In this document: piece by piece, positions 1-64,000 of the stretch | Numbering within the stretch: the stretch's first letter is position 1 | Layout: the number at the start of each line of letters is the position of its first letter | From: Pirellulales bacterium | GTDB lineage: Bacteria > Planctomycetota > Planctomycetia > Pirellulales > JALHPA01 | Direction: 5' to 3' | Length of the DNA stretch: 64,000 nt | NCBI GenBank assembly: GCA_049840575.1 | Contig: JASGKV010000024.1 | Coordinates: forward strand, 136,874-200,873 | Made by a program: the position numbers and the translations under genes | The notes under the pieces: model-generated | The model's database searches: none | Told to the model about the DNA's origin: nothing | Seen by the model: the letters and a program-made list of their open reading frames with translations, nothing else

Positions 1-127
1 CGCATAACGGGACCGGAGAAACTCAGCGAGGGTGCGAACGGGGAGACGCCCAACGGTGGGACGAAAGGGGCGTCGCGGAGGAACCTGAATTCTGCCGGCG
101 ACGCGAGCGCGGGTCAAGAAAACCGGC

Positions 128-292
128 TCAGGCCGCGCGGGTTTGCGGCAGCGGCGCGGCGACGACCTGGAGCTGCGATTCGCGGATCGCGCGATTCAGT
201 TTCGATTCGAGCTCGTCCAGCAGTCGCAGAACCTCGTCCTGGCGCGACTCGATTTCCAACAACAACGACGGATGTTCGGCGGAATCGGCCAT
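128..292 (-). CDS. hypothetical small protein (~54 aa), Glu/Leu-rich, coiled-coil-like
   Basis: Own translation of minus strand gives MADSAEHPSLLLEIESRQDEVLRLLDELESKLNRAIRESQLQVVAAPLPQTRAA*. It is below the 60-aa cutoff of the ORF track. No clear RBS. Confidence 0.25.
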   Translation of the reverse strand: MADSAEHPSLLLEIESRQDEVLRLLDELESKLNRAIRESQLQVVAAPLPQTRAA

Positions 293-541
293 GTGCGTCG
301 AAATCGCGGGAGTTTATCGCTCGAAGAATGCTCGCTGTAACGACCATCGGCCCACCGGACGCCGAAACTCCGCCGGCAAGACGGCACGGATCGCCCCCCC
401 GCGGACTTAAGTGATTGAAACTACGGTGTTTATCCGGATATTTTGAGATTTTCCGATGGACAATCGGTCGCTTTTGGCGATATATTAGCGGGTTCCCACC
501 CCAACCCATTCAAACTTCATGCTGAATCTCGAGGAGACATT

Positions 542-733
542 GTGGTTAAGCTGAACGTCCGTGAGAAAGAATCGATTCAAGAAGCGGTCCGTCGTTTCCG
601 CAAGCTGGTGGAACGTAGCGGCATCAAGAAAGAAATGCGCCGTCGCGAATATTACGAAAAGCCGAGCGAAACCCGCCGTCGCGCCCGCCTCCGCGCCGAA
701 CGCCGCACGCGCCCCCGCCCGAAAACGGTCTAA
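542..733 (+). CDS. rpsU: 30S ribosomal protein S21
   Basis: ORF 443..733 contains ...[58 protein letters not shown], the S21 signature (RREFYEKP-type core, basic C-tail). Likely start is GTG 542, preceded by GAGGAG (531-536). The upstream part of the tracked ORF is probably not translated. Confidence 0.85.
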
Positions 734-1015
734 GTCGCGCTTGCTCGGAAACGAGCGAACCGCCCTCCTCCGTTGACCGGACGCGACTGCGCAGCGACGA
801 CGATGCCCTGACTTCGATCGTCCCGCCGAGTCCGCGATCCGCATCCGCAGCGGTCTATCCGAAAACACAAACGTCGCGCTGCCTGTCTCGCAGCGCGACG
901 TTTTTTGCTGCGCGATTGGCTATGGCGTGGTATCAGCTCGACCTTTGCAGAGGGACTTCGCTGTGCCCTTTGCCACCCCGAGTCTTTCCTAGAATCCAAC
1001 GCTTTCCACATCAAT

Positions 1016-1066
1016 AAAAAACCGCGGCGTTCGTCGAAACGAACGCCGCGGTCGGTATTTTTTTGG
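1016..1066. terminator. bidirectional Rho-independent terminator between convergent rpsU and the BBP7-like gene
   Basis: Perfect 13-bp stem accgcggcgttcg / cgaacgccgcggt (1021-1052) with loop tcgaaa. It is flanked by an A-run on the 5' side and T7 on the 3' side, so it reads as hairpin+U-run on both strands. Confidence 0.55.
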
Positions 1067-1081
1067 ACTCGGCCGTCTCCA

Positions 1082-2542
1082 TTAAAAGACGCGTTCGATG
1101 CGGAACATGAAGCCGTCGAAGGCCATGATGTTGGCGTCGTCGAGGTTCGGCGTGTTGATGATCCCCACGCCGCTGGCGTCGACCGTGTTCAGCGTGCTGA
1201 CGTCCCACCAGCATTGAGCGAAGTAGCCGGCCGTGACCATCGTCTTGGCGCCGATTTGACGCGAGATGCCGATTTCGATGTCGGTGACCGGAACCATGCG
1301 GGTGTAGTTGTAGTTCTGCATGGCGATCGCGTCCGGCGGGCCGGGGATCACGCTGCGTAAGGCGACGTCGTACTGGCCGACCAGCAACGAGAGCGAGCCT
1401 TTGCCGTAGACCGACCAACGTTGATTGCAGCCCAGGTAACGACGACCTTCGAGGCCGATCTTGGGGCCGATCCCTTGGAATTCGACCGAGGCGTTCGAAC
1501 TGGTGACCAACGCGCCGGTCGCGTCGAACAGTGTCGTCGGGCTGTTCAAGCTGACGTCGCCGTAGCGTAAGCCGGCCGACCACGTCAGAGCCCACGGCGG
1601 GCAGCCGCCCGGACAGCCGCATTCGTCGGAACCTTGCGTGCAAATCGGAATTCGCTTCGAGTAATCCAAGTCATAGTTGTTGGCGCTGATATTGAGCGAC
1701 GTGATCAATCGATCGCCCGGGCTACAGTTGATGGCCATCGGGCCGGCGACGACGACCGATCCGGCGACCGGAATCGGCGCGAAGTAGGTCGTATTGTCTT
1801 GAAAACCGGTGTACGAAAAGTTGATCGCTTCGCCGCACGTCCCCCAGCGATACCCGCCGTTGACGCGGAAATTCGATTGATAGTTCAGGTCGTACGTTTG
1901 ATTCGAATCGGTAAACGTGTTGTTGCCGTTCGCGTCGGTCGACACGACTCGCACGACGGACGAGACCGGTTCGCTGAAGTTCGCCCGCGAGTAGGTGTAA
2001 TCCGCGCCGATGTACCAGCCGTTGCGAGCGAAGTAGTTGCACGGCACGCAGTCGGACAGGCCGCCGCAGCTTCCGCCGCAATCGCCGCCTCCGCAGGTGG
2101 CGCAACCGCCGTCGCCCATCGTTTCATACATGGTCGGATCGTCGACGACGTTCCGCCGGGCATAGCCCGCCGGTTGCACGCGTTCGTAAGCGACCTGACG
2201 TTCGGCGGGTCTTTGACGATCGAATGTGTCTTCGTGCGGCGCGGCCGACTGATAGCTGGGAGCGCCGGCTCGGGCGTTCTTGCGCGGGACCGGAGTCGCT
2301 TTGGCGGCGACGGCCCGCGTGGTCGGAGCGTATTCTTCGACGATGTCCGCGGTCGCGCGATGGTACTCGTCCAGTTCGTCGTCGGCTTCGACGTTCTGCC
2401 GGCGTTCGACCGTTTTCAGGCTGCGACGCGTGGCGGGCGAGTGGATGTCCTGAGCCGAAGCGAGGCTCGTCAGGCTGTCGCCCAGGCCGAGGCCTAGTCC
2501 CAGCGCGAGGACGACGGATGTGCCGAGACGTTTGACGGACAT
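1082..2542 (-). CDS. outer-membrane beta-barrel protein, BBP7-like (planctomycete putative porin family)
   Basis: 486-aa ORF with ATG at 2542 and GGGGAG 8 nt upstream. N-terminal signal peptide (VVLALGLGLGLG). Cys/Gly-rich segment (GGCATCGGGDCGGSCGG). Aromatic-rich C-terminal half ending ...FRIERVF (C-terminal Phe typical of OM barrels). The family call is from memory of BBP7/PF07585 architecture. Confidence 0.6.
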   Translation of the reverse strand: MSVKRLGTSVVLALGLGLGLGDSLTSLASAQDIHSPATRRSLKTVERRQNVEADDELDEYHRATADIVEEYAPTTRAVAAKATPVPRKNARAGAPSYQSAAPHEDTFDRQRPAERQVAYERVQPAGYARRNVVDDPTMYETMGDGGCATCGGGDCGGSCGGLSDCVPCNYFARNGWYIGADYTYSRANFSEPVSSVVRVVSTDANGNNTFTDSNQTYDLNYQSNFRVNGGYRWGTCGEAINFSYTGFQDNTTYFAPIPVAGSVVVAGPMAINCSPGDRLITSLNISANNYDLDYSKRIPICTQGSDECGCPGGCPPWALTWSAGLRYGDVSLNSPTTLFDATGALVTSSNASVEFQGIGPKIGLEGRRYLGCNQRWSVYGKGSLSLLVGQYDVALRSVIPGPPDAIAMQNYNYTRMVPVTDIEIGISRQIGAKTMVTAGYFAQCWWDVSTLNTVDASGVGIINTPNLDDANIMAFDGFMFRIERVF

Positions 2543-2789
2543 GGAACAACTCCCCTGCGTGTGTTTTTTTGACGGGATGCCGGCGACGGGAACGAACGGA
2601 CGAATCGTTCAGCCGCCGGCAAGATCGGAACCGCGTCCGCTTGCCCGAGGCCATTCAAGTTCGCCTAACCTAAAAACTTATCGGCGTCCGCAAGCTCATA
2701 CTTTCCGGAATAACCGGAAGAATCGTCAAAATCACGCCTAACCCGCAAACTCACCCAGAGATAAGCCGGCATCAAGAAAAGCGTGCCGG

Positions 2790-2827
2790 CATAAAAAAAG
2801 GCGTCCGACCAAGTTGGTCGGACGCCG
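2790..2827 (-). terminator. Rho-independent terminator downstream of the PEP-CTERM gene
   Basis: ggcgtccgacc-aagtt-ggtcggacgcc hairpin (2800-2826) followed on the minus strand by T8 (plus-strand A-run 2792-2799). Confidence 0.5.
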
Positions 2828-2856
2828 TACGTGTTCGATGGTCTCGCGTTGCGTCC

Positions 2857-3630
2857 TTATGCGGCCTTGCGACGACGGATGGCGATCACCCCGCCGACCG
2901 CGACCAAGCCCAGCGTCATCCAAACGCCTGGTTCCGGCACGGCTTGGGCGACGATGAACGGTTGCACGGTATCGACGGAAGCGGTGTCGCGGAAACAGAT
3001 GCAGGTCAGGACTTGGCCGTTGGTGACGAAGTTCGGCAGCGATTCTTCATGCGAGAGGTTCAAATCGTTATTGAAGGTGATCATGAGTTTGGCGTTTTGG
3101 TCCGTGGTCCCCGCGCTGTTGGGAGTGAATAAGACAAGTCGATAATCGGTCATCGCGTTGACGTCGCCGGTGGTGTGATCGATATCCGTGCGGAAAATCA
3201 CCGATTTGCCGGGAGTGAAACCGGTGAACGTGATGTCGATGAACTTGCTGCGCAATCCGTTTTGCACCTCGTCGATGGCGTTCAACACGTAAGTGATCCC
3301 CGGCGAAGCGGAGATCAACGTGGCGAGGTCGAAGTCGAACGCGCGAGCCGGATCGATCGTCAAGCGGAAATTGGTCAACGAAACGGTGACGTCCGACGTG
3401 TTGATCAACTGGAAATACGGCATGTCGCGGGCCATCGACATTTGTTGCTGATTCACGTTCACCGCTTGAGCTTGCAGCGAAGCGTTGTTGGGGCTTTGCA
3501 ACACGCTGAGGTTCTCGCAAATGCGGAACTCGTAGCCGATGTAATCCGCGCGGGCGGGCAAGATCGCGACGAACATCGCCAGAGCGAAGGCGACTAGTCC
3601 AAGACGGCGAGCGATTGTGATCTTCGGCAC
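2857..3630 (-). CDS. PEP-CTERM sorting-domain secreted protein
   Basis: 257 aa. GTG start at 3630 with AAGGA 8 nt upstream. N-terminal signal peptide (LGLVAFALAMFVAILPARA). C-terminus ...VPEPGVWMTLGLVAVGGVIAIRRRKAA is the PEP motif + TM helix + Arg cluster of exosortase substrates. Confidence 0.7.
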   Translation of the reverse strand: MPKITIARRLGLVAFALAMFVAILPARADYIGYEFRICENLSVLQSPNNASLQAQAVNVNQQQMSMARDMPYFQLINTSDVTVSLTNFRLTIDPARAFDFDLATLISASPGITYVLNAIDEVQNGLRSKFIDITFTGFTPGKSVIFRTDIDHTTGDVNAMTDYRLVLFTPNSAGTTDQNAKLMITFNNDLNLSHEESLPNFVTNGQVLTCICFRDTASVDTVQPFIVAQAVPEPGVWMTLGLVAVGGVIAIRRRKAA

Positions 3631-4143
3631 GGCTGCGATCCTTGTGAGTGATCGTCATGCGCGGGGCATGCGCGATCGATGTCTTAAGGAATCGCTTTGA
3701 GAATCCGTGTGGCGTCCGTTCGTCGAATCGAGCCGTTTTCGAATTCTAGGTCTTACGAATTCATCGCAAGGCGAACGAGAAAACTTATGAGGCAAACTGG
3801 AAAGGTCGTCACCGATTGGCCAGAGCGGCCGGGAGATAACCGTTCGTGAAGTATTGTCACGCTCTGCGTAAACAACGACCCGGAGGTCGTGGTTCGACTA
3901 GAGGATGCAACACAGATTCACGAGCGATCCGGGGTTCGGTGTAACGGATGAACTTCAACTTTGGCGATCACGTGACCGAATCCGGTCTCGGGGCCATTTC
4001 GTCTTATCCTAACTAGGCAACGCACGCTGTCAAGAAAATATTCTAAGAATTTTCCTGTTCTCTGTTTCAAACCGATTTTACCGGTTATTCCGGTAGAAAT
4101 CGAAGTTTCCCAACAAGCGGAAACGCCGTAAATCGTAGATAGA

Positions 4144-4198
4144 AATAAAAAAACGCAGCGGGGTCCCCTCTCGCATCCTCGCGAAATTCCCCGCCGCG
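4144..4198 (-). terminator. putative minus-strand terminator hairpin in an AT-rich noncoding stretch
   Basis: cgcagcgggg...ccccgccgcg 10-bp stem (9/10 paired) with a ~25-nt loop, followed on the minus strand by T8 (plus A-run 4146-4153). It lies ~270 nt downstream of the nadC stop. Confidence 0.3.
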
Positions 4199-4471
4199 TC
4201 GAAAACCGCCGGAACTCCCCAGCGCCGTCGGCTTCACGCAACCCTAGGTCGGCCCGAAACCGTGTCAAACGCCGGAATCGGAAAATGTTGCCCAGAACGG
4301 TTGAATCAGAGAATCGCCCTGAAACCCGGCGTTGAGAACGCTTGCCTTTAAGCAGAATCGCTAAGAGGCAAGCCGGGCGTAGAAGTTTGCATACACTGAA
4401 TCGATCGGCTGATCATCGAGCGAGCACTTAGGACCAGTCCAACGCCGCGTCCCACACGATCGCCGAGTGCG

Positions 4472-5359
4472 TTACGCGCCGACGCTGATCCGGTCGACAC
4501 CGGTTTCGGCGATGCCGCGGACCGTTTGTAAATTGACCCCGCCGCTGGCCTCGAGTTCTACGCCCGCTGCGGCGGCGTTTCGCTCGGTCACGGCGACGCG
4601 GAGCTGATCGGTCGTCATGTTGTCCAACAGCACCACGTCGGGCCGCACCGCCAAGACGCCGGGAAGTTGATCCAAGCGATCGATTTCGACCTCATATAGG
4701 AAGTGCGTCGCATCGACGTCGCCTCGTTCTGCGGCGACGAACGTCCGGGCGCGTTCGACCGCTTCGCCGGGCGAAAACCGTTCGCCGCCGGCCGCTTCGG
4801 CGCCGAACGCCACGTGGTTGTCTTTGATCAGCACCGAATCATCGAGCGAGTGACGATGGTTGTAGCCGCCCCCCTGGCGGACGGCGTATTTTTCCAGCAA
4901 TCGCCAACCCGGTGTGGTCTTGCGCAGTGTCGTAGATCCGTGCCTGCGTCCCGGCGATCGCGTCGACGAAGGTCCGCGTCAGCGTGGCGATTCCGCTGAG
5001 CCGGCCCAAGAAGTTCAGCATCGTTCGCTCGGCCACCAACAACGACGCGGCCGGTCCGCGCAGCACGGCGATCACATCGCCGCGACCTAAGCGCGTCCCG
5101 TCGCGCACGGATCCAACAGTTCGATCTTCGGGTCGACGGCGGCGCGCACCAATTCGACGACCGGCATGCCCGCCAACACACCTGGTTGCCGCGCCACGAG
5201 TTTCGCTTCGCCCGGTCGTCCGGCCGGAACCAACGCCGCGGTCGTCCAATCCTGCGCACCGTTGAGATCTTCTTCCAACGCCATGCGGACCAGCGTTTCC
5301 GCGCGTGCGGCGACGGCGGCGGTCCAAGTCAGTTGCGAATAGTCGCGCTGTGCGGGCAT
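4472..5359 (-). CDS. nadC: nicotinate-nucleotide pyrophosphorylase [carboxylating] (quinolinate phosphoribosyltransferase); apparent frameshifts
   Basis: Three ORF fragments in different frames tile one NadC. These are 5087..5392 (MPAQRDY... N-terminus), 4839..5327 (...[22 protein letters not shown]...) and 4472..4900 (...[25 protein letters not shown]... C-terminus). One frame switch sits at a C7 run (~4868). ATG 5359 gives a typical N-terminus. Confidence 0.7.
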
Positions 5360-5451
5360 GTTCGTAGTAGTCGGCTCGATCTCGGATACCAAAATCGAGA
5401 TTGTAAGACCTTACGACGGCGCATCCAAATAGGGATCTTGTCCCATCTGAA

Positions 5452-7364
5452 TCAAGATTTTTTTACGCTCGCGTTCTTGATGCAACAGAATGCGGCGATC
5501 GCGGAAGTGACGCGATTCGATTTTGCGTTGGCGCGGTAGAACAACCCGCGATAGCGTTCATAGCCCGGTCCGCCGGCCGACCCTTTCGCTTTGAGCTTTT
5601 CTGCTCGTTCGGGTCCTAAGCCCATCAACAAAATATCGTCGTCGAGCGCCAGGAATTGTTGCCACGTCCCCGGGTCGCCTTGACGACCGCAGCGGCCGAG
5701 CAACTGACGATCGATCCGCGCGGAATCATGCAATTCTGTGCAAACGACGTGCAGTCCGCCGAGTTCGTCGATGCCTTCGCCTAAGCGAATATCGGTTCCG
5801 CGGCCGGCCATGTTGGTGCTGACCGTCACTTTGCCGCGCTGGCCGGCTTGCGCGACGATATCGGCCTCTTTGTCGACCTGGTACGCGGTCAGAACTTGAT
5901 GCTTGATCCCCGCGGCGGTCAGCTTGGCCGAGATACTCATCGATTTGTCGATCGAGCGCATGCCGATCAAGATCGGACGGCCCGTCGGATGCACGTCCAA
6001 GACGTTTTCGATGATCGCGCACTCTTTCGACTCGCGATCGCCGAAGACCAACGTGGGCAGCTCCTCGCGGATCGGCGGGCGATTGGTCGGGACCGGGACA
6101 ACGCGCAGTTCGTAAATCTTCATCAACTCGCGAGACGACGTGCGACCGGTGCCGGTCATGCCGGCCAGTTTCGGATAGCGTTGAAAATAATCCTGCACGG
6201 TGATTCGCGCGGCGTGGCCGGTGACCAACCCGACGTCGATCTCTTCCTTGGCTTCGATCGCTTGATGCAGCCCGTCGCGCCAACGACGCCCCTCGGCCAA
6301 GCGGCCGGTGAACTCGTCGACGATGACGATCTCGCCTTTTTGCACGACGTAATGCCGATCGCGAATAAAACACTTGATCGCGCGGATCGCCATCTCGATC
6401 GTATCGTACAGGCCGAGCATCCCGACGGATTCGGTCCCGCCGCCGCGCGGCAGATTGCGTACCTTGCGACGGCCCTCGCCGGTCAGTTCGACCTTTTGCG
6501 TCTTGGCCTCGAACGTGTAATCGTCTTCCTCCATGAAACCGGGCGCATGCCGCCGCCCCCCAACGATAGAGTTCGGCCTCGTCTTTCTGATCCTGCGTGG
6601 GCAACGCACTGATGATCAGCGGCGTCCGCGCTTCGTCGATCAAGATGCTGTCCGCCTCGTCGACTAAGCAGAAGAACGGCTTTCGCTGCGTCGGCAGTTC
6701 GCCCCCCTGATCTTGTTGTCCCAGCAGATATGCCATGAGGTCCGCGCTGCCCGCCGCGCACCGCCGGATCAGCAATCGATCTCGCAAAAAGTCGAAGCCG
6801 AATTCCTTGGCGGTTCCGTACGTTACGTCGCAGGCATACGCCTTGCGGCGCGCGTCGCTATCCATCGGCGTTTGGATGACGCCGACCGTCAGCCCTAACA
6901 ACTCGAACAACGGCCGCATCCAATCGGCGTCGCGTTGCGCCAGGTAATCGTTGACGGTCGCCAGATGCGCACCCTTGCCGGGGAGCGCCATCAGCGTCAT
7001 CGCCAAGGTGGCGGTCAACGTCTTGCCTTCGCCGGTTTGCATTTCGGCGATCGAGCGATGCTCCATCGCGATGCCTCCCAACAATTGCACGTCGAAGTGC
7101 CGCATCTTGAGCGCCGCCTGCGCCGGCTTCGCGGGTTAAAGCGAACGACTCGGGCACCAAATCGACCAACTCCTCGCCGCTTTTCGCTCGATAGCGTAAC
7201 GCGAGATACCGCTTACGAAGTTCTTCGTTCGGCAGTTCGGTCAGTTCGGCGCCGTGCGCTTCGATTCGCGGAATCCAACCGGACCACAACGCCACGCGAC
7301 GTCCGACCGGCCCGCCGATCCATGACGTGAGACTCGCGAAAAATCCGGAAGGAAGAGTGCTCAC
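5452..7364 (-). CDS. secA: preprotein translocase ATPase SecA-like (motor domains), 2 apparent frameshifts; C-terminal extent uncertain (may run to ~5409)
   Basis: Fragments 6858..7364 (N-terminus ...[41 protein letters not shown]), 5726..7105 (Walker [18 protein letters not shown]-like [20 protein letters not shown]) and 5452..6609 ([25 protein letters not shown]..., [23 protein letters not shown]). One frame switch sits at a C7 run (~6552). Total ~640-650 aa, shorter than canonical SecA. Confidence 0.7.
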
Positions 7365-7508
7365 GGCGCGATCGAGAAGGAATGTTTAAGCGAAACCTAT
7401 GGTATGAATCTAACAGATCTCGTCGAAGCCAACGGCGCAGCGGTGACACAAGGAAGAATCCGCGACGAGTGCGATCACGCGGTGTTCGAGTCGCGCGAGC
7501 CGGTTCGA

Positions 7509-8510
7509 TCAGCGTCCGTCGACGCGCGGCAGGTCACCCAGGTTGCGCACCGAGACCGGCGCTTCCCCTGCGTTCGGAATCGCGTTTGGTTGCGCGCCCG
7601 GCCAGCCGGCGGGCAACGTGTTCGGCGCAGTCCCGCCGGTCGAGGCGCTACGAAACGGTCCGGCGGTGGTCGCGGTGCGCGTTGCCGACTGCGCGATGCC
7701 GTAATTCGTGTAGGCGCCGGGCGGCGGTTGCGGCGTGCCTGTGACCACGTTCGTCGCGGGGGGAGTGATGTTCCATGCGCTCGGATTCGGATTTTGTCCC
7801 GAAACGATTTGCGGTCGGTAGTTTGGATTCCGCGGGTCCAGGCGCAACGTTGTTCACGGGCGCGGGACCGGTCGGTTGACCATAATTGGGCGGCGCGTTA
7901 CCCGGGGCCGGAACCATCGGAGAACCGCCGGTTAACCAATCCCAAGGTCCGGCGCTGGTTCCGGTGTTTGCGGCGACCGATCGAGTGTCGGCCGTCGAAG
8001 GAATCGCGCTGCTGAAGCTACTGTACGGACTCTCGTACTTCCGCACGCCCCCATACCGTGGATCCACGCCCCCGGCTTGAGGGCCGTTCCAACCGGCGGT
8101 CATCTGATTCCACAAGCCTGGTTGCCCGGTGGGTTGCGATTGATCGAAGATGCTCCCCTGCCCCGGCGGACCGTACGTGCGCCGGCGACTTGGGTCGGCT
8201 GGCCGTTGGCGTCGAAGATCGACGGCGTTCCGCCCGGCGGATAACCATTCGAGCCTTGGGGAAATCCGATCGAATTCGGTCCATTTGGGTTGCCCCAAGG
8301 AACGGTCGTGTTCGGGACGGCATTGGGGGGCGGCGTGCTCTGCGAGACGGTTTTTGCGGTCCCCGGCGGCGGAATCGTCGATCCGCCGAACGGCGCGGTC
8401 CCGCTCTGACATCCGGCGAAACTTCCCAATACAACGACGAATACCCCCAGCGCAAAACGTCGGAAGGACGCTCGTGTGGTGAGTTCGTGGCTTGAGAGAA
8501 GACCGAACAT
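7509..8510 (-). CDS. Pro/Gly/Asn-rich low-complexity lipoprotein (frameshifted across 3 frames)
   Basis: ORF 8100..8510 begins with a lipoprotein-type signal (LGVFVVVLGSFAGC) followed by PPPG/NGPN-rich sequence. ORFs 7648..8667 and 7509..7847 continue the same composition in other frames. Switches occur at C/G runs (e.g. ~8150). Confidence 0.45.
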
Positions 8511-8915
8511 GCGGATTCAGGTAAAAGGCGAGGAATCGGGCGTCAAGGATAGCGTTTCCATTGAATGGGTCGAGAGCAATCCGAGAGACCGTAATAGGAG
8601 TCACGGACAAACACCGCAAATCACACAGACAACCCAAACAACCTGCGAAATTGCCTTGTGAGTGCATAAAAATGATTTCCGAGCTTTCGACTTCGAGGTC
8701 TCGCCTTCAGGAAAAACTTCACATCCAATTAAACTGTCGATTTGATCGACACTCCATGATTTTCTTTCGCCAGGGTGTGTCGAGCCGATCGTCGGAGGGT
8801 TAAAACCAGAAGACGCCCCGGTTACCGCAGAATTTCCCAGTGGCTACTGCAAGCCAACGTATCGTCCACACCGTTTTTTCTACATAACCTTCGCCTGTTT
8901 TCTCGGAGTGATTGC

Positions 8916-10010
8916 ATGTCCGCGTCGTTGTCTTTCCGTTCGATCGTCGCGTTCGCCGCGGTCGCCGGACTGCTGGTCGCCCGTCTTCCGGCCGCCGAGC
9001 CCGACGTCAAAGCCGCGCTGACCAAAGGGGCCGATTTTCTGGCCAAAAGCCAAGCCGAAGACGGCTCGTTCGACCGCGCGTGCCGGCGTGGGCGTGACCG
9101 CCATCTGCACGACCGCGATGCTGAAAGCCGGCAAGTCGCCCAGCGATCCGGCCGTGGCCAAGGGCCTGAAATATTTGGAAAACAACATCCAGCCCGACGG
9201 CGGAATCTACGGCGGTTCGAAGTCGTTTCTGAAGAACTATGAAACGTGCGTCGCGGTCCTGTGCTTGACCGAAGCGAACAAAGACAAGAAGTACGACAAG
9301 GCGATCAAGGACGCCGACAAGTATCTGCGCGGTCTGCAAATCGGCGGCGAAAAATCAAACGTCGAATTCGGCGGCGTCGGCTACGGCGGCAAAGGCCGCC
9401 CTGACTTGTCGAACACGCACTTCTTGATCGAAGCGTTGACCGCCGCCGGCGCGACGGCCGACGACCAAGCCATTCAAGACGCGTTGGTCTTCGTCTCGCG
9501 TTGCCAAAATTTGGAAAGCCCGCACAACACCACGCCGAACGCCGGCAAGATCAACGACGGCGGATTTTACTACACGCTGCAAAGCGCAGTGCGAACGCCG
9601 ATCCGAAGAAAGGCGACCAACCGTTTCGCAGCTACGGCTCGATGAGCTACGCCGGTTTCAAAAGCATGCTGTACGCCGGTCTGAAGGCCGACGATCAACG
9701 CGTGAAGGCGGTCACCACGTGGTTGAAGAAAAACTACGATCTGAAAAGCAACCCGGGCCAAGGCGACGCCGGCTTGTTCTACTACTACAACCTGATGGCC
9801 AAGGCGTTGCACGCGTCGGGTAACGACACGTTCACCGACGAAGCGGGCAAAGGCCATGAATGGCGCAAGGAACTGACCGCCGAATTGGTCGGCCGCCAAC
9901 AAGCTGACGGCTCGTGGGTGAACAGCAACAAGCAGTTCATGGAAAACGACCCGAACCTGGCGACCGCGTTCGCGTTGCTGGTACTGGCCGAATGCGAGGC
10001 GAAGAAGTAG
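8916..10010 (+). CDS. secreted prenyltransferase/squalene-oxidase-repeat (terpenoid-cyclase-fold) protein; 2 apparent frameshifts
   Basis: ATG 8916 (MSASLSFRSIVAFAAVAGLLVARLPAA signal). The three ORFs 8775..9242, 9088..9645 and 9501..10010 tile one protein. Repeat-like segments (GADFLAKSQAEDGSF, GLKYLENNIQPDGGIYGG, GLQIGGEKSNVEFGGVGYGGKG, GRQQADGSWVNSNKQF) are typical of the PF13243/alpha-alpha toroid family. Confidence 0.5.
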
Positions 10011-10038
10011 TTACGGCAGGTAAAACCCAAACACGATA

Positions 10039-10076
10039 GCCCCCCTCGATCGCATGCGATCGAGGGGGCATTTTTA
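10039..10076. terminator. Rho-independent terminator between convergent genes
   Basis: gcccccctcgatcg-catg-cgatcgagggggc (10039-10069), followed by T5 on the plus strand. Confidence 0.5.
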
Positions 10077-10095
10077 TGCGCTGACATCGTGTGAG

Positions 10096-10477
10096 TTAGG
10101 AATTCGCCGACTTTTCATCGAAACGTATCCGATTCCCGAATGGATCGGTCATCTCCATGCACCGCGAACCGTAGAACGTCGTTTCCACGCCGGGCCGCAT
10201 GTTGGGATAACCCTTAGCCGTGATCGTGCGGTGATAATCTTCGAGACCGCCGACTGCGCAGAAACACCGTCGAGCCGGGGCAACAGTCGCCGTGATGTCC
10301 GCTAAGATGCAGAACACAGCCGGCGAGCGAAATCTGCATATACAGCGGCGCACGCTCGTCGAAGCGATGCTCCCAATCGATGCTAAAGCCGAGAAACCCG
10401 AGATAAAACTCGCGTGCTTTCGCTTCGTCGAAGATGCGTAAGATCGGACACGTGACGAGAACTTGCAGAGACAACAC
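10096..10477 (-). CDS. VOC (glyoxalase/bleomycin-resistance) family protein; 1 apparent frameshift
   Basis: ...PILRIFDEAKAREFYLGFLGFSIDWEHRFDERAPLYMQISLAGCVLHLSGHHGDC... (ORF 10214..10837 tail) continues in ORF 10096..10353 as ...TITAKGYPNMRPGVETTFYGSRCMEMTDPFGNRIRFDEK. Putative GTG start ~10477. Confidence 0.55.
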
Positions 10478-10521
10478 GCACCTCGACGGGTTCGTTAACG
10501 TGTTCGAAACACGTCCGAATT

Positions 10522-11210
10522 CTACGTCGGATCGAGCGGCTTTTCCAAATCCAACACGACCAACATCGGCCAACCGATGTACTTTTCCGCTCGCGGATAC
10601 TTTGCGGCGAACGCGGCGTCCGGCGAGGCTTCGATCAGTTCGCGGAGGCGAAAGTCGGGCGCGCAACGCCCCCATCACAAAGGCCGAAACCGAATGCGGG
10701 ACGCTGCCGGGACTGACCAACTCGCCGGTCGACGCGTCCGTGAAGCGAGCTTGCGTCCCGCGGAGGAACATCGCCGGGTGCATGGTGGAAACGACCGCGC
10801 GGCCGTTGGGCCGCAAGACTGTGCGCGAACTCCGCAAAGAACGGGTCGACCGTCCGAATATGTTCCAGCACCAGGCCGCAAACGAGCAGGTCGAACTCGG
10901 CTCTGAAAGGGAACGGCTCGTGAAGATCGTGTTGCAGGAAGCGAATCCGCTCTGTGCCCGGCTTACGTCGGGCTTCGTCCAGCATTCCGGGCGAGAAATC
11001 GATCGCAGTCACATCCGCGCCGGCCGCGGCCAACGTCAGGGCATGCCGACCGGTGCCACAACCGACGTCCAGCACGCGTAGGCCGCGCACATCGCCGATA
11101 AGAGCCCCCACGAGCGGATCTTCGAGCGCTTGCAGAGGGTTGGCGTCGTGATCGTAGACGCCCGCCCAGCGATCGTATCCACCTCGCACATCGTTCAGCG
11201 CATTTTGCAT
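10522..11210 (-). CDS. class I SAM-dependent methyltransferase; apparent frameshifts near the 3' end
   Basis: ORF 10635..11210 has the VLDVGCGTGRHALTLAAAGADVTAIDFSPGML motif I and LLVCGLVLEHI. The C-terminal part is recoverable in two other frames and ends ...AAFAAKYPRAEKYIGWPMLVVLDLEKPLDPT* (stop 10522-10524). Confidence 0.65.
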
Positions 11211-11280
11211 CGGAGTCTCTGGAGGAATCGCGTTTCGCCCGATCGCAAGACTCGATTCGCCGCCGCAAGGTTCGCTGAGA

Positions 11281-11640
11281 TTACGCCTGAAAGATGTGCT
11301 CGCGCGGTAGTAGTTCTCCGCAATAGATACACTTTTTGTGCTTGGTGTTCACGGTGCGGCCGCATTGGCCGCACGTGGCGACGCGGCCGACCATCCGGCC
11401 GTCGGCCTTGCCGTCGCGCAGATCGACTTCGGCGATTTTGGCCAACAACTCGCCTTCTTCGAGTCCCAATTTTTCTTTCACCAACTCCCACAACGCTTGT
11501 GAGACCAGATTCGAACGCGCCAATGCGTCTTCCAAATCACGGACGCGATCTTTCGCCTGCTCGGCTTGCGTTTTCGCCGCGGCGGCCCGCTCTGCTGCGC
11601 CAACGTCGGCGTGCAGACCGTGATTAGATGAGTAAAACAT
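11281..11640 (-). CDS. hypothetical protein with C-terminal zinc-ribbon (CGQCG...CIYCG)
   Basis: ATG 11640 (MFYSSNHGLHADV...). Ala/Glu-rich helical middle. C-terminal CxxC-x13-CxxC. Confidence 0.45.
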   Translation of the reverse strand: MFYSSNHGLHADVGAAERAAAAKTQAEQAKDRVRDLEDALARSNLVSQALWELVKEKLGLEEGELLAKIAEVDLRDGKADGRMVGRVATCGQCGRTVNTKHKKCIYCGELLPREHIFQA

Positions 11641-11691
11641 CGGGTGAGAGTACTCGTTTTGCGGAAGTCGATCGTCTGGACCGAGACGCAA

Positions 11692-12311
11692 TCAATCCAA
11701 CAATTCCAACACATGCCAGCCTGTGTCGGATTTTCCGACTAAGATCCGGGTTTGTGTGGCCGCTCCGCCGTGAACGATCTCGCGACCGACGACCGCTTGG
11801 TTCGGATAGCGATCTTCGACCAGCGTAAAGCGACGAGCGGCCTGTGGCGGAAGCTGCGCCGGCCGCTTCGGTGACATGACGCAAACGATCGACGCGTAAA
11901 TTCTTGGCCGCAACTTCGATCTGTTGCGAAGTGACTTCGGCCAACGGGATCTTCAGCTTGTCGATCAACATCTCTTTGGCGGCCATCTCGAAGTCCATAG
12001 CGGCCGCGATCGCGTCGGAATCCTGCTTGGCGACGGCCGCTTCGAATATCAAGACCGCGCCTTGCGGCGTCGTGGCGTCGACCGCAATCGCTTGATCCGG
12101 CTGCGTCGGAAGTCCGCCGGCCGACTGATCGTTGGGGGTTCCGGCCGGGAGCCCGCCGACGGAGAGAGTGACGTTCGCTCCACCGGCCAGAGGTTCAGAA
12201 GCGGAACTGCGCCGTTTCCTGACAGCCGAGCGACGACGTCAGCAAAACGCACGCAACACCGATTAACATTCCGGCGCGGAGCTTCGCCACGGATTTCGTG
12301 ACCATCGCCAT
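11692..12311 (-). CDS. hypothetical lipoprotein (frameshifted)
   Basis: ATG 12311: MAMVTKSVAKLRAGMLIGVACVLLTSSLGC (lipobox). Continues across frames through ...IFEAAVAKQDSDAIAAAMDFEMAAKEMLIDKLKIPLAEVTSQQIEVAAKNL... to ...RILVGKSDTGWHVLELLD* (ORF 11692..11913). Confidence 0.4.
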
Positions 12312-12363
12312 CCCCCAAAAAAGAGATCCCAAACCTGCCCGACGGGGATATGCCAGCAATAAA

Positions 12364-13022
12364 CTAATCCTTCCAAGACAAGAAATCAACGAATACCGTA
12401 TCCAAAATCGGGGATTTCCCTGAGTCGCAATATAAAACCCCACTGTTGGACGGGAGTTACGGCCGATCGATTGTCCGTTGCAATGTCTCAGAAGCGCCAC
12501 GCGAAACGGCGCTGAAACCAACGGGTCAGCGGATACCCGAGTCGGGCCAAGACATGTCTCGGTCGCGAATGGGTAACGAATGTCGTAAACCACTGCTTCG
12601 TCGGGAGTTCGCTCGATCAGAAACCGCGCCTCGCCCTGCTCGGCGTGACCCTGCAAGGTGCCGTAAGAAAATCCGTAACGATCCGGCTCGTCGATGACCG
12701 CGACCACGCGGCAAGCGTTCGTCCACCAGAGCGGACCAACGTGCGCGGCGATGGCAACCAAGCGACCGACGGTCGGGGGGCCGTCCGGCGCGGTTGCGCC
12801 GACCCAACCTTGTTGATGCGACGTCCATCTGCGCAGCGCATCGCGCACATGCGCGAGGACGGGACTCGCCTGTGCCCAGCCGCCAGCGATAACGATCGAC
12901 GTTATATCCCGGCGGTGCGTCGCCGGACGTCATACCCGGCGTATTGTAGGAAAGCGGCGTTCGATCTTTTGCGCGAGGAACGCCGTCAATCGTTCATGCG
13001 TCGGATAGCGTAACGTGATCAT
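12364..13022 (-). CDS. DUF1990-family protein (frameshifted; 3' boundary approximate)
   Basis: ATG 13022 ([18 protein letters not shown]...). Fragments in ORFs 12526..12933 ([17 protein letters not shown]) and 12195..12848 ([69 protein letters not shown]). The family call is from memory of the DUF1990 N-terminal pattern. Confidence 0.4.
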
Positions 13023-13035
13023 GCGAATCGCCGAT

Positions 13036-13651
13036 TCAAGCGTTCTTCGTCGATTGCGCTGAACGCGATTTCCATTCGGCCAGCATGTTGCAAAACAGCG
13101 CACCTTGGCCGACGGCGTCGTCGAGCGCGACGTGCGTGTGCGGCAACGGATCGAACCAGCGACGCGGCATGTTGTCGCTTGGTCGAATCGCGATAATCGC
13201 GGCCCAGCATCGCCATCGCGAATGTTTTGATGTCGAGCGCGGAATGCGAAAAGGGAGACTCGCCGGCGAAACGAATCAGATACCAATGGACGAACAGAAA
13301 ATCGTACGCGACCGGATACGCCGTAAACACCGGTTTGCCCGGCAACGCCTTGAGCCAGGCGACATACTCCGGCATGACGACTGCCGGGTCGCGCGAATCG
13401 CGGCGACACGCGGCCCAGGCTTCCGGTTCGGTCGCCCACCAAGCCATGGTTTTCGGGTCTCCGGCGGCGCCGGGCAGCGTCGTAAGATTCGCCTCGAACG
13501 TGCCGAGCAGCGTTTTATCCGCCAAGTAGGCGGCCGAGGCGAAACTGAGCATCGAATGCGGCCCGGGAATCGGCCCGTCGGCTTCGATATTGGTGCTGAC
13601 GTAGATTTCTTGCGACATCGAGTCCTCGCGTTGCGTCATTGGGCCTCTCAA
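13036..13651 (-). CDS. DEDDh-type 3'-5' exonuclease domain protein; 1 apparent frameshift
   Basis: [28 protein letters not shown] (Exo I motif D-x-E). ...[22 protein letters not shown]... Own translation of the alternate frame near the 3' end gives ...[35 protein letters not shown] (Exo III H-x4-D). The start is 13651 (alternative start) or ATG 13617. Confidence 0.6.
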
Positions 13652-13657
13652 CCGAGA

Positions 13658-13953
13658 TTAGTCCTCATCGACGAGATCCTCGTCGTCGATCGCATGCGAA
13701 AGGTCGTGGTCGTAAAGCATGCGCCGCTCGGCGAAATCTTCCAGCGTGGGGAACAACTCGGTTTCCGGCCAGGGCGGCTCTTCCGTCGCTTGCGCCAAGT
13801 CAGGTGCACGACCGCAAAACGCGTGGTTCCGTCGAGCAATTCGAATAATACGTCGTCGCCGTCACCGCGAGCGACCAGGCGGACCGGAACGTCGTGTAAC
13901 GGATGACCGACGCCGACTTCGCGGCGCAGTTGCTCGACGAACGGCGCGGACAT
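13658..13953 (-). CDS. hypothetical small acidic protein (~98 aa); 1 apparent frameshift
   Basis: ORF 13648..13953 N-terminus MSAPFVEQLRREVGVGHPLHDVPVRLVARGDGDDVLFELLDGTTRFAVVHLTW. The natural-looking continuation in another frame is AQATEEPPWPETELFPTLEDFAERRMLYDHDLSHAIDDEDLVDED* (own translation). Confidence 0.4.
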
Positions 13954-14040
13954 CCGGCTCGAGTTTGTCGGTCGACCACCACGGGTCCAGCCATTCCATG
14001 AATCCGCTCGTGGGAAAGTTTCAGTGCAATCGATGTCCCA

Positions 14041-14280
14041 CTAAGAACGGGCGTAGGCTTCCATAAAATCATCCCTAGGAATTCCGGATTGCGTGCAAAT
14101 CGCTCGGAGAGTCGAGCTTTTCAGCACGGGATGATTCGGTATCGTGAGCGTCGTCTTCGAGCCGTCTTCATTTTGACGAAGTAAAGAAATGTGTTCTCGC
14201 TCGCGTATGACGGCGAAACCTAATCTGTCCAATGCACGTAAAACACGCGACTTTGGCGCATCGACCGGAAATTTCGGCAT
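14041..14280 (-). CDS. hicA: type II toxin-antitoxin system HicA-family toxin (YcfA-like mRNA interferase)
   Basis: 79 aa MPKFPVDAPKSRVLRALDRLGFAVIREREHISL...PNHPVLKSSTLRAICTQSGIPRDDF, the HicA_toxin pattern. Start ATG 14280..14278 overlaps the hicB stop (TAATG). Confidence 0.75.
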   Translation of the reverse strand: MPKFPVDAPKSRVLRALDRLGFAVIREREHISLLRQNEDGSKTTLTIPNHPVLKSSTLRAICTQSGIPRDDFMEAYARS

Positions 14281-14504
14281 TACGTCGTTCCGCTCAAATC
14301 GGCTACGTATGCGTCGATAACCGGAGATTCTTCTTCAAACACTTCCGATCCGAACGAATCGATATGAAAGCGAACCGCAGAACGGACATCTCGCAGTGCT
14401 TCGTCATAGGTATCGCCTTGCCCTATGACGATACCCTTTAGACCTAAAGGGTACGCAACATATCCATCTTCATGTTTTTCGATGATGATTTTTAGTGTCG
14501 GCAT
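14280..14504 (-). CDS. hicB: HicB-family antitoxin (UPF0150-like)
   Basis: ATG 14504: MPTLKIIIEKHEDGYVAYPLGLKGIVIGQGDTYDEALRDVRSAVRFHIDSFGSEVFEEE..., 74 aa, immediately upstream of hicA. Confidence 0.7.
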   Translation of the reverse strand: MPTLKIIIEKHEDGYVAYPLGLKGIVIGQGDTYDEALRDVRSAVRFHIDSFGSEVFEEESPVIDAYVADLSGTT

Positions 14505-14616
14505 TTTCCTAAGCCTCGCAATTCGACTTCTAAGTCCGACCACCGAACGTTCCATATTGTAATCTTGCCTCAAGATCGTTGCGGCACCAACCCTCAGGCG
14601 AGCCGAAATTTCCGTT

Positions 14617-15615
14617 TCAGCGATCCGAGGGAGTATTACTATCATCGTTACGCTGGCAAAGATCGCGCATCGCTTTGCCCAACGCATCGCCGACCAGAAA
14701 ATACGTCTCCGCATTGCCGAATTCGTGATGACCGTGGCTGGGATTCGGTGATTCGGCCGCAGGGCGGACGAAGTCCCGCGTTTCCACGAACGCGACGTTT
14801 CCCCGGAATTTTTGTCGTTTCGCGGCCGCGGCTTGGGCTTGGCGTAGGTCTTCCCAGGCTTTCGGCGCGTCTTTCCACGGGCCGGTCAATTCGCCGACGA
14901 CGATCGGCAACTTAGGTGATTGAAACTCGTCTCGCACGTCGTCGATTAGGTTGACCAAGTTTTGTTCGTATTCGGGAATCGCGTTCTTCGGATCGATGCC
15001 GTCGTTCCAGCCCTGATACCAGACGAAACCGGCCAGCTCGTACCCTTGTTTTTGAACATCGGGAAATTCTTTGTCGAGATTTTTCAGCGTCGAGCGTACG
15101 TCTGCGATCATTTTCGTGTAATACGGTCCGACTTCGCCACCGGAACGGGGTGGACGAAAGTCTCGGCACAAATTTTTCCCGCCCCAGGCCGTTTTGATCA
15201 GCAGGACCTGCTGATCGAAATGATCGCCCAAGACGTGGCCGATTTGCAATTCCGGACCGAAATGATGCGTTCCCCCATATACGGCGAACCCCACGCCGAG
15301 CGGGCCGGCCAAGAGCGGACCTTTTTCGCGTTGGTAGCGGACCCAAACGTCGTCGCGCGTCGGCCATTTGCCGTCGACCTGCCGGAGATGTTCGACCAGT
15401 TTGCGTTTTTCAGGATCCGCCAAGAGCGCCTTTAACGTTCCCTTCCCACCGTTGTAATTTTTCCCATCCAGATCGACGACCGCTTGGCCCTCCATATTGG
15501 ATTGCCCGGCGAGAATGAAGACCTTGATCGGGAGATTTTTCGCAGGCTGGTCGGCGGCGAAGCACGGATGTGCGATCGCGCAGACACAGATCATTAAGAT
15601 GAATCGCGATTTCAT
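14617..15615 (-). CDS. secreted carbohydrate esterase, sialate O-acetylesterase (SASA/DUF303, SGNH) family
   Basis: ATG 15615. Signal peptide MKSRFILMICVCAIAHPCFAA. Hallmark VFILAGQSNMEG near the N-terminus. ...FVWYQGWNDG... Confidence 0.7.
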   Translation of the reverse strand: MKSRFILMICVCAIAHPCFAADQPAKNLPIKVFILAGQSNMEGQAVVDLDGKNYNGGKGTLKALLADPEKRKLVEHLRQVDGKWPTRDDVWVRYQREKGPLLAGPLGVGFAVYGGTHHFGPELQIGHVLGDHFDQQVLLIKTAWGGKNLCRDFRPPRSGGEVGPYYTKMIADVRSTLKNLDKEFPDVQKQGYELAGFVWYQGWNDGIDPKNAIPEYEQNLVNLIDDVRDEFQSPKLPIVVGELTGPWKDAPKAWEDLRQAQAAAAKRQKFRGNVAFVETRDFVRPAAESPNPSHGHHEFGNAETYFLVGDALGKAMRDLCQRNDDSNTPSDR

Positions 15616-15782
15616 GGAGATCGCTCCCGGAAAAACTCGCTGATAAGTTTCAGAAGTGGGCGGTCGACAAGACATGTCGAAGCTAAACACTTGGTTTCAC
15701 AAGGAACCCCGACGAAGCGCAGAAAGTCGAGATGCAGTGCGATAACGCGAACCAGCGATTCGGAGAAGTTCGGCTCGGCGCA

Positions 15783-15818
15783 TAAAAAAACCCTCCCGGT
15801 CTGGCAACCGGGAGGGTT
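15783..15818 (-). terminator. Rho-independent terminator ~160 nt downstream of the 16S rRNA 3' end
   Basis: ccctcccgg-tctggcaa-ccgggaggg hairpin (15791-15817) followed on the minus strand by T7 (plus A-run 15784-15790). Confidence 0.5.
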
Positions 15819-15968
15819 ATCGAAAACAATTGGTCGTTGATTTATCATCTGCACGAGTCTTGCGACTCGTGCGGGTAGCTCTCTATGCCAAACAAAGACA
15901 GTCTCCACAATTTTGAACCGCACCCGAACAGAGGATCGTGAGATCATGATTGGAATGAACGGTAAAAA

Positions 15969-17492
<1,524 letters not shown>

Positions 17493-17650
17493 TTATGCTT
17501 CAACCAACCCTTGCGGGTCGGCTATGAACATGAATCATTGCCAGGTTCGAATCAATCTTTTTCGTCAAATGAAACAATCAAACCGCCGCACCGAATTAAC
17601 GATGCCCGACCTGAATCGCCTCACTCAACAGCACGATCTGTGCTTGGCTG

Positions 17651-17680
17651 AATAAAGAGATCAACGACCGAATTGTCAAA
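17651..17680 (-). promoter_or_regulatory. candidate sigma70-like promoter for the 16S rRNA transcript
   Basis: Minus-strand TTGACA (17680..17675) - N17/18 - TTTATT/CTTTAT (~17657..17651), about 160 nt upstream of the mature 16S 5' end. The -10 is weak. Confidence 0.2.
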
Positions 17681-18362
17681 GACCAAACTTAGAGTCACGG
17701 CAATCCGCAACTCGTACCCGGCATTGATGTTACCTCGTCACCGAGGCGTCATCCTTGCTAGGAGGTTCAGAGCTTATCGGGTGAGCGAGTCACCTTCAAG
17801 CCCCCCCTGAAAAATTCTTTTCGAATCGTTCAGGGGAATAAAAATCCCGGGGTGACTCGCACTCGTGTGAGTAACAGTCGTACCCGGGAGAGATGAATAT
17901 TACGGATCGGCACCCGAGTGTCAACGACCCCAGGAAACTTTTCCGTGAAATCCCGAAAACACTTCCCTCGCAACGCCATAACACAAACGAAATCAACGGC
18001 TTACGAAAGAGGACGTATTTTCGAAAAACTTACCCGCGAAGCCTTGGACGGCTGGTCGCCGCTCGGGGACCACCCGCTGAGCAGCGTTTTCACTCCCTTT
18101 GGCCACCGGAACTTGAACCATTCAACTTTTCTCGCGGTTTGCATGCGATTTCGAAGTGATTGAGCGTTGAATATTCGTCTTCGAGACGCATTCTCTTGGG
18201 CGAATTTCACATCATTGGGTTCCCTTCAAGAAGAGTCCCGCATTTGACACGTGGCAGAAAATCCCGGCAAAAGTCCGTGTCTTCGCCGGCCTTTCGGACT
18301 ACATTGAAAGTCTCGCCGGTCGGTTCCCACCTCACAGATCTCTCATTTGCTTGGTCCTTGCG

Positions 18363-21300
18363 ATGTCGTTGCGTTTTTTCAGTCTGCGTTGGGCGGCATG
18401 CTGCTGCCTGGTTTCATCCTCGCTCTTACTGCCGGCCGCCGAACCCGCCAAATCCGCGGGCGAACCTGTTCCGGGTTCGAAGAACGATTCACATCCCGCG
18501 CCCGCTGCACACCCCGCGCCGCAAGACGGCCCGCTCGGTCAATCGGGCTCTAAAATTGTCGATGGCGTGTATATGCCGCGAATCGTCGGCGCCAGCGGCG
18601 AAGGGAAAAACGCGATCGGCAACTTCAAGGTTCCGGCCGGCCTCAAGATCGATCTCTTCGCCGCCGAGCCGCAACTGGCCAATCCGGTGGCGTTCTGCTT
18701 CGACCACTTGGGCCGCGCATTCGTCTGTGAAACGTTTCGTCAAAAAAGCAATCAAGGCGTCGAGGACAATCGCGGACACAAGGAATGGCTGAATGATGAT
18801 CTGGCCAGCGACAGCATCGAGGATCGTCGCGCATATATCATCAAGCACCGCCCCGACCAAGGCAAAAGTTATACGCTGGAACACGATCGTATACGTTTGC
18901 TCGAAGATCGCGACGGCGACCATAAATCGATCACGATTCGGTCTACGCCGACGGCTTCAACGATCTGCTCGATGGGACCGGCGCCGGCGTACTGGCGCAC
19001 AAGAACGACGTCTATTACACGTGCATCCCCAGCGTCTACAAGCTGACCGATACGAAAAACAGGGGAAAAGCCGACAAACGCGAAGTCCTCAGCACAGGCT
19101 ACGGCGTGAAGTTCGCCTTTCGCGGACACGACATGCACGGGCTGGTCATCGGTCCCGACGGACGATTATATTTTTCGATCGGCGATCGCGGACTGAATGT
19201 CAAAACGCGCGAAGGTCGGCATTTATATAATCCCGACAGCGGCGCCGTATTGCGGTGCGAACTCGATAGATCGAATTTAGAGATCTTCTGTACCGGCGTG
19301 CGCAACCCACAAGAGTTGGCCTTCGACGACCTCGGCAACCTTTTCACCGTCGACAACAACAGCGACAGCGGCGACAAGGCGCGACTCTATCATCTTGTGC
19401 AAGGGGGCGATTACGGCTGGCGGATGTATTACCAATACCTGCCCGATCGCGGACCGTGGAATCGCGAGATGCTGTGGGGACTGCCCGACAAGAACCAGTC
19501 GTACTCGGTCATCCCGCCGATCGCGCACATCACCGACGGCCCCTCGGGCTTGGTCGCGTATCCCGGCACGGGACTGGGCGACGACTTCCAAGGCTCGTTC
19601 TTCGTCTGCGATTTCCGGGGCGGTCCGGCCAACGGCGCGGTGCGTCGCTTTACGATGGAACCGGACGGCGCGACGTTCAAGCTGGGTAAATACGAGCCGT
19701 TTTTCGAGCGGATTTTGGCCACCGATTGCGATTTCGGCCCCGACGGCGCGTTCTATGTCAGCGACTGGGTCGACGGTTGGGACGGCATCGGCAAGGGCCG
19801 CATCTACCGCGTCACCAACGACGCCACGACCGCCGACGCGCGTGTGAAAGAAGTCCAGACGTTGTTGAAGGACGGCTTCGATCAACGCCCCGTGGCAGAA
19901 CTCACCAAGCTGCTGGGTCATGCCGACCGACGCGTCCGCATGGGAGCGCAGTTCGCATTGGTGGAGAAGAAGGCGATCAAGCCCCTCGCCGGCGTTGCCG
20001 TCGCAGGCACGTCAACGATCCAGCGTTTCCACGCGGTGCAAGGACTTGGCATGATCGCGCGGCTGACGAACGCGGACCCGCAAAGCGAAGCCTTGAAAGT
20101 GTTGCTTCAAGTTTCCGGCACGGATGACCACGAAATCGCAGGACAAGCTCTGATCGCGCTGAGCCAGACAAACGCGGGAAGAGCTTTGATCGATCAAAAA
20201 CATCTCAAGCGACTTCTGTCGGGCGATGCGCACGGCGCGGTGCTGGCCGCATCGTGCGGCGTCGCGGTCTCCGACGCGACGTTCTACGACGAGTTGATCG
20301 CTAAGCACGAAACGTCGCCCATCCTTCGCACCTTGCTCGCAGCGAACCGGGCATCCGCCGTTAAGAGCGATGGTCGCCCGGCGGAATGGTCCGGCATGTC
20401 GCTTACGACGCGTCGCGCACGTTCGGCATTCGAACTCGCTCCCGTTGCACAAGCCTTGGCCGACGCGGATCCCGTCGTCGTGTTGAACGCCGCGATTCGC
20501 ATCTCGGATTACACCGACGAGCAACCGTTGCGTCACATCGCCGGCGGCTACGATGCAAGGAAAATCGATGTCGCGCCGTTGCTCAAACAACTCGCCGCGT
20601 TGATCTCCAAGCCATATCCCGGCAATAAAGAGCAATCCGACGCCCTCTTTCGTCGCATCTTGAATGCCAATTACCGCCTTGGCCAAGGCGAGAACGCCGC
20701 AGCTCTGGCTGTGTACGCGGGGCGCAGCGACGTGCCGGAAAAACTGCGTATCGAAGCACTCGACATGTTGCTGCATTGGGCCGAGCCGTCGTCGATCGAT
20801 CGCGTCACCGGGCAATGGCGACCGCTCGAAAGGCGATCCGCCGAACCGGCCAAGACGGCGTTATCCGCCCACATCGGGCCGATTTTCGCCGGGCCGGATA
20901 AGGTTCGCACCAAAGCGGCCAAGGCGGCCGGCAAGCTCGGCTTGAAGGATATTCAACCCTTGCTCTTGGGCATGCTGCGCAACGGCGCGAAGCCGGTCGA
21001 AGGCCGCGCGGCGGCGTTCTATGCGTTGGGTGAGGTGGCGCCGAAAAATCTGTCGATCCTGATCGACGAATTCAAGGGCGACAAAGCTCCCGAGCTGCGG
21101 ATCGCGGCGGCGACGTTGTTCGCGAAGATCAAACCGCAGGATGCGCCGAAGTATCTCGACGACGTGCTGAACGGCAGCAAGTCGCTGGGCGAGCGTCAAG
21201 CGGCGTTCAAGTTGCTCGAAGGGCTGAAATCGACCGACGCCGATCGCGTGCTGAACGTTTGGATGAGCAAACTCGCCGAGAAGACCGTGCCCGACGAGTT

Positions 21301-21868
21301 ACGGTTGGATCTGACGGCGGCTGTCAAAACGCGCACCACCGATAAGCAAAACAGCGACGCCCGACCGGACCTTATCAAGTCGTGGAAAACGTACTCGAAC
21401 GAGAAATTCGACGACGAAAAATTGAAGCCGTGGCGCGAATCCTTCGTCGGCGGCGACGCCGAGCGCGGCAAGACGATCTTCCACGAGAAGATCGCCGTCA
21501 GTTGCGTTCGTTGTCATAGAATCGGCGAGACCGGCGGCGAAGTCGGACCGAATCTCTCGCACATCGGCAAGGACAAGACGCGCCAATATCTGCTGGAAGC
21601 GATCGTCGATCCGAATCGCGCGGTCACCCAGGGCTTCGAGACCGTGGTCTTGGAACTGGAAAGCGGCCAAGTCGTGACCGGCATCATCAAAAAGGAAACA
21701 CCGGATGAAATCACACTGATCGACGCCAATGCCAAGACGTTAACGGTAAAAACGGCCGAAGTCGAAAGCCGCCAAAAGGGACTCAGCAGTATGCCGAGCG
21801 ACGTCTCGAAAGAACTGACGCCGTTCGAGGTACGCGATTTGGTGGAGTTCTTGCAGGGGCTCAAATAG
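18363..21868 (+). CDS. PVC-type (Pirellula/Verrucomicrobium) putative membrane-bound dehydrogenase domain / HEAT-repeat / heme-binding CxxCH protein; 1 apparent frameshift (~18925)
   Basis: ATG 18363 with signal peptide. N-terminal KVPAGLKIDLFAAEPQLANPVAFCFDHLGRAFVCETF (TIGR02604-like). Beta-propeller-like region (GPDGRLYFSIGDRG). HEAT-like region. C-terminal FHEKIAVSCVRCHRIGETGGEVGPNLSHIG...TPDEITLIDANAKTLTVKTAEVESRQ... (TIGR02603-like CxxCH heme domain). ORFs 18351..19046 and 19106..21868 join after a 1-nt frame change. Confidence 0.75.
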
Positions 21869-21943
21869 CGAGCGGAGCACGTCAGACCTCCGGTCCTCGC
21901 ACGACGCTGATACCTCAGATCGTTTCATTCAGCACAAGCAGAA

Positions 21944-21981
21944 GCCCCCTGGATCGCACTTGCGATCCAGGGGGCGTTTTT
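21944..21981. terminator. Rho-independent terminator between convergent dehydrogenase-domain gene and dnaA
   Basis: gccccctggatcgca-ct-tgcgatccagggggc followed by T5. Confidence 0.55.
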
Positions 21982-22088
21982 GTGCGTTGAATAAAATCGA
22001 CTCGTTTACCGAAGTGAACCTGTGTACTAGCGTCCGCCGCTCTCTAAGTAACCTTCCTGACTCCCGATTCCCAGCCCCTGTCTCCTTA

Positions 22089-23603
22089 TTATCCAATCGC
22101 ACGCAACCGTTCTTCCACTCGCCGGATCGCTTCTTCCACCGGCCAGGTTTTGCCGCCGAAGGCGACTTTGCTTTGCTCGTTGACCCAGCTCACGACCTTC
22201 TTCTGGGCCGAGATCACCGTGCTGTGGCTGCGGCGGCCGAAGTAGCCGCCGATCTCGGACAACGCGGCGCGAGTGTATTTGCGGGCCATCCACATGGCCA
22301 GCATGCGGGTCGTGTTGACCGATTTGGCGCGGCGTTCGGTCTGCAGCGATTCGGCCGGCAGGCCCAAGGCGTCGCAGACCGCTTTCTCGATGTCCGGCAG
22401 CTTCCAGCCCTGGCCGCGGCGATGCAGCAAGTCGGCCAGCGCGTCTTCGACTTCGGCTTGATTCAACGCATGTCCCAACAACCGGCGGGTCGAGCGCCAG
22501 ACGTTGGATCGCGCCGCCCAACTCGCGGGCGTGTTCGTTCAAATGCGTGGCCAACAATTCGACGATTTCGTCGCCCAGGTCCAGATTCTTGGCTTCCGCC
22601 AATTGGCGGATGATGCCGACGCGGACCGGGTGGTCGGGCGTATCGAGTCGCGCCGACATGCCGCCGCTGAGGCGCAGTCCCTAAGTGCTGGCCAAGCTCG
22701 TGCAACTCATGCGGCGGACGATCCGAAGAGAGCACGACCTGTTTGTGATCGCGCAGCAACGTATCGAGCGTATGCACGAATTCCGTCAGCGTCGCCCGCT
22801 TGCCGGCCAAAAATTGCACGTCGTCGACCACTAAGAAATCGACCGAGCGATACTTCCGCCGGAACATCGGCAAACCGCGACCGTGCAACGCTTCCAAAAA
22901 CTGGCTGGTGAACTGTTCGGCCGTGAGAAACAGGCAATTCCGTGACGGATGCCGTGTGCGGTTGGCGTGGATCAGGCCTTCCAGCAAGTGCGTTTTGCCG
23001 GTGCCGGTGCCGCCGTGAATCAGCAACGGGTTGGGCTCGCCCGGGTGGTCGACCACTTGCATGACCGAAGCATGGGCCAAGCGATTGCAGTACCCGGTCA
23101 CGAACGAATCGAGCCGCGGCCCAACGCCGTGCACGTGGTTGCAGCCCCAGTGGTTCGGTCGACACCGGTTTTCCCGACGCTGCGTTCGGTAGCGAGAGGA
23201 TACGGATTTCATCGCTCTGCTTGGCGACCTTGCCCGAGTCTTGCGGCAGGCGCGCATCGGTACGGTCGATCGTCAGCGCGGCGGACTGCGCGGTTGCGGA
23301 GGTTTGCGGAGTTGCCGACGACGGCGCAGCGGCTTGCGCTTCCAGGGCGGCGACCAATTCGGCGTTGATCGCGAACTCCAACGGCACGGCGCGGCCCAGC
23401 ACGATGGCGGCGACTTCTTCCAAGTCTTTGCGGAAGTTGTTGCGCAGCCAGTCTTGATAGAACCGCCCCGCCGTCTCGACCAGCAAGCCGGTCGGGCGTA
23501 ACGTCAAACGCGTCTGTCCCCCGAACCACATTTCATAGCGTTCCCGTCCTACACGTTCGGCGAGGTTTGCCAACAACGCCGAAACGATTTCCATATCGTC
23601 CAT
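22089..23603 (-). CDS. dnaA: chromosomal replication initiator protein DnaA; 2-3 apparent frameshifts
   Basis: N-terminal domain (ORF 22707..23726: MDDMEIVSALLANLAERVGRERYEMWF...). AAA+ domain (ORF 22463..23257: NPLLIHGGTGTGKTHLLEGL..., FLVVDDVQFLAGKRATLTEFVHTLDTL, Walker A/B, sensor). C-terminal DNA-binding domain IV (ORF 22089..22481: ...ALSEIGGYFGRRSHSTVISAQKKV...). ATG 23603. Confidence 0.8.
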
Positions 23604-23971
23604 GGTCACTTCCTGCTTCGATGAGACGCGCGCGCAATACCCGATCGGCCACCCGTTTGGCGGGCGGTGATCAAGCGATGTACGAATCCGTCGCCGCCAG
23701 AAAAGCGGACAACGCAAGGGGCGCAAGATGCGTGGGAAAACGCTCGTTGCGAGATGCGATGTGTGTCACCCGACGACGCGATTGTAACCACGCTAGCAGC
23801 ATCGTCAAAGCACCAATTGCCGACGTCCCGAAGCGATCGAAACGAGTTCTTTCTTATCGGTCCGAATTGCCCGAGGAATGATGCGAATCCCACCTCGACC
23901 GGAGCGATGAATTTTTTCGCCGGCGGTTTTCGCGGCGTGGAAAAGGTGTTTGGATTCGGTCAGGATCGCGT

Positions 23972-24991
23972 TCAGACGCTGCGCGGTACGATGCGTATCT
24001 CCTTTAATTGCATTGAGTTAATGCGCTTCGCGAAATCCGGCGTTGGCCGGCTTCGTTTCTTCAGTCGTTTCGATGTTAGAATCAAGCCCGGCTCAGATCC
24101 TCGTCGCCAATGGCTTGGCCCAGGCGGTTTTTCGCACCATTCCAGCAGCCCGAAACGCTCGTAAATGCGACGTGCCGGCAGGTTGCGGACGTCGACCGCC
24201 AGGATCAGTTTATCGGCCCCCAGCAGGCGGCTTTGGTCGAGGCTCCAGGCCAGCAACTCGTCGCCGAATCCGTGCCCGCGACGGTTCGGGACGACTCCCC
24301 AATAAATCAGTTCCGTGAAGGCTGATTCGCTCTGCGAAGCAGTCGCCGGCGGTCGATGCTCGGCCAGCAGGACGCAGCCTACCGGCACATCCCCCTCCCA
24401 GGCCAGCCACCAGTGCCGCTCGGCCGCGTCGCCGACCGCCCGATAGCCGTCGAGCAGGTCTTCGATCGACCGGCGACCTTCCATCTCCGGAAAATCCCGG
24501 CTGCCGAGATAGGTCACCGCGACCGTCCGGCTTAACTCCTCGGGAGAGGATTCGGCGACTGGCCGAAACGCCAACCGCGTCGCAGGCGTCGCGGCCGGAA
24601 AGCGCCGTGCTAGACAGACTTGATACGATAAATCGCCTAACCGCTCGAATCCGAGTTCGGCGAGTCGCTGCGCGATCGGCGGTGTTTCCTCGGCGACCAA
24701 CGTCTGCAGCCACGACACGCCGCGGCGTCGGGCATAACTTTCGGCAGCTCGCCAAAGTTGGTTCGCGATCCGGTCGGATTCGTCGCCGACGTCGGGCATC
24801 ACGCGCGGGGCTTCGACGCTGGCCGTCCAACCGGCTTGCAGCTCGACGGCGATTACGCCCAGCAACGCGCCGTTCCGCGTCGCGGCCACGACGTCGATAC
24901 CTTCGGGGTATTCGCAGTTCAACAGCCGCGCGGCCGTCTGCCGATCTTCGGCCTGCAGTAGATCGAGTTCGAGCTCCTGCGAACCGGTCAT
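23972..24991 (-). CDS. GNAT-family N-acetyltransferase (tandem acetyltransferase domains)
   Basis: ORF 23972..25102. ...WWLAWEGDVPVGCVLLAEH..., ...GVVPNRRGHGFGDELLAWSLDQSRLLGADKLILAVDVRNLPARRIYERFGLLEW (acetyl-CoA binding R-x-x-G-x-G/A). Start is ATG 24991 or upstream 25102. Confidence 0.55.
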   Translation of the reverse strand: MTGSQELELDLLQAEDRQTAARLLNCEYPEGIDVVAATRNGALLGVIAVELQAGWTASVEAPRVMPDVGDESDRIANQLWRAAESYARRRGVSWLQTLVAEETPPIAQRLAELGFERLGDLSYQVCLARRFPAATPATRLAFRPVAESSPEELSRTVAVTYLGSRDFPEMEGRRSIEDLLDGYRAVGDAAERHWWLAWEGDVPVGCVLLAEHRPPATASQSESAFTELIYWGVVPNRRGHGFGDELLAWSLDQSRLLGADKLILAVDVRNLPARRIYERFGLLEWCEKPPGPSHWRRGSEPGLILTSKRLKKRSRPTPDFAKRINSMQLKEIRIVPRSV

Positions 24992-25134
24992 TCTTTCCAA
25001 ACGCGCGATGGGGAAGCGGAAACCCCTATCGTGGCCGGTTTCGCCGAATTCCTCAATGCGAATCCGGCTGTGAGCTTCGTAATCAGGCGGGCACAGCCGC
25101 ATCTGCTTATCGGCGATTCATCTCCAACTCCACT

Positions 25135-26036
25135 TCATAACGCAAATGCGGCGCTCGAGCGGACCATCTGCGCGGTGCGGATCGTCAGCAGATTCGGTTT
25201 GCTGCCGCGATGGCCTTCATAAAAGTGAACGCCCGGCTCGGTCGAGTTCTTCGGCGCGAACCCATAGCGTTGCACCAAATACATGACCAGCCGTTGCGGA
25301 TTGCCGACCGTGCCCGAGAACGTGATTCGCGAACAGCGGTGCGATTTATCGAAGTAGAACGTCAACGCGCCGGCCGGATCGATTTCGTTCGAGCCGGTCA
25401 CGAACGGCACGCGATAACCGCGGAGATCGCCCTCGACCAGTCCCGTGTTGACGCGCGGCCAGCGATACAGGACGTATTGCTGAGTCATGTCCAAATTCAG
25501 TCCTTCTTCCAACGTCGCGATCGCCAGCTCTTGCGATTTCGGCCCCGGCACCGGATCGTTCGGCCCAAATCCGGCCGGCACGCCGCCCTCGCCGGCTTTG
25601 TTCGACGATCCGACGTTCACCATTTTGCCGTTCGTGCCGGTGGGCGATTCGCTTTTCGTTGCGCCGCGCTCCATGGTGCGGCGTCGCGACCGGTCGCTTT
25701 TTGCGCTTGGTCGTAACCGTCGATGGCGCGTTGCGCGGCTTGTTCGACGCGGTCTTGCGCGCGTTCGATCTCGCCGGCCGCCCGTTCAGCGGAATCGCTG
25801 ACCGTGCGGAACACGCTCGATTTCGTCGGCGCGTCGCGCCATGACGTATCGTTGACCAACGTGTTGGTCTTTTCCCACGAGCGTTGTAACTCGATCCCTT
25901 CGGCCGAATTCACGCGTGGCGAACTCGACGCGGGAACTTGGACCCAATCCAGGATCTGTCGCCACTCGCTGGCGGCGTACGGAACGCCGAGCGCCGAGGC
26001 CAACAACCCGACGAACATCACGTGATGCTTCAACAT
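25135..26036 (-). CDS. hypothetical secreted protein; 1 apparent frameshift (~25650)
   Basis: ATG 26036: MLKHHVMFVGLLASALGVPYAASEW signal. ORFs 25617..26102 and 25135..25674 join. Confidence 0.4.
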
Positions 26037-26456
26037 GGACGGAACTCGCCGCGGGACGACCGTCGAAGCGGCCGCCATGCCGTTCGCGATCTCCTCGTTC
26101 ACCGGGCCCGCAGAATCCGTCCGTCGCGGGAGAGAGCGTGAGGGCTCGTCGGTTTTCTTCGACCGACGTTACGCTGCGGCTTGAACGACGCGATCCGACG
26201 TGCCGGCATCGCTACCATCGTTAGAGTCGCGGTGTGATCCGTTCCAATTATGCTCCTTTCTCGGTTTTGCAGCCGTATCTCCGAGCGCGGATTCTCGCGA
26301 GCGAAACATGGGATTGTGATGCAGACAAACGCGGTTGCCGGCACGAAAACTCTACCGCGACTTTCACGCGATCACCGATCGGATTGCTCTCGTGCTCACC
26401 TCCGATTGCTCGTATCCTTCGCGCGGATTTCGGTCAACTCTCTAAAGGAACACGAC

Positions 26457-26951
26457 ATGACATGGGCAACTTTGCGAATCCTCGCGTTGGCGGTCGTCTG
26501 TTTTGGCGCGGGCTACGTCGTTCCGAAGTTCGAGCACGCTCGGATCGAACCCCACGAACCAACGGCGACCAAGATTGAAAGCGTCATTCGTACTTACGCG
26601 CTTTCAAACGCGGCTGTGACCGAGGCGACGATCGAGTTAACCAAAACGCTGGGCGACGTAGCGTGTAACTTCGAGGTCGATACGGAAAACAACTCTTTCG
26701 CCGCGTACGCCCTGCCGGAAGTCCACGAACGGATTCAGTCGCTGATCGCGAAGCTCGATGCGCGGCCGGCGATGGTGAAAATCAATTGCGAACTGTCGCG
26801 CACGGACTCCGAAGGCAAACGGACCGTCATCTCGCGTCCGCAAGTGATGACCATCGATGCCATGGAAGCGATGATCTCCGTGGGACAAGCCGACGGCGAA
26901 ACATTCGAAGTGAAGTTGCTCCCAAATATCGTTTCCTACGACGCGCCGTAG
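26457..26951 (+). CDS. hypothetical small membrane/secreted protein
   Basis: ATG 26457 with AAAGGA 7-12 nt upstream. MTWATLRILALAVVCFGAGYVVP hydrophobic N-terminus. 164 aa. Confidence 0.45.
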   Translation: MTWATLRILALAVVCFGAGYVVPKFEHARIEPHEPTATKIESVIRTYALSNAAVTEATIELTKTLGDVACNFEVDTENNSFAAYALPEVHERIQSLIAKLDARPAMVKINCELSRTDSEGKRTVISRPQVMTIDAMEAMISVGQADGETFEVKLLPNIVSYDAP

Positions 26952-27021
26952 AACGCTTTACACAAGCCGACCCCGGTCGGCTACCCGTCGGATTTCGATC
27001 GAACGTCGAACATTCGGCGCA

Positions 27022-27716
27022 TCAACGCCGCGCGGCCGCCGATATTTCGTCGATCAACTTCCGCGGCGCCCCGATGTCGACGACACGGACCTCGCCTAAG
27101 TACTTCGTCGACGCTGGGTTCTCGAAGCCCCGTTTTTCGGCCACGAACGTGCATGTCCGCGTCGCTCTCACGGTGTGCGCGGCCGGGACGCCCGTGTCGC
27201 AATCCAGTCCGCTCGGCAGGTCGACGGCCAGTACCGGTCGGCCTGCCCCGTTGATCGCGGCGATCGCCTGAGCGTACGGCGCCGGGGTTCGCCCACGGCG
27301 CCGGTCCCCAGCAACGCGTCGACGACCCAACTCACGCCGGCGAGTTTCGCCGCGACCCGCGGCAGCCAACTCGGGCGGTCCGCGCGATCCGCGCAGATCG
27401 TGATCGGCAAACCGGCCGCCGACGCGATGCGATAATTCGTCGCCGCATCGCCGGTCAACGCATCGGCTTCGCAAAACAGCAGGATTTCGACCGCGATTCC
27501 GCGCAGTTCCAAATGTCGCGCGATCACGAACCCATCGCCGCCGTTGTTTCCTTTGCCGCAGCAGATCACGACCGGCCCCGCGCCGCAATCCTCAGACAGG
27601 ATCTCGGCGACGCCGCGGCCGGCGTTTTCCATCAACACGATGCCGGGCACGCCGAACTCCTCGATCGCCCGGCGATCGACGTCGCGCACCTCGGCTCGGG
27701 TCAACGTGGTTTTCAT
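27022..27716 (-). CDS. nnrE: NAD(P)H-hydrate epimerase (YjeF N-terminal domain); 1 apparent frameshift
   Basis: ...LMENAGRGVAEIL...VVICCGKGNNGGDGFVIARHLELRGIAVEILLF...TGDAATNYRI... then in a second frame ...AVDLPSGLDCDTGVPAAHTVRATRTCTFVAEKRGFENPASTKYLGEVRVVDIGAPRKL. Confidence 0.65.
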
Positions 27717-27900
27717 CGTGATCGTGTTGGGCTTACGGGGCGGTGCATCAAAACGGATTCAACGCTTACCTGGATTCGCTTCTTGTCGCTGCGCAGACCC
27801 GGGATCAAGATCCCGGGCCACCCTGTTGTCTTTTTGTTCCTTTTGTTGTTCTTGTGGCCAATCCTTTTGTTTTTTTGAGCCTCTTTGAGGCCATCCGTAT

Positions 27901-28858
27901 TCACTCGGCTTTCGCGGCCGGCTCGGGTTTCTTGAAGTCCAAATCGTGCCGCCGTTTCGATTCGTCCCGTTTGAAGATCGGGCCGACTTCCACCACGCAG
28001 GCGTCGCCGTCGGTCTTCACCCACGCGCAGTCCGGCGCGGCGGGACCGGTCTTCGCCGGGTAGTACGCGTGCGCTTTCTTCAGCGGGATCGGCGCACCGT
28101 TGATCCGCGGCATGCCGAACGTCACGTGGATCGCCGGGATGTTCGAACGCGGAATCTTCGCCGTCGAATACACTTCGACGAACGCCGAATGCTTGTTCCA
28201 GTATTGGAACGTCTCGCCCTCGAAACGTAACGCGCCGACCTCGTGCGTCTTGCCATCGGGCAGTTTGATGCGGCAGTGAAACCACGTGTTCTTCTTGTCG
28301 CCGTCGGTTTCGGTTTCACCTTTGACGATCGTGTACGTGTAGGTCCCTTTGCCCCAGACGAACGGTCGACGGACGCTGGCGAACTCGCCTTCGTAGCCTG
28401 CGCTTTCGACCAAGCAATCGTCGCCGGCCGTTTTCACGTGATCGAGCCCGATGGGCGTTTTCTTGTCGTTGGACCAGCGCGAGAAAATGCCCCCCTTGCC
28501 GGAAAAGACGCGTTTGCGACTTTCCTTGTCGGCCCAACCGTTGATGTTGGTTTGGATGCCGCCGTAGAACTGTTGCTTGTTGATGTTGGCCACGCCGACC
28601 GGCGCAACGTACAAGTTGTAGGTCGACGGAATGTCGCGATCGATCGTGACGTCGACCTCGAGCGACGTGAAATCGTCGACCGGCTTTTCGAGATCCCACC
28701 AAATATTGGCCACATGCCAGGGCAACTTCGGCAGTTCGACGCCGGCCGCCTTGGCCATTTCGACGGGCGTCGGTTGCGCAAGGATCGGCGACCTCGTCGG
28801 CGAACGCGAACGAGCAGCAGATTCCCACGGCCACGATGATCCCGACACGCAACGACAT
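27901..28858 (-). CDS. hypothetical secreted protein; 1 apparent frameshift near the 5' end
   Basis: ATG 28858: MSLRVGIIVAVGICCSFAFADEVADP signal (ORF 28316..28897 frame), continuing in ORF 27901..28848 (ILAQPTPVEMAKAAGVELPKLPWHVANIWWDLEKP...). No confident family. Confidence 0.45.
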
Positions 28859-29205
28859 AACGACCTGACTAGAAAAAACGAGTTGATGTCTCATCACGCT
28901 CCCCGCGCGGTCGCGTGAACAAACGATGATCTGATGATAGCCCCGTCATAGCGTTGCGTGCTGGATCGTTTCCGCAACGCGGATGACGATTTGCGCATAA
29001 ACGCGTGAAACGTGATGACTATCGAAGCGTAAAGTGACTTGTTCTCGCTCGAATTTCGCCACAAATTCACGATCTACGGTCGGCATTCATCAGCTTCAAG
29101 ACACTTTACACGCGTTGACCTCGACGATTTTCTCTACACCGTATTTCTATCCGTGTTCATCCGTTCGATCCGTCGAATCCGTGATCCATTTCTCCAATCG
29201 GATTT

Positions 29206-30351
29206 CTATTTCAAACGCTGCGTGTGTTTTAGCAATTCCGCGTCGAGTTCCTTCGGATCGCCGAAGGCGTCGCGGAACTCCTTCATCCGTTCCTCCGGTT
29301 CGTCCCACACGAACGGCGGTTTGTCGGCCAGTTTTTGCATATAGCCGACGTATTCCTTCGGTTTCATCTTCAACAGGAAGTGGTTCAACGCCCACGCTTC
29401 GGCGTACGCGTCGAGCGATTGCTTGGGCTGTACAAAACGTTTGTTGTCGACGACCAGCGTCGACAGCGACTCGCCCGGCCGTTGCGGGACGTACTCGCGG
29501 AAACGGTCCAAGCGCGAGCCGTTCGTCGCGCCGATCGTCGCCCAGGCGCGTTGCGTGCTAAGGTCCGGCGTTTCGAAAAACACGGCCAACCCTTCGGCGA
29601 CCCACAACGGAATATCGGCGAAGCGGCGATGCAGACCGCGGTTGTACGCGATTTGGTGCGTCGCTTCGTGCACGATCGTGGCGACCATCTGCGACGCCTC
29701 GGGCTGCGACAACATCGCGTTGATCTGTTGCGCGTTGCCGCGCTGATCGCCCGGGCGACGCAGCGCTTGTTGACCGGTCAGGTCGTACAACGTGATCCGA
29801 TTGGTCTGCAAACTGTAGAACGCCACGACTTGCCGGGCGTCGCCTTGCAGTTCGTTTTTCGTAAACGTCGAGTAATTTTCCACGCCGTCGAAGACCAACA
29901 CCATCAGCGGAAATTCGGGCTCCTTCAATTTGAAACCGAGCTTGGTCCAATAGTTCGAAAAGCCGGCGTACAAACGCTCCAACAACCCGCCCACCCATTG
30001 GGCGTAGGCCTTGCTGGTGTTGTGGACGATCACGTAATGCACGGTCGCATGGACGGTGAACCCGGCCGGCAGTTCGGCCTGCAATTGCTTGGCCGCTTCG
30101 GCCGGCTTCAGCGGCGTAAACGGGCGAGCGTCGGTCGTGTGTTTGACCAATTCCTCGGGCTGGATCGTCCAAATCCGGCCGTCGACGCCTTCGAGCATCA
30201 ATCCGCCGTCGGCGGCTTTCACCAGCAGCCGCGCGTTCAACGTCCGCTTCTCGCCGCCGCGCTGGTACTCGACGACGTCGAGCGCACTCGCGCAACGGGC
30301 AAGCCCGGCGAGCAATAGCGTGACACAAAGACAACGGAGCACGAACGACAC
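29206..30351 (-). CDS. DUF1570-domain secreted protein (HExxH-containing)
   Basis: GTG ~30351 (VSFVLRCLCVTLLLAGLARCASA signal). ...MVATIVHEATHQIAYNRGLHRRFADIPLWVAEGLAVFFE..., the core pattern of DUF1570 (family call from memory). Confidence 0.55.
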   Translation of the reverse strand: MSFVLRCLCVTLLLAGLARCASALDVVEYQRGGEKRTLNARLLVKAADGGLMLEGVDGRIWTIQPEELVKHTTDARPFTPLKPAEAAKQLQAELPAGFTVHATVHYVIVHNTSKAYAQWVGGLLERLYAGFSNYWTKLGFKLKEPEFPLMVLVFDGVENYSTFTKNELQGDARQVVAFYSLQTNRITLYDLTGQQALRRPGDQRGNAQQINAMLSQPEASQMVATIVHEATHQIAYNRGLHRRFADIPLWVAEGLAVFFETPDLSTQRAWATIGATNGSRLDRFREYVPQRPGESLSTLVVDNKRFVQPKQSLDAYAEAWALNHFLLKMKPKEYVGYMQKLADKPPFVWDEPEERMKEFRDAFGDPKELDAELLKHTQRLK

Positions 30352-30536
30352 GGGGAAATCCTGGAAAACCGAATGGCGGCGACTGGTTTTATCGTAATCG
30401 GGACGGGGACGAGCGGAAAATACGGAATTCGAGTCAACGGGCGACCACAGGACGCGGTGACTCCGAATGATTCGCGTGTTTTTCCTTATTTCTCCGAGCC
30501 ACACGATCTTTCGCCAAACCACCCGGTCTCACCGAT

Positions 30537-30960
30537 TTCACTGTACGAGCGTTACGAGCGAAATGAGCGTAACGATCGACATGATTTTTTCACTTCGCGA
30601 AAGGCCCCTCTCGGGAGCGTCCCTACCTAACTTCACTGCACGAGCGTTACGAGCGTTACGATCACAAGCGACGCGAGTGTTTTTTTGATCCAGCCGCCGG
30701 CGTTCGTCTGCGGTTCGCCCACATCGCTAAAACGCCCCATTTTGAATTCGCGAGCGTTACGAGCGTTGCGCACGTTACGAGCGATCGGAAATTCGTTTTC
30801 ACGACGAAGCGACGCATGCACCTCGCGATGCGGGGCGATCGAACGGTCGCCGATCGTCCACCCCATTGCCGGATGTTCGGCGAGCCCGGCTCGACGCGGC
30901 TTACCTATCTTCACTTTGCGAGCGAAACGCGCAGTTGCGACCAAGTGTGTCGCGTGGTTT
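30537..30960 (+). repeat. cluster of four degenerate direct repeats containing a tandem 9-mer (ACGAGCGTT)2-4
   Basis: Units at 30537 (ttcactgtACGAGCGTTACGAGCGaaatgagcgtaacg...T6), 30632 (ttcactgcACGAGCGTTACGAGCGTTACGatc...T7), 30747 (ttcgcGAGCGTTACGAGCGTTgcgcACGTTACGAGCGat...T4) and 30910 (ttcactttgcgagcgaaacgcgc...T5). Units 2 and 4 are preceded by cctacctaac / cttacctatc. Lies in a ~940-bp stretch with no convincing ORF. Confidence 0.5.
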
Positions 30961-31300
30961 TTCCCAAAACGAGGGACGTCGGTCTCCTGGGTGACTGCGA
31001 TCGATCGTCCACTCTTAGAAACTCAGGGGACTAACGTCCCCCGCTCGGGAAGATTCGTGGAGAACGCTTCGCATTCCGACGAAAACCCCCGCGACGTTAT
31101 TATATACGCACGTACACTCGCGCGTCAAGGCTATTTCGCAAGAATTTTCTACTCAAAACGTCGTGTCTTGCGCGTCCCCCAGTCACGCCTTTTCCGTCGG
31201 CCAGGGCGTGGCAGCGCGGTGTTTCGTTAAAGCAACGGACGGTTCGGAGACTTCGGGGAGGAAGCGTCGGCCCTCCGGTTTCGCTCGGCGCGCCGGCCGA

Positions 31301-32701
31301 TTAATAGACGTCCAAGCCGCTCAGTTTTTCTTCCACCTGATCGGCTTGCCACGCCACCGCGCCGACGACTTGCGTCACGGCCAGCGGGTTGAGCATATCG
31401 GCCGGCAGGTTGGCTTGAATCACCAAGCTTTCGGACTCGCCCAGTTTGGCCACGGCGAACGCGCCGTAGACCATCTTGCCGTTGAAGCGGAGCAGCGTCA
31501 GCGCGTTCTTTTCGGTGACCGGCCCGCAGGTCGAGCGGAACGACACGATGGCGTGCCCTTCTTCGTCTTTGCGATCCAGCAACGCGGTGACCTGCTGTTT
31601 GCGGAGCGTGCCGATCGGCACGGTCATCACGATTTCGTCGCCGTGATTTTGCAACGCATAGCCGGCCGCTTCGGCCGCTTGCGTCACGATCTCGGCCGGG
31701 TTGCCGGTTTCGCGGGCCAGTTGCCCGAACTCGGGCCGCTCCCCCTTTTTTCCGGCCGCCGCCGCGCCGGGATACAGCGGAGGGAGTCCGCCGCTTTGCC
31801 CCGGCGATTGCGGAAACGCGGATGGTTGCGGCGTGGGCATCGGACTGCCCGAGAGCGGGCCGGTGTTGCCGCCGCCAGCCATCATGCCCGGAATGGCCAT
31901 CCCCATGCCGAAGCCGACGCCCATCCCCAGCGAGCCGGGAACTTGGCCGCTTTCGGACATCTTGCCCAGGCTCTTGGCCGTTTGATAACGCATGTACGAA
32001 TTCAAATCGCCGATCACGCCCATCGAACCGCGCGCATCGATCGCCTTTTGCACTTCGTCGGGCGGCGTGATGGCGTTGATGAAGAGATCGACCAGTTCCA
32101 AACCGTACTTGCCGAAGTCCTCGGCCACCTTGGCCCGCACGCCGGACGCGATCTCGTCGTAGCGCGACGGGAGATCGAGCAAGCTGGGGTTCATCGCGCC
32201 GAGCAAGTCGGTCAGCTTGCTGACGATCACGTCTTTTTGAAACGAGACGATCTCGTCGGTCGTGTACTTGCCCTGGCTGCCGACCAGCGTGTTGAGCAGC
32301 AGCGCGGCGTCGACGACGCGGAACGAATACTTGCCGAACGAGCGCAAACGCACCGCGCCGAAATCCTTATCGCGAAACGCGATCGGCTGACGCGTGCCCC
32401 ATTTCTGATCGATGAACGTCTGCTTGCCGATGAAGTAGACGCAGGCCTGAAACGGCGATTTTTCCCAAGGAATCGTCAGGATCCGCGTGAGAAACGGGAC
32501 GTTTTGCGTGGTTAACGTGTGGCGGCCCGGGCCGAAGCTATCCATCGCCCGGCCGTCGCGGAAGAAGATCGCTTCCTGCGCCGAGCCGACGATCAACTGC
32601 GCACCGTACTTGATGTCGGCCGTCCCGTCGGCCGGGATGCGCTGCACCAGCGATTGATTCGCTTCGTCGTGATATTGAATGACTTCGAGTCGAAGGCCCA
32701 T
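31301..32701 (-). CDS. SPFH (band-7/stomatin-prohibitin-flotillin-HflK/C) domain protein
   Basis: 466 aa with ATG 32701. N-terminal SPFH-like region (IVGSAQEAIFFRDGRAMDSFGPGRHTLTTQNVPFL...). Gly/Met/Pro-rich linker. C-terminal domain of the COG4260-type architecture. Confidence 0.7.
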   Translation of the reverse strand: MGLRLEVIQYHDEANQSLVQRIPADGTADIKYGAQLIVGSAQEAIFFRDGRAMDSFGPGRHTLTTQNVPFLTRILTIPWEKSPFQACVYFIGKQTFIDQKWGTRQPIAFRDKDFGAVRLRSFGKYSFRVVDAALLLNTLVGSQGKYTTDEIVSFQKDVIVSKLTDLLGAMNPSLLDLPSRYDEIASGVRAKVAEDFGKYGLELVDLFINAITPPDEVQKAIDARGSMGVIGDLNSYMRYQTAKSLGKMSESGQVPGSLGMGVGFGMGMAIPGMMAGGGNTGPLSGSPMPTPQPSAFPQSPGQSGGLPPLYPGAAAAGKKGERPEFGQLARETGNPAEIVTQAAEAAGYALQNHGDEIVMTVPIGTLRKQQVTALLDRKDEEGHAIVSFRSTCGPVTEKNALTLLRFNGKMVYGAFAVAKLGESESLVIQANLPADMLNPLAVTQVVGAVAWQADQVEEKLSGLDVY

Positions 32702-32757
32702 GGTCAGGTTTTCGGGTTCAGGGTTCAGGTTTCAGGGTTCGGGGTTCGGGGTTCGGG
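32702..32757 (-). repeat. eight tandem heptamers (coding-strand CCYGAAC-like) immediately 5' of the SPFH-gene ATG
   Basis: Plus strand 32702-32757: ggtcagg ttttcgg gttcagg gttcagg tttcagg gttcggg gttcggg gttcggg, then atg (reverse complement of the start codon). Confidence 0.7.
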
Positions 32758-32795
32758 ATGTGCTCGGCGGACCGGGGCATGAATACTCGATTCGG

Positions 32796-32867
32796 AACAG
32801 AAGGAAACGAAGAAATCGAAGATCGAGTCCGAGGAAAAACTCTTCGCTTCCTTCGTTTCCTTCTGTT
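32796..32867. repeat. 17-bp perfect inverted repeat (hairpin-capable) in the SPFH-gene upstream region; third copy at 32958-32976
   Basis: aacagaaggaaacgaag (32796-32812) pairs with cttcgtttccttctgtt (32851-32867), with a 38-nt loop. gaacagaaggaaacgaagg recurs at 32958-32976. A degenerate reverse-complement copy cttccttcgttatcttccgtt lies at ~33048. Confidence 0.6.
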
Positions 32868-33085
32868 TAAGTTTTTGCAATGAGTCTTCGCCGATGAGGG
32901 CGAAAAGACTTCGACGATCCGTTGATTGAGGTTGGCCGACTTGAGCGAAGGGAATGTGAACAGAAGGAAACGAAGGTAAGGAAGAACTGCGATTCCGTCG
33001 TCACGCTTCTCAGTGACCTTCGCGATCTCCTGTTCATTCGCATCTTCCGAGCTTCCTTCGTTATCTTCCGTTCAAGTTTCTCGAT

Positions 33086-33664
33086 TCAGTCTTCGCCGCG
33101 GAGGATCGCGTCGCGGTGGTTCCAGTTCTTCTCCAGGTCGTCGCACGACTTCAGCAAACGCATGGCGGCCGCCTCGGGCTCGGTCGTGCCGGACGCGAGC
33201 TTTTCCAGATCGACGGTGAATTCCTCGACGTGCGTTTGCAGGCCGATGTCGAAATCGTAGATGCGGTCGAGTCGCCGTTCGTCGACTTGCACTACGTCGA
33301 AGAACGCGCTGTAACCTTGCATCGCGCCGCGGATCTTGCCGATCAGTTTATCGACGCGGCCGCGCACGCGATCGAACGACGGCAGCGCGTCGAGCCGGCC
33401 GGCGTCGGCCAGGCCGCGCGTCAGATCGTCGATGCCGCTCTTGGCCGCTTGCAACCGTTTGACCAGCGACTCGCGTACGAGCGCGTCGCTCGCGCGACGG
33501 TCTTCGACGGCCCAATAGCCCGCGAAGCCGGGGATTGTCCGCAGCAACGTTTCGACTTGCCCGCGTTGGCGAAGATGTTCGGCAGGTTCCGGCACGACGG
33601 CGACTCCCACGAAATACGATGCAAGAACACGTCTTCCCGGCTCTTGCCTTATAATATCAATCAC
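33086..33664 (-). CDS. hypothetical protein
   Basis: 192-aa ORF with coding-like composition. No recognised motifs. Lies upstream of and co-directional with the SPFH gene. Confidence 0.4.
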   Translation of the reverse strand: MIDIIRQEPGRRVLASYFVGVAVVPEPAEHLRQRGQVETLLRTIPGFAGYWAVEDRRASDALVRESLVKRLQAAKSGIDDLTRGLADAGRLDALPSFDRVRGRVDKLIGKIRGAMQGYSAFFDVVQVDERRLDRIYDFDIGLQTHVEEFTVDLEKLASGTTEPEAAAMRLLKSCDDLEKNWNHRDAILRGED

Positions 33665-33714
33665 GCCGGGCGTTCGCGAGTGAATTGCCGAGCCACTCGA
33701 TCGCGGGACGAAGC

Positions 33715-34359
33715 ATGCGCACCGAACCGATCACGCAGGATGAAAGCCTCGAGGACGCCGACATCGCGCACAGCGCGTCGCAAGGCGACGCGTCATCTCG
33801 CACGAACTTTCGTTCGTTCTTTCCGCTGCTCGCCTACTTGTCGATCTACCCCGTGCTGACCGGGTATTGGGTCGAAGGTTGGATCCAGCGAACGTTCACG
33901 CCGACGCAAGCGGTCTTCGTGAAAGCCGAGTTGTATTTGCCGGCCGTCGCGCTGCTCTCGATGAGCTTGTTACGCCTGACGCGCGAACGACGCTTGAGTT
34001 CGGATATCGCGTTCGAGCAAGCTTGTCGCAGGCTTCAAGGCGGCCCGTATCGTTACGTCGCGATCGCCGTCGCGGCCTTTTCGGCGTACATCGTCGGGAT
34101 TATGTCGGCACGGCTCGGTTTTCGAGACTTCGACGGCGCATATCGACCGCACTTTGAGGGCGATCCCTTCGAGCCGATCGCCTTGTGGATCGGCGCGGCG
34201 TTCGTCGTGGTCATGCTCGCGTTGACGCGACTCGTCGAAGGCTTCATGCGGCCGCTCGACGCGCCGCGTTGCCCCGCATGCCGCACCGAACTTTTCGCAC
34301 GACAGGCGACGGACGAATGCCCCGCATGCGGAGAGCGAGTTCGATGCGATAGCGAATAA
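33715..34359 (+). CDS. hypothetical membrane protein with C-terminal zinc-ribbon
   Basis: ATG 33715. Predicted TM segments (FFPLLAYLSIYPVLTGYWV, LYLPAVALLSMSLL, YVAIAVAAFSAYIVGIM, IALWIGAAFVVVMLAL). C-terminal CPACRTEL...CPACGERV. Confidence 0.45.
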   Translation: MRTEPITQDESLEDADIAHSASQGDASSRTNFRSFFPLLAYLSIYPVLTGYWVEGWIQRTFTPTQAVFVKAELYLPAVALLSMSLLRLTRERRLSSDIAFEQACRRLQGGPYRYVAIAVAAFSAYIVGIMSARLGFRDFDGAYRPHFEGDPFEPIALWIGAAFVVVMLALTRLVEGFMRPLDAPRCPACRTELFARQATDECPACGERVRCDSE

Positions 34360-34423
34360 CCTATGCATCGGCATGCAACGAATTCGACGCGCGGAGCGAG
34401 TCGGCCGCTACGGAAGCCTTCGC

Positions 34424-35116
34424 TTATTCGTAAAGTTCCGCGTCGCCCAGCGATTTTCCGGCGCGATCCTTTTCGGCCAGGATCGGATCGACGACCGGCC
34501 ACGACACGTTCAGCGTCGGGTCGTTCCACAGGACCGTGCGCTCTTCGGCCGGCGCGTAGAGGTCGGTGCATTTGTAGATCACTTCGGTGTCGTCCGTCCG
34601 CGTGCAGAACCCGTGACCGAACCCGGGCGGTACGTACAGCATGCGATACGCGCGGTCGTCGAGGACGACGCCGAACCAGCGGCCGAACGTGGGAGACGAT
34701 TTTCGCAGATCGACGGCCACGTCGTAGATCGCGCCGCGCACCGCGCGGACCAGCTTGCCCTGCGCCCGGCGGATTTGGTAATGCAGGCCGCGCAGCACGT
34801 TGGCGGTCGAGCGCGAGTGATTGTCCTGCACGAACGGCGGCGCGATGCCGGCCGCGGCGTATTTTTCGGCGTGGTAGCTTTCCAGAAAAAAACCGCGATG
34901 GTCCCCGAAGACGCGCGGTTCGATCACGGTCACGCCGGTGTCGCCGAGCGCGGCGAACGACACGCCGCCGACGGCGAAGACGCTCGCCCGTAACGAGTTT
35001 GCGCTCGCGGGATCGGACACGACGCCGATCTCGGCCAGCGCGACGGAGGTTTTCGCCTCCCCCTGCGGTCGTAACGGGCTACTCGCGGCGGTCAGTGTGG
35101 TCCAGTCGATGGGCAT
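34424..35116 (-). CDS. rmlC: dTDP-4-dehydrorhamnose 3,5-epimerase
   Basis: ...IEPRVFGDHRGFFLESY...VQDNHSRSTANVLRGLHYQ...KLVRAVRGAIYDVAVDLRKSSPTFGRWFGVVL...YVPPGFGHGF...YKCTDLY.P.EERTVLWNDP, RmlC signature motifs. The N-terminal extent is uncertain. Confidence 0.7.
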   Translation of the reverse strand: MPIDWTTLTAASSPLRPQGEAKTSVALAEIGVVSDPASANSLRASVFAVGGVSFAALGDTGVTVIEPRVFGDHRGFFLESYHAEKYAAAGIAPPFVQDNHSRSTANVLRGLHYQIRRAQGKLVRAVRGAIYDVAVDLRKSSPTFGRWFGVVLDDRAYRMLYVPPGFGHGFCTRTDDTEVIYKCTDLYAPAEERTVLWNDPTLNVSWPVVDPILAEKDRAGKSLGDAELYE

Positions 35117-35279
35117 AACGTCTAGCGAATTCGGAATGGGCCGCCGATATGACTGATCGAATTGATCCGCATTGATCCGAGCGGGCGATGTCCCCGAGGA
35201 GTCGGCTCAGTCGCTTTTCAGAGCAATGAAAATCCGACTTATCATGATAATCAGCGGCCCATTCCGAGGAACGGCCCGC

Positions 35280-36149
35280 TTACAGCAGTTGCAGCAAATA
35301 CTGCCCATATTCGTTTTTCATGGAGCGACCGAGTTTTTCGAGTTGCGCGGCGTCGATGAATTTTTGGTGATAGGCCACTTCTTCCAGACAGGCGATCTTC
35401 AGGCCTTGTCGCGCCTCGATCGTTTGCACGAAGTTCGACGCTTGGATCAGCGACTCGTGCGTACCGGTGTCGAGCCAGGCGAAGCCGCGCGAGAATTGCT
35501 CGACGTGGCATTGCCCGCGGGCGATGTACTCGCGATTGACGTCGGTGATTTCGAGTTCGCCGCGCGGCGACGGCTGCAAGTTCGCGGCGATGTCGACCAC
35601 TTGGTTGTCGTAGAAATACAGCCCGGTGACGGCCAAGTGCGATTTCGGATCTTTGGGTTTCTCGACCAACGACGCGACGCGACCGGCGGCGTCGAGTTCG
35701 ACCACGCCGTACCGTTCGGGATCCTTCACCGGATAGGCGAAGATCGTCGCGCCGGATTCGTGCGCGGCGGCCTTCTTCAGCAGGTTCTGAAAGCCCTGGC
35801 CGTAGAAGATGTTGTCGCCCAAGACGAGCGCCACGTTGTCGGCGCCGACGAAGTCGCGACCGATGATGAACGCCTGGGCCAGGCCCTCGGGCTTCGGTTG
35901 CGCGGCGTAACGAATATCCAGGCCCAGCGCGGAACCATCGCCCATCAGGCGTTGAAAGCCGGGGGCGTCCTCGGGCGTGGTGATGATCAGAATCTCGCGG
36001 ATTCCGGCCAACATCAGCGCCGAGAGCGGGTAGTACAACATCGGCTTGTCGTAGACCGGCAGCAATTGCTTGCTGACCGCGCGCGTCACCGGATGCAACC
36101 GCGACCCGGACCCGCCCGCCAAGACGATGCCCTTCTTAAAAAAACTCAT
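35280..36149 (-). CDS. rmlA: glucose-1-phosphate thymidylyltransferase
   Basis: ATG 36149: [61 protein letters not shown]..., the canonical RmlA N-terminus (GGxGTRL-type loop). Confidence 0.8.
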
Positions 36150-36217
36150 CCGCGCGCTCCGGGACCGTGTCGATCGAACGTCAGCTTCCACGTCGCCCCG
36201 CGTCTCGTCTCATTCGC

Positions 36218-37975
36218 TTACTTTTTGGCGACGGCGCCGCCGTTGCGGATCAGTTCGGCTTCCAGATCGCGAAACAGCTTTTTCAATTCGTCCCAATCGG
36301 CGCTGGTCGGAAGATTCGGGCTGTTGACGCCGACCTTGAAGCCGAGCTTCCGTTGCAACTCGAACAACTTCGCCTTGACCGGAGGAGGAGGTCCTTGTTC
36401 GGCGAAGAAGTTCGGCTGCCAGCGCGGATCGAGCCGCGCCAACGTGTTGGTCAACGCGACGTACGCCAAGTACCGCTGCACCGCCTCGTCCCAGCTTTCG
36501 ATCGCCGGCGAGACCGAGACGCCCAGGCCGTACAGGCCCGATCGAACGTCGGCGTCTTGATATGTTTCGAGTTCGAGCGCGGCGAGTTCCCCTTCGAGCG
36601 CGGTCAACGCAGTCTCGACCGCCGAGCGGGCGTCCTTCGGCGCGACGTACAGTTTTTGCATTTTCTTGCGAACGTCTTCGAGCGCCAGGCCGACCTTGGT
36701 CTCTTTCCCTTGCTCGTCTTTCCAGAGGAAATCGTTTTGGATACGCGAGAAGTGCCAGTTGCCCCAGGGCAACGTGCCCGGGCGACGCGGATGCCCGGCC
36801 GGCACGCCCTGCACGTCGAGGCGACGCCAGCTCGATTCGCTGAGATCGTGATGACAAGCGAAGCAATCGTATTCGGTGAACTCAGGCCACGTGGCGGTCG
36901 CGCGACCCAGCATCATCTTCGAGGTCAGGTCTTCGCGCAGATGCGGGTTTTCGCCCTGGCTGTCGAGCAGGTCGATCCGTTGACGCAGCAGTCGCAATGC
37001 GACGACCGCTTCGGCCCCCTGTCCGATGCTCCAGAGGCGGGCTTCGATGTCGAGCGGCCGATCGGGAATCTTTTCCGAGCCCGTCGCGCGGGCCATCGCT
37101 TGGCGATCTTTCGAGTCGTCCCAGTGCTTGGGCATCATCGCTTGGAACGTCGAGAACTCGAAGTTCAACCGCGGGTGGCCCGCGGCGATCAAATCGTGGT
37201 TGACGTCGCGATCCGGACCACCGACGTGACACCGCATGCAAATCGCGGCGCGGCTGCTGAGGTCTTTGGTGTTCCACATCTTGTGCGCGTCGCCGACCGT
37301 TTTGGACGGATCGACCGACAGCGTGCGATACCGCTTGGCGTCGGCCTTCCACGAGACTAACGTGTGCGGACCCTTCCATTTCTCCGACGGACCGTGACAC
37401 GCTTCGCACGATACGCCGTCGGACAACGCGAAGTCCGGCGGCGGCGTCTCGGCGTCGGTCATCGACGAGTGGCAGGTCAGGCAGCGGGCGTCTTGCTGCG
37501 GCTTGCTTTCGCTCCACGGCTTGTCGGGCTGGGCCGACGGGCTTTTCACCGCGCCGTCGAGCAACCAGAGAATGCGTTTCGAGCGGTCATCGGTCAGCAC
37601 GCGGTAGGCGTTACGATGCGGATCGTTCTTGGTTTGATAGACGACCGTGTAGGCGTTTTTCCAAGTCGGCGTCACGTTCGCGGACGCCGGTCCGCCGTGG
37701 CAGGCGGCCGAGGCGCAAGAACTGACGCCCATGAATTTCGGACCGGCGTGCGGATCGGCGGCGTTCGGCGCGGCGTTGATCGCGACCGGCGTCAGACGGT
37801 CTGCTTCCGCGAAATTAACAACCTCGGCCGGCGATTCGGAAACGGGGATCGGCGCAGGCGCCACGAATTCGGCCGGCGCGGTTTGCGCGAACGAGAATTC
37901 GCGACCGACGGCCAAGGCCAAGACGAGCGCAAACCGGCGCGGCGGATACGAAAACGAAGATGGAACGACGCGTCA
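36218..37975 (-). CDS. secreted pentaheme c-type cytochrome; 1 apparent frameshift in the signal peptide region
   Basis: Five CxxCH motifs: CASAACH, CLTCH, CEACH, CMRCH, CFACH. ATG 37975 (MTRRSIFVFVSAAP..., own translation) joins the ORF 36218..37921 frame after a 1-nt shift. Confidence 0.7.
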
Positions 37976-38115
37976 TACCGAAAATCCCCGGAGTGTTACC
38001 GTCGAGCACGCACTCGACGTGAACCGACCACGCGCGCGAAGGTCGCGACGCGTCTGCGGCGCAAACTCTAGCGTACGGACGGGGACTCCGCGGGATCCCA
38101 TTCAACGTGTGACGA

Positions 38116-40552
38116 TTATTCGGCTCGCAACGGGTTGGCGATCTGCCACAGTTGCGGTCCGGTCATACGATGCGCGGCGTCATGGGGACATGCATACACG
38201 CAACTCGGTTTGTCCAAGGGGTCTTTGGCGTTGATTTTCGTGCACAAATCGCACGTAAACGCCTTCAGCTTCTGTTCGCCCTCGTCGTCCCGAATCGGGT
38301 GCAGGTTGATGTTTCCATAAGGACAGTTTTCGGCACATTTGCCGCAACCAATGCACCAATCCTTGATGACGACCTCTTTTCCGACCTCGCGATGGATCGA
38401 TCCGACCGGACAACCCACCATACAGAAAGGGTCGTAACACGAACGACAGGCCGAGGCGACCAAAAATTTGTCGAACCGCAGCCCTTCGCGCGTCAGACGC
38501 GACACGCGGTCGGGGTGCGCGCTCGGCACACGCCTTGGCGCATTCGTCGCAACGCGTACATTTTTCCAAATCGAGAACCAACAGACTCTGCGCGTTGTAC
38601 AACCCTTGATCGAGGAACGGTCCGAACCCCGGCGAGAGGTAGCCGCCGGCCTGAGCTTCGTTGGAACGCAGCCGTTCGGCCGCCGTCTTCAGCAGTTCGG
38701 TCTTGAGATCCGGAAAGTCTTCCAAGATCTAAAAAGTCGTCGCGGCGAATGCGCACCAAATCGACGTGATCCAACGCCGAACACGTGGCGGTCCGCTTCC
38801 CCTCGGGCGTCAAACCTTTGAGTTCGTCGAAGCCGGAGAGCAGACCGATTTCGCCGAAATAGCCACCGGGACCGATATAGTTGAGCACCATATCGCCGTT
38901 GGCGACCTTCACCGAAGCCGGTGCGAACCATATAGAACGCGTCGGCCGGGTCGCCTTTGCGAAAGATGGTTTTTTTGGGGTGCGAACGCAGCAAGTCGAC
39001 CTTATCGCGCAGCCCGTCGATAAACTCCTCGGACCGGGCGGGGTTTTTCGCGAACAACGACTGGAACAAGGGGACTTGCCGCAAGTGGTTGTCCAACACA
39101 CGCGCGCGATACAGAATCTCGCAGCGTTTCGCGCGATCGACGCGTCCGCTGCATCATGTAGACGACGTTGCGCAGGATTTCGAGCACCACGACGTCGCCC
39201 CGCCGCGGATCGTCGCCGACCGCGGGTAGTTGTTCATGCAGGCCATCTCGCCGAAGATGCGGTCGAGACGGTCCATCGTGGTGACCGGATCGCCGTACCG
39301 CAGCGTAACGGGAGCGTCGGAGAGGTTGATCACCTGGCGCGACGACGCAGTGTCGGATTTACCACCGGGGCTTAAGAAGCCGAAGATTTTCGAAAAGATT
39401 CCTCCGCCGGCATCATCTGCCGAGCCGGAAGTTTTGATGCGGACTTCGACCTTGCCGTATTCGATGATGAACGCGGTCGAGCCGTACTCGCCCTGGCGAC
39501 AGATGATTTCGCCGTCGCGATAATGGCGGCGTACCACCGCGCCGAAGTTCCAATCCAGAAACCGTTCGGACATATCGCCGAACAAATCGGGATGGCAGGC
39601 GCACAGTTCGGCGGCCGGCACCGGGCCGGGGCGAATTTTGCGTTTGACCGTCGGGCCTTTGGCGGGTGACGTTTTCAAGCCGCTCATTGGGGTTTCTCCG
39701 CCGCGGTTTCGGCCAACACGCCCGGGTCGTCGGCGGCCAGTTCGATCTCGATTTCGCGTTCCGGCGTGCGATCCATCACGATGTTGATGACCTGCCGATT
39801 GGTCAACGCGCCCGTCGGACACGAGATCATACATTCGCCGCAAAGCGACGCACGACGATTCACCCATCGGTTGGTCGTCGTCGAAGGCGATCCGCGTTTG
39901 ATACCCTTTGCCCATCCGGCCGATGACGAAATTGCTGCGGATTTCGGTACAGGCCCGCACGCAACGGTCGCACAAGATGCACGCGTTGTGATCGACCTGA
40001 ATAATCGGCGACGAATCGTCTTCGCCCCGATCGGGCGACGTGCGCGGGTAGTGATTTTCGCGGGCTTGGATCATTCGCCCGATGCGATCCAGTTCGTTTT
40101 CGGGCATCGTACGCCCATCGGCCAGCGAGGGACGTTGGTAATCGCTTTGCAACAATTCCACGACCGTGCGCACGATCCGCGCGATGCGTTCGCTGCTCTT
40201 CAACGTCGAGATTTCCATCCCGCCGGCGACCGGTAGGTAACAGGCCGGCACGAGCGACGTACGTTTGTTGCCGTTCCTGTCCGTAGCCGTCAGTTCCACC
40301 AAACAGGCGCGACAAACGCCGACCGGTTTCATGTGCTGTTGATGACACAGAATCGGCACGGGAACTTCCTCTTCTTTCAAGACTTCCACATACAGCTTCT
40401 GCGCGGCGTCGTAGATCGTCGTTCGTTGCGAGAACAAATCCTTATCATCGGGACTATATTTCGGCTTCAAAGGACTGATCGAGACTTCGTGCCCGTCGAT
40501 TTTCAACTTGACGGGACCTTTGGACTGCAATTCGGCCCCGGTGCGCGCCCAT
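38116..40552 (-). CDS. Fe-S fusion protein: NuoG-like N-terminal [2Fe-2S]+[4Fe-4S] module, two cyclic-nucleotide-binding domains, and a C-terminal 2x[4Fe-4S] ferredoxin; several apparent frameshifts
   Basis: ORF 39154..40530: KLKIDGHEVSI...TIYDAAQKL...PILCHQQHMKPVGVCRACLVEL (2Fe-2S). QVDHNACILCDRCVRACTEI...IGRMGKGY...ESSC (NuoG-type His/Cys 4Fe-4S). First CNB domain ...RRHYRDGEIICRQGEYGSTAFIIEYGKVEV...IFGEMA...PRSATIR. ORF 38493..39101: second CNB domain ...NYIGPGGYFGEIGLL... ORFs 38180..38725 and 38116..38529: CTRCDECAKAC and CxxCxxCxxxCP repeats (CMVGCPVGSIH, CIGCGKCAENCPYG, CDLCTK..CVYACP). The start is ATG ~40552 or TTG 40530. Confidence 0.6.
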
Positions 40553-40596
40553 GCTCGACGAGCAGATCGCCGATGACTTCGAAAAACTCTAAATCT

Positions 40597-42546
40597 TCAG
40601 CCGGCATCGGTCGCTCCCGGAACAATGATGTGACGACGAATATCGTCCGGAAAATACTTCAGCACGGTCAGAATCGAATTCGGTACGACTTGGCCTAGGC
40701 CGCAGATCGAGGCGTCGATCATGACCAAGCCGAGTTCCTTCACCAGATCGTCGTCCAGCGCGACCCCGCGGTCGAACGTTTGACGCAACATGTAGGCCAT
40801 CTTCTCGGACCCGACGCGACACGGCACGCATTTGCCGCACGATTCGTTGCGGTAAAATTCGACCGAGTTCAACGCCTGATCCAACATATCGGCCCGGTCG
40901 TCGTACGCGACGAACGCGGCGCCGAGCATCAGGCCGCGACCGAGCTTGAACGTCTCCAGATCCAACGGCATGTCGAGGATATCGAGCACGTCGTCGGCCG
41001 ATTTCATCACGCCTCGTTTGACCAGTTCGTCGGCGTAGCGCGGCGAGATTTTTTTGGGTTCGATTTTGTCCGGCAAGAACCCGCTGGAAGGCCCGCTGGT
41101 GGCGATCGCCTTGAGCGTACGCCCCGGCCGCATGCCTCCGGCGCATTCCATCACCAATTCGCGCACCGATTGACCGAACGGCACTTCATAGACTCCCGGT
41201 TTGACGACGTCGCCGCTGATCGAGACGAACCGCATGCCTTTCGCGCCGCGGACGCCTTGTTCGGCGTACCACTTGCCGCCGTTGACGTAGATCGAGGGTG
41301 TCCACGACAAAGTCTCGACGTTGTTCAACAGCGTCGGTTGGCCGCGATAGCCTTCTTCGGAAATGCTGGGCGGCTTGTTGCGCGGTTCGGCGCGGCGATC
41401 TTCCATCGCGGCCAAGAGCGCGTTCTGCTCGCCGCAGATGTATCCGCCCGGGCTGACGTAAACCGGTTTCAAGTCGAACGACAGGCCGCTCCCTTGGATG
41501 TTGTCGCCGCAGATCCCGCCGCGCCCAGGCGTCGCGCACGGCGGCGTCGACCGCTTCGATCTGGTCGTGGTATTCGTGACGAATATAGACGTAGCCTTCG
41601 GCCGCGCCGGTCGTCAAGCCGCCGAGGATCACGCCTTCGAGCACCAAATGCGGAAAACGGAGCAGCAGTTCGCGGTCTTTGAACGTCCCCGGTTCGCTTT
41701 CGTCGCCGTTACAGACGACGTATTTCTTGGCCACTGGAACCGGCAAATTCTCGCGGCGGCACTTGGCCAAGATTTCAGGATCGATCTCGCTCAGTTTGGC
41801 TTGGCTGACTGATTTCCATTTCTCGCCGGCCGGAAAGCCGGCCCCGCCCATTCCGCGGAGATCGGCGATTTTCAGCTCGGCGAGAATCCGCGCGGCGGGG
41901 TTTTGGCGTAGCGCCTTGATCGCGGCCGATGGTTCTTCGTCGGGCTTGAGGTTACGCTCCAGCTTGTAGAGTTCGCCCAGAAGTTCCGGCGGAGTCTTGC
42001 CGCGATACTCGGTATGTTCGGCGAGGAACGTTTTCCACTCGTTCAAGAATTTCTTGACCGCGCCGTACTCGGCCTTCCCGCCGTACGGGTCGACCTTCCA
42101 CGGCAGCGGCGTGCGATCCGGCGCGGGGGGATGCACGTGTTTCCCCGCGTGGGCTTGCGTCATCAGATCGACGTACTGTTCGGCCGCCATGCCGGCGAAC
42201 GTGTGGTCGTCGATCAACACGGCGACCGGTTCGTCGCAGCGGCCGAGACACGAGACGCCGTGGACGGCGATCTGCTCGGTGGGGGATTTCGTCGCGGCGT
42301 TCAACTCGGCCGCGCGACGTTCGAGCGCGCGTTTGCAGGCGTCCGATCCGCGTAAGTGGCAGGCCATGTCGCGGCAGACCATCACTTCGGTCTTCGGCGG
42401 CGGCGCAGCTTGAAGTGCGGGAAAAAGCTGGCCACTTCATGCAAACGATACAGCGGCTCGCCGATGCTTTCGGCGGACGCTTCGAGCGCTTCGTGCGGCA
42501 ACCAGCCCTGCTCCGCCTGGATGCGACGTAATTCTTGGACGATCAT
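40597..42546 (-). CDS. NuoE-NuoF fusion: thioredoxin-like [2Fe-2S] ferredoxin domain + NADH-binding FMN 51-kDa subunit with [4Fe-4S]; 2 apparent frameshifts
   Basis: ATG 42546 overlaps the upstream gene stop (ATGA). NuoE-like: MIVQELRRIQAEQGWLPHEALEASAESIGEPLYRLHEVASFF...VCRDMACHLRG...GVSCLGRCDEPV. NuoF-like: LRGMGGAGFPAGEKWKSV...KYVVCNGDESEPGTFKDRELL...PHLVLEGV, then ...ESCGKCVPCRVGSEKM (4Fe-4S) in ORF 40597..41472. Confidence 0.7.
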
Positions 42547-44160
42547 GGGTTCCGATCCGGGGGATTCGCTTCGGTTCGGGCGGCACGCACGATCGCCTGC
42601 GACTGTTCGTAATAGCGTTCCAACGGCGTCGATGCCGCGCTCCGCGCGACGGCGGGGCGTTTCTCCGGCCAAGGATGTTGGGATTGATGATAGCCGTGAC
42701 ACTCCACGCAATCCGAACGGGCGTGCGTGATCGACTTGTCCGCGGAATTCACGCTGTTCGGCGCGTGACAGCGGACGCAGTTGTCGCGGTCGGGGATCAT
42801 CACTTTTTCGTTGTTGGTCGCGGCGTTCGCACCTTCGCCGAAGGCTCCTTCATGACACGTGCGACAGTCCTTCGAATCCTTGGTCGTCACGTGGGGAGTG
42901 TGATCGAACTTCGCGTGCGCGTACCACGTTCGCGGAACTTTGGTCGGCGCGATCGCGGGGAACAGCGTCGCGCCTTTATCTTCGGCGAATTCTCCGGAAA
43001 CCGTGTGGCATTCGACGCATTGGGTTCGTGTGAGATACTCGGCCGATTTCCGAATTTCCTGCTCCGCTTCCTGACGCTTCGTCTCCGACAGGATACGCGG
43101 GGCTTCGTTCCCCGGGATACGGCGCTCCGGATCCGTGGGTTGCTTATCCAACTCGGGCGAGTCCTGCATCGCCTGCGTGTAGACGGTGTTGCGAACGAAA
43201 CGCGACAGTTCGTCGGGCGTCGACTTATGCACGACCATCGCGCCAGGCGTCCCCGACAAGCCCGCTTGATACGGCAACTGGTGGCAGGCGACGCAGTGGC
43301 GTTCGAACAGCACCGGAAGATAGTTCTTTCCGACGGTCGCGGATCCGGTTTCACCCGAAGCCAACCCGGCGTCGCCGAACTTGGGATTGTCGCGGGTCCG
43401 TTCGTGACAGGACGAGCAGTCGAGTTGCACCCAGCCTTCGTTCTGCACGGATTTGCCGGTGCCGTAGAGTTCGCGGTATTGGGCCGCTTTGCCGACGTTC
43501 GCGCCTAACTCGGCCATGCGGACCAAATCGGTCGGTTGACGCGGCACTTCTTTACGAGCTTCGCCTTTGACGTCGTCCCGCAACGTCTGCGGCAGCCCGG
43601 CGGTCATGTGCAAAGCGTGGTTGAATTTCAACTTGCCCGGATCGACTTTGATCGAGCGAAAGTCGGGGTGTCCGGCGGCGAACGATTCGATCTTCGCGGC
43701 GAACGGCTTCGCCGGATCGCGCGACGGGCCGTCCATATGATCGGCCAGATTCGCATGACAAACGGTACAGTGTTGATCGGCGACGAATTTGATATCGGCC
43801 GAACGACCGAGGTGATCGCGATGGCAAACGGCGCAGTTGGCTTCCAGCGCGCCGAGTTGCTTGTCATACATTTCGTTCTGCGGCGAGTGCGGGCCGGTTT
43901 TCTTGTGGCATTCCAGGCACTTCGAGTCCATCGTCGAGACCCACTCGGGCCATTTCTGTCCGCCGGCGGAACCGGAGATCGGCGTGAACGAAACGTGGCA
44001 AGCCTGACACTTGGCGTCCAACTGTTGATGCTTGGCGATCAACGGTCCGTGCGAGATGACGTATTCGCCGTTATCGGCCAAAGCCGGATAGAGCGCAAAC
44101 GCGCCGGCCAAGAAGATCGCGGCCAACCCGGCGCGGGTCTTCCAAGCGTCCCAGCGGTTG
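42543..44160 (-). CDS. decaheme c-type cytochrome with N-terminal signal-anchor
   Basis: Ten CxxCH motifs: CQACH, CLECH, CAVCH, CTVCH, CSSCH, CVACH, CVECH, CRTCH, CVRCH, CVECH. Likely GTG start 44160 giving MPRDYLRRYNRWDAWKTRAGLAAIFLAGAFALYPALA. The tracked ORF extends to 44315 with an implausible N-terminus. Confidence 0.7.
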
Positions 44161-44331
44161 TAGCGACGAAGATAGTCACGCGGCACGCGCGGTGCGACGC
44201 TTCGCTTCCGGCGGCGGGAGCAGCGGATTTTGCGTAGCGGACATTGCCGACGAGACGAGAGAACCAACCGTACCCAACCGTTGCCGCGACGGACGCCGCC
44301 GCGACATGACAACACGAGCCGACGAACGAAA

Positions 44332-45289
44332 TCACAGGTACTTCAAGGCGTACAGCACGTGCACGAACATCAAAACAACCAGCGCGGCCGACAAAGGCAA
44401 ATGCACCAACAACCAAGAATGCAACCAAGCGTGGAGTTTCGTTTGGAGTTCGAACTCGCGACGCTGACGACAAAGATCACCGAGCGCCTCGACCACTTCG
44501 TCTCCGCCCGGTCCTAATCTGCGACGCAGACCTTCGAAAATTCGCTCGGCGCGCCCCGAGGCGGCGAACGACGATTCTCCGCGTTTCTCGCCGCGCAGAA
44601 AGGGACCGATCTCGGTCGCGTACAGTTCATCCAGAGCGCTCGCGGCCCCGGGTTCCGCGCCGGCTAGGTTCAAAACCGCGACGTTTCGTTCCAGCGTCTT
44701 CTCCTGCCACGGTCGATAACCGCTAACGGCGAAATTCTCTTCATACGCCGGTTCGACCTTCACCGTTTTGAGGGCCGATCGCCCAAGCGACGCCGCGACG
44801 ATCGCTTTGGCCTCTTGATCGAGTTGCGAGGAGACGCGTTCGACTTGGGAGTGAATCGTTTCCGACGGAACTTGCTCGTACATCGTCCGCGGGATGTATT
44901 GTTGCAGGACCAATCCCCAGACGCCGCTGAGAATGACCACGGCGAACAACACCATCAGTATCAGCGCCAGCCAACCGTCGAAACGAAAGCCGGAATGCAG
45001 GACGATTAACGGAACGGTCAACAGACCGAGCCAGATATGTGCGCATCCACGTTTGCGCGCGACCGATGCGCCAGGCGCGCACTTTCTTCCGCGGCCAAAT
45101 CGCGAACTCGAAGAGGATGATCAATCCGCCGACGGTGCCGTAAACCAAGCCTGGCGCGGAAGAACCACCGACCCATTTCCCTTCTGCTTGACTGGAGATC
45201 GCGTACCACGCGCCGACCGCGATCGTGGCGACGACTAAGAACGCGACCCAGCCGCGGTGCTGTTCGAAATGTGGACCGGTGACCAACAC
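44332..45289 (-). CDS. polytopic membrane protein with conserved His in TM helices (candidate b-type-cytochrome-like membrane anchor); 1 apparent frameshift (~45020)
   Basis: GTG 45289: MLVTGPHFEQHRGWVAFLVVATIAVGAWY..., then AHIWLGLLTVPLIVLHSGFRFDGWLALILMVLFAVVIL..., then C-terminal LHAWLHSWLLVHLPLSAALVVLMFVHVLY. The function is inferred only from TM/His pattern and genomic context. Confidence 0.45.
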
Positions 45290-45626
45290 GAAATCGCCCC
45301 GATTTCATGACTTGAGGCCGAAAAACCGCGTAAAACCCGCGAATCAGACGAAATGTTAAAATCCGCGCTACCCGCTGTCAAACGAATTCAAGCCGAAACC
45401 GCGAGAATTCACGCCCTGTCGAGCGATTTTCATAGACCGCGCAAGATCTATCGATTATTCATGTTCTATGATTGCCCAGCCTTTACGATGAAGGCGAAAC
45501 GCGCGCTCGTCGGCCACTCGACGTCGCGACGATCGGGATCACAGGACGTTCGCATTCGAGACGTCGACCACCACGCGATCGCGCACGACAGCGCGATCCG
45601 AGACTCGTTCCTGGGCGCAGAAACTT

Positions 45627-48410
45627 ATGACGACTTCCAACGGACAATCGACCGCGGAAAGCAAACTTCCTCAAACGGCCGAGCATCTGCGACTCCGCAC
45701 GATCGATTCCGACGCCTTCGGTTGGCGACGTTGGGGACCGTATATCAGCGATCGCTCGTGGGGGACCGTACGCGAAGATTACAGTCACAACGGCGACGCC
45801 TGGAGTTTCTTGCCTCACGACATGGTGCGCAGCAAGGCCTATCGCTGGGGCGAAGACGCCATCGCCGGAGTCAGCGATCGATATCAACTATTGAACATCG
45901 CTCCGGCATTTTGGAACGAACGCGATCCGATTCTCAAGGAACGTCTGTTCGGACTGACGCCGCAAGAAGGCAACCACGGCGAAGACGTGAAGGAATATTA
46001 CTTTCACGTCGACAACACGCCGACGCACTCGTACATGAAGTTGCTCTATAAATACGGGCAACGCGAATATCCATACGCGGACCTCGTGAACGAGAATCGT
46101 CGCCGCGACGGCCAAGGCTTCGAATACGAATTGCTGGATACCGGATATTTCGAGGAGAACCGCTACTTCGATATTGAAATCGAGTACGCCAAGGTCGACG
46201 AAGACGATTTGCTGCTGAAAATCACCGCCATCAATCGCGGCCCGGACACGGCGCCGTTGCATATCCTGCCGCATCTGTGGTTTCGCAACACCTGGAGTTG
46301 GAGCGGTAAAGCCCAACCGCAACCGCGCATCGAGCGCGGCGCCGACGGCCGCGATTTCGTCACGCTGCATGCCGACGATACCCCCAGCGGCGGCCAGCGC
46401 GGACTACCGTTCTCGTATGCCTTGGGACGACGCACTCTGTATGCGGCCACCCCTGAAGCGATCCTCTTCACCGACAACGAAACGAACGCGGCTCGGGTGT
46501 ATGGTCCGGGCAATTCGTCGAAAAGCCCTTACGTCAAAGACGCCTTTCATCGCCATTTGGTGGACGGCGAGGAATGCCTGCGCCCCGAACCGTTCGGTAC
46601 GAAGGCCGCCCTGCACTATCGCTTTCCGGCCGTCGCGCCGGGCGAAGCCGTGGTCGTGCGAGTCCGGTTGTCGGACGACGACGCGCTCGCCGATCCGCTA
46701 GGCGAATTCGACGGAATTTTGGAAACGCGTCGACGCGAAGCCGACGACTTCTACGCCGCCGTTCATCCGCCCGAAGCGTCGGCGGACGAACGTCTGGTGC
46801 AGCGTCAAGCATTCGCCGGCGCGTTGTGGACCAAGCAGATCTATTTGATGGACGTCGAAAAGTGGCTGCACGGCGACGATCCCAAGTCGCCGCCGCCCGC
46901 CGAACGTTTAAAAGGCCGCAACAAACATTGGTTGCACTTGAATTCGATGCGCGTCATATCGATGCCCGACAAGTGGGAATACCCCTGGTTCGCGGCTTGG
47001 GATTTGGCGTTCCACACGGTCACGTTGGCGCAGGTCGACCCGAAGTTCGCTCAGGATCAGCTCTGGATGTTGCTGTTCGAGCAGTTCCAACACCCCAACG
47101 GTCAATTGCCCGCGTATGAGTGGGACTTCGGGGATCTCAACCCGCCGGTTCACGCTTGGGCGGTCTGGCGTGTTTACAACATGTCGTATCACCGCACAGG
47201 AAAGAAGGATTACGAGTTCCTGGAAAGCTGCTTCCATAAATTGTTGATCAACTTCGCGTGGTGGATCAACAAGGTCGATCAAGAAGGAAACAACGTCTTC
47301 GAAGGGGGCTTCCTCGGGCTCGACAACATCACGGTGATCGACCGTAGCGAACGTTGCACCGACGGCTCGAAGCTCGAACAATCCGATGCGACCGGCTGGA
47401 TGGGGATGTTTTGTTTGAACCTTATGCGGATCGCGCTCGAGTTAGCGTTGACCAATCGCGTCTACGAAAAGATGGCGATCAAGTTCTTCCAGCACTACAC
47501 GTACGTCGCTTCGGCCATGAAGCACATGGGCAACCGCGACTATCAATTGTGGGACGAGAAAGACGGCTTCTTCTACGACGTGCTACGGCATCCCGACGGA
47601 CGCTTTCAGAAATTCCGCGTCCGTTCGCTGGTCGGGCTGATCCCGATGTTCGCGGTCGAACGTCTGGAATCGAAGTGGATGGAACCGTTCAAAGAGTTCT
47701 CGACGAACTTCCATTGGTTCCTCGAGAACCGGATGAAAACCGCCAAGAACGTGGTACACGAAGTCGATAACGGCACCGGCACGACGTATGTGCTGACGAT
47801 CGTCAATCAAGAACAACTCGGCCGCATCGTCGAGCGGATGTGGGATCCGAACGAATTTCTTTCGCCCTACGGCTTGCGCAGCCTCTCGAAGTTTCACGAA
47901 GCCAACCCGTTCGAGTTCGAAGGCCGTCGCGTGGATTACGAGCCGGCTGAAGCGATCTCGAAGCTCAAAGGCGGGAACTCCAACTGGCGCGGACCGATTT
48001 GGTTTCCGACCAGCTTTTTGATGATCGAATCGCTGCGCAAACTCGGCAAAGCCTTTGGTCCGAACCTGAAAATCCACGTCTCGGACGGACGCAATCTGGG
48101 CTTCGGCGAGTTGGCTTCCGATCTTGCCAACCGCATGATCAAAATTTTCAGTCGCGACGAGCGCGGTCTCCGCCCGGTTTACGGCGGCACGGAAATTTTT
48201 CAACATGATCCGCACTGGCGCGACTTAGTGTTGTTCTTCGAATACTTTCATGGCGACGAAGGGGCCGGCTTGGGGGCATCGCACCAAACCGGCTGGACCG
48301 CGTTGATCGCCACGCTGATCGAAGAATGGCGACTCGGCGACGACACTGCCGCGCAACCCAAGCTGGCAGCCCTCGCGCAAACGGCCAAACCACGAACGCA
48401 ATTGGCTTAG
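45627..48410 (+). CDS. glycoside hydrolase family 63-like (processing alpha-glucosidase / mannosylglycerate-hydrolase-like)
   Basis: Uninterrupted 927-aa ORF with ATG 45627. (alpha/alpha)6-barrel-type motifs ...[68 protein letters not shown]... typical of GH63/MGH-like enzymes (family call from memory). Confidence 0.7.
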
Positions 48411-48665
48411 GCATAGTATCGCCTGTGCTCGGTGTGGCGAGCGAATTGCGTGTTCCCGCAAGTCGGGCTAAGATGCGCATGTTCGTCATTTCGCTCTTGA
48501 GCCGCGAGATCGTCGGGGCAGCGCCGATTCGACTTATCTAGAATCCGACGCTCGGTTCGATCGTTGTGCGCCGCCGTTGTGCCGGGGACCGGCGCACGTT
48601 TCCGAGACGCCGCCCCCGTTCATGGACGAACGCGGACCAGCGCGGACCGCACCAGGATCGTCGCT

Positions 48666-51600
48666 ATGACGGAAAACAGCAGTCTTTGGTCGCGATTGAC
48701 CGGGCTGACCGGTCGTATCACCGCCGCGCTCTTTCTGCTGACCGCGATCTTTCCGTTGGTCATCTATATCTTGTCCAGCGAAATCGCGTCGGACACGATC
48801 CTCAAGCATGAGATGGACGATTTAGCCGACGAATCGAGCGATAGCTGCAACGACTTGATCTTGAAACTCGAACAGCTCCGGTCGGACGTATTGCTGCTGG
48901 CCTCGGATATTCAAAATCCGTCAGCCGGTGTTTCTAGGCTTCAAGGGCGATAAAACGCCGACTGCCACGAATCCCGAAGTCGTTGATCCGAAGAATCCCG
49001 GAGAGCCGGATGGCTCGCAAGACGGTACCGAGAAGGCTCTGGAGGAAGTCAAGCGAAATCTCAAAGGCGTCACCAAGGAAGAAGTTCAAGAACGATTGAA
49101 ACGGGCGTTGGTGGAATCCTCTTCGGATGCCTTGGACCCCTACTTCAATTACGAATCCGCCGCCGCAGGCCCCACCTATCTCCCGGGCGTCGAAATCGAA
49201 TCCGTTTACATTCGCGCCGCCGTCTTCAACCGCGACGAGCAGGGGCTGCACGAACTGGGAATGGTTCACAGCGATACGATCTATCGTCAAGGCGAAAGCG
49301 AAGAAACGAAACGCTCCGCGGATGCGGCCGCGATCGACCAATTGAAGACGCTTCTGCCGGAAGCCGAAGCGCGACAAGCGCGTGATCGCACGGACGTCTA
49401 TCTCTCGGACATCTTGGTCAATCCGGAAACCGGGCGTTATACGATTTGGGCGATTCTGGTCATTCCCAAGCTCGATGAAAAACAAAACGTCTTGAATACG
49501 ACGCCGCGCGTCGGCTTTGTCGCGATTCAACTGAATTGGTCGCGATTGATACGCGAGATGGATCGTTCGAATCGCTTGTTAATGTTTCTGGCAGGCAAGC
49601 AGGATGCCGTTTGGAAGTTTTTCGAGCATCCCGAGCAAGACCATCTGACCACCAAGAAGTCGGAGACGTTGCGGCAGATCAATGGCATCGAAAGCGTCAT
49701 CAACTACGAACACGACGACCTCGGCAACTATTCGCCGCTGGATCTCGAAAAGATGCTGGAAGAACGCTACGAAGACCTTAGCGCCCGCAGCAACACGCTA
49801 GGCAACGCGTTTAAAAGCTCACGATTATCCTTAGTCGACGTCCGCCGATATTTCATCGTGGGCTTTATTAATCAGGAGTCGATCGAACAGTATTACCAAG
49901 ACGATCCCAAGCGGCTCGCCGCTGCCGAAAGCCATGCCGCCTATGTCGAGGAACGCCTGAACGCGGAACGACCGGACGGAACTGGCAAGATCGATCAGCG
50001 TCCCGCGAATTATCTCAAGAATCTCTATTACATGCGGATGCTCTGGAGAGAGATGTTCGCGTTACGCGAGAACGAGGAAACGCTGCGTTTCCTGCCTCCG
50101 TTGGATCCTTCGCGACTCGGCCAAATCAACGACCAACGGTATATGGTCAACGGGCGCATGACGCCCGGACAACCCAAACCGGCTTGGATCCCCGCGGTCG
50201 AAGAAGTCTTCCAGAAATTCCACCTCGCGCCGTCGAAGAAAAGTCGCGTAGCGGCGATGAATTATCTGCGGTCTTGGAAAGACTATTCTCAAGCCGAGAT
50301 GGAAACGTACGGCTTGTATGTCGAAAAGATCCCGCTCGACAAAAACGCCGCGGTGACTTCGGCCGAGCCCGCAAAACAAAAAATCCGCTATTTATTGTAC
50401 GGCGCAGCCGCGTCGTATCAGGAAATCGAAGCCGACATCCAGCAAAACCTCTGGGTGTTAAAACTCTTACTGATCGTCGCATTGATCAGTTGCGTGTTGT
50501 TCGCGATCGGCGTATCGAAAACCATCACGAAACCCCTGCGCGGATTGTTGACCGCTATTCAACACGTCGGAACGTTGCGCGGAATACGCGACGACGCCGA
50601 GTTGCCGGTCGACCGATCGGACGAAATCGGTCGCTTAGCCCGCGCGTTCTACTCGATGAACGACGAGCTGCGCAGCAAAGAAGATCGTTTGCGCGACGAA
50701 AAGGCCTACGCGATGGCGATCGTCAATGCGGTCGGAGAAGGGATCGTCACGTTCGACGAAGACGGCAAAATAATCGGCGTGAACGTGGCCGCTCGAAAAA
50801 AGCTGTTCCAGTACAAATCCGATACGCAATTGATCGGCCGCAACTTTTCGGAACTCTTCGCCAACGACGATTGGAACAAAGAAGAAGATATGGAGAACGC
50901 GCTGTCGCAGCGTCGACTCGCAAGTGGCGTCGTTCACGATCATGCAAAAATTGTACGAACCGACCGAATCGGTCGGCATGCGAGCGGACGGCACGACGTT
51001 CCCGATGGAGTACATCCTCAGCGAGTTTCCGCACGGCGGGAATCGTTTCTACACGGCGATCGTCCGCGACATCAGCGAACGCAAGAAATACGAAGAAGAA
51101 CGTCGCCAACGGCGGCGCGAACTGGAACGCGAAGTCGAGCGCAAGACGCAAACAATCCGCGAAAGTAAACGCAAAATCGAAGAAACGTATCAAAAACTGG
51201 AAAGCGAACAACGCCTGAAAGATACATTTCTTCTCGCTTTGACTCACGAAACGAATAACCTGCTGGTCCCCATCATGGGCCATGCCACGGCCTTAGCGCG
51301 AAAGATGGCCGACGATCCCATGGTGGTCGATCGCTCGAACAAGATTCGGCGATCCAGCGAACGCATCCAGCAACTCAGCAACGAGTGCAAGAATTATCAA
51401 AAATTGGTGATGGGCAAAGTCGATTTGACGCCCGTCGAATTCGATCTTAGCGAACTCATACGCGGGATTGCCGAACAACTCGAAGAACGCGCGACGAAGA
51501 ACGAAAGCCGTATCGTTCTCGAAGGGGTCGACGCTTTGGGCAAGATCGTCTCCGACCAAGAACGAATAACGCAAATATTAACCAACTTGGTCGGTAACGC

Positions 51601-52762
51601 TTGCAAGTTCACCAAGCAAGGGACCATCACCATCGCTGCCCAACGTTTGGATCAGAACGCCGGCAATTTCGTACGCATCGACGTGCGAGACACCGGAGTC
51701 GGTATGTCGCCCGAGCAGGCGGACCGATTATTCAAACCGTTCCCGATGATCTCGACCAAGGAACAAAATCCGGACGGGACCGGCTTGGGACTGGCTTTGT
51801 GTAAAGATCTCTGCCGCATCCTGGGCGGAGATATTTCCGCTTCCAGCGAACAAGGCGTCGGATCGACGTTCAGCGTGGTGCTGCCGATCGAACTCCGTTT
51901 GGAGAAAAATCCGGAATCGGCCGCGGAAGAGCACCACGTTTCGACCTTGACCAACGTTTTACGTCCGCACGCGAACGGAGATAAGAAATCGCGTCGGGTG
52001 TTGGTCATCGACGACGATCCGAACGTCTGCGATTTGATGCGCGAGTTTTTAGAGAACCACGGCATGGTCATCAGCACCGCGCACGACGGCCAAACCGGAC
52101 TCGAAATGGCACGAACCCAAAAGCCCGACGTCATCACTCTCGATGCGATGATGCCGAACATGGATGGCTGGACCGTGTTGACGCTACTCAAATCGGATCC
52201 ACAAACCCAACGCATCCCGGTCGTGATGGTCACCGTAGCCGACGATCGAAAGCGGGGCGTCTCGCTGGGCGTCTCCGACTATTTCACAAAGCCGATCGAT
52301 TGGCCGCGTTTGACGCGAATGCTGCAGGATTACACCGGCGGCGAGGCGGCCCCGCGCGTGCTGGTCATCGACGATCAGCCAGGCACGCGCGAGATGTGTC
52401 GCGAGACGCTCGCCGGCAACGGTTGGATCGTGGTCGAAGCCTCGGACGGCGTCAGCGGCTTGGCACAGGTCGAGGCGGCGAACCCGTCGGTGATTTTGCT
52501 GGATCTGTTGATGCCGAATATGGATGGATTCGAGTTTCTCGAAGAGTTGCGCGCTCGCCCCGACGGCGCGAAAATTCCGGTGGTCGTGATGACGGCCAAA
52601 GACTTGACGGACGAAGATCGTTTACGATTGAACGCGCGGGTCGCCGGCGTCATTATGAAGGGAAGATTGTCGACCGACGAACTCTTACAGGAAATGTTGC
52701 AACGCGTGAAATCCATTCTCGAGACGCGCTCGGATCGCACGAAAGAGGTGTCGGTTGGCTAA
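48666..52762 (+). CDS. hybrid sensor histidine kinase (large extracytoplasmic sensor, TM, HAMP, PAS, HisKA, HATPase_c, two receiver domains); 2 apparent frameshifts (~48930, ~50930)
   Basis: ATG 48666 (TM LFLLTAIFPLVIYIL). ORF 48928..51168 has the periplasmic domain, second TM (LWVLKLLLIVALISCVLFAIGVS), HAMP (AFYSMNDELRSK) and PAS. ORF 50924..52762 has H-box (LALTHETNNLLVPIMGHA), N/G boxes (LTNLVGNACKFT, DTGVGMS, GTGLGLALCKDL), REC1 (RVLVIDDDPNVCDL...ITLDAMMPNMDG...) and REC2 (RVLVIDDQPGTRE...ILLDLLMPNMDG...). Confidence 0.7.
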
Positions 52763-53123
52763 TATCCTCATCGTCGAAGACGACCCGAACGCCGCCGAAT
52801 TCGTTAGAGAATTCCTCCAAGACGAGGGCTTCGTCTGCGAATCGACGGCGGTCCACGAACGCGTCTTCGAACTCGTTGGTCAAAAATGGCCCGACCTGAT
52901 TCTGATGGACAGCATTCTGGTCGGTTACCCGCTGCAAGGCTGGGAAATCGCTCAACGGATTAAGGCCGATCCTGCCACTACCGGAATCCCGATCATCGGT
53001 CTTTCCGGTAAGGACGGCGCGGGGGGCGATCCGCTGCGGATGGCCTCGGATACCTTTTTGGCCAAACCGTACGATCCGTTCGTCTTGTTGGAAACGATTC
53101 AAAAATTTCTCGGCGCGTCGTGA
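52755..53123 (+). CDS. single-domain response regulator (CheY-like receiver)
   Basis: TTG 52755 with AGAGG 6-7 nt upstream, overlapping the kinase stop. MANILIVEDDPNAAEFVREFLQDEGF...LILMDSILVGYPLQGWEIAQRIKADPATTGIPIIGLSG... Confidence 0.6.
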   Translation: MANILIVEDDPNAAEFVREFLQDEGFVCESTAVHERVFELVGQKWPDLILMDSILVGYPLQGWEIAQRIKADPATTGIPIIGLSGKDGAGGDPLRMASDTFLAKPYDPFVLLETIQKFLGAS

Positions 53124-53149
53124 CGCCCGGTTTCGGAAGGGATTCTTCG

Positions 53150-54794
53150 ATGTCGCAAACTCCGCTCGCACCCGACGCCGGCTCGACGGCCGGGCCTATC
53201 CCACGCCGGAGCGCGTCACATGCCGGTCTAACGCGCGGCTACGTAATTCGTATCCGCGAGGATTTAAGCTCGCCGCTCCGCGCGATCCGCGACTTGGCGT
53301 CGGAACTCGCCGCCGGATCGGCTGAACGCGAGGCGACGTTTTTCAAACGTTTAAACGGCGTCGTCAAGGCCAGCGACGCTTCGCTCGAAACGATCCTGCG
53401 CTTGTGCGACGCCGAGAAACTCGTCGGCGCGGAGATCGATCTTGCGGCGGAGTTTCACACGATTCGTCATGACTTGGCGAATGCCTCGACGATGATGGTC
53501 GGTAATTCAGCGTTGTTGCTACGGGACGAACAGGCGGAAAAATTCGGAACGATGCTTTCCGAACTCAAGCAAATCAAGGATCTCATCGAACTTTATCTAC
53601 GACGAGTCAAAGCGGTACGCCCGGAAGCGATCGCCGATCCTTTGGCCTGCGAAATTCATCCTCAATTCACCGTGACGCAAGATACGACGTCGAGCGAAGA
53701 TCTCGCCAAGGTCTTGCGACCGTCGACATCCCGCCCGGCCGCATTTTGGTCGTCGACGACAATCAAGACACGCTGGATGCGATCACAGCGATCCTGCAAG
53801 ACGTCAAACACGTCGTCACCGCGTTGGACAACGGCACGGCGGCATTAAAATTTATCGAAAAACCCGAGAACCGCGACGCGATCGACGTGGTGCTGCTGGA
53901 CATTCGGTTGGGGAACGAGAACGGCTGCGAAATACTCGGTCGTATCAAATCCATGGCCTGGATGGAGCATGTTCCGGTCGTGATGATTTCAGGGCTGGAA
54001 GATTGGGACGTCATCGCCAAGTGCATCGGCGCCGGGGCGGACGATTATCTCACCAAACCGCCGCGACCGACGATGTTGTTGTCGCGGATGAAGAACTGCT
54101 TATTACGCGTCCGCAACTATCGCGATAACGATCGCGCCAAACGAGTTTTGTCTCAACGTTCGAAAGAACGCGACGGTATCATTCGAAGCCTGTTCCCCAA
54201 GCGGATCGTGCCCGACGTCATCGGGCTGAACGATATCACGCCGAAGCGTTACAACGACCTCGCCGTGATGTTTTGCGACATCGTCGGCTTTACGTCGTAC
54301 TGCGACACGCATCAAGACGATCCGCACAAGGTCGTCAGCAAGCTGCGCGAACTCTTTGAAAAATTCGAGGACGCCGCCGACGCTCATAACGTGGATAAAA
54401 TCAAAACCATCGGCGACTGTTTCATGGGCGCGTGCTGGCCGGAAGACGTCAACAACAACGTCGAAAGCTGCATCCGCGCCGCGCAGGAAATGATGAAGGT
54501 CGCGCAGGGGCTCGATTGGAAACTGCGCATCGGCATTCACCAAGGAACGGTCGTCGCCGGAAAAGCCGGTAAGAAGCAGTACTGCTTCGATCTGTGGGGC
54601 GATACGGTGAATTTGGCCGCGCATCCAAGGCGAAGCGGCCGAGGATTCGATCGCGCTCAGCCATCAGGCGTACGAAGCGGTCCGGGATTTATGCCAAGCC
54701 AAGGACCTGGGTTACGCCGAACTGCATGGCAAAAAAGAGCCGGTCAAGCTCTATCAGTTTCTTCGATTTTGGGATCAAGATTGAGGCGATTCCC
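53150..54794 (+). CDS. signalling protein: N-terminal helical H-box-like region + receiver domain + class III adenylate/guanylate cyclase catalytic domain; 2 apparent frameshifts (~53750, ~54620)
   Basis: ATG 53150. ORF 53120..53848: ...EFHTIRHDLANASTMMVGNSALLL... ORF 53746..54801: REC (ILVVDDNQDTLDAI...VVLLDIRLGNENGCEIL...PVVMISGLED...DDYLTKP), cyclase (LAVMFCDIVGFTSYCD...KIKTIGDCFMGACW...RIGIHQGTVVAGKAGKKQYCFDLWGDTVNLAA). Own translation of the third frame gives the natural C-terminus ...AYEAVRDLCQAKDLGYAELHGKKEPVKLYQFLRFWDQD* (stop 54792-54794). Confidence 0.65.
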
Positions 54795-54812
54795 GTTTTA
54801 ATCGTCTCTAGT

Positions 54813-55873
54813 TCAAATCTCGATGCTCATCCCTTCTCGGACCAAGCAGGTTTCCGGAGGATGCTTCGCGTGAGTCCCTATCGCGAGTCGAGCGACGCTT
54901 GCTTTGGCTAAGACCTCTAAGTCGTACAACGCCTCGTCCGAGCGACGCGGATCGTGGTGCCCGATGTGCAATCGTTTGACGCCAGCCGCGCAGGCGGTCG
55001 CCGCGACGCGTTCGACCGCGCTGTGCCCCCATGTGACGCGCGACAGCGGCGTATCGCCGTTCACACCGACCTTGCCTAAGTATTCGTCTTCCGAATATTG
55101 ACCGTCGGTGTACAGCAGGTTGGCATCGCGCGCGAAGTCGGCCAACGCCGAATCCGGCGCCGCGAGATGCTCGTGATCAGTCGCCAAGACGACGACCTTA
55201 CCTCCCCGCTCGAAGCGGTAACCGACCGCACCGCCGGGATGGTTCAGGGCGAACGTAGAAACACGCGTCCCTCCCAATTTGAATTCGTCGCCGGCCGCGA
55301 TGGTGCGATACTCGCGAATGCCCGCTAACCGATCCAACGTGGTCGGAAATAACGTTCCACGCACCGGCGAGTCTTTCGCCATCACCGCCTCGATGGCGCG
55401 CATCACGGATTCGGCCGCGCTCAACGTGATCTCGAAACGCGGATCGTAGAACGGCGGAATCAGCGGCAGCGCGAAAAGGTGGTCGATGTGGCAGTGTGAA
55501 AACAACAAGTGAACCTTGCGTTTCGACTCGTCGACTTTGACGCGTCGCATCAGGTCGTAACCCAACTCGACCAATCCGCCGCCTGCATCCAGGACGATGG
55601 TTTCATCGGCCGTGTCGATTTCGATGCACGTCGTCGAACCGCCGTACTCGGTCGTCATACGCGAGGGGAGCGAGCGCAGGAGGAACTCGCACAAGCTTCG
55701 ATGGATGCGCCCGTCTTCGGCGCCAGTTCCAGCCCGCCGGACAAGTTTAAAAACGCCAAAGCCTCGGCCGTCCGTGCTAGCCCTGCGCCGGGCTTGAGCG
55801 GTTTATCGTAGGATCCGGTCGTCCCCCAATAGCGAACCAGGAACTCCCGGGCGGACGTGGTGACGTTGGGCAT
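54813..55873 (-). CDS. MBL-fold metallo-hydrolase; apparent frameshift(s) near the 5' end
   Basis: ATG 55873: MPNVTTSAREFLVRYWGTTGSY (typical MBL N-terminus), continuing in ORF 54813..55694 (...IVLDAGGG..., HCHIDH metal-binding motif, ...ATDHEH..., HIGHHDP). Confidence 0.6.
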
Positions 55874-55986
55874 AACTGCGCGCGTGCGCGACGGCGACGC
55901 TTCGGGGAATCGGAGTTTTGATCTTCCCTAGGATAAGTCGCCGTGCGGCGAATCTCCAGCATTCCGGGTAAATCTTCCTCCGGGAG

Positions 55987-56387
55987 CTATTCCTTATGAA
56001 GAATCTTCGGACCATCCGTTTTGTATGTACCCGGCTCTTGGCGGGCATCTTGATGCCACCAACCCAAAGCGACGCGACGGTGGTAATGCTTGCCGAAGTA
56101 ATCCCAGCCCCAAGTTCCGTCGGCAGGCCAATAAGGCCCGTCGCCTTTCCCTTCCGGAGCGCGCCGCCGACATAATATCCGTCGTACGGTCCGCAGCGCG
56201 GCTGCACGGCGTGCGGCCGAACTTCTTGCGGAAAGCCCGCCCGTTCGTGCCGATCGGTCGGCACGGCGAACCAATTCGCGGGATGAATATACGGTTTAAC
56301 CGCCTGTTTTTCTCCAGCGGCGGCAACATCACAAATCGCAACCACGCAAAACACGGCGTATAGCGCCCAGTTCGAACGGCCTTCCAT
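55987..56387 (-). CDS. hypothetical small secreted protein; 1 apparent frameshift
   Basis: ATG 56387: MEGRSNWALYAVFCVVAICDVAAAG signal (ORF 55803..56387). The natural-looking C-terminus is in ORF 55987..56274 frame (...GDGPYWPADGTWGWDYFGKHYHRRVALGWWHQ...). Confidence 0.4.
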
Positions 56388-56447
56388 GGCACACCCCGAT
56401 GCAAGTTGTAACGACGATCCATCTCGGAGCGCCGAAAATCGTTTGTC

Positions 56448-58504
56448 TTACAACAACGGATTCCGATTGAACTTCGAGTACGGCAACCGCACGTTGCGGA
56501 TGAAGTACATATCTGCACGCAGCGCCGGAGGCGCGGCATAAGCCAACGAAGCGGCGGTCGTCACCACGTCGTCCTGATCCACGCCGTCGCCGCTGACACC
56601 GAGCCCACCTAGCAGAGTGTTGCCGCTATACAAGCCGGAACTGCCTGGGAAGAAGACGACGCCGTTTTGATTCGGGCTGCCCGCGATCCGCGGATCACGG
56701 AAATTTCGCCCAACATTGAAGGAATCGAACATCAATTCCGGTGTTGTGTTCGTTGAGTATGCGGAAAACGGCATGGCCGTCGTCAAGTTCTCGGCATTAG
56801 CCGAATTGATACCTGCGGCTAAGAGACTAGAGAACGCTCCCGGGGGAATGCCGACCGCAGTTCCGGTCGGGTATCTGGAAGATGCCAGATACCTAAACGT
56901 TCGCGAGGTGTATGCAGTCAAATTCGGCGTGGTCGTTGGATCGATCGGATCGTTCGGTTTGTCGGCGGCGACCAGCAGCGAAGAATTGTAATACGCCACG
57001 TTTCGCGCCTTGGCCACCGCGACGTCGATCGAGAAGACCGTGGCGTCCGGCATCCGGAACAACCCGACGATATCGCCGTTCAGATCCGCGACGGCGAAGA
57101 CCATCGCTGTAAACTGACCAATCGGCAAACGAATCGCTGGCGCGTGGCCTTGGCTTGGATCACACCCGCATTAATGATTTGTTCGACTTGCGCGGCCGTG
57201 ATCCCGACGCCGTCGGTCGGTTTGACGATCCACTTTTGCGGAACCGTCTGCCCGTTCCAATATCGGAGCATCACATCGTCACCTGTTCCCAAGATTCGAT
57301 CGGCGCCGACGCGATCGACGACTTGGTCCAACACAGGATCGTTAACGGTCACGTTTTCCGTTCCAGCCGCCGCGCCGACTTGCATAAGTCTTGGAATACC
57401 TTGCGTCACCGCGTTACCCGGACCGATAATCTCCACCGTGATCCCAACTAAATCGATTCGATTGCTGTTGAGGTCCAAGTTGGCAGGCTTAAACGACATG
57501 TTAGTAGGGAGTGCGGGAACGTTCGCGATGGCACCGACCCCCCCCGCTGCCGCAAAAGCCATGTACTCGGCCTGCAAGACCAACGGCGCGTTTAAACGGT
57601 TGCTTTCCAGTGTCGTTTGCGCAACTCCCGGGTTCAGCGACGCCTTGCTGAAGTTCTGCTCGAAGATCGCCGTACCGGTCGCGCCGGGGAAGAAGACACC
57701 GATCCCTCCCACCAATTCCGATCCTATATAGAGGGGAATACCACCGGGCAGTGTCGCGATGCCGCGCGATTGTCCGTTCTGGTAAACACCCGAATCGTAG
57801 CCGTATGAATCGGGGGCATCACGTAAATAATCCATTACATCGATAGGTATCATGGGATTCGGGCTGGCGATACGGCCATCGTTTTTGATGTTAAAGCGAA
57901 ACTGCATCGGCATATCGTCGGCCGTGCCGCGAATCCCGTCGGCGCCGGGATGCACGATTCCGTCGCGATTCGTATGCTCGATCCCCAGCAGATCCACCAG
58001 CCCCGTATTGTTCACACCAGGCGGAAACGTGCCGGCGATCCCAACCGGAGCCACGGTTCCCGGACCGCGCAAAGGCGAATTCGGGTCGGTGATATAGGTC
58101 AGCGATTGAACTTCGCGCTGTGTGATCGTGGATTGACTGATGAAACGAACGCTGCGCGATGTCAAGGGAGCCTGATCGTTGGCGAAAAACGCGGCCGTAC
58201 GAGCTTTGGCGACCGCGCCGTCGATAGCGAAGGTCAGCGTTTCCGGGGTTGTAAAGGTCGACAGGACTTGTGCTTCGGTCCGTACGCCCAAGATTTCGCC
58301 GCGACGATCAACTACGGCGATAATCGCATCCTGCCGCGCCGAAGCGGCGGCCGCACGTGCCAGCAAAAGTTGAACGTCAGGTACGGTCAAAACCGCCATC
58401 AAACGTCGGTCTTCTAATGCTTCGAACGCATAAGCTCGATTGTGTTGTCGCTGCGAGTTGTTGGACGCGGTCATTTTCGGCCCCCACCAGGGTTTTCGAC
58501 TCAT
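56448..58504 (-). CDS. large secreted protein with two GlcG/heme-degrading-like (DUF336-type) domains; 1 apparent frameshift (~57100)
   Basis: ATG 58504 (MSRKPWWGPKM...). An N-terminal ...FEALEDRRLMA motif, then ...LLLARAAAASARQDAIIAVVDRRGEILGV...AIDGAVAKARTAAFF... (first GlcG-like domain). ORF 56448..57128: ...AMVFAVADLNGDIVGLFRMPDATVFSIDVAVAKARNVAYY... (second). Family resemblance from memory. Confidence 0.45.
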
Positions 58505-58785
58505 AGAAATCGCGCGTTTCAACCAGATTCCCGGCGAATCCGCACCAACCGATCCTAGTTGTCCGTAACAAACGTAACAACATCTTCGTCGTTCAAATCG
58601 GGAAATCTGGGAGTTTTCCTTAGGGGCGGTAAAGTCATTAAAAACCGTTCAACACTTGCCATGCGGGATACCGATACGTCAATTACGAGCAGTGCGCGCG
58701 GCAATCCGCATGCTATCGCTACGACCGGACGTCGCGCCGTTGGTACGGACGTTTCTCGTAGGCTCGGGATTCAGGGCAAGTCTCG

Positions 58786-61012
58786 ATGTTGCGTCTCCCC
58801 CACTTCAGCCGAATCGCGTCCGCCAAAACCCTGCGTATCACGCTGGGTTTGTGCTTTGTGATGGGCTTGGGTATCGCCGCGGCACAAGTCACTCCTCTTG
58901 TGACGGCTCCGCTGAATCCACTGGAGTCGACGAGCCCGGATGAAGCGGGGTCTGACGTTAAAATCGTTCCACTCAACGGCGTTGCGCCGTTAGAGAGAGG
59001 AACCCCTAACGCCTCGCAGCCGAAATTGATTGCACAGTCGAATGTCGGTGCCGACGAGCCACGCGTGCGATTGGTCAGCTTCGCCACGATCGATGCGCCG
59101 TCCGCGACGAACACGCAATCGCTGATTTACAGCCCACCACAGGGCAGAGCGCCGGCGCCGAACGAGAGTGGTTTTCTTCAACTACCGCCGATAACGAACG
59201 ACATTCTTGCGATGTCGGATCCGACACGGATCAAACCCAGCGTGTTACGTCCGCCCGGCGACATTGACCGTGCGTTATTGCCTCAGCTGGACGACTCGAC
59301 AGGGGTCGAGGACTATTTTTATCCGATCGAGGCGCCGTTAGGTTACACCGGGCGCTCAGGGATTCTTCCCAGCGAGAATCCCCAAGACGCGCACTTCGTG
59401 CCGATCGAAGATCGCTGGCGTTCGGGCTTTCCGGCTTGGGATCGCTACGGCAAAGGTCATCCCAACATGGATGACTACCCTTATGTCGAAGGCAACGTGT
59501 GGGATCCGTATAACCAAAACGTGCTGAAGGGCGATTATCCGATTTACGGGCAGCACACGTTTTTGGTCCTGACGGCCGAAAGCCAAGCCATCTTGGAAGG
59601 CCGCCAAGTCCCCACGCCGACGACTCCGTTCGAAACGACCTCGATCCCGGGCCAAACCGATTTCTTCGGCAATCCGAATCAGTTCTTTTATACGCACTAT
59701 TTCAAACTGAGCGCCGAGTTGAATCACGGCGACGCGGCGTTTAAACCCGCCGACTGGAAAGCGAAAATCTCGCCGGTCTTCAACATCAATTATCTGCAAG
59801 TGAACGAACTGGGGATCGTCAATACGAACCCTTTGGCGGGCGAAGACCGTTTCCGCAGCGACTTCGCGTTGCAAGAATGGTTTTACGAAAGCAAATTGGC
59901 GGATCTCGGTCCCGATTACGACTTTGTTTCCGCACGCGTCGGATCGCAGTTCTTCACCAGCGACTTCCGAGGCTTCATCTTCAGCGATACCAATCGCGCG
60001 GTACGGTTATTCGGCACAAATAACGCCAACCGCGATCAGTTCAATTTGGTGTACTTCGACCAAACCGAAAAAGACACCAACAGCCAGTTGAACACCTTCG
60101 ACGATCGTCACCAGAACACGCTGATCGCGAACTATTACCGTCAGGACTTCCTCTGGCCCGGTTACACAACCTCCGTCAGCTTCCACTACAACCGCGATCA
60201 ACCGGATTTCATCTACGATCGCAACGGCTTCTTCAGCGCGTCCGGATCCGGTCGGCATCGCCCAACCGCACGAGATCGAATCGTACTACATCGGCTGGGC
60301 CGGCGATGGTCATATCAACCGCTTCAACATCAACCATGCGTTTTATTACGTGTTCGGCACGGACGAGTTGAACCCTTTGGCGGGTCAGCAGTGCGATATT
60401 CAGGCCTACATGGCCGCGATCGAACTGTCCTACGATCGCGACTGGGCGCGTTTTCGAACTTCGTACTTCTTCGCGTCCGGCGACGGCAATATTTTCGACG
60501 ATAAGGCACGAGGGTTTGATTCAATCTTCGACAATCCGAACTTCGCCGGCGGCGAGTTCAGCTATTGGCAACGCCAAACGATCGGTCTGTTAGGCGTCAA
60601 TCTGACGAACCGTATGAGCTTGGTTCCGGATCTGCGATCCAGCAAGTTCCAGGGGCAAACGAACTTCGTGAACCCGGGACTGCATCTGATTAACTTCGGC
60701 GCCGACTTCGATTTGACTCCCAAGACGCGCTTGATCACCAACGTGAACTTCCTCTGGTTCGATCAGACCGAAGTTTTGGAACAATTTACTTTTCAAAACG
60801 ATATTGATCCGTTCATAGGCACCGACCTAAGCCTAGGGATCGAACATCGTCCCTATCTGAATAACAACGTCGTGATCGTCGCCGGCATCTCCGGATTGTT
60901 GCCCTGTGCCGGTTTCGATGATCTTTACGGCGGCTTAAACCCGCTGACGTTGACCCGCAAAAACCCCGATGCGCTGTTCGCCAGTTTCATGGAGATCGTG
61001 TTCCTGTATTAA
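58786..61012 (+). CDS. large secreted/outer-membrane-associated hypothetical protein; 1 apparent frameshift (~60240-60350)
   Basis: ORF 58786..60504 has a signal peptide (LGLCFVMGLGIAAAQVTPL) and long Asn/Asp/Tyr/Phe-rich sequence. ORF 60350..61012 continues (…NFLWFDQTEVLEQFTFQNDIDPFIGTDLSLGIEH… ending ...MEIVFLY). Alternating aromatic/polar pattern is compatible with a beta-rich OM protein. Confidence 0.45.
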
Positions 61013-61077
61013 CGCACGCCCGGGCAGACGGGTCGCGACACGGAACACCGAACGTACACCGGACAAGGAAGTCCTCG

Positions 61078-64000
61078 ATGAGCCGCTTTCTCAAATTACG
61101 CACGCTCGACAAGTCGACCGCGACATTCGTCGTCGGATCGGCATTGTTGGCGACGGTCGTGATCGCTTGTTGTCTGGGAGAAAAGCGCAATACGGTTCCC
61201 GCTACGAGCGTCGCCGTTTCCAAGCCCAGCGAGAACGTTTCCCCGACACTCGATACCGAGGACGATGCGGTTCTCGATGTTCAAGAACAAAAGCGTTCCT
61301 CAGCCGAGAAGAATGTCTTTCGCACCGCATCTCATCGTAAATCGCTCAACAACACGAGTAACATTGCGGAACACGTAACAAGCGACGAGCACATCGAAGA
61401 AGTCGCACCCCTACCCTACTACGGTCCGCAGGAAGCCGACCCCAATCGTATCCCGAGTTGGGCCGTTCCAGTCGTCATGACCGAACCGCAACGCGCGGTT
61501 CACGGCGGCATGGGCAAGATGATCGGCAATCCGCACGGTGCGAATTTTCACGGCAAACTGAAACCGTCGGACATCGAACTGGCGGCGTTCACCAAGACCT
61601 CGCAACCGCCGCGGTTACGTCAATCCAACGACGAAGCGTTCTCGAAAAGCTGGGGCTGTGTGACGTGCCATATCAACGTCCCGGATATGCACAACGACGT
61701 CGAAAGTGTCCGCCTGGGCTGCGTCGATTGCCATGGCGGCGACGCCAATACCACCGACAAACACAAAGCGCACGTTAAGCCCTGCTTCCCGGAAGCCTGG
61801 GGTGGTTCCGGCAATCCGGTACGTTCATACAACCTGCTGAATTACGAATCGCCGGAGTTCATTCGCTTCGTCAACCCGGGCGACCTGCGCGTGGCTCACA
61901 TCAGCTGCGGCGATTGTCACCCGAAGGAAGTGCTGCACGTCAAGAAAAGCATGATGACGCACGGGGCCATGCTGTGGGGAGCCGCGTTGTACAACAACGG
62001 ATCGATCCCCAATAAAGCCGCAATGTACGGCGAAAGCTACAGCATGAACGGGGTCTCGCAACGAATGCAGACCGTGCCGCCGCCGACCCCTGCCGAAATG
62101 GAATTCAAAGGCGTCGTGCCGTTCCTTGATCCGCTGCCGCGCTTCGAAATCTCACAGCCGGGCAACGTATTGCGGATATTCGAACGAGGCGGCCGCTTCC
62201 GCCCGGAAACCGGTATCCCCGAACGCCTGGAAGAATCCGGCCGCCCTCGTACGCGTCTTAGCAATCGCGGCTTGGGAACCGAGAACCGCACCGATCCGGT
62301 CTTCATCGGGCTAACCAAAACACGTTTATTCGATCCCACGCTGAACTTCATGGGAACGAACGACCATCCTGGCGATTTTCGCTCAAGCGGTTGCACGGCG
62401 TGCCATGTGATTTACGCCAACGATCGCTCGCCGATCCATTCGGGACCGTATGCGGTACACGGCAACCGGGGCATGGCTTCGGCCACGTCTCCGATCGCCG
62501 ATCCGACGATTCCCAAGAACGAACCGGGACACCCGATCGAACATCGCTTCGCCAAAGGGAACTCGATCCCGACCAGCCAGTGCATGATTTGCCACATGCA
62601 TCCGGGCACCACGGTCATGAACAGCTATATCGGCTACATGTGGTGGGACGAAGAATCCGACGCCGAACTGATTTACCCGGCTCGTCAAAAATATCCGACG
62701 GCCGAAGAAGTGATGAACGTCCAGATGCGCAATCCGAATGAATCGGCCCAACGCAGCAATCTGGCCGACCCGGAATTCGTTGCGAATCTGACCGACCTCA
62801 ACACGCTGACGCGTCACAACCAGTTCGCCGACTTCCACGGCCACGGCTGGGCATACCGCGCGGTTTATAAACGCGATCGCAAAGGCAACTTCTTGAACAA
62901 TCGCGGCGACGTGGTCGGCCAAGTCGACAACGCGGCGATGCGGGCCGCGGTGGAAGTCGTGGCGCAATCGCGCGAACCACATCGTAACGCCGCCAACAAA
63001 ACCGATCGCGTCGTCCGCAACGAAGAATTCAAACTGGAGTGCGAGAAGCAAGGTCTGCCGGTGCATTTGTTGGACATCCACATTGAAAAAGGAATGCACT
63101 GCATCGACTGTCACTTTATCCAAGACATGCACGGCAACGGCCGCTTGCAACGCGAAGTCCGCGCCGCGGTGGAAATCCGCTGCGAAGACTGTCACGGCAC
63201 CGCGACGGATAAGATCACCGAGACGCCGTCGATGTTCACCACCGGTCCGGCGTCGTACACGTCTGGCGAAAAAGGGCGTGATCTGAACGCGATGCGTAGC
63301 CCATCCGGTCGCCCGCGCTTCGAACGCGAAAACGGCAAGCTCTATCAAAACTCGATGGTCGAGAAAGACCTCCGTTGGGAAATCATCCAGGTCAAAGACA
63401 CTATCACCCCGGGCAGCGATCGCTATAACGTCCGCTCGCACTTAGCCAAGACCGTGAAGTTCAACGATCAACAGCAACTGCAATGGGGCGGCCAAGCCGA
63501 CCATACTTGCGCCGATACGATCGGCCGCATGAGCTGCATTGCGTGTCATACATCGTGGAACCCGAGTTGCTTCGGCTGTCACTTACCGCAAAAAGCCAAT
63601 CACAAAGCCCCGTCTCTGCATCATGAGGGCGACGTCTCGCGCAATCTGACGGCGTACAACTTCCAAACGTTACGCGACGACGTTTACATGCTGGCCCATG
63701 ACGGCGACGTCACCGGGAATCGGATCGGACCGTCGCGATCGTCATGCGCGATCCACGTCACGTCGTACAACAACAACCGCGAGGCGATTTACATCTCCCA
63801 GCAGACGATTTCGGCCGACGGCCCTAGCGGAATCGCGTTCAGCACGAACGTTCCGCACACGGTCCGCGGCGGCAGCAAGATTCCGGCGCACCCTTCGTTC
63901 GTCCCGCCGAATCGCGAAGTCAAGCAATGCACCGATTGCCACGTTTCGAAAGACAACGACAATAACGCCATCATGGCGCAGTTATTGATGCAAGGCACGA
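61078..64000 (+). CDS. multiheme c-type cytochrome (>=10 CxxCH in window), 5' complete, 3' truncated by window end
   Basis: Own translation from ATG 61078: MSRFLKLRTLDKSTATFVVGSALLATVVIACC... (signal/lipobox-like). CxxCH motifs: CVTCH, CVDCH, CGDCH, CTACH, CMICH, CIDCH, CEDCH, CIACH, CFGCH, CTDCH. No stop before position 64000, which is why it is absent from the ORF track. Confidence 0.75.
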   Translation, partial: MSRFLKLRTLDKSTATFVVGSALLATVVIACCLGEKRNTVPATSVAVSKPSENVSPTLDTEDDAVLDVQEQKRSSAEKNVFRTASHRKSLNNTSNIAEHVTSDEHIEEVAPLPYYGPQEADPNRIPSWAVPVVMTEPQRAVHGGMGKMIGNPHGANFHGKLKPSDIELAAFTKTSQPPRLRQSNDEAFSKSWGCVTCHINVPDMHNDVESVRLGCVDCHGGDANTTDKHKAHVKPCFPEAWGGSGNPVRSYNLLNYESPEFIRFVNPGDLRVAHISCGDCHPKEVLHVKKSMMTHGAMLWGAALYNNGSIPNKAAMYGESYSMNGVSQRMQTVPPPTPAEMEFKGVVPFLDPLPRFEISQPGNVLRIFERGGRFRPETGIPERLEESGRPRTRLSNRGLGTENRTDPVFIGLTKTRLFDPTLNFMGTNDHPGDFRSSGCTACHVIYANDRSPIHSGPYAVHGNRGMASATSPIADPTIPKNEPGHPIEHRFAKGNSIPTSQCMICHMHPGTTVMNSYIGYMWWDEESDAELIYPARQKYPTAEEVMNVQMRNPNESAQRSNLADPEFVANLTDLNTLTRHNQFADFHGHGWAYRAVYKRDRKGNFLNNRGDVVGQVDNAAMRAAVEVVAQSREPHRNAANKTDRVVRNEEFKLECEKQGLPVHLLDIHIEKGMHCIDCHFIQDMHGNGRLQREVRAAVEIRCEDCHGTATDKITETPSMFTTGPASYTSGEKGRDLNAMRSPSGRPRFERENGKLYQNSMVEKDLRWEIIQVKDTITPGSDRYNVRSHLAKTVKFNDQQQLQWGGQADHTCADTIGRMSCIACHTSWNPSCFGCHLPQKANHKAPSLHHEGDVSRNLTAYNFQTLRDDVYMLAHDGDVTGNRIGPSRSSCAIHVTSYNNNREAIYISQQTISADGPSGIAFSTNVPHTVRGGSKIPAHPSFVPPNREVKQCTDCHVSKDNDNNAIMAQLLMQGT

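Follow-up and report, generated by a model that had tools for sequence, protein, structure and literature searches.

A local array of diverged repeats in the gap upstream of a DUF1570 gene of a Pirellulales bacterium

What are the four diverged repeat copies, all in the same orientation and accompanied by one or two fragments, that occupy a gap of ~950 bases between two minus-strand genes of an uncultured Pirellulales bacterium? The gap covers positions 30352-31300 of the window, i.e., of the whole 64-kb stretch of DNA that was analysed, and separates a DUF1570 gene from a gene of the SPFH/Band_7_1 type (Table 1). The question bears on an order, the Pirellulales, in which very little is known of promoters, operators and small RNAs: if the 34-bp block that is shared by the copies were a protein-binding or RNA module, it would provide a first handle on gene regulation in these bacteria, and a functional module, if true, would also bear on the widespread and uncharacterised DUF1570 family. 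If the copies are a relic, the locus mainly shows the fast turnover of an intergenic slot that can hold a permease, a toxin-antitoxin pair, hairpin repeats or the present array.

The array is a lineage-specific oddity in one singly sampled genome. The DUF1570 protein is 100% identical to P0001, encoded on a 345-kb contig of an NCBI metagenome-assembled Pirellulales bacterium, and its next best relatives are 63-65% identical, so that the lineage has been sampled once; the scan of species-representative genomes described below returned no self match, and the source genome is thus absent from that collection. Five related loci (L033-L037), fetched via DUF1570 orthologues, served for comparison. 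Relative to L033, dnaA of the window is broken into four frame segments and DUF6690 and YjeF_N carry one frameshift each, all of them 3-8 kb from the repeat region; SPFH and DUF1570 are intact. These frameshifts are likely assembly errors, and the lengths of the T-runs and small indels in the repeats are thus perhaps inexact.

Four copies of a two-block unit in non-coding DNA

The original prediction of a repeat cluster in this gap holds beyond chance, as judged by shuffles, by a profile search and by six pairwise alignments. With up to two mismatches allowed, ACGAGCGTTACGAGCG occurs four times in the 64-kb window, each time in the gap (shuffles give 0.14 occurrences, and none of 100 reaches four); the exact 9-mer ACGAGCGTT is found eight times in the window (1.4 expected), with half of these occurrences in the gap, and TACCTANCTTCACT twice against 0.13 expected. 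Tandem Repeats Finder places 9-bp arrays at 30545-30575, 30640-30661 and 30751-30783, while a repeat finder returns four aligned 31-nt copies, with starts at 30529, 30624, 30734 and 30902 and 62-81% identity to the reference copy. Each of the six pairwise alignments between units is better than all of 300 shuffles, and a profile made from the four units scores them at E 1e-17 to 1e-19, the next plus-strand match in the window having an E value of 0.5 (nhmmer).

The homologous unit is ~62-66 bp long and is built from a head (TACCTA-N-CTTCACT-NN, of which the U3 head is a variant), a series of at most four abutting 9-mers, and a short tail with a run of four to seven T (Table 1). It is therefore shorter than the ~100-160 bp initially proposed for the repeat: 95, 110 and 168 bp are the start-to-start spacings of the copies, and most of the spacer is non-homologous. 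The T-run, first placed ~35-45 nt beyond the 9-mers, starts 48, 48, 53 and 48 nt after the head in U1 to U4, respectively. Of the two to four tandem 9-mers first described for each unit, only 1, 2, 1 and 0 are exact copies of ACGAGCGTT, the remaining ones having one or two mismatches. Each 9-mer displays a partial dyad, ACG-AG-CGT. A hidden array with a period of ~53 bp was also sought in the gap, and a single extra head fragment was significant, with no more beyond it. The hexamer TTTCAC flanks U1 on both sides, at 30536-30541 and 30588-30593.

Table 1. Features of the repeat-bearing gap and of the genes on either side, with positions in the window
Feature	Position	Strand	Description
DUF1570 gene	29206-30351	minus	GTG start at 30351; Pfam PF07607, E 3.7e-40; flank downstream on the minus strand
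Possible tail-only remnant	30463-30483	plus	CCGAATGATTCGCGTGTTTTT; 67-76% identity; like U2 and U4 tails, 17/23 identical to U4 tail; low confidence
U1	30529-30590	plus	Head TCACCGATTTCACTGT; 9-mers ACGAGCGTT ACGAGCGAA ATGAGCGTA ACGATCGAC; T6 at 30585-30590; profile E 4e-19
Head-only fragment	30588-30599	plus	TTCACTTCGCGA; directly after the U1 T-run; 0/300 shuffles against U4, 2/300 against U3
U2	30624-30686	plus	TACCTAACTTCACTGC; two exact ACGAGCGTT and decayed copies; T7 at 30680-30686; profile E 6e-19
U3	30734-30799	plus	Variant head CCCCATTTTGAATTC; 9-mers GCGAGCGTT ACGAGCGTT GCGCACGTT ACGAGCGAT; T4 at 30796-30799; profile E 2e-17
U4	30902-30962	plus	Most diverged; TACCTATCTTCACTTT; GCGAGCGAA ACGCGCAGT; local hairpin TGCGAC..GTCGCG; T5 at 30958-30962; profile E 2e-18
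Strongly folding stretch, ~125 nt	30963-31092	minus	Just downstream of the promoter; -59.8 kcal/mol, z -3.0, equalled by 1/200 shuffles
Sigma-70-like promoter	31128-31099	minus	TTGACG-18-TATAAT; 11/12 matches; points through the repeats towards DUF1570
SPFH/Band_7_1 gene	31301-32701	minus	Flank upstream on the minus strand

Similarity is distributed very unevenly along the unit. When U1, U2 and U4 are aligned without gaps, the mean pairwise identity is 0.67 in the head and 0.72 in 9-mers 1-2, falls to 0.26 over 9-mers 3-4 (the 18 nt between the conserved blocks) and rises to 0.58 in the tail and T-run, against 0.23-0.26 in the flanks and a random expectation of 0.256. What is conserved is a 34-bp block composed of the head and 9-mers 1-2 (CTTCACT-NN-RCGAGCG-WW-ACG-M-GCG; CTTCACTGCACGAGCGTTACGAGCG) and, at a fixed distance of 48 nt, a T-tract. 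The spacers are mostly unalignable, with a faint similarity between S1 and S4 (3/300 shuffles) and between S3 and S4 (5/300). Conserved cores beside spacers at the random level, and two blocks held at a fixed spacing, argue against the passive decay of a simple block duplication; judged by sequence comparison, this pattern favours either constraint or the copying of discrete modules.

That the region is non-coding, as had been proposed, is borne out by its codon-position GC, which stays at 0.56-0.60 at all three positions, whatever the frame and whichever 150-nt sub-window is taken, against ~0.62/0.42/0.80 in the neighbouring genes (GC2 0.40-0.49, GC3 0.76-0.84). The ORFs called in the gap have no family match in Pfam or NCBIfam, and tblastn of the relatives' permease, VapBC (72-aa protein and PIN) and neighbouring proteins against the gap recovered no trace of them; a protein-coding gene or pseudogene was rejected on these three grounds. 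An origin of the units as duplicated 5' ends of the DUF1570, SPFH or permease genes was rejected as well, for want of significant similarity: a single match (7/3000 shuffles) emerged from 36 gene-5'-end comparisons and was judged to be due to chance. The units also do not form a CRISPR array, in agreement with the original prediction, given their irregular spacings, the 62-81% identity of the copies to the reference and the tandem 9-mers inside the repeat. As dnaA lies 6.7 kb from the repeats, oriC and parS were considered. No DnaA box (up to one mismatch) is present in the repeat region and only three exist in the 64 kb, the cumulative GC skew of the window has no turning point, no parS was found, and in the relatives there is no DnaA-box cluster beside dnaA; a chromosomal origin was rejected on the lack of both a DnaA-box cluster and a skew turn.

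One coding scheme deserves a separate mention, in which the units would be minus-strand tandem mini-genes of a type I toxin-antitoxin-like kind, the 9-mers encoding a hydrophobic (V-T-L)n stretch that ends at a conserved TGA in CAGTGAAG and the plus-strand unit acting as antisense RNA. Minus-strand frames indeed read ...EKIMSIVTLISLVTLVQ and ...WIKKTLASLVIVTLVTLVQ, each closed by a stop codon, and MRRFVVKTNFRSLVTCATLVTLANSK..., with peptides such as MSIVTLISLVTLVQ and ...KKTLASLVIVTLVTLVQ, both ending at a stop; the head supplies stop codons in two frames, and the same DNA encodes signal-peptide segments in two planctomycetes (L028 and L014), whose matches to a 20-mer of the array are signal-peptide coding sequence. 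A 9-bp repeat, however, necessarily preserves the reading frame, and its construction alone leaves two of the three minus-strand frames open. The start codons do not agree between units, the peptides measure 14, 10 or 35, and 51 aa, U4 lacks a hydrophobic ORF, and GC3 is flat at 0.60 instead of the ~0.8 of real genes; database families are not matched and no antisense RNA signal is seen. Mini-genes of this kind are thus regarded as very improbable.

Distribution of the repeat and turnover of the intergenic slot

The 63 kb of the window that surround the gap contain no additional copy according to the four-unit profile, which is also unmatched in the five related loci. Searches over wider collections gave a similar picture: when species-representative genomes were scanned for an exact 20-mer, 32 matches, single or tandem, came from unrelated taxa, and no locus resembled the repeat; JGI metagenome contigs, scanned twice with degenerate patterns, yielded 0 matches and then five single chance matches in coding DNA; an exact-pattern scan of viral contigs gave 0 matches, and blastn against plasmids and phages revealed no copy. 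The repeat search detected no terminal inverted repeats among the units, and folding gave neither a shared palindrome nor a consensus hairpin.

These results weigh on the possibility that the units belong to a small, dispersed, non-autonomous repeat of the MITE, REP or STAR type, several insertions of which into one permissive gap would account for similar cores between unrelated spacers. REP/BIME elements and the STAR family of Staphylococcus are dispersed across the genome, and REPs are palindromic. The array resembles them in having a short conserved core that recurs at irregular intervals, between unrelated spacers, in intergenic DNA; the contrast between core and spacer, the TTTCAC on either side of U1 and the presence of other hairpin repeats in the slot of L033 all speak for such an origin. 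In contrast to these families, no copy is seen outside a single 450-bp stretch of the window, nor in the related loci, the metagenome and viral contigs, the plasmids or the phages; the 20-mer genome scan yielded scattered matches in unrelated taxa only, terminal inverted repeats and a shared palindrome are lacking, all copies face the same way, and the flanking-repeat pattern is clean in one unit only. Insertion of a dispersed repeat is for these reasons considered quite unlikely.

In the relatives, the slot upstream of DUF1570 is filled differently from one locus to the next. It holds SPFH, a ~550-aa permease-like gene and a pair formed by a 72-aa protein and a PIN protein (VapBC) in L033; SPFH and a ~550-aa permease-like gene in L034; a ~540-aa permease-like gene, with protein kinases instead of SPFH upstream, in L035; an MFS transporter gene in L036; and, in L037, SPFH followed by an unrelated, AT-rich spacer of 421 bp that has short repeats (CTCCGTG) of its own. 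The spacer between SPFH and the permease in L033 contains GGGGAGGG/CCCTCCCC hairpins, which are REP-like. As slot contents differ and the unit profile remains unmatched in these loci, the slot can be described as variable and the array as specific to this lineage. Taken with the sequence statistics and the coding tests above, the gap array is very probably a local, lineage-specific, non-coding repeat module that exists at the level of DNA.

Growth of tandem arrays from nearly the same short word is seen in two unrelated genomes retrieved by the 20-mer scan, a Caldilineaceae bacterium (L030), with a 9-mer minisatellite of 20-bp period and 29.5 copies, and Chondromyces (L009), with an 18-bp period; both came up because tandem copies are what the search pattern selects. 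They share with the present array a unit of the ACGAGCGTT type, and L030 also contains the CGAGTGTTTT variant found at the end of U2. Unlike the array, they are contiguous and regular, belong to unrelated phyla and lack a head, spacers and any higher-order module.

Such arrays are one of the arguments for reading the four units as a functionless relic, that is, as a small tandem or segmental amplification which was seeded by a 9-bp microsatellite in a junk-tolerant slot and is now decaying, its better-kept parts being due to slippage or gene conversion and not to selection. The repeats are specific to this lineage and absent from relatives with a 63-65% identical DUF1570, whose slot holds a permease, VapBC, REP-like hairpins or AT-rich DNA instead; the copies are degenerate; a truncated head abuts U1, as would be expected from a once-contiguous array; faint spacer similarity is left between S1 and S4 and between S3 and S4; and promoter, terminator and structural signals of the units were not found. 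On the other side, neutral decay should erode cores and spacers alike, yet the head, 9-mers 1-2 and T-tract retain an identity of 0.58-0.72 against a random level in the middle 18 nt and in most spacers, and the 48-nt unit length is held in three of the four copies. The original prediction had held that repeats occurring nowhere else would probably be a relic of local duplication. As far as the data reach, they do occur nowhere else, and neutral duplication of a block nevertheless fits poorly with unalignable spacers beside conserved cores. A functionless relic is possible, if somewhat doubtful.

RNA-level signals of the units

The two-block architecture, a conserved 5' part followed at a fixed distance by a T-run with a variable middle in between, is also the pattern expected of a seed and a terminator. 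The units could accordingly be a tandem family of very short plus-strand RNAs (~40-47 nt) that would begin with the first 9-mer, ~7 nt past a TAnCTT of the TANNNT type in the head, and end at the T-run, with the 9-mers serving as seed or protein-binding motif. A minimal TANNNT hexamer is found at a suitable distance from the first 9-mer in U2 (TAACTT) and U4 (TATCTT) only, and in U1, U3 and U4 a hairpin can form that ends close to the T-run. Sibling small RNAs that lie in tandem and share more than 65% identity have been described, among them the OmrA/B, PrrF1/2 and AbcR1/2 genes (PMC4211561). The array is like these in that several diverged copies (~65-80% identity) follow one another within a single intergenic region, the 5' part being conserved and a T-run standing at the end; it differs from them in that a convincing terminator hairpin, a structure common to the copies and a recognisable promoter are all missing, and its RNAs would be only ~45 nt long.

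Folding does not bring out an RNA family. Single units fold on the plus strand no better than shuffles (z -1.5 to +0.6), the four units share no structure and have 0 compensatory pairs, their consensus fold reaching only -1.36 kcal/mol (plus strand) and -0.17 kcal/mol (minus strand), and over the full 626 nt of the repeat stretch neither strand folds in a remarkable way (z -0.42 and -0.59). The best hairpins ending at the T-runs of the units, at -11.6 to -15.3 kcal/mol, rank between the 16th and 41st percentile of the 412 T-runs of the window; by comparison, -34 kcal/mol is attained by a genuine terminator at 21944-21975. Terminator-like sites show no enrichment (1 seen vs 1.5 expected). A scan for sigma-70-type promoters on the plus strand of the gap gave no match, planctomycete promoter rules being poorly known, and U1 and U3 lack the TANNNT hexamer. 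The Rfam scan of the units, which had been suggested at the outset, identified no family: at gathering thresholds the whole window yields the 16S rRNA only, and a permissive scan of 29.8-31.8 kb, with E values up to 10 allowed, yields four chance-level matches (E 0.4-8.5, far below gathering), none of them on a unit. A literature search on planctomycete intergenic repeats or small RNAs returned nothing specific.

A sibling small RNA cluster is disfavoured by the lack of strong terminator hairpins and of structure shared among the copies. The same results weaken the initial proposal of small transcripts bearing terminators, since neither shared structure nor covariation, neither unusual hairpins nor an enrichment in terminators came to its support, and very short RNAs of the kind outlined above are unlikely.

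Candidate protein-binding sites between a minus-strand promoter and DUF1570

The reading ranked first, tentatively and on the analysis as a whole, is that the four units represent a locally amplified DNA module and are candidate reiterated protein-binding sites. This ranking follows from the failure of the RNA readings in the tests above and from the resemblance of abutting, partially dyad-symmetric 9-mers to cooperative operator arrays. Two to four abutting 9-mers are present in each of the four units, which are the reiterated direct repeats by which an operator or iteron array is recognised, and the conservation of two blocks at a fixed spacing, as read from the alignment, fits a candidate binding-site array.

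According to this proposal, a module of ~62 bp would have undergone local amplification in a rapidly changing intergenic slot of this Pirellulales lineage and would act on DNA, if at all, being neither an RNA gene nor a coding sequence. The run of 9-mers may have arisen by replication slippage and the module may have been multiplied by duplication or unequal recombination, with the conserved block kept as a putative docking site for a sequence-specific DNA-binding protein; the partial dyad of each 9-mer and the abutting of the copies would permit cooperative, side-by-side binding. The position of the units suggests what such a protein might do. The only strong promoter-like site in the gap is the minus-strand TTGACG-18-TATAAT, and the units lie 140-560 bp downstream of it and 190-560 bp upstream of the DUF1570 start codon; if transcription reads on from this promoter, the four units would be part of a ~740-nt DUF1570 leader. 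A protein bound to sites between the promoter and the start of DUF1570 could block or loop the leader and thereby tune the expression of DUF1570.

Operator arrays made of abutting short direct repeats are exemplified by the 8-bp met boxes of MetJ (two to five in tandem) and the 7-bp heptads of the omega repressor. As in these arrays, each site here contains two to four directly abutting short repeats with a partial dyad, in a copy number that varies between sites. Unlike them, the present array has a 9-bp period and, in each site, a head of 14 nt that is conserved together with a T-tract lying 48 nt downstream, and its four sites extend over 430 bp in a leader and do not overlap the promoter; among the annotated neighbours of the array, no gene for a ribbon-helix-helix protein or another regulator was identified. 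The unit motif was not found upstream of any other gene in the window either.

Several further observations count against binding sites. The nearest relatives have no repeats at all, the distances to the promoter and to the start codon are unusual for operators, and a 9-bp period is less than one helical turn; a protein that binds the 9-mers alone would leave the conserved head and the T-tract unexplained, and the likeness of the 9-mers could be due to gene conversion or slippage in the absence of selection. The frameshifts in the nearby assembly add to these points. A broader version of the proposal, in which the units would be working modules of a kind undescribed in Planctomycetes, is an improbable one; the modules would be either four sites where a protein docks, polymerises along the 9-bp direct repeats and gates the 740-nt DUF1570 leader, or tandem RNAs of ~45 nt that consist almost wholly of a repeated 9-nt motif. 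It is retained because of the two-block conservation at a fixed spacing.

The minus strand of the gap offers one structural signal of its own, the strongly folding stretch that adjoins the promoter (Table 1). It ends in a 78-nt hairpin followed by TTTT at 30966-30963, has no Rfam match and is, from its predicted fold, a candidate small RNA or leader. A site similar to the promoter, TTGACG-16-TACAAT, is present in the upstream region of dnaA.

Tandem 9-mers in other genomes

Two planctomycete loci that match the 9-mer of the repeat array, L028 (3990-4040) and L014 (6800-6845), carry it in tandem at an apparent protein start, where it would encode a signal-peptide-like segment (MNARRKLVTLVTLVAMLLLL and MTLATLVTLAASFSLALP, respectively); the L014 site also lies inside a much longer ORF. 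Because of these segments, the motif is, judging from sequence, not intrinsically non-coding. A unit almost identical to the window 9-mer also builds regular intergenic minisatellites in two unrelated genomes, a Caldilineaceae (L030, 1682-2265; 20-bp period, 29.5 copies) and Chondromyces apiculatus (L009, 6925-7020; 18-bp period).

A candidate RNA in the gap

Downstream of a near-consensus promoter match, the gap between the DUF1570 and SPFH genes contains a strongly folding stretch of about 125 nt (-59.8 kcal/mol, z -3.0) that terminates with a long hairpin followed by TTTT; it may be a small RNA or a leader. Rfam returned no match for this stretch, and the related loci fetched through DUF1570 orthologues hold no counterpart of promoter plus fold (31128-30963, minus strand).

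Window coordinates of the features discussed
Feature	Position	Strand	Detail
16S rRNA gene, complete	15977-17491	-	Rfam RF00177, 1482 bits
dnaA	22092-23603		broken frame
DUF6690	25138-26036		broken frame
YjeF_N	27043-27716		broken frame
315-aa gene	27901-28848		adjoins DUF1570
Folded stretch	30963-31092	-	downstream of promoter
Promoter match	31099-31128	-	TTGACG-18-TATAAT
Heptamer array	32704-32754		(GGGTTCA) x 5.9, ends 2 nt upstream of SPFH start codon
Inverted blocks	32755-33085		purine-rich/pyrimidine-rich, gaacggaagataacgaaggaagc ... cttccttaccttcgtttccttctgttc and a second pair

Gene order, reading frames and flanking repeats

Compared with the related loci L033 and L034, the block dnaA - GNAT acetyltransferase - DUF6690 - YjeF_N (22000-28900) is inverted relative to DUF1570, and the 315-aa gene is extra. 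Neither a DnaA-box cluster nor a GC-skew turn is found near dnaA in the window. With L033 as reference, dnaA falls into four frame segments, a single frameshift interrupts each of DUF6690 and YjeF_N, and the SPFH and DUF1570 frames are intact. The broken frames are likely assembly indel errors rather than real pseudogenes. The 16S rRNA gene offers a possible marker for placing the source organism.

The heptamer array, which reads CCGAACC/CTGAACC on the SPFH gene strand, is absent in the relatives L033, L034 and L037. Hairpin repeats similar in style to the inverted blocks, though unrelated to them, occur in L037 (5770-5910) and L033 (3290-3450).

Follow-up and report, generated by a model that had tools for sequence, protein, structure and literature searches.

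A tandem array of eight heptamers abuts the start codon of an SPFH-domain gene in the 64-kb window studied here, a stretch of 64,000 nucleotides from a Pirellulales bacterium. The reading that we favour, with moderate confidence, is that this tract is an intergenic heptamer SSR of the STRR-like, G-rich kind, made by slippage, which gives SPFH an open leader free of a Shine-Dalgarno (SD) sequence and does not act as a rapid switch. The array would be transcribed as a 5' leader, initiation at SPFH would be SD-independent and the effect of the array on expression, if any, would be passive.

On the minus strand, positions 32757 to 32702 were read directly as CCCGAAC three times, CCTGAAA, CCTGAAC twice, CCGAAAA and CCTGACC, followed by the ATG at 32701; on the plus strand, positions 32702-32757 are GGTCAGG, TTTTCGG, GTTCAGG twice, TTTCAGG and GTTCGGG three times. 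The eight units stand head-to-tail and in register with a 7-nt period over 56 nt, and when compared with GTTCRGG five are exact, two carry one mismatch and one carries two. The longest perfect run consists of three CCCGAAC units (23 nt), the remaining units being variants. TRF reported positions 32714-32754 as a period-7 repeat of 5.9 copies with 91% matches, which together with the direct reading confirms the eight tandem heptamers that the first-pass annotation had placed next to the SPFH ATG. The G-rich strand of the array is the plus strand, the template (non-coding) strand for SPFH, and the ORFs on both sides are co-directional.

Table 1 Features at and upstream of the SPFH gene in the 64-kb window.
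Feature	Position	Strand	Basis or remark
SPFH / Band_7_1 gene, 466 aa	31301..32701	-	Pfam PF13421, 1e-58
SPFH ATG, adjoining the array	32699..32701	-	sequence reading and homologue N-termini
Heptamer tandem array, 8 units	32702..32757	-	direct reading, TRF, pattern search, lag scan
Canonical G-quadruplex motif (G3+ N1-7, four tracts), GGGTTCGGGGTTCGGGGTTCGGG	32735..32757	+ (template for SPFH)	regex, ViennaRNA
Unique 38-nt stretch between hairpin and array	32758..32795	-	sequence reading
Hairpin, 27-nt arms, 93% complementary, built of 9-mers GAAGGAAAC	32796..32867	.	repeat search, folding
Tandem duplication of ~205 bp, two copies 80-86% identical	32846..33104	.	repeat search and sequence reading
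Partner gene, 192 aa, no Pfam family	33086..33664	-	co-directional with SPFH

Within the 64-kb window this was the only period-7 array found by TRF, and also the sole array of at least 3 copies in a lag scan covering periods 4 to 15. The 14-mer CCYGAACCCYGAAC matched the window nine times with up to two mismatches, against 2.28 matches expected (0 of 100 shuffles reached nine); the three exact matches and the others with no more than one mismatch, five in all, lay inside the array. A pattern search of the window found no second CCYGAAC array elsewhere, and pattern and repeat searches found no inverted copy of the CCYGAAC unit nearby.

The ATG at 32701 is the true start of SPFH. Around 115 of 120 homologues share the start residue of the protein of the window and begin with M[GA]xRLEV, residue 28 is where the Pfam Band_7_1 match sets in (profile position 9), and sequence reading places an in-frame TGA 10 codons 5' of the ATG, the intervening codons including none of ATG, GTG or TTG. 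A start further upstream, which would extend the N-terminus, is ruled out by this in-frame TGA, by the lack of a start codon between it and the ATG and by the common N-terminus of the homologues. Because the start codon is secure, the array truly covers positions -1 to -56 relative to the SPFH ATG; the earlier placement of the tract at the ribosome-binding position of a correctly called gene is therefore upheld. The protein is 100% identical to one annotated 'MAG: Pirellulales bacterium', the next homologue showing 66% protein identity, and 3592 homologues were found with E<=1e-20. The gene thus belongs to a widely conserved type with thousands of homologues and is not a surface, virulence, restriction-modification or contingency gene.

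In order to place the array among its relatives, we used a comparison set of 80 loci (468 kb) with SPFH orthologues, taken from GTDB species representatives that all belong to Planctomycetota. The lag spectrum of arrays with at least 3 copies contained 16 arrays at lag 7, 12 at lag 6 and 7 at lag 4, and none at lags 5, 8, 9, 10 or 11 in these 468 kb. Relative to the neighbouring periods 5 and 8-11, the excess of period 7 in planctomycete loci is an over-representation at the level of the lineage. All 16 lag-7 arrays lay outside called genes, intergenic regions being defined with a self-trained ORF caller. Strict arrays were present in 6 of 68 SPFH-upstream regions versus 2 of 157 other intergenic regions (Fisher p=0.01, a value which ignores the shared ancestry of the loci), and array-bearing loci occurred in 9 of 42 clusters (75% protein identity), interspersed with array-free relatives.

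Many of the orthologous SPFH spacers contain tandem heptamers whose units differ between lineages: CCCGACA/CCTGACA (CCYGACA) in L008, GAATGCT (equivalent to GCTGAAT) in L011, a perfect CTGACAA repeated 8.6 times in L014, CTGACAA plus GCTGAAA in L022, CTCAACT in L027, CCCCAAT in L062, CCCTAAT in L052 and TAGTGGA in both L034 and L075. No array is present here in L001-L003, the closest relatives of the window in the set (62-65% identity), and SPFH expression in general therefore does not require one. Several of the arrays at the orthologous position have a CTGA core in common, which may reflect common descent or seeding at an upstream TGA stop codon, as in L011 and L014. In L011, L014, L211 and L212 the array opens with the TGA stop of the partner gene as part of its sequence, which suggests that it was seeded there.

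The 192-aa partner gene lies on the same strand and immediately 5' of SPFH in 55 of 74 orthologous planctomycete loci and, because it is kept co-directional upstream in so many loci, it probably forms an operon with SPFH. The pair represents a natural series, in which the spacer repeatedly bears an array of differing sequence, length and distance to the ATG, with or without an SD. This series could be used to tell SD-free unstructured leaders from G-quadruplex elements or from the lack of any role.

We then considered the tract as RNA. The last 60 nt before the ATG are C/A-rich and G-poor on the sense strand (G8 C27 A20 T5; C 45%, G 13%). None of AGGA, GGAG or GAGG occurs at -20..-4 of the SPFH ATG, in agreement with the first-pass statement that no SD is present. 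A 4-nt SD core was found at -20..-4 in 53 of 75 SPFH orthologues, compared with an 11% background, and is absent in the window; the comparison thus shows that the array has taken the place of the usual SD-containing SPFH leader. Folded alone, the sense strand of the array has an MFE of 0.0 kcal/mol. In the fold of the 135-nt leader (z=+0.67 vs shuffles) the array is essentially unpaired, and in the centroid structure it lies in an entirely open loop of ~64 nt. In the MFE structure, GACC-AU-GGGC at the start codon pairs with GCCC/GGUC located 5' of the array, no better than in shuffles. Among the orthologues, leaders from -80 to +40 that bear arrays near the ATG had a median ensemble energy of -21.0 kcal/mol versus -31.1 kcal/mol for array-free ones (p=0.0014), and that of the window was the weakest-folding of the array-bearing set (-16.7 kcal/mol). 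The opening energy of its start region is low (rank 10 of 75), and the difference in this energy between array-bearing and other orthologues was not significant (p=0.38). As RNA, the array would therefore be an open C/A-rich leader and, because it is G-poor and has neither predicted structure nor an SD, SPFH initiation is most likely SD-independent. TGA occurs in units 4, 5, 6 and 8 of the array, so that none of the three sense frames stays open through the last 30 nt before the ATG; the TGA-bearing units would halt ribosomes coming from upstream just before the ATG.

A rather improbable alternative is that such a leader is not passive, and that a single-strand RNA-binding factor on C-rich, G-poor heptads recruits or blocks ribosomes or causes early termination. 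Candidates would be ribosomal protein S1, a cold-shock protein or Rho, for which the tract would be a rut-like loading site. C-rich, G-poor, unstructured RNA resembles rut or S1 substrates, and the ~60 nt in front of SPFH have this character. There is also a parallel in the TAACTGA direct repeats of marine Beggiatoaceae, some Cyanobacteria and Bacteroidetes described by MacGregor in 2015, which are found in 2-6 copies and 169 sets per genome, upstream of diverse genes, and overlap the expected RBS in regions of which only ~10% have an SD; the readers suggested for them are S1, Csp or CsrA (PMC4679880). Like these repeats, the array of the window is forward-oriented over the expected RBS, has no SD and (with one G per unit) shares the CTGA core in its CCTGAAC units, a core common to several orthologous-position arrays. 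It differs from them in its unit, CCYGAAC, in having eight units and in being the one array visible in 64 kb. However, the wide differences in unit sequence between lineages argue against a sequence-specific reader, no binding protein can be identified from sequence, and the shared CTGA may stem from common descent or stop-codon seeding.

A broader reading, to which we likewise give little weight, would make start-codon-proximal heptamer arrays a cross-phylum cis-element replacing the SD, read by an S1/Csp-like factor or by terminating and re-initiating ribosomes, and kept by selection upstream of SPFH across Pirellulales despite turnover of the units. The units of such an element may often be CTGA-type, C-rich on the mRNA and supply stops in three frames, and the element may cover the arrays seen in Planctomycetota, Beggiatoaceae, Cyanobacteria and Bacteroidetes.

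The spacer between partner gene and SPFH is 384 nt long in the window, orthologous loci typically having 40-250 nt. This unusual length is due to the ~205-bp tandem duplication, in which the last codons (3' end) of the partner gene were copied along with a hairpin element, so that a pseudo-3'-end remains in the spacer. The SPFH-proximal hairpin folds with a stem of ~26 pairs in both the MFE and the centroid structure, and may serve termination or stabilisation of the transcript of the upstream gene. A scan of 31200 to 33800, upstream of and across the SPFH start, found no sigma-70-like promoter, and no Rfam family was found at 30400-33800, where only two sub-threshold chance matches were obtained. 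One could propose that the SPFH transcript is leaderless or starts a few nt from the ATG, the array being promoter or spacer DNA with a spacing role or none. The absence of an SD and of a detectable sigma-70-like promoter upstream would fit this, as would the strong hairpin 40 nt upstream, which could terminate the transcript of the upstream gene. Nevertheless, we consider this unlikely, since nothing like -10/-35 hexamers is present within the array and since the arrays of L011 and L014 fill the 70-90 nt gap between the stop codon of the partner gene and an SD, and must therefore be transcribed within the operon.

The hairpin element is present in two copies (32796-32867 and 32957-33074), each with arms of tandem 9-mers GAAGGAAAC / GTTTCCTTC, a motif with no other occurrence in the window. 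A 51-aa ORF (32725..32880, minus strand) which runs from the hairpin into the array was rejected as a uORF, its TTG start lying inside the hairpin and nothing else backing it.

Changes in array length were followed at the orthologous position in the L008 and L011 lineages, comparing lengths from anchor to anchor; the assemblies of the L008 lineage came from ENA samples, NCBI genome records and a Logan run. Five L008-lineage assemblies with an identical SPFH protein and conserved flanks share an identical 70-nt inter-anchor stretch, which a partial sixth assembly (L206) matches over its 61 upstream nt. At ~93% CDS nucleotide identity, the stretch measures 92 nt in three assemblies and 113 nt in a fourth; for the L011 lineage, inter-anchor lengths are 50, 29 and 29 nt. 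The length differences in both lineages are 22, 21 and 21 nt (~3 units), counted as whole heptamers, and orthologous-position arrays therefore do expand and contract, as the first-pass annotation had anticipated for arrays of this kind. Such differences were seen only at ~93-95% CDS nucleotide identity. Resizing thus takes place as strains or species diverge, and the consensus sequences of near-identical genomes show stable arrays. By analogy with these lineages, in which the class is seen to resize, the array of the window would have originated by replication slippage strongly favouring 7-nt units in planctomycete genomes, and its resizing would go on. Length changes of +/-7n would build up between lineages and may shift expression slowly, with no rapid on/off or rheostat role.

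The same L008 lineage contains a further assembly, L205, with a CDS 99.7% identical and a strongly rearranged spacer whose units include CTGAACC, the unit of the window itself. In L201-L210 and in L008 itself (isolate BS150m-G36), a Pirellulaceae lineage, the region 100-230 nt upstream of SPFH is a divergent recG-SPFH spacer in which a distal G-rich GGTGTCR array and a proximal C-rich CCYGACA array form an inverted pair. In L213, a relative of L011, the GCTGAAT array (~330-460) is split by a palindromic insertion of ~124 nt, ggatgtgaatctttcaa...ttgaaagattcacatcc, which is MITE-like.

The first-pass annotation had proposed a phase- or rheostat-variable gene, that is, a contingency locus at which high-rate slipped-strand mispairing within the population changes the length or structure of the leader and thereby switches or grades SPFH. 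The tract does lie between any possible promoter and the ATG, orthologous-position arrays do differ by 21-22 nt between related strains, and there is a precedent for grading by a transcribed 5'-UTR heptamer SSR in Haemophilus influenzae, where the (ATCTTTC)n repeats of hmw1A and hmw2A are transcribed and their length is inversely related to expression (PMC12721329). The array resembles these tracts as a heptamer SSR upstream of a start codon. However, natural hmw tracts have at least 11 perfect units, which pair with a G-rich arm into a 5'-UTR hairpin cleaved by RNase III, and precede a surface adhesin gene (PMC12721329); the array of the window has no more than three identical units in a row, is unpaired in the folds, has no complementary G-rich arm with which to form such a hairpin, and precedes a conserved scaffold gene and neither an adhesin nor another surface or virulence gene. 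A low slippage rate is to be expected because no more than three identical units are consecutive, and analogous arrays are identical among the five identical-protein, conserved-flank assemblies, the partial sixth agreeing as far as it goes. Phase variation was also judged unlikely for the analogous G-rich heptamers by Rehm et al. (PMC4692102). We therefore regard a contingency locus as unlikely, and from the imperfection of the array and the stability of its analogues in near-identical genomes we infer that it would not be a switch. Since heptamer arrays recur in the non-coding DNA of planctomycete loci, the tract is better seen as part of a genome-wide repeat class than as a dedicated switch, and a repeat adjoining a start codon should not be annotated as phase-variable by default.

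Another possibility is that the array acts as DNA, through a G-quadruplex (G4) of GGGTTCR units on the template strand or an i-motif on the C strand which forms on duplex opening and affects SPFH transcription or local replication. The plus strand of the array has at least four G3+ tracts, and hence predicted G4 capacity: the motif listed in Table 1 gave -9.6 kcal/mol in ViennaRNA with G-quadruplex energies versus -0.3 kcal/mol without them. The array also occupies the position preferred by the Xanthomonas and Nostoc heptamers that form G4 in vitro (PMC4692102). Nevertheless, the single G4 motif in the 64-kb window is at chance level (1.09 expected), so G4 motifs are not enriched, and many orthologous-position arrays, such as those of GCTGAAT, CTGACAA and CTCAACT, have no G or C tracts, so that G4 capacity is not the shared feature. 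Trends in orientation were not significant either: high-GC metagenome contigs with CCYGAAC followed the rule of Rehm et al. without reaching significance (14 vs 9; 16 vs 7), and in the orthologues a C/G bias between arrays near to and far from the ATG was not significant, with too few cases. Even the published G4 heptamers have no demonstrated function. We think a DNA-structure element quite improbable, and we retain the reading of the array as an SD-free leader derived from a general repeat class.

Knowledge of tandem heptamers between bacterial genes goes back to the cyanobacterial STRR of 1990, reportedly the work of Mazel et al., and such repeats are still without an assigned function. STRR are 7-bp intergenic tandem repeats which also occur between co-transcribed genes, some of them forming hairpins, and roles in transcript stability or translational coupling have been proposed (PMC2670836). 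The array of the window is likewise a 7-bp intergenic tandem repeat, and hairpins formed through inverted arrays were seen in the L008 lineage; on the other hand, its units and phylum differ and it has no inverted partner.

The closest parallel in geometry is with the repeats described by Rehm et al. in 2015, GGGAATC in Xanthomonas and GGGGA(C/T)T in Nostoc PCC 7120, which are over-represented in non-coding DNA (PMC4692102). They are preferably found between aligned ORFs, at 0-50 bp from the start of the ORF that follows, and their G-rich strand is the non-coding one; their lengths vary among close relatives, they form G4 in vitro and the genes nearby are ordinary (PMC4692102). The function of these heptamers is described as unknown (PMC4692102). 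The array of the window has just the same geometry, with 7-nt units of one G-tract each, intergenic between co-directional ORFs, 0-50 bp upstream of one of them, and predicted to be G4-capable. In addition, orthologous planctomycete arrays differ in length and sequence between close relatives, and the gene is an ordinary one. It is unlike the Xanthomonas and Nostoc repeats in its unit (GGGTTCR), in its phylum (Planctomycetota), in being imperfect, in having eight units where four are preferred, in being the one array of its unit in the 64 kb examined, and in that planctomycete loci share the period and not the G-richness. The array extends the intergenic heptamer class to Planctomycetota. Rehm et al. 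cite Mrazek 2007 for a general excess of heptamers and for the suggestion that this excess mirrors the footprint of the polymerase (PMC4692102). Huang and Mrazek found G-patterns over-represented in the planctomycete Isosphaera (PMC4060949), and beyond this remark our literature search found no paper on heptamer arrays in Planctomycetes. A more distant system is the Vibrio cholerae ctxAB promoter, in which AT-rich TTTTGAT heptads recruit transcriptional activators and their copy number affects expression (bioRxiv 10.1101/2021.05.14.444153). The likeness lies in tandem heptads upstream of a gene; unlike these AT-rich promoter heptads, the array of the window shows no sign of a DNA-binding regulator.

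The CCYGAAC unit is common in nature, since a metagenome scan for three exact units matched at least 120 contigs, with arrays of up to ~37 units among the matches listed. The many low-GC matches mixing CCCTGAA and CCCTAAA units were left out of the context analysis, as they may be eukaryotic telomere-like DNA. Seven metagenome contigs of GC 0.60-0.68 (L093, L108, L113, L119, L121, L123 and L198) carry a nearly fixed four-unit element, RCTGAACCCTGAACCCCGAACCCTGAACCCTC, in differing flanks. Its four units supply the four G-tracts needed for G4, and echo the four-unit preference reported for Xanthomonas. Among the orthologous loci, L074, a planctomycete MAG, has CCCTAAA repeated 9.6 times, the plant-type telomere unit, in intergenic DNA just downstream of SPFH (4001-4067).

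Downstream of SPFH in the window, ~170 nt past its stop codon, a near-consensus sigma-70 promoter (TTGACG-18-TATAAT, 11/12) is present at 31099-31128 on the minus strand. It is followed by ~570 nt of non-coding DNA before the minus-strand DUF1570 gene (29206..30522), and within that stretch, at 30537-30784, lie three arrays of 9-mers CGCTCGTAA, with nine matches versus 1.9 expected. The stretch, which has no Rfam match, may be a long leader or a non-coding RNA.

Follow-up and report, generated by a model that had tools for sequence, protein, structure and literature searches.

Introduction

In the Hmc and Tmc complexes of sulfate reducers, a periplasmic multihaem cytochrome c is combined with a cytochrome b in the membrane and an Fe-S protein on the cytoplasmic side. 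A penta/tetra/deca-haem operon, ptdABCDEFG, was named in a 2024 preprint in which its function was unknown; its products include an oxidoreductase that binds NAD(P), a cNMP-binding Fe-S protein, a membrane protein resembling ferric reductases and a decahaem cytochrome, and it was reported from several phyla, Planctomycetes among them (bioRxiv 10.1101/2023.11.21.568154). Membrane proteins of the DUF4405 family, one member of which binds haem b, have been grouped with MsrQ/PepSY-like cytochromes, proposed to be transmembrane electron carriers (PMC11334425).

In this work we analyzed a 64-kb stretch of DNA (hereafter the window, meaning the whole stretch) that carries a five-gene operon on its minus strand at 36218-45289. 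The cluster is real and widely conserved, and it appears to connect NADH in the cytoplasm with extracytoplasmic multihaem cytochromes: with a probability of roughly 55%, the products of the operon form a complex that takes electrons from NADH and exports them from the cytoplasm. An initial annotation of the locus knew of no described respiratory module of this composition. This holds for the NuoEF-type input, which differs, but the similar ptdABCDEFG operon had already been named.

Gene content and integrity of the operon

All five co-directional genes of the initial annotation were recovered on the minus strand. The first (44332..45289) encodes a DUF4405-family membrane protein of ~320 aa. 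It is followed by an intact decahaem cytochrome c gene (42543..44315; the NCBI start is GTG 44186), a gene for a NuoE-NuoF fusion of ~650 aa (40597..42546), a gene for a NuoG-like Fe-S protein of ~829 aa once stitched (38116..40607) and a pentahaem cytochrome c gene (36218..37976), for which a start at 37921 was rejected, the true start being ATG 37976. The described ATGA overlap of the decahaem stop and the NuoEF start is present, TGA and ATG sharing 42546-42543, and the NuoG-like start lies over the NuoEF stop in an 11-nt overlap. With two overlaps and other gaps of 16-145 nt and 139 nt, the spacing is indeed tight. A sigma-70-like promoter match (TTGACA-17-TAACAT, 45353..45381, minus strand) is located just upstream of the first gene; it is a consensus match only, and the count of sigma-70-like sites in the region is not above that of shuffled sequence.

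Four of the five genes are broken, by about 12 frameshifts in total: one in the membrane protein gene (near 45040), two in NuoEF (near 42420 and 41525), about eight in the NuoG-like gene and one in the signal-peptide region of the pentahaem gene. About 12 frameshifts within 9 kb, eight of them in one gene, next to an intact decahaem gene could point to a decaying pseudogene operon in which the shifts are real. We consider this highly improbable: the shifts sit in short homopolymer or GC runs (G/C or T), other window genes outside the operon are shifted too, and true decay would bring many substitutions. In the stitched NuoG-like protein, 212 of the 225 columns that are invariant in the family are intact, as is every Fe-S Cys motif, and there are no in-frame stops. 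The orthologous operon of another Pirellulales MAG (L001) is intact. Because orthologues are intact and nearly all invariant residues survive in the worst-hit gene, the frameshifts are almost certainly sequencing errors.

Pfam profile searches bore out every domain assignment of the initial annotation, including the NuoE/F/G-like ones that could have failed there, with NCBIfam scores below the equivalog cut-offs. The NuoE-NuoF fusion matches 2Fe-2S_thioredx, Complex1_51K, SLBB and NADH_4Fe-4S, corresponding to a thioredoxin-like 2Fe-2S domain, an FMN/NADH site, an SLBB domain and an N3-type 4Fe-4S domain; against NCBIfam NuoF it scores 335 bits, under the cut-off of 559. The NuoG-like protein, encoded in at least 567 species genomes, matches Fer2_4, Fer4_Nqo3, two cNMP_binding domains and Fer4 dicluster domains. 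Its N-terminus contains 2Fe-2S and two 4Fe-4S motifs and its C-terminus a DmsB/HybA-type four-cluster ferredoxin domain, and between these two Fe-S blocks lie the cNMP-binding domains, both with FGE...R[ST]A cassettes. The His-ligated cluster motif is absent in the clade of the window. The cNMP-binding domains are likely a regulatory feature, which had not been developed in the initial annotation.

The decahaem cytochrome, 100% identical to P0001, contains exactly 10 CXXCH motifs, a basic N-terminal tail and one TM helix by which it is membrane-anchored. The secreted pentahaem cytochrome contains four CXXCH and one CX4CH motif, followed by a C-terminal non-haem domain of ~200 aa. Both match the cytochrome c7/c3/c554 families in Pfam. 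At least 10 further His residues are conserved in the decahaem family, compatible with all-bis-His haems, and in the pentahaem family five motifs are found in 42 of 46 members together with five further conserved His. The number of these extra His agrees with that of the haems, the pattern expected of electron wires rather than of catalytic haems. The anticipated topology also came out of prediction: neither a TM helix nor a signal peptide is predicted in NuoEF or the NuoG-like protein, and the cytochromes carry an anchor or a signal peptide.

The membrane protein, 53-62% identical to its intact L001 orthologue, has five predicted TM helices and a ~150-aa cytoplasmic insert between TM4 and TM5. 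H99, H293, H299 and H313 are invariant in its family and H85 nearly so, giving two conserved H-x13-H pairs (H85-x13-H99 and H299-x13-H313). PF14358 (DUF4405) is matched by 42 of 49 family members, P0176 scoring above the cut-off, and a few members show weak Ni_hydr_CYTB and Ferric_reduct matches. PDB structure searches with an AF2 model (pLDDT 81) found no significant relative. The protein is a candidate dihaem b cytochrome. The initial annotation took this His-rich protein for the transmembrane conduit; membership of DUF4405, a family with a haem-b member and a proposed role in carrying electrons, agrees with that role, and the function itself is predicted from the sequence.

Conservation and gene neighbourhood

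Conservation was counted in 50 related loci, from Planctomycetota (including Kuenenia) and Acidobacteriota, for which 20 kb or more of sequence and full flanks were available. In 47 of them the genes for NuoEF, the NuoG-like protein, the membrane protein and the decahaem are grouped inside 10 kb, and in 45 of the 47 a pentahaem gene is present too. Gene order in this core varies between clades. The clustering of the four core genes is far beyond chance, and the link to the cytochromes and the membrane protein is conserved across two phyla. The initial annotation had seen no hydrogenase or formate dehydrogenase partner, and this extends beyond the window: no catalytic subunit of either kind adjoins the module in the window, in the Pfam-annotated contexts L001, L086 and L087 or in those recurrent neighbour clusters of 80 related loci that were annotated, nor did any other subunit of these enzymes turn up. 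Two loci count against NADH export, one in which the partner is 9 kb away (L005) and a Gemmataceae contig with the membrane protein and decahaem genes but no adjacent Nuo genes (L003).

The best evidence for a flow from NAD(P)H to cytochromes is an exchange of the input module. On pMSHV of Sphingobium herbicidovorans, the cNMP/four-cluster domain forms one protein with a TrxR/YpdA-like NAD(P)H flavoprotein that is non-homologous to NuoEF, and this fusion adjoins homologues of the membrane protein and the decahaem cytochrome, with no NuoEF alongside. A non-homologous NAD(P)H flavoprotein on the same core is what an NAD(P)H:cytochrome module predicts.

It is possible, though we think it unlikely, that electrons travel via the quinone pool, the route taken in known chains of extracellular electron transfer. 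The DUF4405 protein and the decahaem cytochrome would then act like CymA, CbcL or ImcH, as a quinol:cytochrome c oxidoreductase, and NuoEF and the NuoG-like protein would be anchored by this membrane protein as a non-pumping NADH:quinone oxidoreductase. To our knowledge, all characterised Gram-negative extracellular electron transfer chains start at a quinol dehydrogenase; the weak Ni_hydr_CYTB and Ferric_reduct matches and the Nuo-free pair in L003 point the same way. A quinone step is conceivable because the related b cytochromes FdnI, HydC and CbcL use quinones. However, in two phyla the membrane protein and decahaem genes stand in tight linkage with those of the cytoplasmic Fe-S protein and flavoprotein, the same core occurs with exchanged NAD(P)H modules, and no quinone-site motif was identified. 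Even with a quinone step the same four proteins would still make one NADH-to-cytochrome path.

The cluster is also carried by the anammox bacterium Kuenenia (L011, L012), for which the NAD(P)H source is described as still debated (PMC12954380). This presence, and the match of the pentahaem cytochrome to the cytochrome c554 family, would suit an inward flow in which low-potential periplasmic or extracellular donors reduce NAD+ via the cytochromes. Modules of the NuoEF type are reversible. Most carriers, however, seem to be heterotrophs from soil and water (Planctomycetota, Acidobacteriota and Sphingobium); NAD+ reduction from typical c-haem potentials would be uphill, electron entry would oppose the membrane potential, and no coupling ion-pump subunit is encoded. 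We therefore regard inward flow as improbable.

Recurrent neighbours of the module include adenylate/guanylate cyclases, an SthA transhydrogenase and a candidate outer-membrane protein beside a 10-haem LVIVD protein. SthA, bona fide at 577 bits (cut-off 465), is adjacent in 20 loci of both phyla, and CHASE2-cyclases adjoin the module in 23 related loci and also in L001 and L087. One cyclase, fused to a response-regulator receiver, is found within the window (53746..54801, plus strand) and is a candidate for making the cyclic nucleotide that the NuoG-like protein would sense. A frameshifted hybrid sensor kinase (HAMP-PAS-HisKA-HATPase-REC; 48928..52762, plus strand) is a candidate regulator that, judging from its position only, may belong to the system. 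The window also encodes two recurrent-neighbour homologues: a frameshifted secreted or lipoprotein HbpS-like (PF03928) protein (56448..58522, minus strand) and a candidate outer-membrane beta-barrel of ~750 aa (58786..61009, plus strand; one frameshift near 60235). The latter carries a signal peptide, and its C-terminal residue is aromatic; searches of Pfam, NCBIfam and the PDB gave no relative, so its barrel nature is a prediction only. Adjacent to it is the N-terminal part of a 10-CXXCH protein of ~1300 aa (61078..64000, plus strand), the gene of which runs past the window end; it is 63% identical to the L006 copy and its homologues have C-terminal LVIVD repeats. The barrel-like and 10-haem LVIVD proteins adjoin the module in 25-34 loci. 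The linked cyclases and this candidate outer-membrane module at 58.8-64 kb were left undeveloped in the initial annotation.

Linkage to cNMP domains, cyclases, a sensor kinase and HbpS-like proteins is also what one might expect of a module used mainly in redox signalling or as a housekeeping reductase, passing a few electrons to extracytoplasmic repair, detoxification or iron acquisition as MsrPQ, FoxB and eukaryotic NOX/FRE do, or sensing the NADH/NAD+ state. DUF4405, MsrQ and PepSY-like proteins fill such roles, and outward electron transfer would conserve no energy. A pathway of at least 25 c-type haems with an LVIVD/barrel pair looks more like a long-range conduit than a single-step reductase, however, and the cluster has no conserved candidate for a catalytic enzyme in the periplasm. 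This role seems to us doubtful.

Proposed electron path and comparison with known systems

We favour electron export from NADH, possibly without quinones. NADH would be oxidised at the FMN of the cytoplasmic NuoE-F flavoprotein, and electrons would pass along the NuoG-like Fe-S chain, from the 2Fe-2S and two 4Fe-4S clusters to the four 4Fe-4S clusters of the DmsB-type C-terminal domain, which would dock at the cytoplasmic face of the DUF4405 protein. Two stacked b haems, held by the H-x13-H pairs on TM3 and TM5, would carry them across the membrane to the anchored decahaem cytochrome and then to the soluble pentahaem cytochrome. The path probably ends at the outer-membrane candidate and its 10-haem LVIVD neighbour, with Fe(III), Mn(IV), humics or some other oxidant outside the cytoplasm as possible final acceptors. 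The two cNMP domains probably gate or tune the flow in response to cAMP or cGMP from the linked cyclases. Outward movement of electrons across the membrane dissipates membrane potential, a counterpoint to export.

Gene content, cofactor motifs, family membership, conserved synteny and the interchange of NAD(P)H input modules are observed; physical assembly, flow direction, the lack of a quinone step, gating and the final acceptor we infer. The NADH:multihaem-cytochrome oxidoreductase of the initial annotation accordingly gains from the domains, synteny, DUF4405 membership and the Sphingobium swap, its function, direction and quinone independence being the predicted part.

The thioredoxin-like 2Fe-2S domain, FMN/NADH site and N3 cluster are shared with the N-module of complex I (NuoE, NuoF, NuoG), NAD+-dependent formate dehydrogenase, HoxEFU and HydABC, as are the NuoG/HoxU/HydA-type N-terminal 2Fe-2S and 4Fe-4S domains. 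Unlike these relatives, the operon lacks a Q-module, membrane arm, molybdopterin subunit and hydrogenase subunit, all its scores fall under the NCBIfam equivalog cut-offs, and two cNMP domains and a four-cluster ferredoxin stand where NuoG has its molybdopterin-like C-terminal part. With the DUF4405/MsrQ/PepSY-like (FoxB)/FezC class the membrane protein shares the Pfam DUF4405 match and four conserved membrane His, whose two pairs suggest two stacked haems; it has five predicted TM helices rather than six, plus the cytoplasmic insert, and it is accompanied by Fe-S/NuoEF proteins and multihaem cytochromes where that class has flavinylated proteins or MsrP.

The transmembrane logic is that of Hmc and Tmc, although here an NADH flavoprotein module takes the place of an HdrD-like protein on the cytoplasmic side. 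As in FdnGHI-type enzymes, where a four-cluster protein sits on a dihaem cytochrome b, the DmsB-type domain likely docks on a dihaem b anchor, but on the cytoplasmic side; homology to all three goes no further than generic domains. Like the MtrCAB/Pcc porin-cytochrome conduits, the operon encodes a multihaem chain leading outward from the inner membrane, and the window likewise pairs a multihaem gene with a large gene for an outer-membrane-like protein. The barrel candidate shows no homology to MtrB, and the sole match, a weak one, is to ExtM in NCBIfam (81 bits, cut-off 800). Where those conduits receive electrons from quinol via CymA, ImcH or CbcL, the input here appears to be cytoplasmic NADH via Fe-S clusters and haem b.

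The ptd operon, likened to and set apart from ours by its description and not by the sequences of Ptd proteins, has a separate FAD/NAD(P) oxidoreductase where we found a NuoE-F fusion and NuoG-type N-terminal Fe-S domains fused to the cNMP protein. The candidate outer-membrane partner there is a pentahaem protein with a beta-sandwich and here the 10-haem LVIVD protein. We concluded that the interpretation, still a prediction, is largely supported, and that the operon appears to be a new, NuoEF-type form of a barely known kind of system.

Operon Organization and Frameshifts

Five minus-strand genes fill positions 45289-36218 of the window, which comes from a Pirellulales MAG (Planctomycetota). 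The first encodes a membrane protein of the DUF4405 type, followed by a decahaem cytochrome with exactly ten CXXCH motifs and a single N-terminal anchor helix, a NuoE-NuoF fusion (NuoEF) with the Pfam domains 2Fe-2S_thioredx, Complex1_51K, SLBB, and NADH_4Fe-4S, a NuoG-like Fe-S protein (40607-38116) with Fer2_4, Fer4_Nqo3, two cNMP_binding, and Fer4 dicluster domains, and a secreted pentahaem cytochrome with one CX4CH and four CXXCH motifs. The cytochromes of the operon match the cytochrome c7/c3/c554 families in Pfam, and the decahaem protein is 100% identical to NCBI protein QM811_27630. The decahaem stop codon and the NuoEF start codon overlap as ATGA at 42546-42543, and NuoEF overlaps the NuoG-like gene by 11 nt. 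On a consensus scan only, the first gene is preceded by a promoter-like site, and no convincing terminator is found between the operon genes.

Frameshifts break four of the five genes: one in the membrane protein gene, two in NuoEF, about eight in the NuoG-like gene, and one in the pentahaem signal peptide (counted by homologue-guided tblastn; the GC3 frame plot across the window is too noisy to quantify). We read them as sequencing errors because they are located in short G/C or T runs, unrelated window genes outside the operon are shifted too, the orthologues in another Pirellulales MAG (locus L001) are intact, and the stitched (frameshift-corrected) NuoG-like protein keeps 212 of the 225 invariant columns of a 13-member family alignment together with all Fe-S cysteine motifs and no internal stops. 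Real pseudogenisation of the window copy, the other possible origin of the broken frames, is unlikely on this evidence. Overlapping same-strand ORFs at 5452-7105, 22463-23726, and 48928-52762 point to more frameshifts beyond the operon, as would fit an error-prone assembly, probably from long reads.

The NuoEF and NuoG-Like Proteins

All of the domains named in the initial annotation were recovered by Pfam. NuoEF has the NuoE 2Fe-2S domain, the NuoF FMN/NADH site, and the N3 cluster (PF01257, PF01512, and PF10589), and the GGAGFP and GDESEPGTFKDR motifs can be read in the fusion. The N-terminus of the NuoG-like protein carries a 2Fe-2S motif and two 4Fe-4S motifs and is closest to HoxU, HydA, FdsA, and NuoG; the molybdopterin-like C-terminal domain of NuoG is absent, and in its place are cNMP and Fer4_11 domains, with canonical FGE...R[ST]A cassettes in the two cNMP domains and four Cys clusters of the DmsB/NrfC/HybA type in the C-terminal domain. 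Proteins of the latter type usually dock on membrane anchors, for example FdnH on the dihaem FdnI. Topology prediction agrees with the cytoplasmic input and extracytoplasmic cytochromes of the initial annotation: NuoEF and the NuoG-like protein have neither TM helices nor signal peptides, the decahaem protein is anchored, and the pentahaem protein is secreted.

The equivalog level of NCBIfam is not reached by either NuoF (335 bits vs a cut-off of 559) or NuoG (75 bits vs 470). Since all scores fall under the equivalog cut-offs, the module is, as judged from its sequence profiles, not complex I, Hox, or FDH. Q-module and membrane-arm genes of complex I are missing from the window and from those related loci that were annotated. 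Electron bifurcation is not favored, as inspection and the Pfam search found in the fusion none of the extra ferredoxin domains of HydB-type subunits.

Two local features were noted among NuoG-like homologues. In the intact L001 operon (6226-8985) an RRM-type RNA-binding domain is inserted in the N-terminal 2Fe-2S domain at residues about 80-150 (Pfam RRM_1, NCBIfam Rbp_regulator, and PDB matches to PABP and PUF60); neither the window protein nor 12 other aligned homologues have this insert. A 'DHPxPC...H...C' motif, which recalls the His-ligated cluster of NuoG and HydA, occupies columns about 420-450 of alignment A1 in some clades (e.g., proteins P0081, P0145, P0170, and P0153) and is absent from the window's clade in that alignment.

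The DUF4405 Membrane Protein

PF14358 (DUF4405) matches 42 of 49 family members; the L001 orthologue lies above the gathering threshold and orthologue P0176 scores 28.3 bits (gathering score 26.7), while the frameshifted window fragments give weak scores against related Pfam models. A profile built from the 49 orthologues retrieved 661 clusters at 50% identity (E ≤ 1e-30). His 85, 99, 299, and 313 are invariant or nearly so in the alignment and form an H-x13-H pair on each of two helices. By the positive-inside rule both His-bearing helices would run from inside to outside, with one haem near each membrane face. DUF4405 haem-b cytochromes have a six-TM architecture, whereas the AF2 model of this protein (pLDDT 81) shows five long membrane helices with a cytoplasmic insert of ~150 residues before the last; a PDB structure search with the model found no specific relative. 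One DUF4405 protein has been purified and binds haem b, and the family has been grouped with the MsrQ, PepSY-like, and FezC cytochromes, proposed transmembrane electron carriers (PMC11334425).

The Multihaem Cytochromes

In both the decahaem and pentahaem families the number of extra conserved His residues equals the number of haems. This match favors, at the level of sequence, electron wires more than catalytic haems, and a catalytic role, with distal His equal in number to the haems, is not favored. A low-flux reductase or sensing role, as in MsrPQ, FoxB, or NOX, is a rival to electron export by the operon; the grouping of DUF4405 with MsrQ can be read in its favor and the large number of c haems, which resembles a long-range conduit, against it. 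A second rival is a quinone-coupled arrangement. The only similarity to a quinol dehydrogenase entry (CymA/NapC, ImcH, or CbcL) is a marginal NrfH match (E = 6e-4 over 50 residues).

The first haem motif of the pentahaem protein (window 37715-37695, residues 69-75) is a conserved CX4CH, not CXXCH, in 43 of 44 sequences, and the protein has a C-terminal non-haem domain. Some decahaem homologues (P0054, and 12096-13895 of the Sphingobium locus L088) have a cytoplasmic FHA/Yop-YscD-like domain before the anchor helix, suggestive of phospho-threonine-dependent regulation on the cytoplasmic side. The AF2 model of the decahaem protein is poor (pLDDT 63) and gave no Foldseek match. Sequence searches of the PDB gave no solved relative for the membrane protein, decahaem, pentahaem, or the barrel-like protein encoded nearby, and these four proteins also fall outside every curated NCBIfam family (June 2026). 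The 55 decahaem relatives of a first search might have indicated a rare family, yet the low number reflected a sensitivity limit: by tblastn the decahaem gene is present nearly everywhere in loci anchored on the NuoG-like protein.

Conservation and Gene Order

The NuoG-like/cNMP/ferredoxin family has at least 1673 matching proteins, with relatives encoded in at least 567 species genomes. Carriers include Pirellulales, Gemmataceae, Isosphaeraceae (the cultured Tautonia sociabilis), Phycisphaerae, Candidatus Kuenenia stuttgartiensis, and many Acidobacteriota. Eighty fetched loci were searched with the L001 proteins, and the counts were taken from the 50 loci holding at least 20 kb. In 47 of the 50, a stretch of at most 10 kb contains the core genes for membrane protein, decahaem, NuoEF, and NuoG-like protein, and 45 of these 47 also have the pentahaem gene. 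The order is membrane protein, decahaem, NuoEF, NuoG-like in Pirellulales and Gemmataceae; a cytochrome gene stands between decahaem and NuoEF in Pirellulaceae; and in Acidobacteriota NuoEF and NuoG-like precede membrane protein and decahaem, with the cytochrome divergently transcribed. That the linkage is kept through rearrangements across two phyla argues that the four-gene core works as one unit.

A catalytic subunit of the hydrogenase or molybdopterin type was not found in the window flanks, in loci L001, L086, and L087, or in the annotated recurrent neighbor clusters of the 80 loci; in these contexts, therefore, there is no sign of a catalytic partner that the window copy has simply lost or that lies just outside it. 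A further comparison comes from megaplasmid pMSHV of Sphingobium herbicidovorans, where the NuoG part of the cNMP and four-cluster homologue is replaced by a TrxR/YpdA-like NAD(P)H flavoprotein domain at the N-terminus. After its gene come those for homologues of the membrane protein (with both H-x13-H pairs) and the decahaem protein (ten CXXCH and a cytoplasmic FHA-like domain), and NuoEF is absent from the cluster. Two unrelated NAD(P)H-oxidising modules on a constant core are as predicted for an NAD(P)H-to-cytochrome wire. A Pseudoalteromonas plasmid match to the Sphingobium flavoprotein domain was discarded as part of an unrelated glycosyltransferase cluster. With the synteny, the profile matches, the lack of a catalytic subunit, and the Sphingobium exchange, the proposal of an NADH:multiheme-cytochrome oxidoreductase with the His-rich protein as transmembrane conduit appears largely sound on comparative grounds.

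The whole set sits in one 18-kb stretch of a Candidatus Kuenenia stuttgartiensis MAG (locus L012, 4603-22450): two pentahaems, NuoEF, NuoG-like/cNMP, HbpS-like, barrel-like, membrane protein, decahaem, and cyclase. In two Gemmataceae loci (L003 and L005) the membrane protein and decahaem genes have as neighbors either the pentose-phosphate genes transketolase, Rpi, and 6PGD or, nearby, a G6PD carrying a fused cNMP-binding domain, which again links them to NAD(P)H metabolism and cNMP signaling.

Recurrent Neighbors

A CHASE2 adenylate/guanylate cyclase and a secreted HbpS-like protein are each neighbors in 23 loci. In the window their setting is matched by a frameshifted hybrid sensor kinase (48928-52762), a receiver-adenylate/guanylate cyclase (53746-54801), and an HbpS-like gene (about 58522-56448). 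The kinase and receiver-cyclase (48928-54801) sit between the two cytochrome gene groups of the window, and the pair could relay signals to the cNMP domains. In 20 loci of both phyla the module has a bona fide SthA transhydrogenase as neighbor; it adjoins the module in Gemmataceae and Acidobacteriota (L007, L008, L017, L022, L054-L080, and L087), a hint that NADPH feeds the NuoEF-cytochrome path or is supplied by it.

A gene pair found in 25-34 loci encodes a ~750 aa protein with F or Y as its last residue and a ~1300 aa protein with 9-10 CXXCH and LVIVD repeats. The pair occurs in Sphingobium too, and the cytochrome there shares 45% identity with that of the Pirellulales locus L006. The window counterparts are a barrel-like gene with a signal peptide (58786-61009) and a gene for a 10-haem (10 CXXCH) protein with LVIVD-bearing homologues (61078 to the window end). 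The ~750 aa protein, with no profile or solved-structure relative in Pfam, NCBIfam, or PDB, is a candidate outer-membrane barrel.

Proposed Electron Path

The best-supported path would lead from NADH through FMN, the Fe-S chain, and two b haems to the anchored decahaem and on to the soluble pentahaem, and from there perhaps to the outer-membrane pair of the barrel-like and 10-haem LVIVD proteins, with the Fe-S wire gated by cyclic nucleotides. What we infer is the direction, the assembly, the gating, the acceptor, and that no quinone step intervenes. Inward flow making NADH is a rival with regard to direction, with relevance mainly to anammox bacteria, one group among the carriers. We assign a probability of about 0.3 to the full export reading, in which a quinone-independent line gated by cyclic nucleotides spans the whole envelope and conducts electrons of cytoplasmic NADH to the cell surface via Fe-S clusters, two b haems, and no fewer than 25 c haems.

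If the export reading is true, the line would act as a bacterial counterpart, in function, of the eukaryotic NOX/FRE enzymes, would occur in hundreds of species of Planctomycetota, Acidobacteriota, and some Proteobacteria, and could be the missing enzyme for NADH-dependent extracellular reduction (metals, humics, or O2 to superoxide) in ordinary aerobic heterotrophs. To our knowledge, every characterised bacterial chain sending respiratory electrons to the periplasm or cell surface uses the quinone pool; a direct path from NADH to cytochromes, apparently controlled by cyclic nucleotides, would follow another design principle. With it, Acidobacteriota and Planctomycetota (including anammox bacteria), phyla abundant in soil and water but poorly understood, would have a predicted means of balancing their redox state or reducing extracellular acceptors. 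The cultured carriers Tautonia sociabilis, Tundrisphaera, and Sphingobium herbicidovorans provide testable material, the exchange of NAD(P)H input modules is a natural experiment, and a regulatory hypothesis is offered in which a cyclase acts through cNMP on the Fe-S wire.

Comparison with Known Systems

No characterisation emerged from literature searches covering NuoEF, multihaem cytochromes, Planctomycetes, Kuenenia, LVIVD, and porin-cytochrome. The nearest described cluster is the ptdABCDEFG operon of marine Proteobacteria, Nitrospirales, and Planctomycetes, called 'not previously described' and of unknown function, with proteins listed in Table S7, e.g., MBT5131319-25 and QTD51412-19 (bioRxiv 10.1101/2023.11.21.568154); among the later papers of the library searched, none uses the name ptd. 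Compared by description, not by sequence, the window cluster fits the PtdE-F-G core: the NuoG-like protein, with two cNMP_binding and Fer4 dicluster domains, resembles PtdE (cNMP-binding, 4Fe-4S), and the DUF4405 protein with its H-x13-H pairs followed by the 10 CXXCH protein resembles PtdF-PtdG (ferric-reductase-like TM protein and periplasmic decahaem). The clusters differ in NAD(P)H input, which is the NuoE-F fusion in the window, with SthA adjacent in some relatives only, and a fused Pyr_redox domain in Sphingobium. Set beside ptd, the window also has the pentahaem protein with its C-terminal non-haem domain and the barrel-like gene at 58786-61009; no tetrahaem protein was found. The remark in the initial annotation that no described respiratory module of this composition was known is softened by the similar operon already named in the preprint; the NuoEF/NuoG-type input and the candidate outer-membrane partner set the window cluster apart from ptd. 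We classify the cluster, set against ptd by description, as a new variant of a barely known kind.

Mtr/Pcc conduits have an outer-membrane barrel gene beside a multihaem gene. In the window and 25 loci a gene for a signal-peptide protein ending in F/Y, a candidate barrel for which profile and structure searches gave no support, stands beside the 10-haem LVIVD gene. The entry to Mtr/Pcc conduits is a quinol dehydrogenase, whereas the entry in the window cluster would be NuoEF, the NuoG-like protein, and DUF4405.

Follow-up and report, generated by a model that had tools for sequence, protein, structure and literature searches.

Tandem cyclic-nucleotide-binding domains in a conserved iron-sulfur protein of Planctomycetota and Acidobacteriota: a candidate gate on NADH-driven electron export

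On the minus strand of the 64,000-nucleotide Pirellulales sequence analysed here (the window), two cyclic-nucleotide-binding (CNB) domains lie amid iron-sulfur modules. The original prediction had assigned them all to one polypeptide and had read this arrangement as direct allosteric gating of electron flow by cAMP or cGMP, which raised the question of whether the region encodes a single protein and, if so, whether its CNB domains could control electron transfer.

A single gene with eight frame breaks

Using three-frame translation, tblastn with the intact homolog P0001 to follow the gene across frames, junction contexts, Pfam matches and homologs, we traced one CNB/Fe-S gene over 38116..40607 on the minus strand. 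It starts with the ATG at 40607 (MPAEDLEFFEV), ends at 38116, and encodes about 825 amino acids once eight indels of 1-2 nucleotides are bridged; of the extent first proposed, 38116-40552 and about 800 amino acids, the 38116 end held while the start had to be moved. The frame switches lie near 40540, 39845, 39688, 39200, 39110, 38913, 38724 and 38521. Since the window ORF at 39154-40530 agrees at every residue except the start with P0008, a public protein encoded on a Pirellulales MAG contig of 345 kb, the breaks are present in the deposited assembly. A GC3 frame-plot over the whole window was dropped as a measure of frameshifts because it recovered just two of the eight known breaks.

All eight lesions are 1-2-nucleotide indels located mostly at G/C runs, CGCGCG repeats or a T run, a pattern typical for long-read consensus errors, and they are most likely errors of the assembly. 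The gene may nevertheless be inactive in this genome, and a decay of the CNB gene, the neighbouring nuoEF and the membrane-protein gene into pseudogenes, though unlikely, has to be weighed: these three genes hold eleven frame breaks in about 5.4 kb (eight, two and one, respectively) as against zero in the two cytochrome genes that flank them (3.5 kb), 2.7-kb ORFs elsewhere in the window are unbroken, and the reconstruction departs from the family at 6 of 156 near-invariant columns, where other members average 0.68. However, three of these six deviations sit at splice junctions of the reconstruction itself, no in-frame stop occurs in 825 codons, both CNB cassettes and all 28 cluster cysteines are preserved, and further genes in the window, such as that at 48928-52762, look broken too. 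As for separate neighbouring genes, with a stand-alone CNB protein between Fe-S proteins, the deposited annotation does hold fragments only (P0008, for example, is a 458-aa '2Fe-2S iron-sulfur cluster-binding protein'), but this reading has next to no probability left and is refuted by the nine in-frame pieces, which abut within 8 nucleotides or less and leave no start-codon or ribosome-binding-site gaps, by homolog alignments that run unbroken through every splice junction, and by more than 100 intact single-chain proteins of 750-860 amino acids which share 45-60% identity, the same Pfam set and the same domain order, and cover 98-100% of the reconstruction. One polypeptide with two CNB domains between Fe-S modules was, to that extent, correctly foreseen.

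The CNB/Fe-S protein is widespread yet uncharacterised. The search of other genomes for the same domain order succeeded, and at E<=1e-30 the family comprised 930 representative clusters, with relatives in no fewer than 591 species-representative genomes from Planctomycetota and Acidobacteriota; all members examined bear generic annotation only. A cultured carrier of an intact homolog is Tautonia sociabilis.

Iron-sulfur modules and CNB cassettes

From N- to C-terminus the protein is made up of a HoxU/HydA-type [2Fe-2S] plus 2x[4Fe-4S] module, a tether, two PKA-R-like CNB domains and a DmsB/HydN-type 4x[4Fe-4S] module. Pfam profiles run on an 803-aa reconstruction of the window protein matched both expected domain types, namely cNMP_binding (PF00027; two stretches, 3.6e-27, 94.6 bits against a cutoff of 27.5) and Fer4, the latter through Fer4_Nqo3 (5.8e-7) and several C-terminal Fer4 dicluster models, along with Fer2_4 (1.9e-5). 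Neither HTH_Crp nor any other HTH model was among the 17 Pfam matches, and the C-terminus is the Fer4 module.

The N-terminal [2Fe-2S] domain (40200..40512, minus strand; Fer2_4, cysteines in ILCHQQH..VCRAC..PAC) keeps its four cysteines in 193-194 of 196 aligned sequences, and its nearest solved relatives are the N-termini of the NAD-dependent formate dehydrogenase alpha subunit and HydA (1e-42). Where the original prediction expected a His/Cys-ligated 4Fe-4S cluster to follow, the corresponding window segment has no cysteine and gave no Pfam match to the NuoG N5 cluster (H-x3-C-x2-C-x5-C; PF10588), and 112 of the 196 relatives retain just the histidine and two cysteines; the module after the [2Fe-2S] domain is instead a 2x[4Fe-4S] ferredoxin fold (39800..39996, minus strand; Fer4_Nqo3, Fer4_9 and Fer4_21; CILCDRCVRAC ... 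C-x-x-CGECMISCP), whose eight cysteines are invariant in 196/196 sequences and inside which the frameshift at about 39845 falls. The homolog P0054 matches the HoxU model at 6.8e-36 and the FeFe-hydrogenase A6 model at 8.4e-48. At the other end, a fixed-length connector helix (55-62 residues, sd 0.6) leads into the DmsB/HydN-type module, the two spanning 38179..38723 on the minus strand (Fer4, Fer4_7, Fer4_11). This module had been taken for a 2x[4Fe-4S] ferredoxin, but its 16 cysteines, invariant in 196/196 sequences, form four motifs (C-x2-C-x2-C-x3-C / C-x2-C-x4-C-x3-CP / C-x2-C-x2-C-x3-CP / C-x2-C-xn-C-x3-CP) and thus indicate 4x[4Fe-4S]; in P0054 it matches DmsB at 1.1e-13 and HydN at 1.1e-11. 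Altogether 28 cysteines are conserved in 193-196 of 196 sequences, sufficient for a predicted complement of seven clusters. Between the HoxU-like module and the first CNB domain lies a variable tether (39619..39799, minus strand) of 24-96 residues with a mean column conservation of 0.17 over the 196 sequences. AlphaFold2 gave this tether a pLDDT under 50 in P0001, whose model as a whole is poor outside the CNB domains (pLDDT 62.7, pTM 0.44).

Both CNB domains match the phosphate-binding cassette pattern G-E-x-[AG]-x(n)-R-[ST]-A. CNB-A (39100..39618, minus strand; Pfam cNMP_binding) carries the cassette FGEMACMNNYPRSATIRG at 39202-39255, and the corresponding F-G-E-M-[TS]-C-M-x-x-Y-P-R-S-A-T-V, which includes an unusual cysteine, is invariant in 196/196 sequences from two phyla; its beta-barrel holds an insertion of about 40-55 residues. 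CNB-B (38724..39099, minus strand; best cNMP_binding stretch 517-603) has the cassette YFGEIGLL...GKRTATCS at 38778-38861, in which, across the 196 sequences, G, E and A are invariant, the arginine is present in 188/196 and T-A-T is conserved; this cassette contains a 10-residue insertion in Planctomycetota and has the canonical length in about 60 Acidobacteriota sequences. The 196-sequence alignment therefore upholds the FGE...R-x-A cassettes on which the original prediction had relied, and as sequences they are canonical and strongly constrained. The best Foldseek matches of the CNB tandem are the tandem CNB domains of PKA-R and PKG (5kbf, 4z07, 3of1; E about 1e-14), and by sequence it matches Bcy1 at 1.2e-20. 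Like CNB-A/CNB-B of PKA-R and PKG, the window pair is consecutive, joined by a long helix and equipped with canonical cassettes; unlike them, it is embedded in an Fe-S protein, its CNB-A has the 40-55-residue insertion and the invariant cassette cysteine, its CNB-B cassette is lengthened in Planctomycetota, and its ligand is putative.

Judged by their cassettes, the CNB domains most likely bind cAMP or cGMP. It is improbable, though worth weighing, that they are ligand-independent or bind something else, another nucleotide or a redox metabolite, and serve as a scaffold or dimerisation element in a constitutive electron-transfer subunit. The insertion and the unusual cysteine of CNB-A, the longer CNB-B cassette of Planctomycetota and a linkage of cyclase genes to the operon no higher than chance would fit such a role, as would the fact that CNB-fold domains of the CRP/FNR superfamily sense heme, 2-oxoglutarate and other non-nucleotide ligands. 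Non-canonical CNB cassettes have also been listed (PMC2246266), but families without nucleotide binding have typically lost the cassette arginine and glutamate (Table 1, PMC2246266), whereas here the cyclic-phosphate contacts (Gly, Glu, Arg, Ala) are invariant in CNB-A (196/196) and near-invariant in CNB-B, with canonical length in Acidobacteriota.

Operon partners and a putative gate

The operon of the window consists of genes for a membrane protein, a decaheme cytochrome, nuoEF, the CNB/Fe-S protein and a second cytochrome, all on the minus strand; the order of genes in the module differs between Planctomycetota and Acidobacteriota. Upstream of the CNB gene, a NuoE-NuoF fusion ([2Fe-2S], FMN and [4Fe-4S]; 40597..42546) was delineated from its frames, with two frameshifts at about 42400 and 41515, and from an intact homolog which matches Pfam 2Fe-2S_thioredx, Complex1_51K, SLBB and NADH_4Fe-4S and NCBIfam nuoF_fam (8.7e-121). 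With the motifs GMGGAGF, NGDESEPG and CGKCVPC, its sequence is that of a genuine NADH/FMN module. Among 82 sources (81 loci and the window), nuoEF adjoins the CNB gene in 80. In the window the start of the CNB gene overlaps the nuoEF stop by 11 nucleotides and nuoEF itself shares an ATGA overlap with the upstream cytochrome gene, which points to co-translation. That cytochrome gene (42543..44315) is intact and encodes a decaheme c-type protein with ten CxxCH motifs, Pfam Cytochrome_C7 and MtrC/MtrF-like domain matches and an N-terminal membrane anchor or signal; multiheme homologs occur in 73/82 sources. The membrane-protein gene (44332..45289; one frameshift), resolved by its frames, hydropathy and a 71-sequence alignment, encodes five transmembrane helices and has homologs in 74/82 sources. 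Four histidines are invariant in the 71 sequences, forming two pairs 13 residues apart in TM3 and TM5, and there are sub-threshold Pfam matches to DUF4405, Ni_hydr_CYTB and Ferric_reduct, so that, by its sequence, the protein is probably a di-heme b transmembrane electron carrier with two bis-His hemes b. The AlphaFold2 model of its homolog P0270 is confident and has no significant fold match in the PDB, known di-heme proteins included. Downstream, an intact gene at 36218..37921 encodes a second c-type cytochrome (four CxxCH and one CxxxxCH; Pfam Cytochrome_C554 and C7), a homolog of which lies within 8 kb in 64 of the 82 sources. Two-component and cyclase genes are also found close by in the window, among them a class III cyclase gene at 53746-54801, which would provide for cyclic-nucleotide synthesis. 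A cyclase lies within 8 kb of the operon in 7 of 80 loci, which we judged to be chance level for cyclase-rich phyla.

The best explanation for these features, which we put forward tentatively and at slightly less than even confidence, is that the CNB/Fe-S protein is the cytoplasmic electron-delivery subunit of a conserved 4-5-gene module for cyclic-nucleotide-gated export of electrons from NADH to the periplasm. The FMN of the co-translated NuoE-NuoF fusion would oxidise NADH and pass electrons to the N-terminal HoxU-like [2Fe-2S]/2x[4Fe-4S] module, and from there they would reach the four [4Fe-4S] clusters lined up in the DmsB-like C-terminal part, cross the membrane through the small 5-TM protein, probably by way of its two bis-His hemes b, and arrive at the periplasmic decaheme cytochrome c, near which the second cytochrome would be placed. 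The CNB pair would be coupled rigidly to the four-cluster module and tethered flexibly to the HoxU-like one. In PKA-R and PKG, nucleotide binding causes a hinge-type rearrangement; a similar hinge could allow or block docking of the donor module on the four-cluster module, so that a second messenger would act as a post-translational gate on NADH-driven export. Whereas the analysis shows the domain architecture, the linkage of the genes and the conservation of cofactor ligands and cassettes, we infer the cofactor content, the direction of electron flow, the binding of nucleotide and the gating, and reverse flow is also possible. Since the operon probably carries NADH electrons to periplasmic multiheme cytochromes, a second messenger may switch this path, and such gating is plausible. 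The boldest form of the proposal is possible but more doubtful: that cAMP or cGMP directly opens or closes the electron wire by repositioning the tethered, NADH-fed donor against the four-cluster acceptor, and thereby switches, in hundreds of planctomycetotal and acidobacteriotal soil species, a non-quinone transmembrane route to periplasmic cytochromes that runs through a haem protein without a solved structural relative.

The relatives differ in the input side of the module. About 40% of 150 representatives start with the CNB cassette instead of the HoxU-like module, a share read from home-made HMMs whose domain-string classing is noisy because Fer4 motifs cross-hit. The CNB domains lie between two Fe-S modules, as first proposed, in the HoxU-fused form but not in the cassette-only, FHA-fused and triple-CNB relatives, where the HoxU-like part is absent and CNB is followed by 4x[4Fe-4S]. 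In cassette-only and FHA-fused variants, a homolog of the membrane protein (35% identity, 1e-55) and a 10-13-heme cytochrome come next, and at the cassette-only locus L083 a small ferredoxin and an FNR-like NAD-binding protein precede the cassette. At the other extreme, one representative (P0151, 1483 aa) is a single fused chain of NuoE, NuoF, HoxU-like, CNB and Fer4 parts. The CNB-CNB-4x[4Fe-4S] cassette, the 5-TM membrane protein and a multiheme cytochrome make up the evolutionary core, and the NAD(P)H input module varies.

In some of these relatives the chain has no NADH module and includes an additional domain, either a third CNB or, at the N-terminus, a phosphothreonine-binding FHA domain, which, together with the two-component and cyclase genes near the operon in the window, could suggest that the protein is chiefly a signalling device and not a bulk electron conduit. 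Its Fe-S chain would then signal how reduced the NADH pool or the periplasmic cytochromes are, its CNB domains would integrate cyclic-nucleotide levels, and its output might be assembly, localisation or a downstream partner. We consider this account, in each of these parts, quite unlikely: seven clusters with an FMN/NADH module, a transmembrane partner and a decaheme cytochrome amount to a full-length wire, larger than a sensor needs, no output domain (HTH, kinase, GGDEF or similar) was recognisable with Pfam in the HoxU-fused form, and the close coupling of its translation to that of nuoEF speaks for an enzyme complex of fixed stoichiometry. To our knowledge, cyclic-nucleotide control of respiratory and electron-export pathways is transcriptional (CRP-type), and conformational gating in NuoEFG-type enzymes is redox-driven. 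If the gated-export reading is true, a CNB tandem within an Fe-S subunit would allow fast, post-translational second-messenger control of electron flow, in a family that spans two dominant soil phyla and whose gene neighbours encode multiheme cytochromes and a membrane protein that is itself uncharacterised. The activities it predicts are cyclic-nucleotide binding and NADH:cytochrome c reduction.

Comparison with known redox systems

The original prediction had named the Fe-S part NuoG-type and the protein a subunit of a respiratory complex. Apart from an N1b-type [2Fe-2S] domain with four cysteines (Fer2_4; 193-194/196), the comparison with NuoG failed: TIGR01973 scored 48.7 bits on P0054 against a cutoff of 470, the reconstruction gave no Pfam match to a molybdopterin domain, N5 is missing, and no complex I-type subunits, membrane genes included, were found among the operon genes or the Pfam-scanned window ORFs. 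A NuoG or complex I identity was rejected on these grounds, and so was HoxU proper, as NF005745 reached 123.8 bits against a cutoff of 333 and the operon has no hydrogenase genes. With HoxEFU, FdsABG and HydABC the protein shares the NuoE-like [2Fe-2S] and NuoF-like FMN/[4Fe-4S] partner and the N-terminal module, the best solved relatives of which are FdhA/FdsA and HydA (1e-42 to 1e-38). In contrast to them, it lacks a catalytic part, be it an H-cluster, a NiFe partner or a molybdopterin domain, and has the tandem CNB and four-cluster ferredoxin instead; the His-ligated cluster has been lost in the window clade, and the operon joins the protein with a membrane protein and multiheme cytochromes. 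The 16-cysteine, four-motif pattern is that of DmsB, HydN and FdnH, and, as in FdnH-FdnI, an adjacent membrane protein has paired histidines in two helices and weak Ni_hydr_CYTB similarity. However, scores are far under the equivalog cutoffs (TIGR02951, DmsB-type, 51.5 bits against 214), neither a molybdopterin catalytic subunit nor an NrfD/DmsC anchor is adjacent to the CNB gene, the window protein lacks a Tat signal, is cytoplasmic and includes an NADH-linked module in its chain, and for its membrane partner no relationship in fold to FdnI, HyaC or NOX could be confirmed.

Regarding the CNB domains, the notion that they normally pair with HTH domains, kinases or channels proved too narrow, for the census by Kannan et al. 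2007 (PMC2246266) records CNB domains joined to AAA ATPases, histidine kinases, CBS domains and pyridine-nucleotide-disulphide oxidoreductases. An Fe-S partner appears in none of its 30 CNB families. The Bact_Pyrredox family likewise fuses a tandem bacterial CNB to a redox enzyme and so offers a precedent for putative cyclic-nucleotide control of an oxidoreductase, although its partner is a flavoprotein disulphide oxidoreductase and not an Fe-S wire.

Our literature search for CNB domains with NuoF, HoxU or NuoG in Planctomycetes or Acidobacteria found nothing relevant, and the sole mention of the cassette that it found is PtdE of the ptdABCDEFG operon, a protein whose function was called completely unknown (bioRxiv 10.1101/2023.11.21.568154). 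That preprint reported the ptd operon in Planctomycetes MAGs, among others, and ptdE/F/G as highly prevalent (10.1101/2023.11.21.568154). By the preprint's description alone, PtdE appears to be the cassette-only form, and both systems set a CNB and 4Fe-4S protein beside a ferric-reductase-like membrane protein and a periplasmic decaheme cytochrome; by content, a ptd-like triad is found in the window operon, in 73-74 of the 82 sources and also around L083. The window operon showed no PtdB-like porin, tetraheme cytochrome or PtdC-like FAD/NAD(P) gene, and for the downstream cytochrome with five heme motifs, considered as a counterpart of the PtdA pentaheme, a sequence search of the PDB gave weak generic multiheme matches only and none to a solved pentaheme. 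The window protein differs from PtdE in that its C-terminal module is counted here with four [4Fe-4S] motifs, as opposed to the two described for PtdE, and in that it has a HoxU-like module as an extra N-terminal part and NuoE-NuoF as its partner in the place of PtdC. The gating reading also supplies the ptdE/F/G genes with a concrete candidate function.

Reading frame and chain integrity of the CNB gene

The gene encoding a HoxU-like module, tandem cyclic-nucleotide-binding (CNB) domains and a four-cluster [4Fe-4S] module runs on the minus strand from 40607 to 38116 as a single coding sequence, which becomes legible only with eight frame changes. Its nine in-frame pieces join with no more than 8 nt between them, the junctions lie mostly in G/C runs, CGCGCG repeats or one T run, and the reconstruction of about 825 codons contains no in-frame stops. 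Translation begins at an ATG at 40607 (MPAEDLEFFEV), 55 nt upstream of the boundary in the original prediction; the first 11 nt of the gene are shared with the end of the preceding one, stop codon included, and the locus of the homolog P0002 has an overlap of the same length. The frameshifts are a property of the deposited assembly, since ORF 39154-40530, the longest fragment, matches in all but its start residue a public protein encoded on a 345-kb contig of a Pirellulales MAG and annotated as '2Fe-2S iron-sulfur cluster-binding protein'. We favour assembly error as the origin of the frame breaks, given the homopolymer and repeat contexts of the junctions, the absence of nonsense codons and the intact cofactor ligands. 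The local excess of breaks points to a second explanation, namely that this copy may be undergoing pseudogenisation: on the minus strand between 38116 and 45289, eight indels fall in the CNB gene, two in nuoEF and one in the membrane-protein gene, while the two cytochrome genes (3.5 kb) have none and several 2.7-kb ORFs elsewhere in the window are intact. This uneven spread could stem from a consensus of poor local quality, from heterogeneity among strains or from genuine decay. Of 156 near-invariant columns in the family, the reconstruction deviates in 6, whereas other members average 0.68 such deviations; three of the six fall on its own splice junctions.

Pfam searches with an 803-aa reconstruction, in which the frameshifts were bridged by hand, matched cNMP_binding in two stretches (3.6e-27) together with Fer2_4, Fer4_Nqo3 and a run of C-terminal Fer4 dicluster models. 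A search of 5.8 billion proteins yielded 3023 matches at E<=1e-10, the best 120 of which, from Pirellulales, Gemmataceae and Isosphaeraceae, were with few exceptions intact chains of 750-860 aa, 45-60% identical over 98-100% of the query and carrying the same Pfam set; their alignment passes unbroken over every frameshift junction. When one genome of each GTDB species was scanned with a sequence pattern, relatives turned up at no fewer than 591 loci. Their hosts are Planctomycetota, among them the cultured Tautonia sociabilis, whose strain GM2012 has an intact homolog at 8001-10232 of locus L012, and many Acidobacteriota (Terriglobia, Bryobacterales, Acidoferrales and Vicinamibacterales). Separate adjacent genes are therefore ruled out, and both the domain order Fe-S/CNB/CNB/Fe-S and its presence in one polypeptide, as originally predicted, are real and recur in other genomes. 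Three related loci (L011, L015 and L016) come from MAGs deposited as 'Candidatus Kuenenia stuttgartiensis', a label taken as deposited, and their CNB genes showed 43-47% identity to the reconstruction in the scan.

Iron-sulfur modules and CNB domains

The protein begins with a [2Fe-2S] domain with four conserved cysteines. In the segment matching the N5 site of NuoG (about 40050-40190), the window protein lacks the Cys and His ligand set; 112 of 196 homologs have an H-x3-C-x8-C remnant with the His and two Cys only, and the window's clade and at least 75 other homologs lack any Cys there. The His/Cys-ligated 4Fe-4S cluster of the original prediction is thus absent, and the family seems to have been caught midway in the loss of the His-ligated cluster of NuoG and HydA. 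An eight-cysteine 2x[4Fe-4S] ferredoxin fold follows, from which a tether of 24-96 residues with nearly no conservation (0.17) leads to the first CNB domain, CNB-A. The connector from the second, CNB-B, to the C-terminal module is of fixed length (55-62 residues, sd 0.6), and this module carries sixteen invariant cysteines in the four-motif pattern of DmsB/HydN/FdnH-type 4x[4Fe-4S] proteins. Among PDB sequences, the N-terminal part is nearest to the alpha subunit of NAD-dependent formate dehydrogenase and to electron-bifurcating HydA (1e-42 to 1e-38), and it matches HoxU at 6.8e-36; NuoG is less close, with TIGR01973 scoring 48.7 bits against a cutoff of 470. The initial assignment to NuoG and a respiratory complex was wrong in detail.

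The phosphate-binding cassettes of the CNB domains were borne out by an alignment of 196 sequences. That of CNB-A, F-G-E-M-[TS]-C-M-x-x-Y-P-R-S-A-T-V, is invariant across all 196 and two phyla, and its G-to-A span of 17 residues is that of the canonical consensus for nucleotide-binding families in bacteria and eukaryotes. The CNB-B cassette reads G-E-I-G-L...R-T-A-T, with the Arg present in 188 of 196; it contains a 10-residue insertion in Planctomycetota and has canonical length in about 60 Acidobacteriota sequences. CNB-A itself carries an insertion of about 40-55 residues, and a long helix separates the two domains. An AlphaFold2 model of the intact homolog P0001 was poor overall (pLDDT 62.7) and reached 70-90 over the CNB region, where its best PDB fold matches, at E about 1e-14, were to the CNB-A/B tandem of PKG and of the regulatory subunits of PKA, in agreement with a profile match to yeast Bcy1 (1.2e-20). 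These data suggest a tandem of putative nucleotide-binding domains. Two cysteines of CNB-A, one in its cassette (FGEMxCM, about 39240) and one in the beta2 strand (ICREGE, about 39500), are kept in 194-196 of 196 sequences, and a third, after the CNB-B cassette (RTATC), in 187; the CNB-A cassette Cys departs from the consensus motifs tabulated by Kannan et al., and the cysteines might constitute a redox-sensitive pair.

The operon and its invariant core

Upstream of the CNB gene, all on the minus strand, lie a NuoE-NuoF fusion (40597-42546; two frameshifts) with GMGGAGF and NGDESEPG as FMN/NADH motifs and the motif of the N3 cluster, then a decaheme cytochrome c (42543-44315; 10 CxxCH), whose stop overlaps nuoEF in ATGA, and a protein with five transmembrane helices (44332-45289; one frameshift); a second cytochrome (36218-37921) lies downstream. 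Across 82 sources (81 related loci and the window), nuoEF was matched in 80, the membrane protein in 74, the decaheme-type cytochrome in 73 and the second cytochrome in 64. Planctomycetota arrange these genes as membrane-cytochrome-nuoEF-CNB, Acidobacteriota as nuoEF-CNB-membrane-cytochrome, and retention of the set despite this reordering argues for a functional unit. In the membrane protein, TM3 and TM5 bear four invariant histidines as two pairs with a spacing of 13 residues. Because its similarity to DUF4405, Ni_hydr_CYTB and Ferric_reduct is sub-threshold only, and a confident model (pLDDT 88.4) found no convincing fold relatives in the PDB, we infer rather than assign the binding of di-haem b.

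Exhaustive searching of 1.84 billion representatives with HMMER gave 930 matches at E<=1e-30, and roughly 40% of the best 150 begin with the CNB tandem instead of the HoxU-like module. The variants consist of the CNB-CNB-4x[4Fe-4S] unit only (about 520-560 aa), of this unit preceded by FHA, or of a triple-CNB form; the 1483-aa P0151 unites NuoE, NuoF, the HoxU-like module, CNB-CNB and the Fer4 module in one chain. At two variant loci the gene for the unit is followed by a membrane-protein homolog (35% identity, 1e-55) and a 10-13-haem cytochrome, and at the related locus L083 a small 2x[4Fe-4S] ferredoxin and an FNR-like NAD-binding protein precede it. As the variant loci keep the membrane protein and cytochrome and exchange the input, we conclude that CNB-CNB-4x[4Fe-4S], membrane protein and multihaem cytochrome are the invariant core, and that the NAD(P)H-oxidising input is interchangeable.

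Several other genes were noted in the window. Directly after the second cytochrome come two minus-strand genes, identified from their translations, that resemble those for glucose-1-phosphate thymidylyltransferase (35280-36191) and a dTDP-sugar epimerase (34424-35116) and are probably unrelated to the operon; a 920-aa intact ORF (19106-21868, plus strand) with GSDH/DUF7133, HEAT repeats and a C-terminal cytochrome c domain is also unrelated. On the plus strand, 13 kb from the CNB gene, a response-regulator receiver is fused to a class III adenylate/guanylate cyclase (53746-54801), adjoining an apparently frameshift-split hybrid histidine kinase (HAMP-PAS-HATPase-REC; 48928-52762, plus strand). 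This receiver-cyclase is a possible local source of cyclic nucleotide; a cyclase lies within 8 kb of the operon at 7 of 80 related loci, which we judged to be about chance.

Proposed electron path and relation to known systems

Conservation of ligands and cassettes, linkage, translational coupling, the flexible tether and the rigid connector are observed features of the system. We propose a path from NADH to the periplasm, in which NuoEF would oxidise NADH and pass electrons into the HoxU-like module and on to the four-cluster module, from where they would cross the membrane via the His-rich protein and reduce the periplasmic multihaem cytochromes. Because the tandem has a rigid link to the four-cluster module, whereas the donor module is attached by a variable tether, a hinge motion upon nucleotide binding, in the style of the PKA regulatory subunit, could uncover or mask the site where the donor docks. 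Gating of electron flow by cyclic nucleotides is a reasonable hypothesis. By analogy with the established bioenergetics of NOX-type transfer, an outward electron route that bypasses quinone would be expected to dissipate rather than build membrane potential, and tight gating would then make sense.

A literature search for CNB domains with NuoF, NuoG, HoxU, Planctomycetes or Acidobacteria found no relevant account. No Fe-S partner occurs among the 30 CNB families in the census of Kannan et al. 2007 (PMC2246266), where the nearest case is a fusion of tandem CNB domains to a pyridine-nucleotide-disulphide oxidoreductase. A preprint (10.1101/2023.11.21.568154) describes the ptdABCDEFG operon, found in Planctomycetes among others, with PtdC as FAD/NAD(P) oxidoreductase, PtdE as a protein with CNB and 4Fe-4S parts, PtdF as 'transmembrane ferric reductase-like protein' and PtdG as periplasmic decahaem, and says that the operon's function 'remains completely unknown'; matched by description alone, this operon appears to have the same core as the form consisting of the CNB-CNB-4x[4Fe-4S] unit only. 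We found no published description of the HoxU-fused, NuoEF-coupled form. Databases already list the family under generic names, and its CNB-CNB-4x[4Fe-4S] unit has been noticed once before; we place the system with known kinds: NuoEFG-type diaphorase modules, CNB-regulated enzymes and ptd-type clusters.

Follow-up and report, generated by a model that had tools for sequence, protein, structure and literature searches.

This analysis of a 64-kb stretch of DNA, hereafter the window, revealed two divergent gene sets: a minus-strand redox operon and a plus-strand series (45627-54784) encoding a GH63 hydrolase, a hybrid histidine kinase, a CheY-like receiver and a receiver-cyclase (Table 1). This gene order agrees with an earlier reading made from the letters alone (the sequence-only reading), as does the 337-bp divergent spacer, which is bounded by GTG 45289 on the minus strand and by ATG 45627 of the GH63 gene. 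The GTG start of the cytochrome b-like/DUF4405 gene is backed by alignment to L081, the nearest relative compared at the DNA level. The short junctions described earlier hold for the kinase and CheY-like genes, which overlap by 8 nt (52755-52762); the CheY-like and cyclase genes either overlap by 4 nt (start at GTG 53120) or lie 26 nt apart (start at ATG 53150). The cyclase gene, previously placed to end at 54794, has its stop codon at 54782-54784. In agreement with the sequence-only reading, Pfam and family-derived HMM searches located cNMP_binding domains exclusively in the minus-strand FeS gene, and no other CNB domain or cyclase was found in the 64-kb window.

Table 1. Features of the locus, in window coordinates; indented entries are domains of the protein above them.
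Feature	Coordinates	Strand	Basis
Cytochrome c554-like multihaem protein, next operon gene	36218..37921	-	
HoxU/NuoG-like FeS protein, two cNMP-binding domains, C-terminal 2x[4Fe-4S] module, at least 5 frame changes	38116..40542	-	
 CNB2	~38724-39120	-	
 CNB1	~39190-39585	-	
NuoE/NuoF fusion (2Fe-2S thioredoxin-like, FMN/NADH site, 4Fe-4S), two frame changes	40597..42558	-	
Multihaem cytochrome c, 590 aa	42543..44315	-	
Cytochrome b-like/DUF4405 membrane protein, first operon gene, ~327 aa, frame change near 45030	44332..45289	-	
Divergent intergenic spacer, redox operon versus GH63	45290..45626	.	ORF starts
Near-palindrome ATAGA N10 TCTAT	45432..45451	.	Chance-level feature
GH63-type glycoside hydrolase, intact, 927 aa; MGC4006693.1, named 'glucosidase' by NCBI	45627..48410	+	Pfam
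Hybrid sensor histidine kinase, ~1364 aa stitched, three frames	48666..52762	+	Pfam, orthologues
 HAMP	~50512-50658	+	Pfam
 PAS	~50716-51080	+	Pfam
 HisKA	~51218-51400	+	Pfam, weak match
 HATPase_c	~51554-51892	+	Pfam, 94 bits
 REC1	~51998-52324	+	Pfam Response_reg
 REC2	~52361-52708	+	Pfam Response_reg
Single-domain CheY-like receiver, 122 aa, start overlaps kinase stop	52755..53123	+	Pfam Response_reg, 59 bits
HisKA-like (no ATPase)/receiver/class III adenylate cyclase, ~544 aa stitched	53150..54784	+	
 DHp-like part, His in RHDL motif	53150-53719	+	
 REC	53722-54087	+	
 Cyclase domain	~54241-54781	+	
MBL-fold hydrolase, RNase Z/phosphodiesterase-type	54813..55694	-	Pfam Lactamase_B_2
Large HbpS-like protein (PF03928), frameshifted, recurrent redox-operon neighbour	55803..58522	-	

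With regard to the spacer, the near-palindrome previously read as ATAGAc-N8-gATCTAT was placed one base off, and only its 5-bp arms ATAGA/TCTAT pair perfectly. As a regulatory site it was rejected: the same 337 bp contain 18 inverted repeats that are equal or better, and it is not conserved relative to L081. The near-palindrome is noise. The spacer as a whole gave no alignment with that of the syntenic L081. A sigma-70-like site (TTGACA-17-TAACAT, 45381->45353) faces the minus-strand operon; the promoter scan was not above chance.

Neither the kinase nor the cyclase gene is the single open frame that had been assumed. Each is split over three reading frames (four disruptions in all), with changes near 48905-48930 and 50895-50925 in the kinase, the latter inside the PAS domain, and near 53715-53725 and at 54619-54622 in the cyclase, the latter just ahead of the catalytic arginine. 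The window sequence as given encodes no intact kinase or cyclase protein. The broken frames are judged to be assembly indel errors and not marks of pseudogenes, because the same breakage affects secA, dnaA and the neighbouring operon; NuoEF and the FeS-CNB gene are split many times. GC3 periodicity carries on in the shifted frames. Real disruptions in a decaying cluster would account for the fragments obtained from the sequence as given and from the NCBI annotation, and one disruption removes the catalytic arginine. Such decay is nevertheless very improbable, as the same damage affects the essential secA and dnaA and nearly all long genes that were examined there, the codon-position GC signal and protein similarity are undiminished past each shift, and the GH63 gene is intact. 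An error-rich assembly can make intact signalling genes look like fragments.

The GH63 protein matches MGH1-like_GH (PF22422, 89 bits) and Glyco_hydro_63 (PF03200, 38 bits), contains the predicted (alpha/alpha)6 domain, and is 65-71% identical across Planctomycetota. The kinase is a hybrid kinase with two receivers, as proposed earlier: HAMP, PAS, HisKA, HATPase_c and two Response_reg domains were found by Pfam across 48928-52762. In the stitched protein they follow a first transmembrane segment, an extracytoplasmic domain of ~555 aa and a second transmembrane segment, these two hydrophobic segments being those of a transmembrane sensor. The H-box histidine and the aspartates of REC1 and REC2 are conserved in 4 orthologues, and kinase orthologues of 1303, 1258 and 1221 aa are single ORFs. 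In the CheY-like receiver, residues EDD, D52, S and K were read from the translation, and relatives show the same overlapping arrangement of kinase and CheY-like genes.

The receiver-cyclase had been described as a REC-adenylate cyclase, and Response_reg and Guanylate_cyc domains are indeed found by Pfam in 53746-54801; the N-terminal HisKA-like domain had been missed. The NCBI annotation covers only a 351-aa middle piece (MGC4006698.1). Most homologues have a recorded PF00512 domain; in the window protein the match is weak (E 5.8e-4). At least 90% of 46 aligned family members retain the H-box histidine, and HATPase_c is absent from the window protein and from the 119 homologues listed. The N-terminus is, in composition, a DHp-type domain: HisKA-like and helical, with a conserved histidine and no functional ATPase. 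The presence of such a domain in the cyclase protein points to a His-Asp-His-Asp relay. The receiver residues DD202/203, D250, S280 and K302 are present, and Asp250 is invariant among the 46 aligned members. So are, in the cyclase domain (PF00211 class III match, 111 bits), the metal-binding D376 (FCDIVGFT) and D422 (KTIGD), the ATP-specifying pair K418/D480, and Arg459, Asn487 and Arg491. The transition-state residues N487 and R491 (NxxxR) come into frame only after a shift at 54619-54622; without it, the sequence reads VNLAAHPRR. A cyclase domain devoid of catalytic residues had been named as an objection to the proposed circuit; on careful alignment, all class III residues appear to be present once the frames are restored.

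In the FeS protein, both predicted phosphate-binding cassettes are canonical. Among 32 homologues, the CNB1 cassette has G in 32, E in 31, R in 32, S in 29 (A in the other three) and A in 32; the corresponding counts for CNB2 are G 32, E 32, R 28, T 28 and A 32. The window cassettes read FGEMACMNNYPRSAT (CNB1) and FGEIGLL..KRTAT (CNB2), and the family motifs FGE...PR[SA]AT and FGE...RTAT are near-invariant. The cassettes give no sign that the domains bind no nucleotide, a possibility also raised earlier. Among the candidates tested, more than 2600 proteins belong to this family at E <= 1e-20. The operon set (cytochrome b, multihaem cytochrome c, NuoEF, FeS protein with two CNB domains, c554-like protein) is widespread in Planctomycetota and is also present on soil contigs similar to a Terriglobia locus. 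Searches of the 64-kb window with family-derived HMMs, at E up to 10, revealed no regulator combining CNB and helix-turn-helix domains (CRP-type); other parts of the genome may still encode a divergent CRP.

The kinase, receiver and cyclase genes recur in relatives as a unit. Relatives carry intact orthologues in the same order, for example GH63 (915), kinase (1303), receiver (125) and HisKA/REC/cyclase (515). The expected synteny between this cluster and the redox operon was found in part. L081 shows the divergent arrangement, with the GH63 protein 71% and the cyclase 49% identical and with cytochrome b-like and multihaem homologues upstream, and two further JGI contigs, probably of the L081 lineage, show it as judged by gene sizes alone. 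It is absent in L082, the P0242 contig and L083, which carry the signalling module without the redox operon. Unrelated cyclases of CHASE2, FHA-GAF, TPR and 608-aa types adjoin the redox operon in about 8/22 lineages: one lies 69 bp from it in L084, an FHA-GAF-cyclase stands beside it in L085 and a TPR-cyclase in a JGI contig. CHASE2-cyclases lie 12-371 bp from the operon end at nine loci, all within one 70%-identity cluster. Most operon loci lack a cyclase within the flanking DNA covered. The link between cyclase and operon is facultative, since a flank census with one representative locus per lineage showed no dominant flank family and a cyclase in only 1/25 representatives. Loci with the GH63 gene are not neutral controls, because GH63 is itself associated with cyclases; in L167, an L084-type cyclase directly follows it.

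Downstream, the MBL-fold hydrolase is a weakly supported candidate for a cyclic-nucleotide phosphodiesterase. Its best NCBIfam match, NF041851 (cyclic nucleotide-degrading phosphodiesterase), scored 37.9 bits, below the cut-off of 400, and no Pfam match to PDEase_II or Apyc1 was obtained even at E up to 1. Its nearest solved relatives are RNase Z (2cbn, the nearest structure) and YhfI (6kns). In L094, an MBL homologue starts 4 nt inside the end of the cyclase gene next to the redox operon.

A cAMP circuit between the cyclase module and the CNB-containing redox operon is plausible but unproven, being partly supported by gene context only. None of the three objections that accompanied the proposal of a local circuit (lost synteny, missing catalytic residues, CNB domains without nucleotide) holds outright, and cyclases of other architectures lie beside the operon; on the other side stand the facultative link and the discarded palindrome. 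We consider the best explanation, with a probability of roughly 0.55, to be a relay-driven cyclase unit in a recurrent neighbourhood, with the FeS CNB domains as likely local cAMP readers and the broken frames as assembly errors. In a Spo0-type relay, phosphate would pass from the kinase histidine to a receiver aspartate of either the kinase itself or the CheY-like protein, then to the histidine and finally to the receiver aspartate of the cyclase protein. Phosphorylation of that receiver would switch the dimeric cyclase and set the cAMP level. This cAMP would most likely be read locally by the FeS subunit through its two canonical CNB domains, and its effect on electron transfer from NAD(P)H to cytochromes would be exerted at the protein level and not via a CRP-type regulator.

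The relay could be shorter than this. The kinase might phosphorylate the cyclase receiver directly, with the HisKA-like domain serving as a dimerisation helix pair and the CheY-like and kinase receivers as phosphate sinks. Class III cyclases must dimerise, and the first of two HisKA-like segments has no histidine in this clade, both of which favour two steps; we nonetheless judge this route unlikely, given that the histidine and the RHDLRxPLNxIxGY motif persist in at least 90% of 46 homologues at ~30% identity, which a pure dimerisation helix does not require, and that a hybrid kinase with two receivers is the usual start of a multistep relay. It is also possible, though we lean against it, that the module is a general cAMP source or is tied to GH63 and its substrate, the position next to the operon being incidental and the CNB domains reading cell-wide cAMP or another ligand. 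In four lineages the kinase gene comes right after GH63 and the redox operon is alongside in only two of them, L083 has the module alone, and the adjacency is facultative, as an incidental position would predict. Yet at least five cyclase architectures recur beside the operon, in three cases with no gene in between, and the GH63 and HbpS-like genes are recurrent operon neighbours in several lineages. Because of this recurrence, the signalling unit lies inside, rather than beside, a recurrent neighbourhood comprising the redox operon, the HbpS-like protein, GH63 and the MBL phosphodiesterase-type enzyme.

If neighbouring cyclases feed the CNB domains, electron flow between NAD(P)H and periplasmic cytochromes would come under direct second-messenger control. 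In the FeS family, which is very large and uncharacterised, a HoxU/NuoG-like iron-sulfur module is combined with two canonical CNB domains, and the operon also encodes NuoEF and multihaem cytochromes. More tentatively, the tandem CNB domains may make the NuoEF/FeS/multihaem complex a directly cAMP-gated electron-transfer machine, with adjacent lineage-specific cyclases forming dedicated local circuits and the MBL phosphodiesterase as a possible off-switch. The cyclase in such a machine would be phosphorelay-driven here and of the CHASE2, FHA-GAF or TPR type elsewhere. In bacteria, cAMP is chiefly known as a signal for CRP-type transcription factors and, to our knowledge, this complex would be the first bacterial respiratory-type complex under allosteric cyclic-nucleotide control. 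Control of electron flow by cyclases that feed the CNB domains would apply to Planctomycetota and probably also to Acidobacteriota (the Terriglobia locus and many unlabelled soil contigs). The window module is itself well suited for testing a His-Asp-His-Asp relay that ends in an enzyme output, with its second histidine domain and last receiver on the same chain as the cyclase.

Among known systems, the ptd operon of marine Alphaproteobacteria (UBA11136) likewise encodes a CNB-plus-FeS protein together with multihaem cytochromes, a membrane protein and an oxidoreductase that binds NAD(P). It has a porin and an FAD/NAD(P) oxidoreductase in place of NuoEF. Two CNB domains and an N-terminal half of HoxU/NuoG-like type further set apart the FeS protein described here, and the paper describing ptd reports no link to a cyclase. 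In Pseudomonas aeruginosa, the Chp system (ChpA, PilG/PilH) controls CyaB and cAMP-Vfr. A histidine-kinase pathway with CheY-like proteins, class III cyclase cAMP and a CNB reader (proposed in our case) are common to both; CyaB, however, has no receiver and its reader is a transcription factor, whereas no CRP-type regulator lies in the window.

CyaC combines a receiver, a GAF domain, a complete kinase with its ATPase, a second receiver and a cyclase in one polypeptide. In Spirulina/Anabaena, autophosphorylation and phosphotransfer are reported to activate this adenylate cyclase (Kasahara and Ohmori 1999, cited in PMC1183210). The cyclase protein described here shares the class III cyclase with a receiver just before the catalytic domain, and His-Asp phosphotransfer would likewise control it. 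In contrast to CyaC, the kinase with its ATPase forms a membrane protein of its own, only the His-bearing helical domain is left in the cyclase protein (neither that protein nor the 119 homologues listed unite kinase ATPase and cyclase in one chain), and a separate CheY-like gene belongs to the unit. The Spo0F-Spo0B-Spo0A and CckA-ChpT-CtrA pathways follow a His-Asp-His-Asp order, in which the second histidine lies on a DHp-type domain unable to autophosphorylate. The window module would share this logic, with a DHp-type second histidine and a single-domain receiver. Unlike in those pathways, a single fused chain carries both the second His domain and the final receiver, and the output is a cyclase instead of a DNA-binding domain.

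Judged from its sequence, the plus-strand cluster is a conserved, predicted phosphorelay-to-cAMP module in which familiar parts are combined in a new way. The observations of the sequence-only reading, which had proposed a possible self-contained cAMP circuit running from this cluster to the redox operon with its cNMP-binding (CNB) domains, were found to be largely right. Gene order and domain content (GH63, hybrid kinase with two receivers, receiver, receiver-cyclase) are as it described, and the 337-bp divergent spacer is real. The domains of the kinase and of the cyclase are present, but each gene is spread over three frames rather than occupying one open frame, and the receiver-cyclase carries an N-terminal HisKA-like domain and a true stop codon that had been overlooked. 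In the kinase, two hydrophobic segments around an extracytoplasmic region of ~555 aa are followed by HAMP, PAS, HisKA, HATPase_c and two receivers. The near-palindrome reported in the spacer is noise: it is reduced to ATAGA/TCTAT, and a role as operator was rejected on account of its 5-bp arms, of the 18 or more inverted repeats of comparable quality that the spacer contains, and of its non-conservation in the syntenic relative L081.

Coordinates of the features discussed (window positions unless another locus is named)
Feature	Position	Strand	Remarks
secA and dnaA	5452-7105, 22463-23726	-	overlapping ORFs in different frames
16S rRNA gene	15977-17491	-	complete; Rfam 1483 bits
Divergent spacer	45290-45626		337 bp
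ATAGA/TCTAT repeat	45432-45451		
GH63	45627-48410	+	intact, 927 aa
Hybrid kinase	48666-52762	+	
Frame switches in the cluster	near 48905-48930, 50895-50925, 53715-53725, 54619-54622	+	
Receiver	52755-53123	+	122 aa; TTG start overlaps kinase stop by 8 nt
True stop of cyclase gene	54782-54784	+	
MBL-fold protein	54813-55694	-	convergent with cyclase
HbpS-like protein (PF03928)	55803-58522	-	tandem domains, frameshifted
+1 frame change in kinase PAS domain	~50905; L081 ~7600-7660		
FeS-CNB orthologue with RRM_1	L084 6226-8985		P0127
Ser/Thr kinase-TPR protein/second cyclase	L082 14804-15646, 11773-14796	-, +	also JGI contig of P0123; P0242 contig
MBL homologue	L094 676-1518	+	E 5e-34

The window derives from a 345,458-bp contig of a Pirellulales MAG, and exact matches to three ORFs of the window exist at NCBI: MGC4006693.1 (glucosidase, the GH63 ORF), MGC4006698.1 (a 351-aa cyclase response regulator) and MGC4006687.1 (2Fe-2S protein). 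The switches of coding frame in the cluster emerged from translation in three frames and from a GC3 frame plot. Similar damage affects most of the long genes examined: two ORFs each hold part of NuoE and another two each hold part of the Nuo51 FMN domain, at least five frame changes interrupt the FeS-CNB gene, and the cytochrome b-like and HbpS-like genes are likewise split, corresponding to ~1 indel per kb of coding sequence examined. The fragments have been annotated by NCBI as separate proteins. Pseudogenisation of the cluster was rejected, as secA and dnaA, whose products are indispensable to any organism, are equally frameshifted. Given that these genes are split too and that similarity to orthologues continues undiminished past each frame shift, the breaks were treated as probable assembly indel errors rather than gene decay. 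L081 (ENA contig_46990) shows the same type of damage, and other assemblies contain single intact ORFs. Within the kinase PAS domain, the window and L081 both have a +1 frame change. A programmed frameshift was rejected, since ~15 codons separate the two sites and the kinase is a single ORF in other assemblies; we judged the shared change to be a coincidence, with a systematic sequencing-error context as a possible alternative.

With regard to conservation, the order GH63-kinase-receiver-cyclase was found in L081 (cyclase 49% and GH63 71% identical to those of the window), in two JGI contigs and in L082. The P0242 contig holds GH63 followed by the kinase at the contig end, and L083 contains kinase (with a dCache_1 sensor), receiver and cyclase without GH63. 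The synteny with the redox operon is only partly conserved: L081 matches the window in having homologues of the cytochrome b-like and multihaem genes upstream in divergent orientation, but different genes occupy this position in L082 and in the P0242 contig. In the two JGI contigs, which are probably of the same lineage as L081, the upstream genes were matched by size and orientation alone. Two deeply diverged lineages thus retain the linkage, and at least two others lack it. A scan centred on GH63 recovered the kinase-cyclase cluster in none of 80 loci, and NuoEF/FeS-CNB genes only in L016 and L022; the scan was rejected as a synteny test, and its loci are also biased as a control, given the association of GH63 itself with cyclases. 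Several contigs have Ser/Thr kinase-TPR proteins (~930-1010 aa) and a second cyclase close to the module or the operon.

In intact relatives, the redox operon is a unit of six genes. Its products are a cytochrome b-like DUF4405 membrane protein of ~325 aa, a multihaem cytochrome of ~525-590 aa, a NuoE/NuoF fusion of ~650 aa and an FeS protein of 790-920 aa, followed by a c554-like and another multihaem cytochrome. Across 80 metagenome loci it exhibits two gene orders, one shared by the window and the Pirellulales locus L084, the other by the Terriglobia locus L022 and many soil contigs. In the FeS protein, an N-terminal half of HoxU/NuoG-like type (2Fe-2S/4Fe-4S) is combined with two cNMP_binding domains and, at the C-terminus, a 2x[4Fe-4S] module; the family of this protein gave 2646 matches at E <= 1e-20 among 8000 candidates scored. 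The phosphate-binding cassettes of both CNB domains are almost invariant, which argues that these domains would bind a cyclic nucleotide, as the proposed circuit requires. The 64-kb window yielded no CRP-type reader; a local circuit, if any, would act on the FeS protein itself. At its N-terminus, the L084 orthologue additionally carries an RNA-binding RRM_1 domain (Pfam PF00076; NCBIfam Rbp_regulator, 58.7 bits), a surprising partner for an FeS subunit of electron transfer.

Cyclases also occur beside the operon elsewhere. All three retrieved contexts of the closest FeS-CNB homologues hold one, each of a different architecture: a TPR-cyclase ~5.7 kb upstream in a JGI contig, a 608-aa cyclase located 69 bp beyond the operon in L084, and an FHA-GAF-cyclase ~3.8 kb upstream in L085. 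A cyclase related to that of L084 (48.6% identity) directly follows GH63 in L167. Among the metagenome operon loci, 11 of 80 contain a cyclase, equivalent to 22 per Mb of flank versus 3.7 per Mb in the GH63-centred loci. Nine of these 11 are CHASE2-cyclases located 12-371 bp from the operon end, and all nine loci belong to a single 70%-identity cluster. General enrichment of cyclases at the operon is weakened by an unbiased Pfam census with one locus per cluster (25 representatives, 197 kb of flank), in which a cyclase was present in one representative and no Pfam family dominated the operon flanks. Metagenome loci with the gene order of the window are mostly without a cyclase. A cyclase lies within ~10 kb in about 8 of the ~22 lineages with adequate coverage, as the very next gene in two or three; by informal comparison, this exceeds the chance expectation for a gene family of such size. 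The association is plainly facultative. The suggested cAMP coupling of cyclase to CNB operon withstood all three refuting conditions set in the sequence-only reading (lack of synteny in relatives, missing catalytic residues, CNB domains unfit for nucleotide binding), as far as sequence can judge them. From gene context, it gains support through non-orthologous cyclases in other lineages, but the link is not obligatory.

The neighbourhood shows further recurrent associations. GH63 adjoins the operon in the window, L081, L016 (Planctomycetota), L022 (Terriglobia), L087, L099, L147, L149, L150, L152 and L159, several of which are unlabelled contigs; together with the GH63-cyclase pair of L167, this links GH63, cyclase and operon pairwise in different lineages. 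A large HbpS-like protein adjoins the operon in ~18 loci, including the window (55.8-58.5 kb) and, for example, L093-L095, L130, L135, L138, L149, L020-L022 and L081. Because GH63 and HbpS-like genes both recur beside the operon, the cyclase cluster is flanked on both sides by recurrent operon neighbours. In L081, a Planctomycete extracellular signal motif gives only a weak score in this protein, below the cut-off. In Streptomyces, HbpS serves the SenS kinase as an extracellular accessory sensor, and by analogy the HbpS-like protein might feed the cluster kinase. The MBL-fold protein belongs to the RNase Z/phosphodiesterase branch, and its best named NCBIfam match is a cyclic-nucleotide phosphodiesterase family, far below the cut-off. 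In L094, the start of its homologue overlaps the end of the operon-side cyclase gene by 4 nt, and the pair adjoins an HbpS-like gene and the operon. In the P0247 contig, another GH63 context, a PDEase_II/Apyc1-like MBL protein adjoins a c554-like cytochrome. The weak NCBIfam match and one co-occurrence do not make the MBL protein a proven cAMP phosphodiesterase, and its role as off-switch of the circuit is speculation. Elsewhere in the window, the 16S rRNA gene accounts for the low-GC stretch at 14-18 kb; no 23S, 5S or tRNA gene was found in the 64 kb, and the rRNA genes therefore appear unlinked.

The cyclase gene starts ~600 nt before the annotated ORF, and the extra part encodes the HisKA-like domain. 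The stitched protein has ~3000 relatives, and a length of 500-560 aa with HisKA, Response_reg and Guanylate_cyc domains is typical of most among the best 120. In an alignment of 46 relatives, the histidine of the H-box motif RHDLRxPLNxIxGY is kept in at least 90%, while a second, earlier HisKA-like segment has lost its histidine in this clade. The receiver contains the DD pair, the invariant phospho-acceptor Asp, and the Ser and Lys. The two metal Asp, the ATP-specifying Lys/Asp pair and the transition-state Arg, Asn and Arg of the cyclase domain are all invariant; the last Arg directly follows the frame break at 54619-54622, so that it is absent from the window as written and present in the corrected gene. 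With the frame corrected, the set of catalytic residues is predicted to be complete. No ATPase domain was found in the aligned proteins.

Four orthologues of the hybrid kinase retain its H-box His as well as the Asp of each receiver. The order of hybrid kinase, free receiver and DHp-like(His)/receiver/cyclase protein is constant in L081, the JGI contigs, L082 and L083, often with overlapping stop and start codons. This would correspond to a His-Asp-His-Asp relay, in which phosphate would pass from the kinase side to the DHp-like His and on to the receiver Asp of the cyclase protein. A two-step route in which the helical domain serves for dimerisation alone is possible, but leaves the conserved H-box unexplained. 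The literature found on the redox operon or the HisKA-receiver-cyclase architecture comprised only a ptd analogue and a general census paper. The four-step relay would be of the same type as Spo0F/Spo0B/Spo0A, with the difference that in the window the last two components are fused to the output enzyme.
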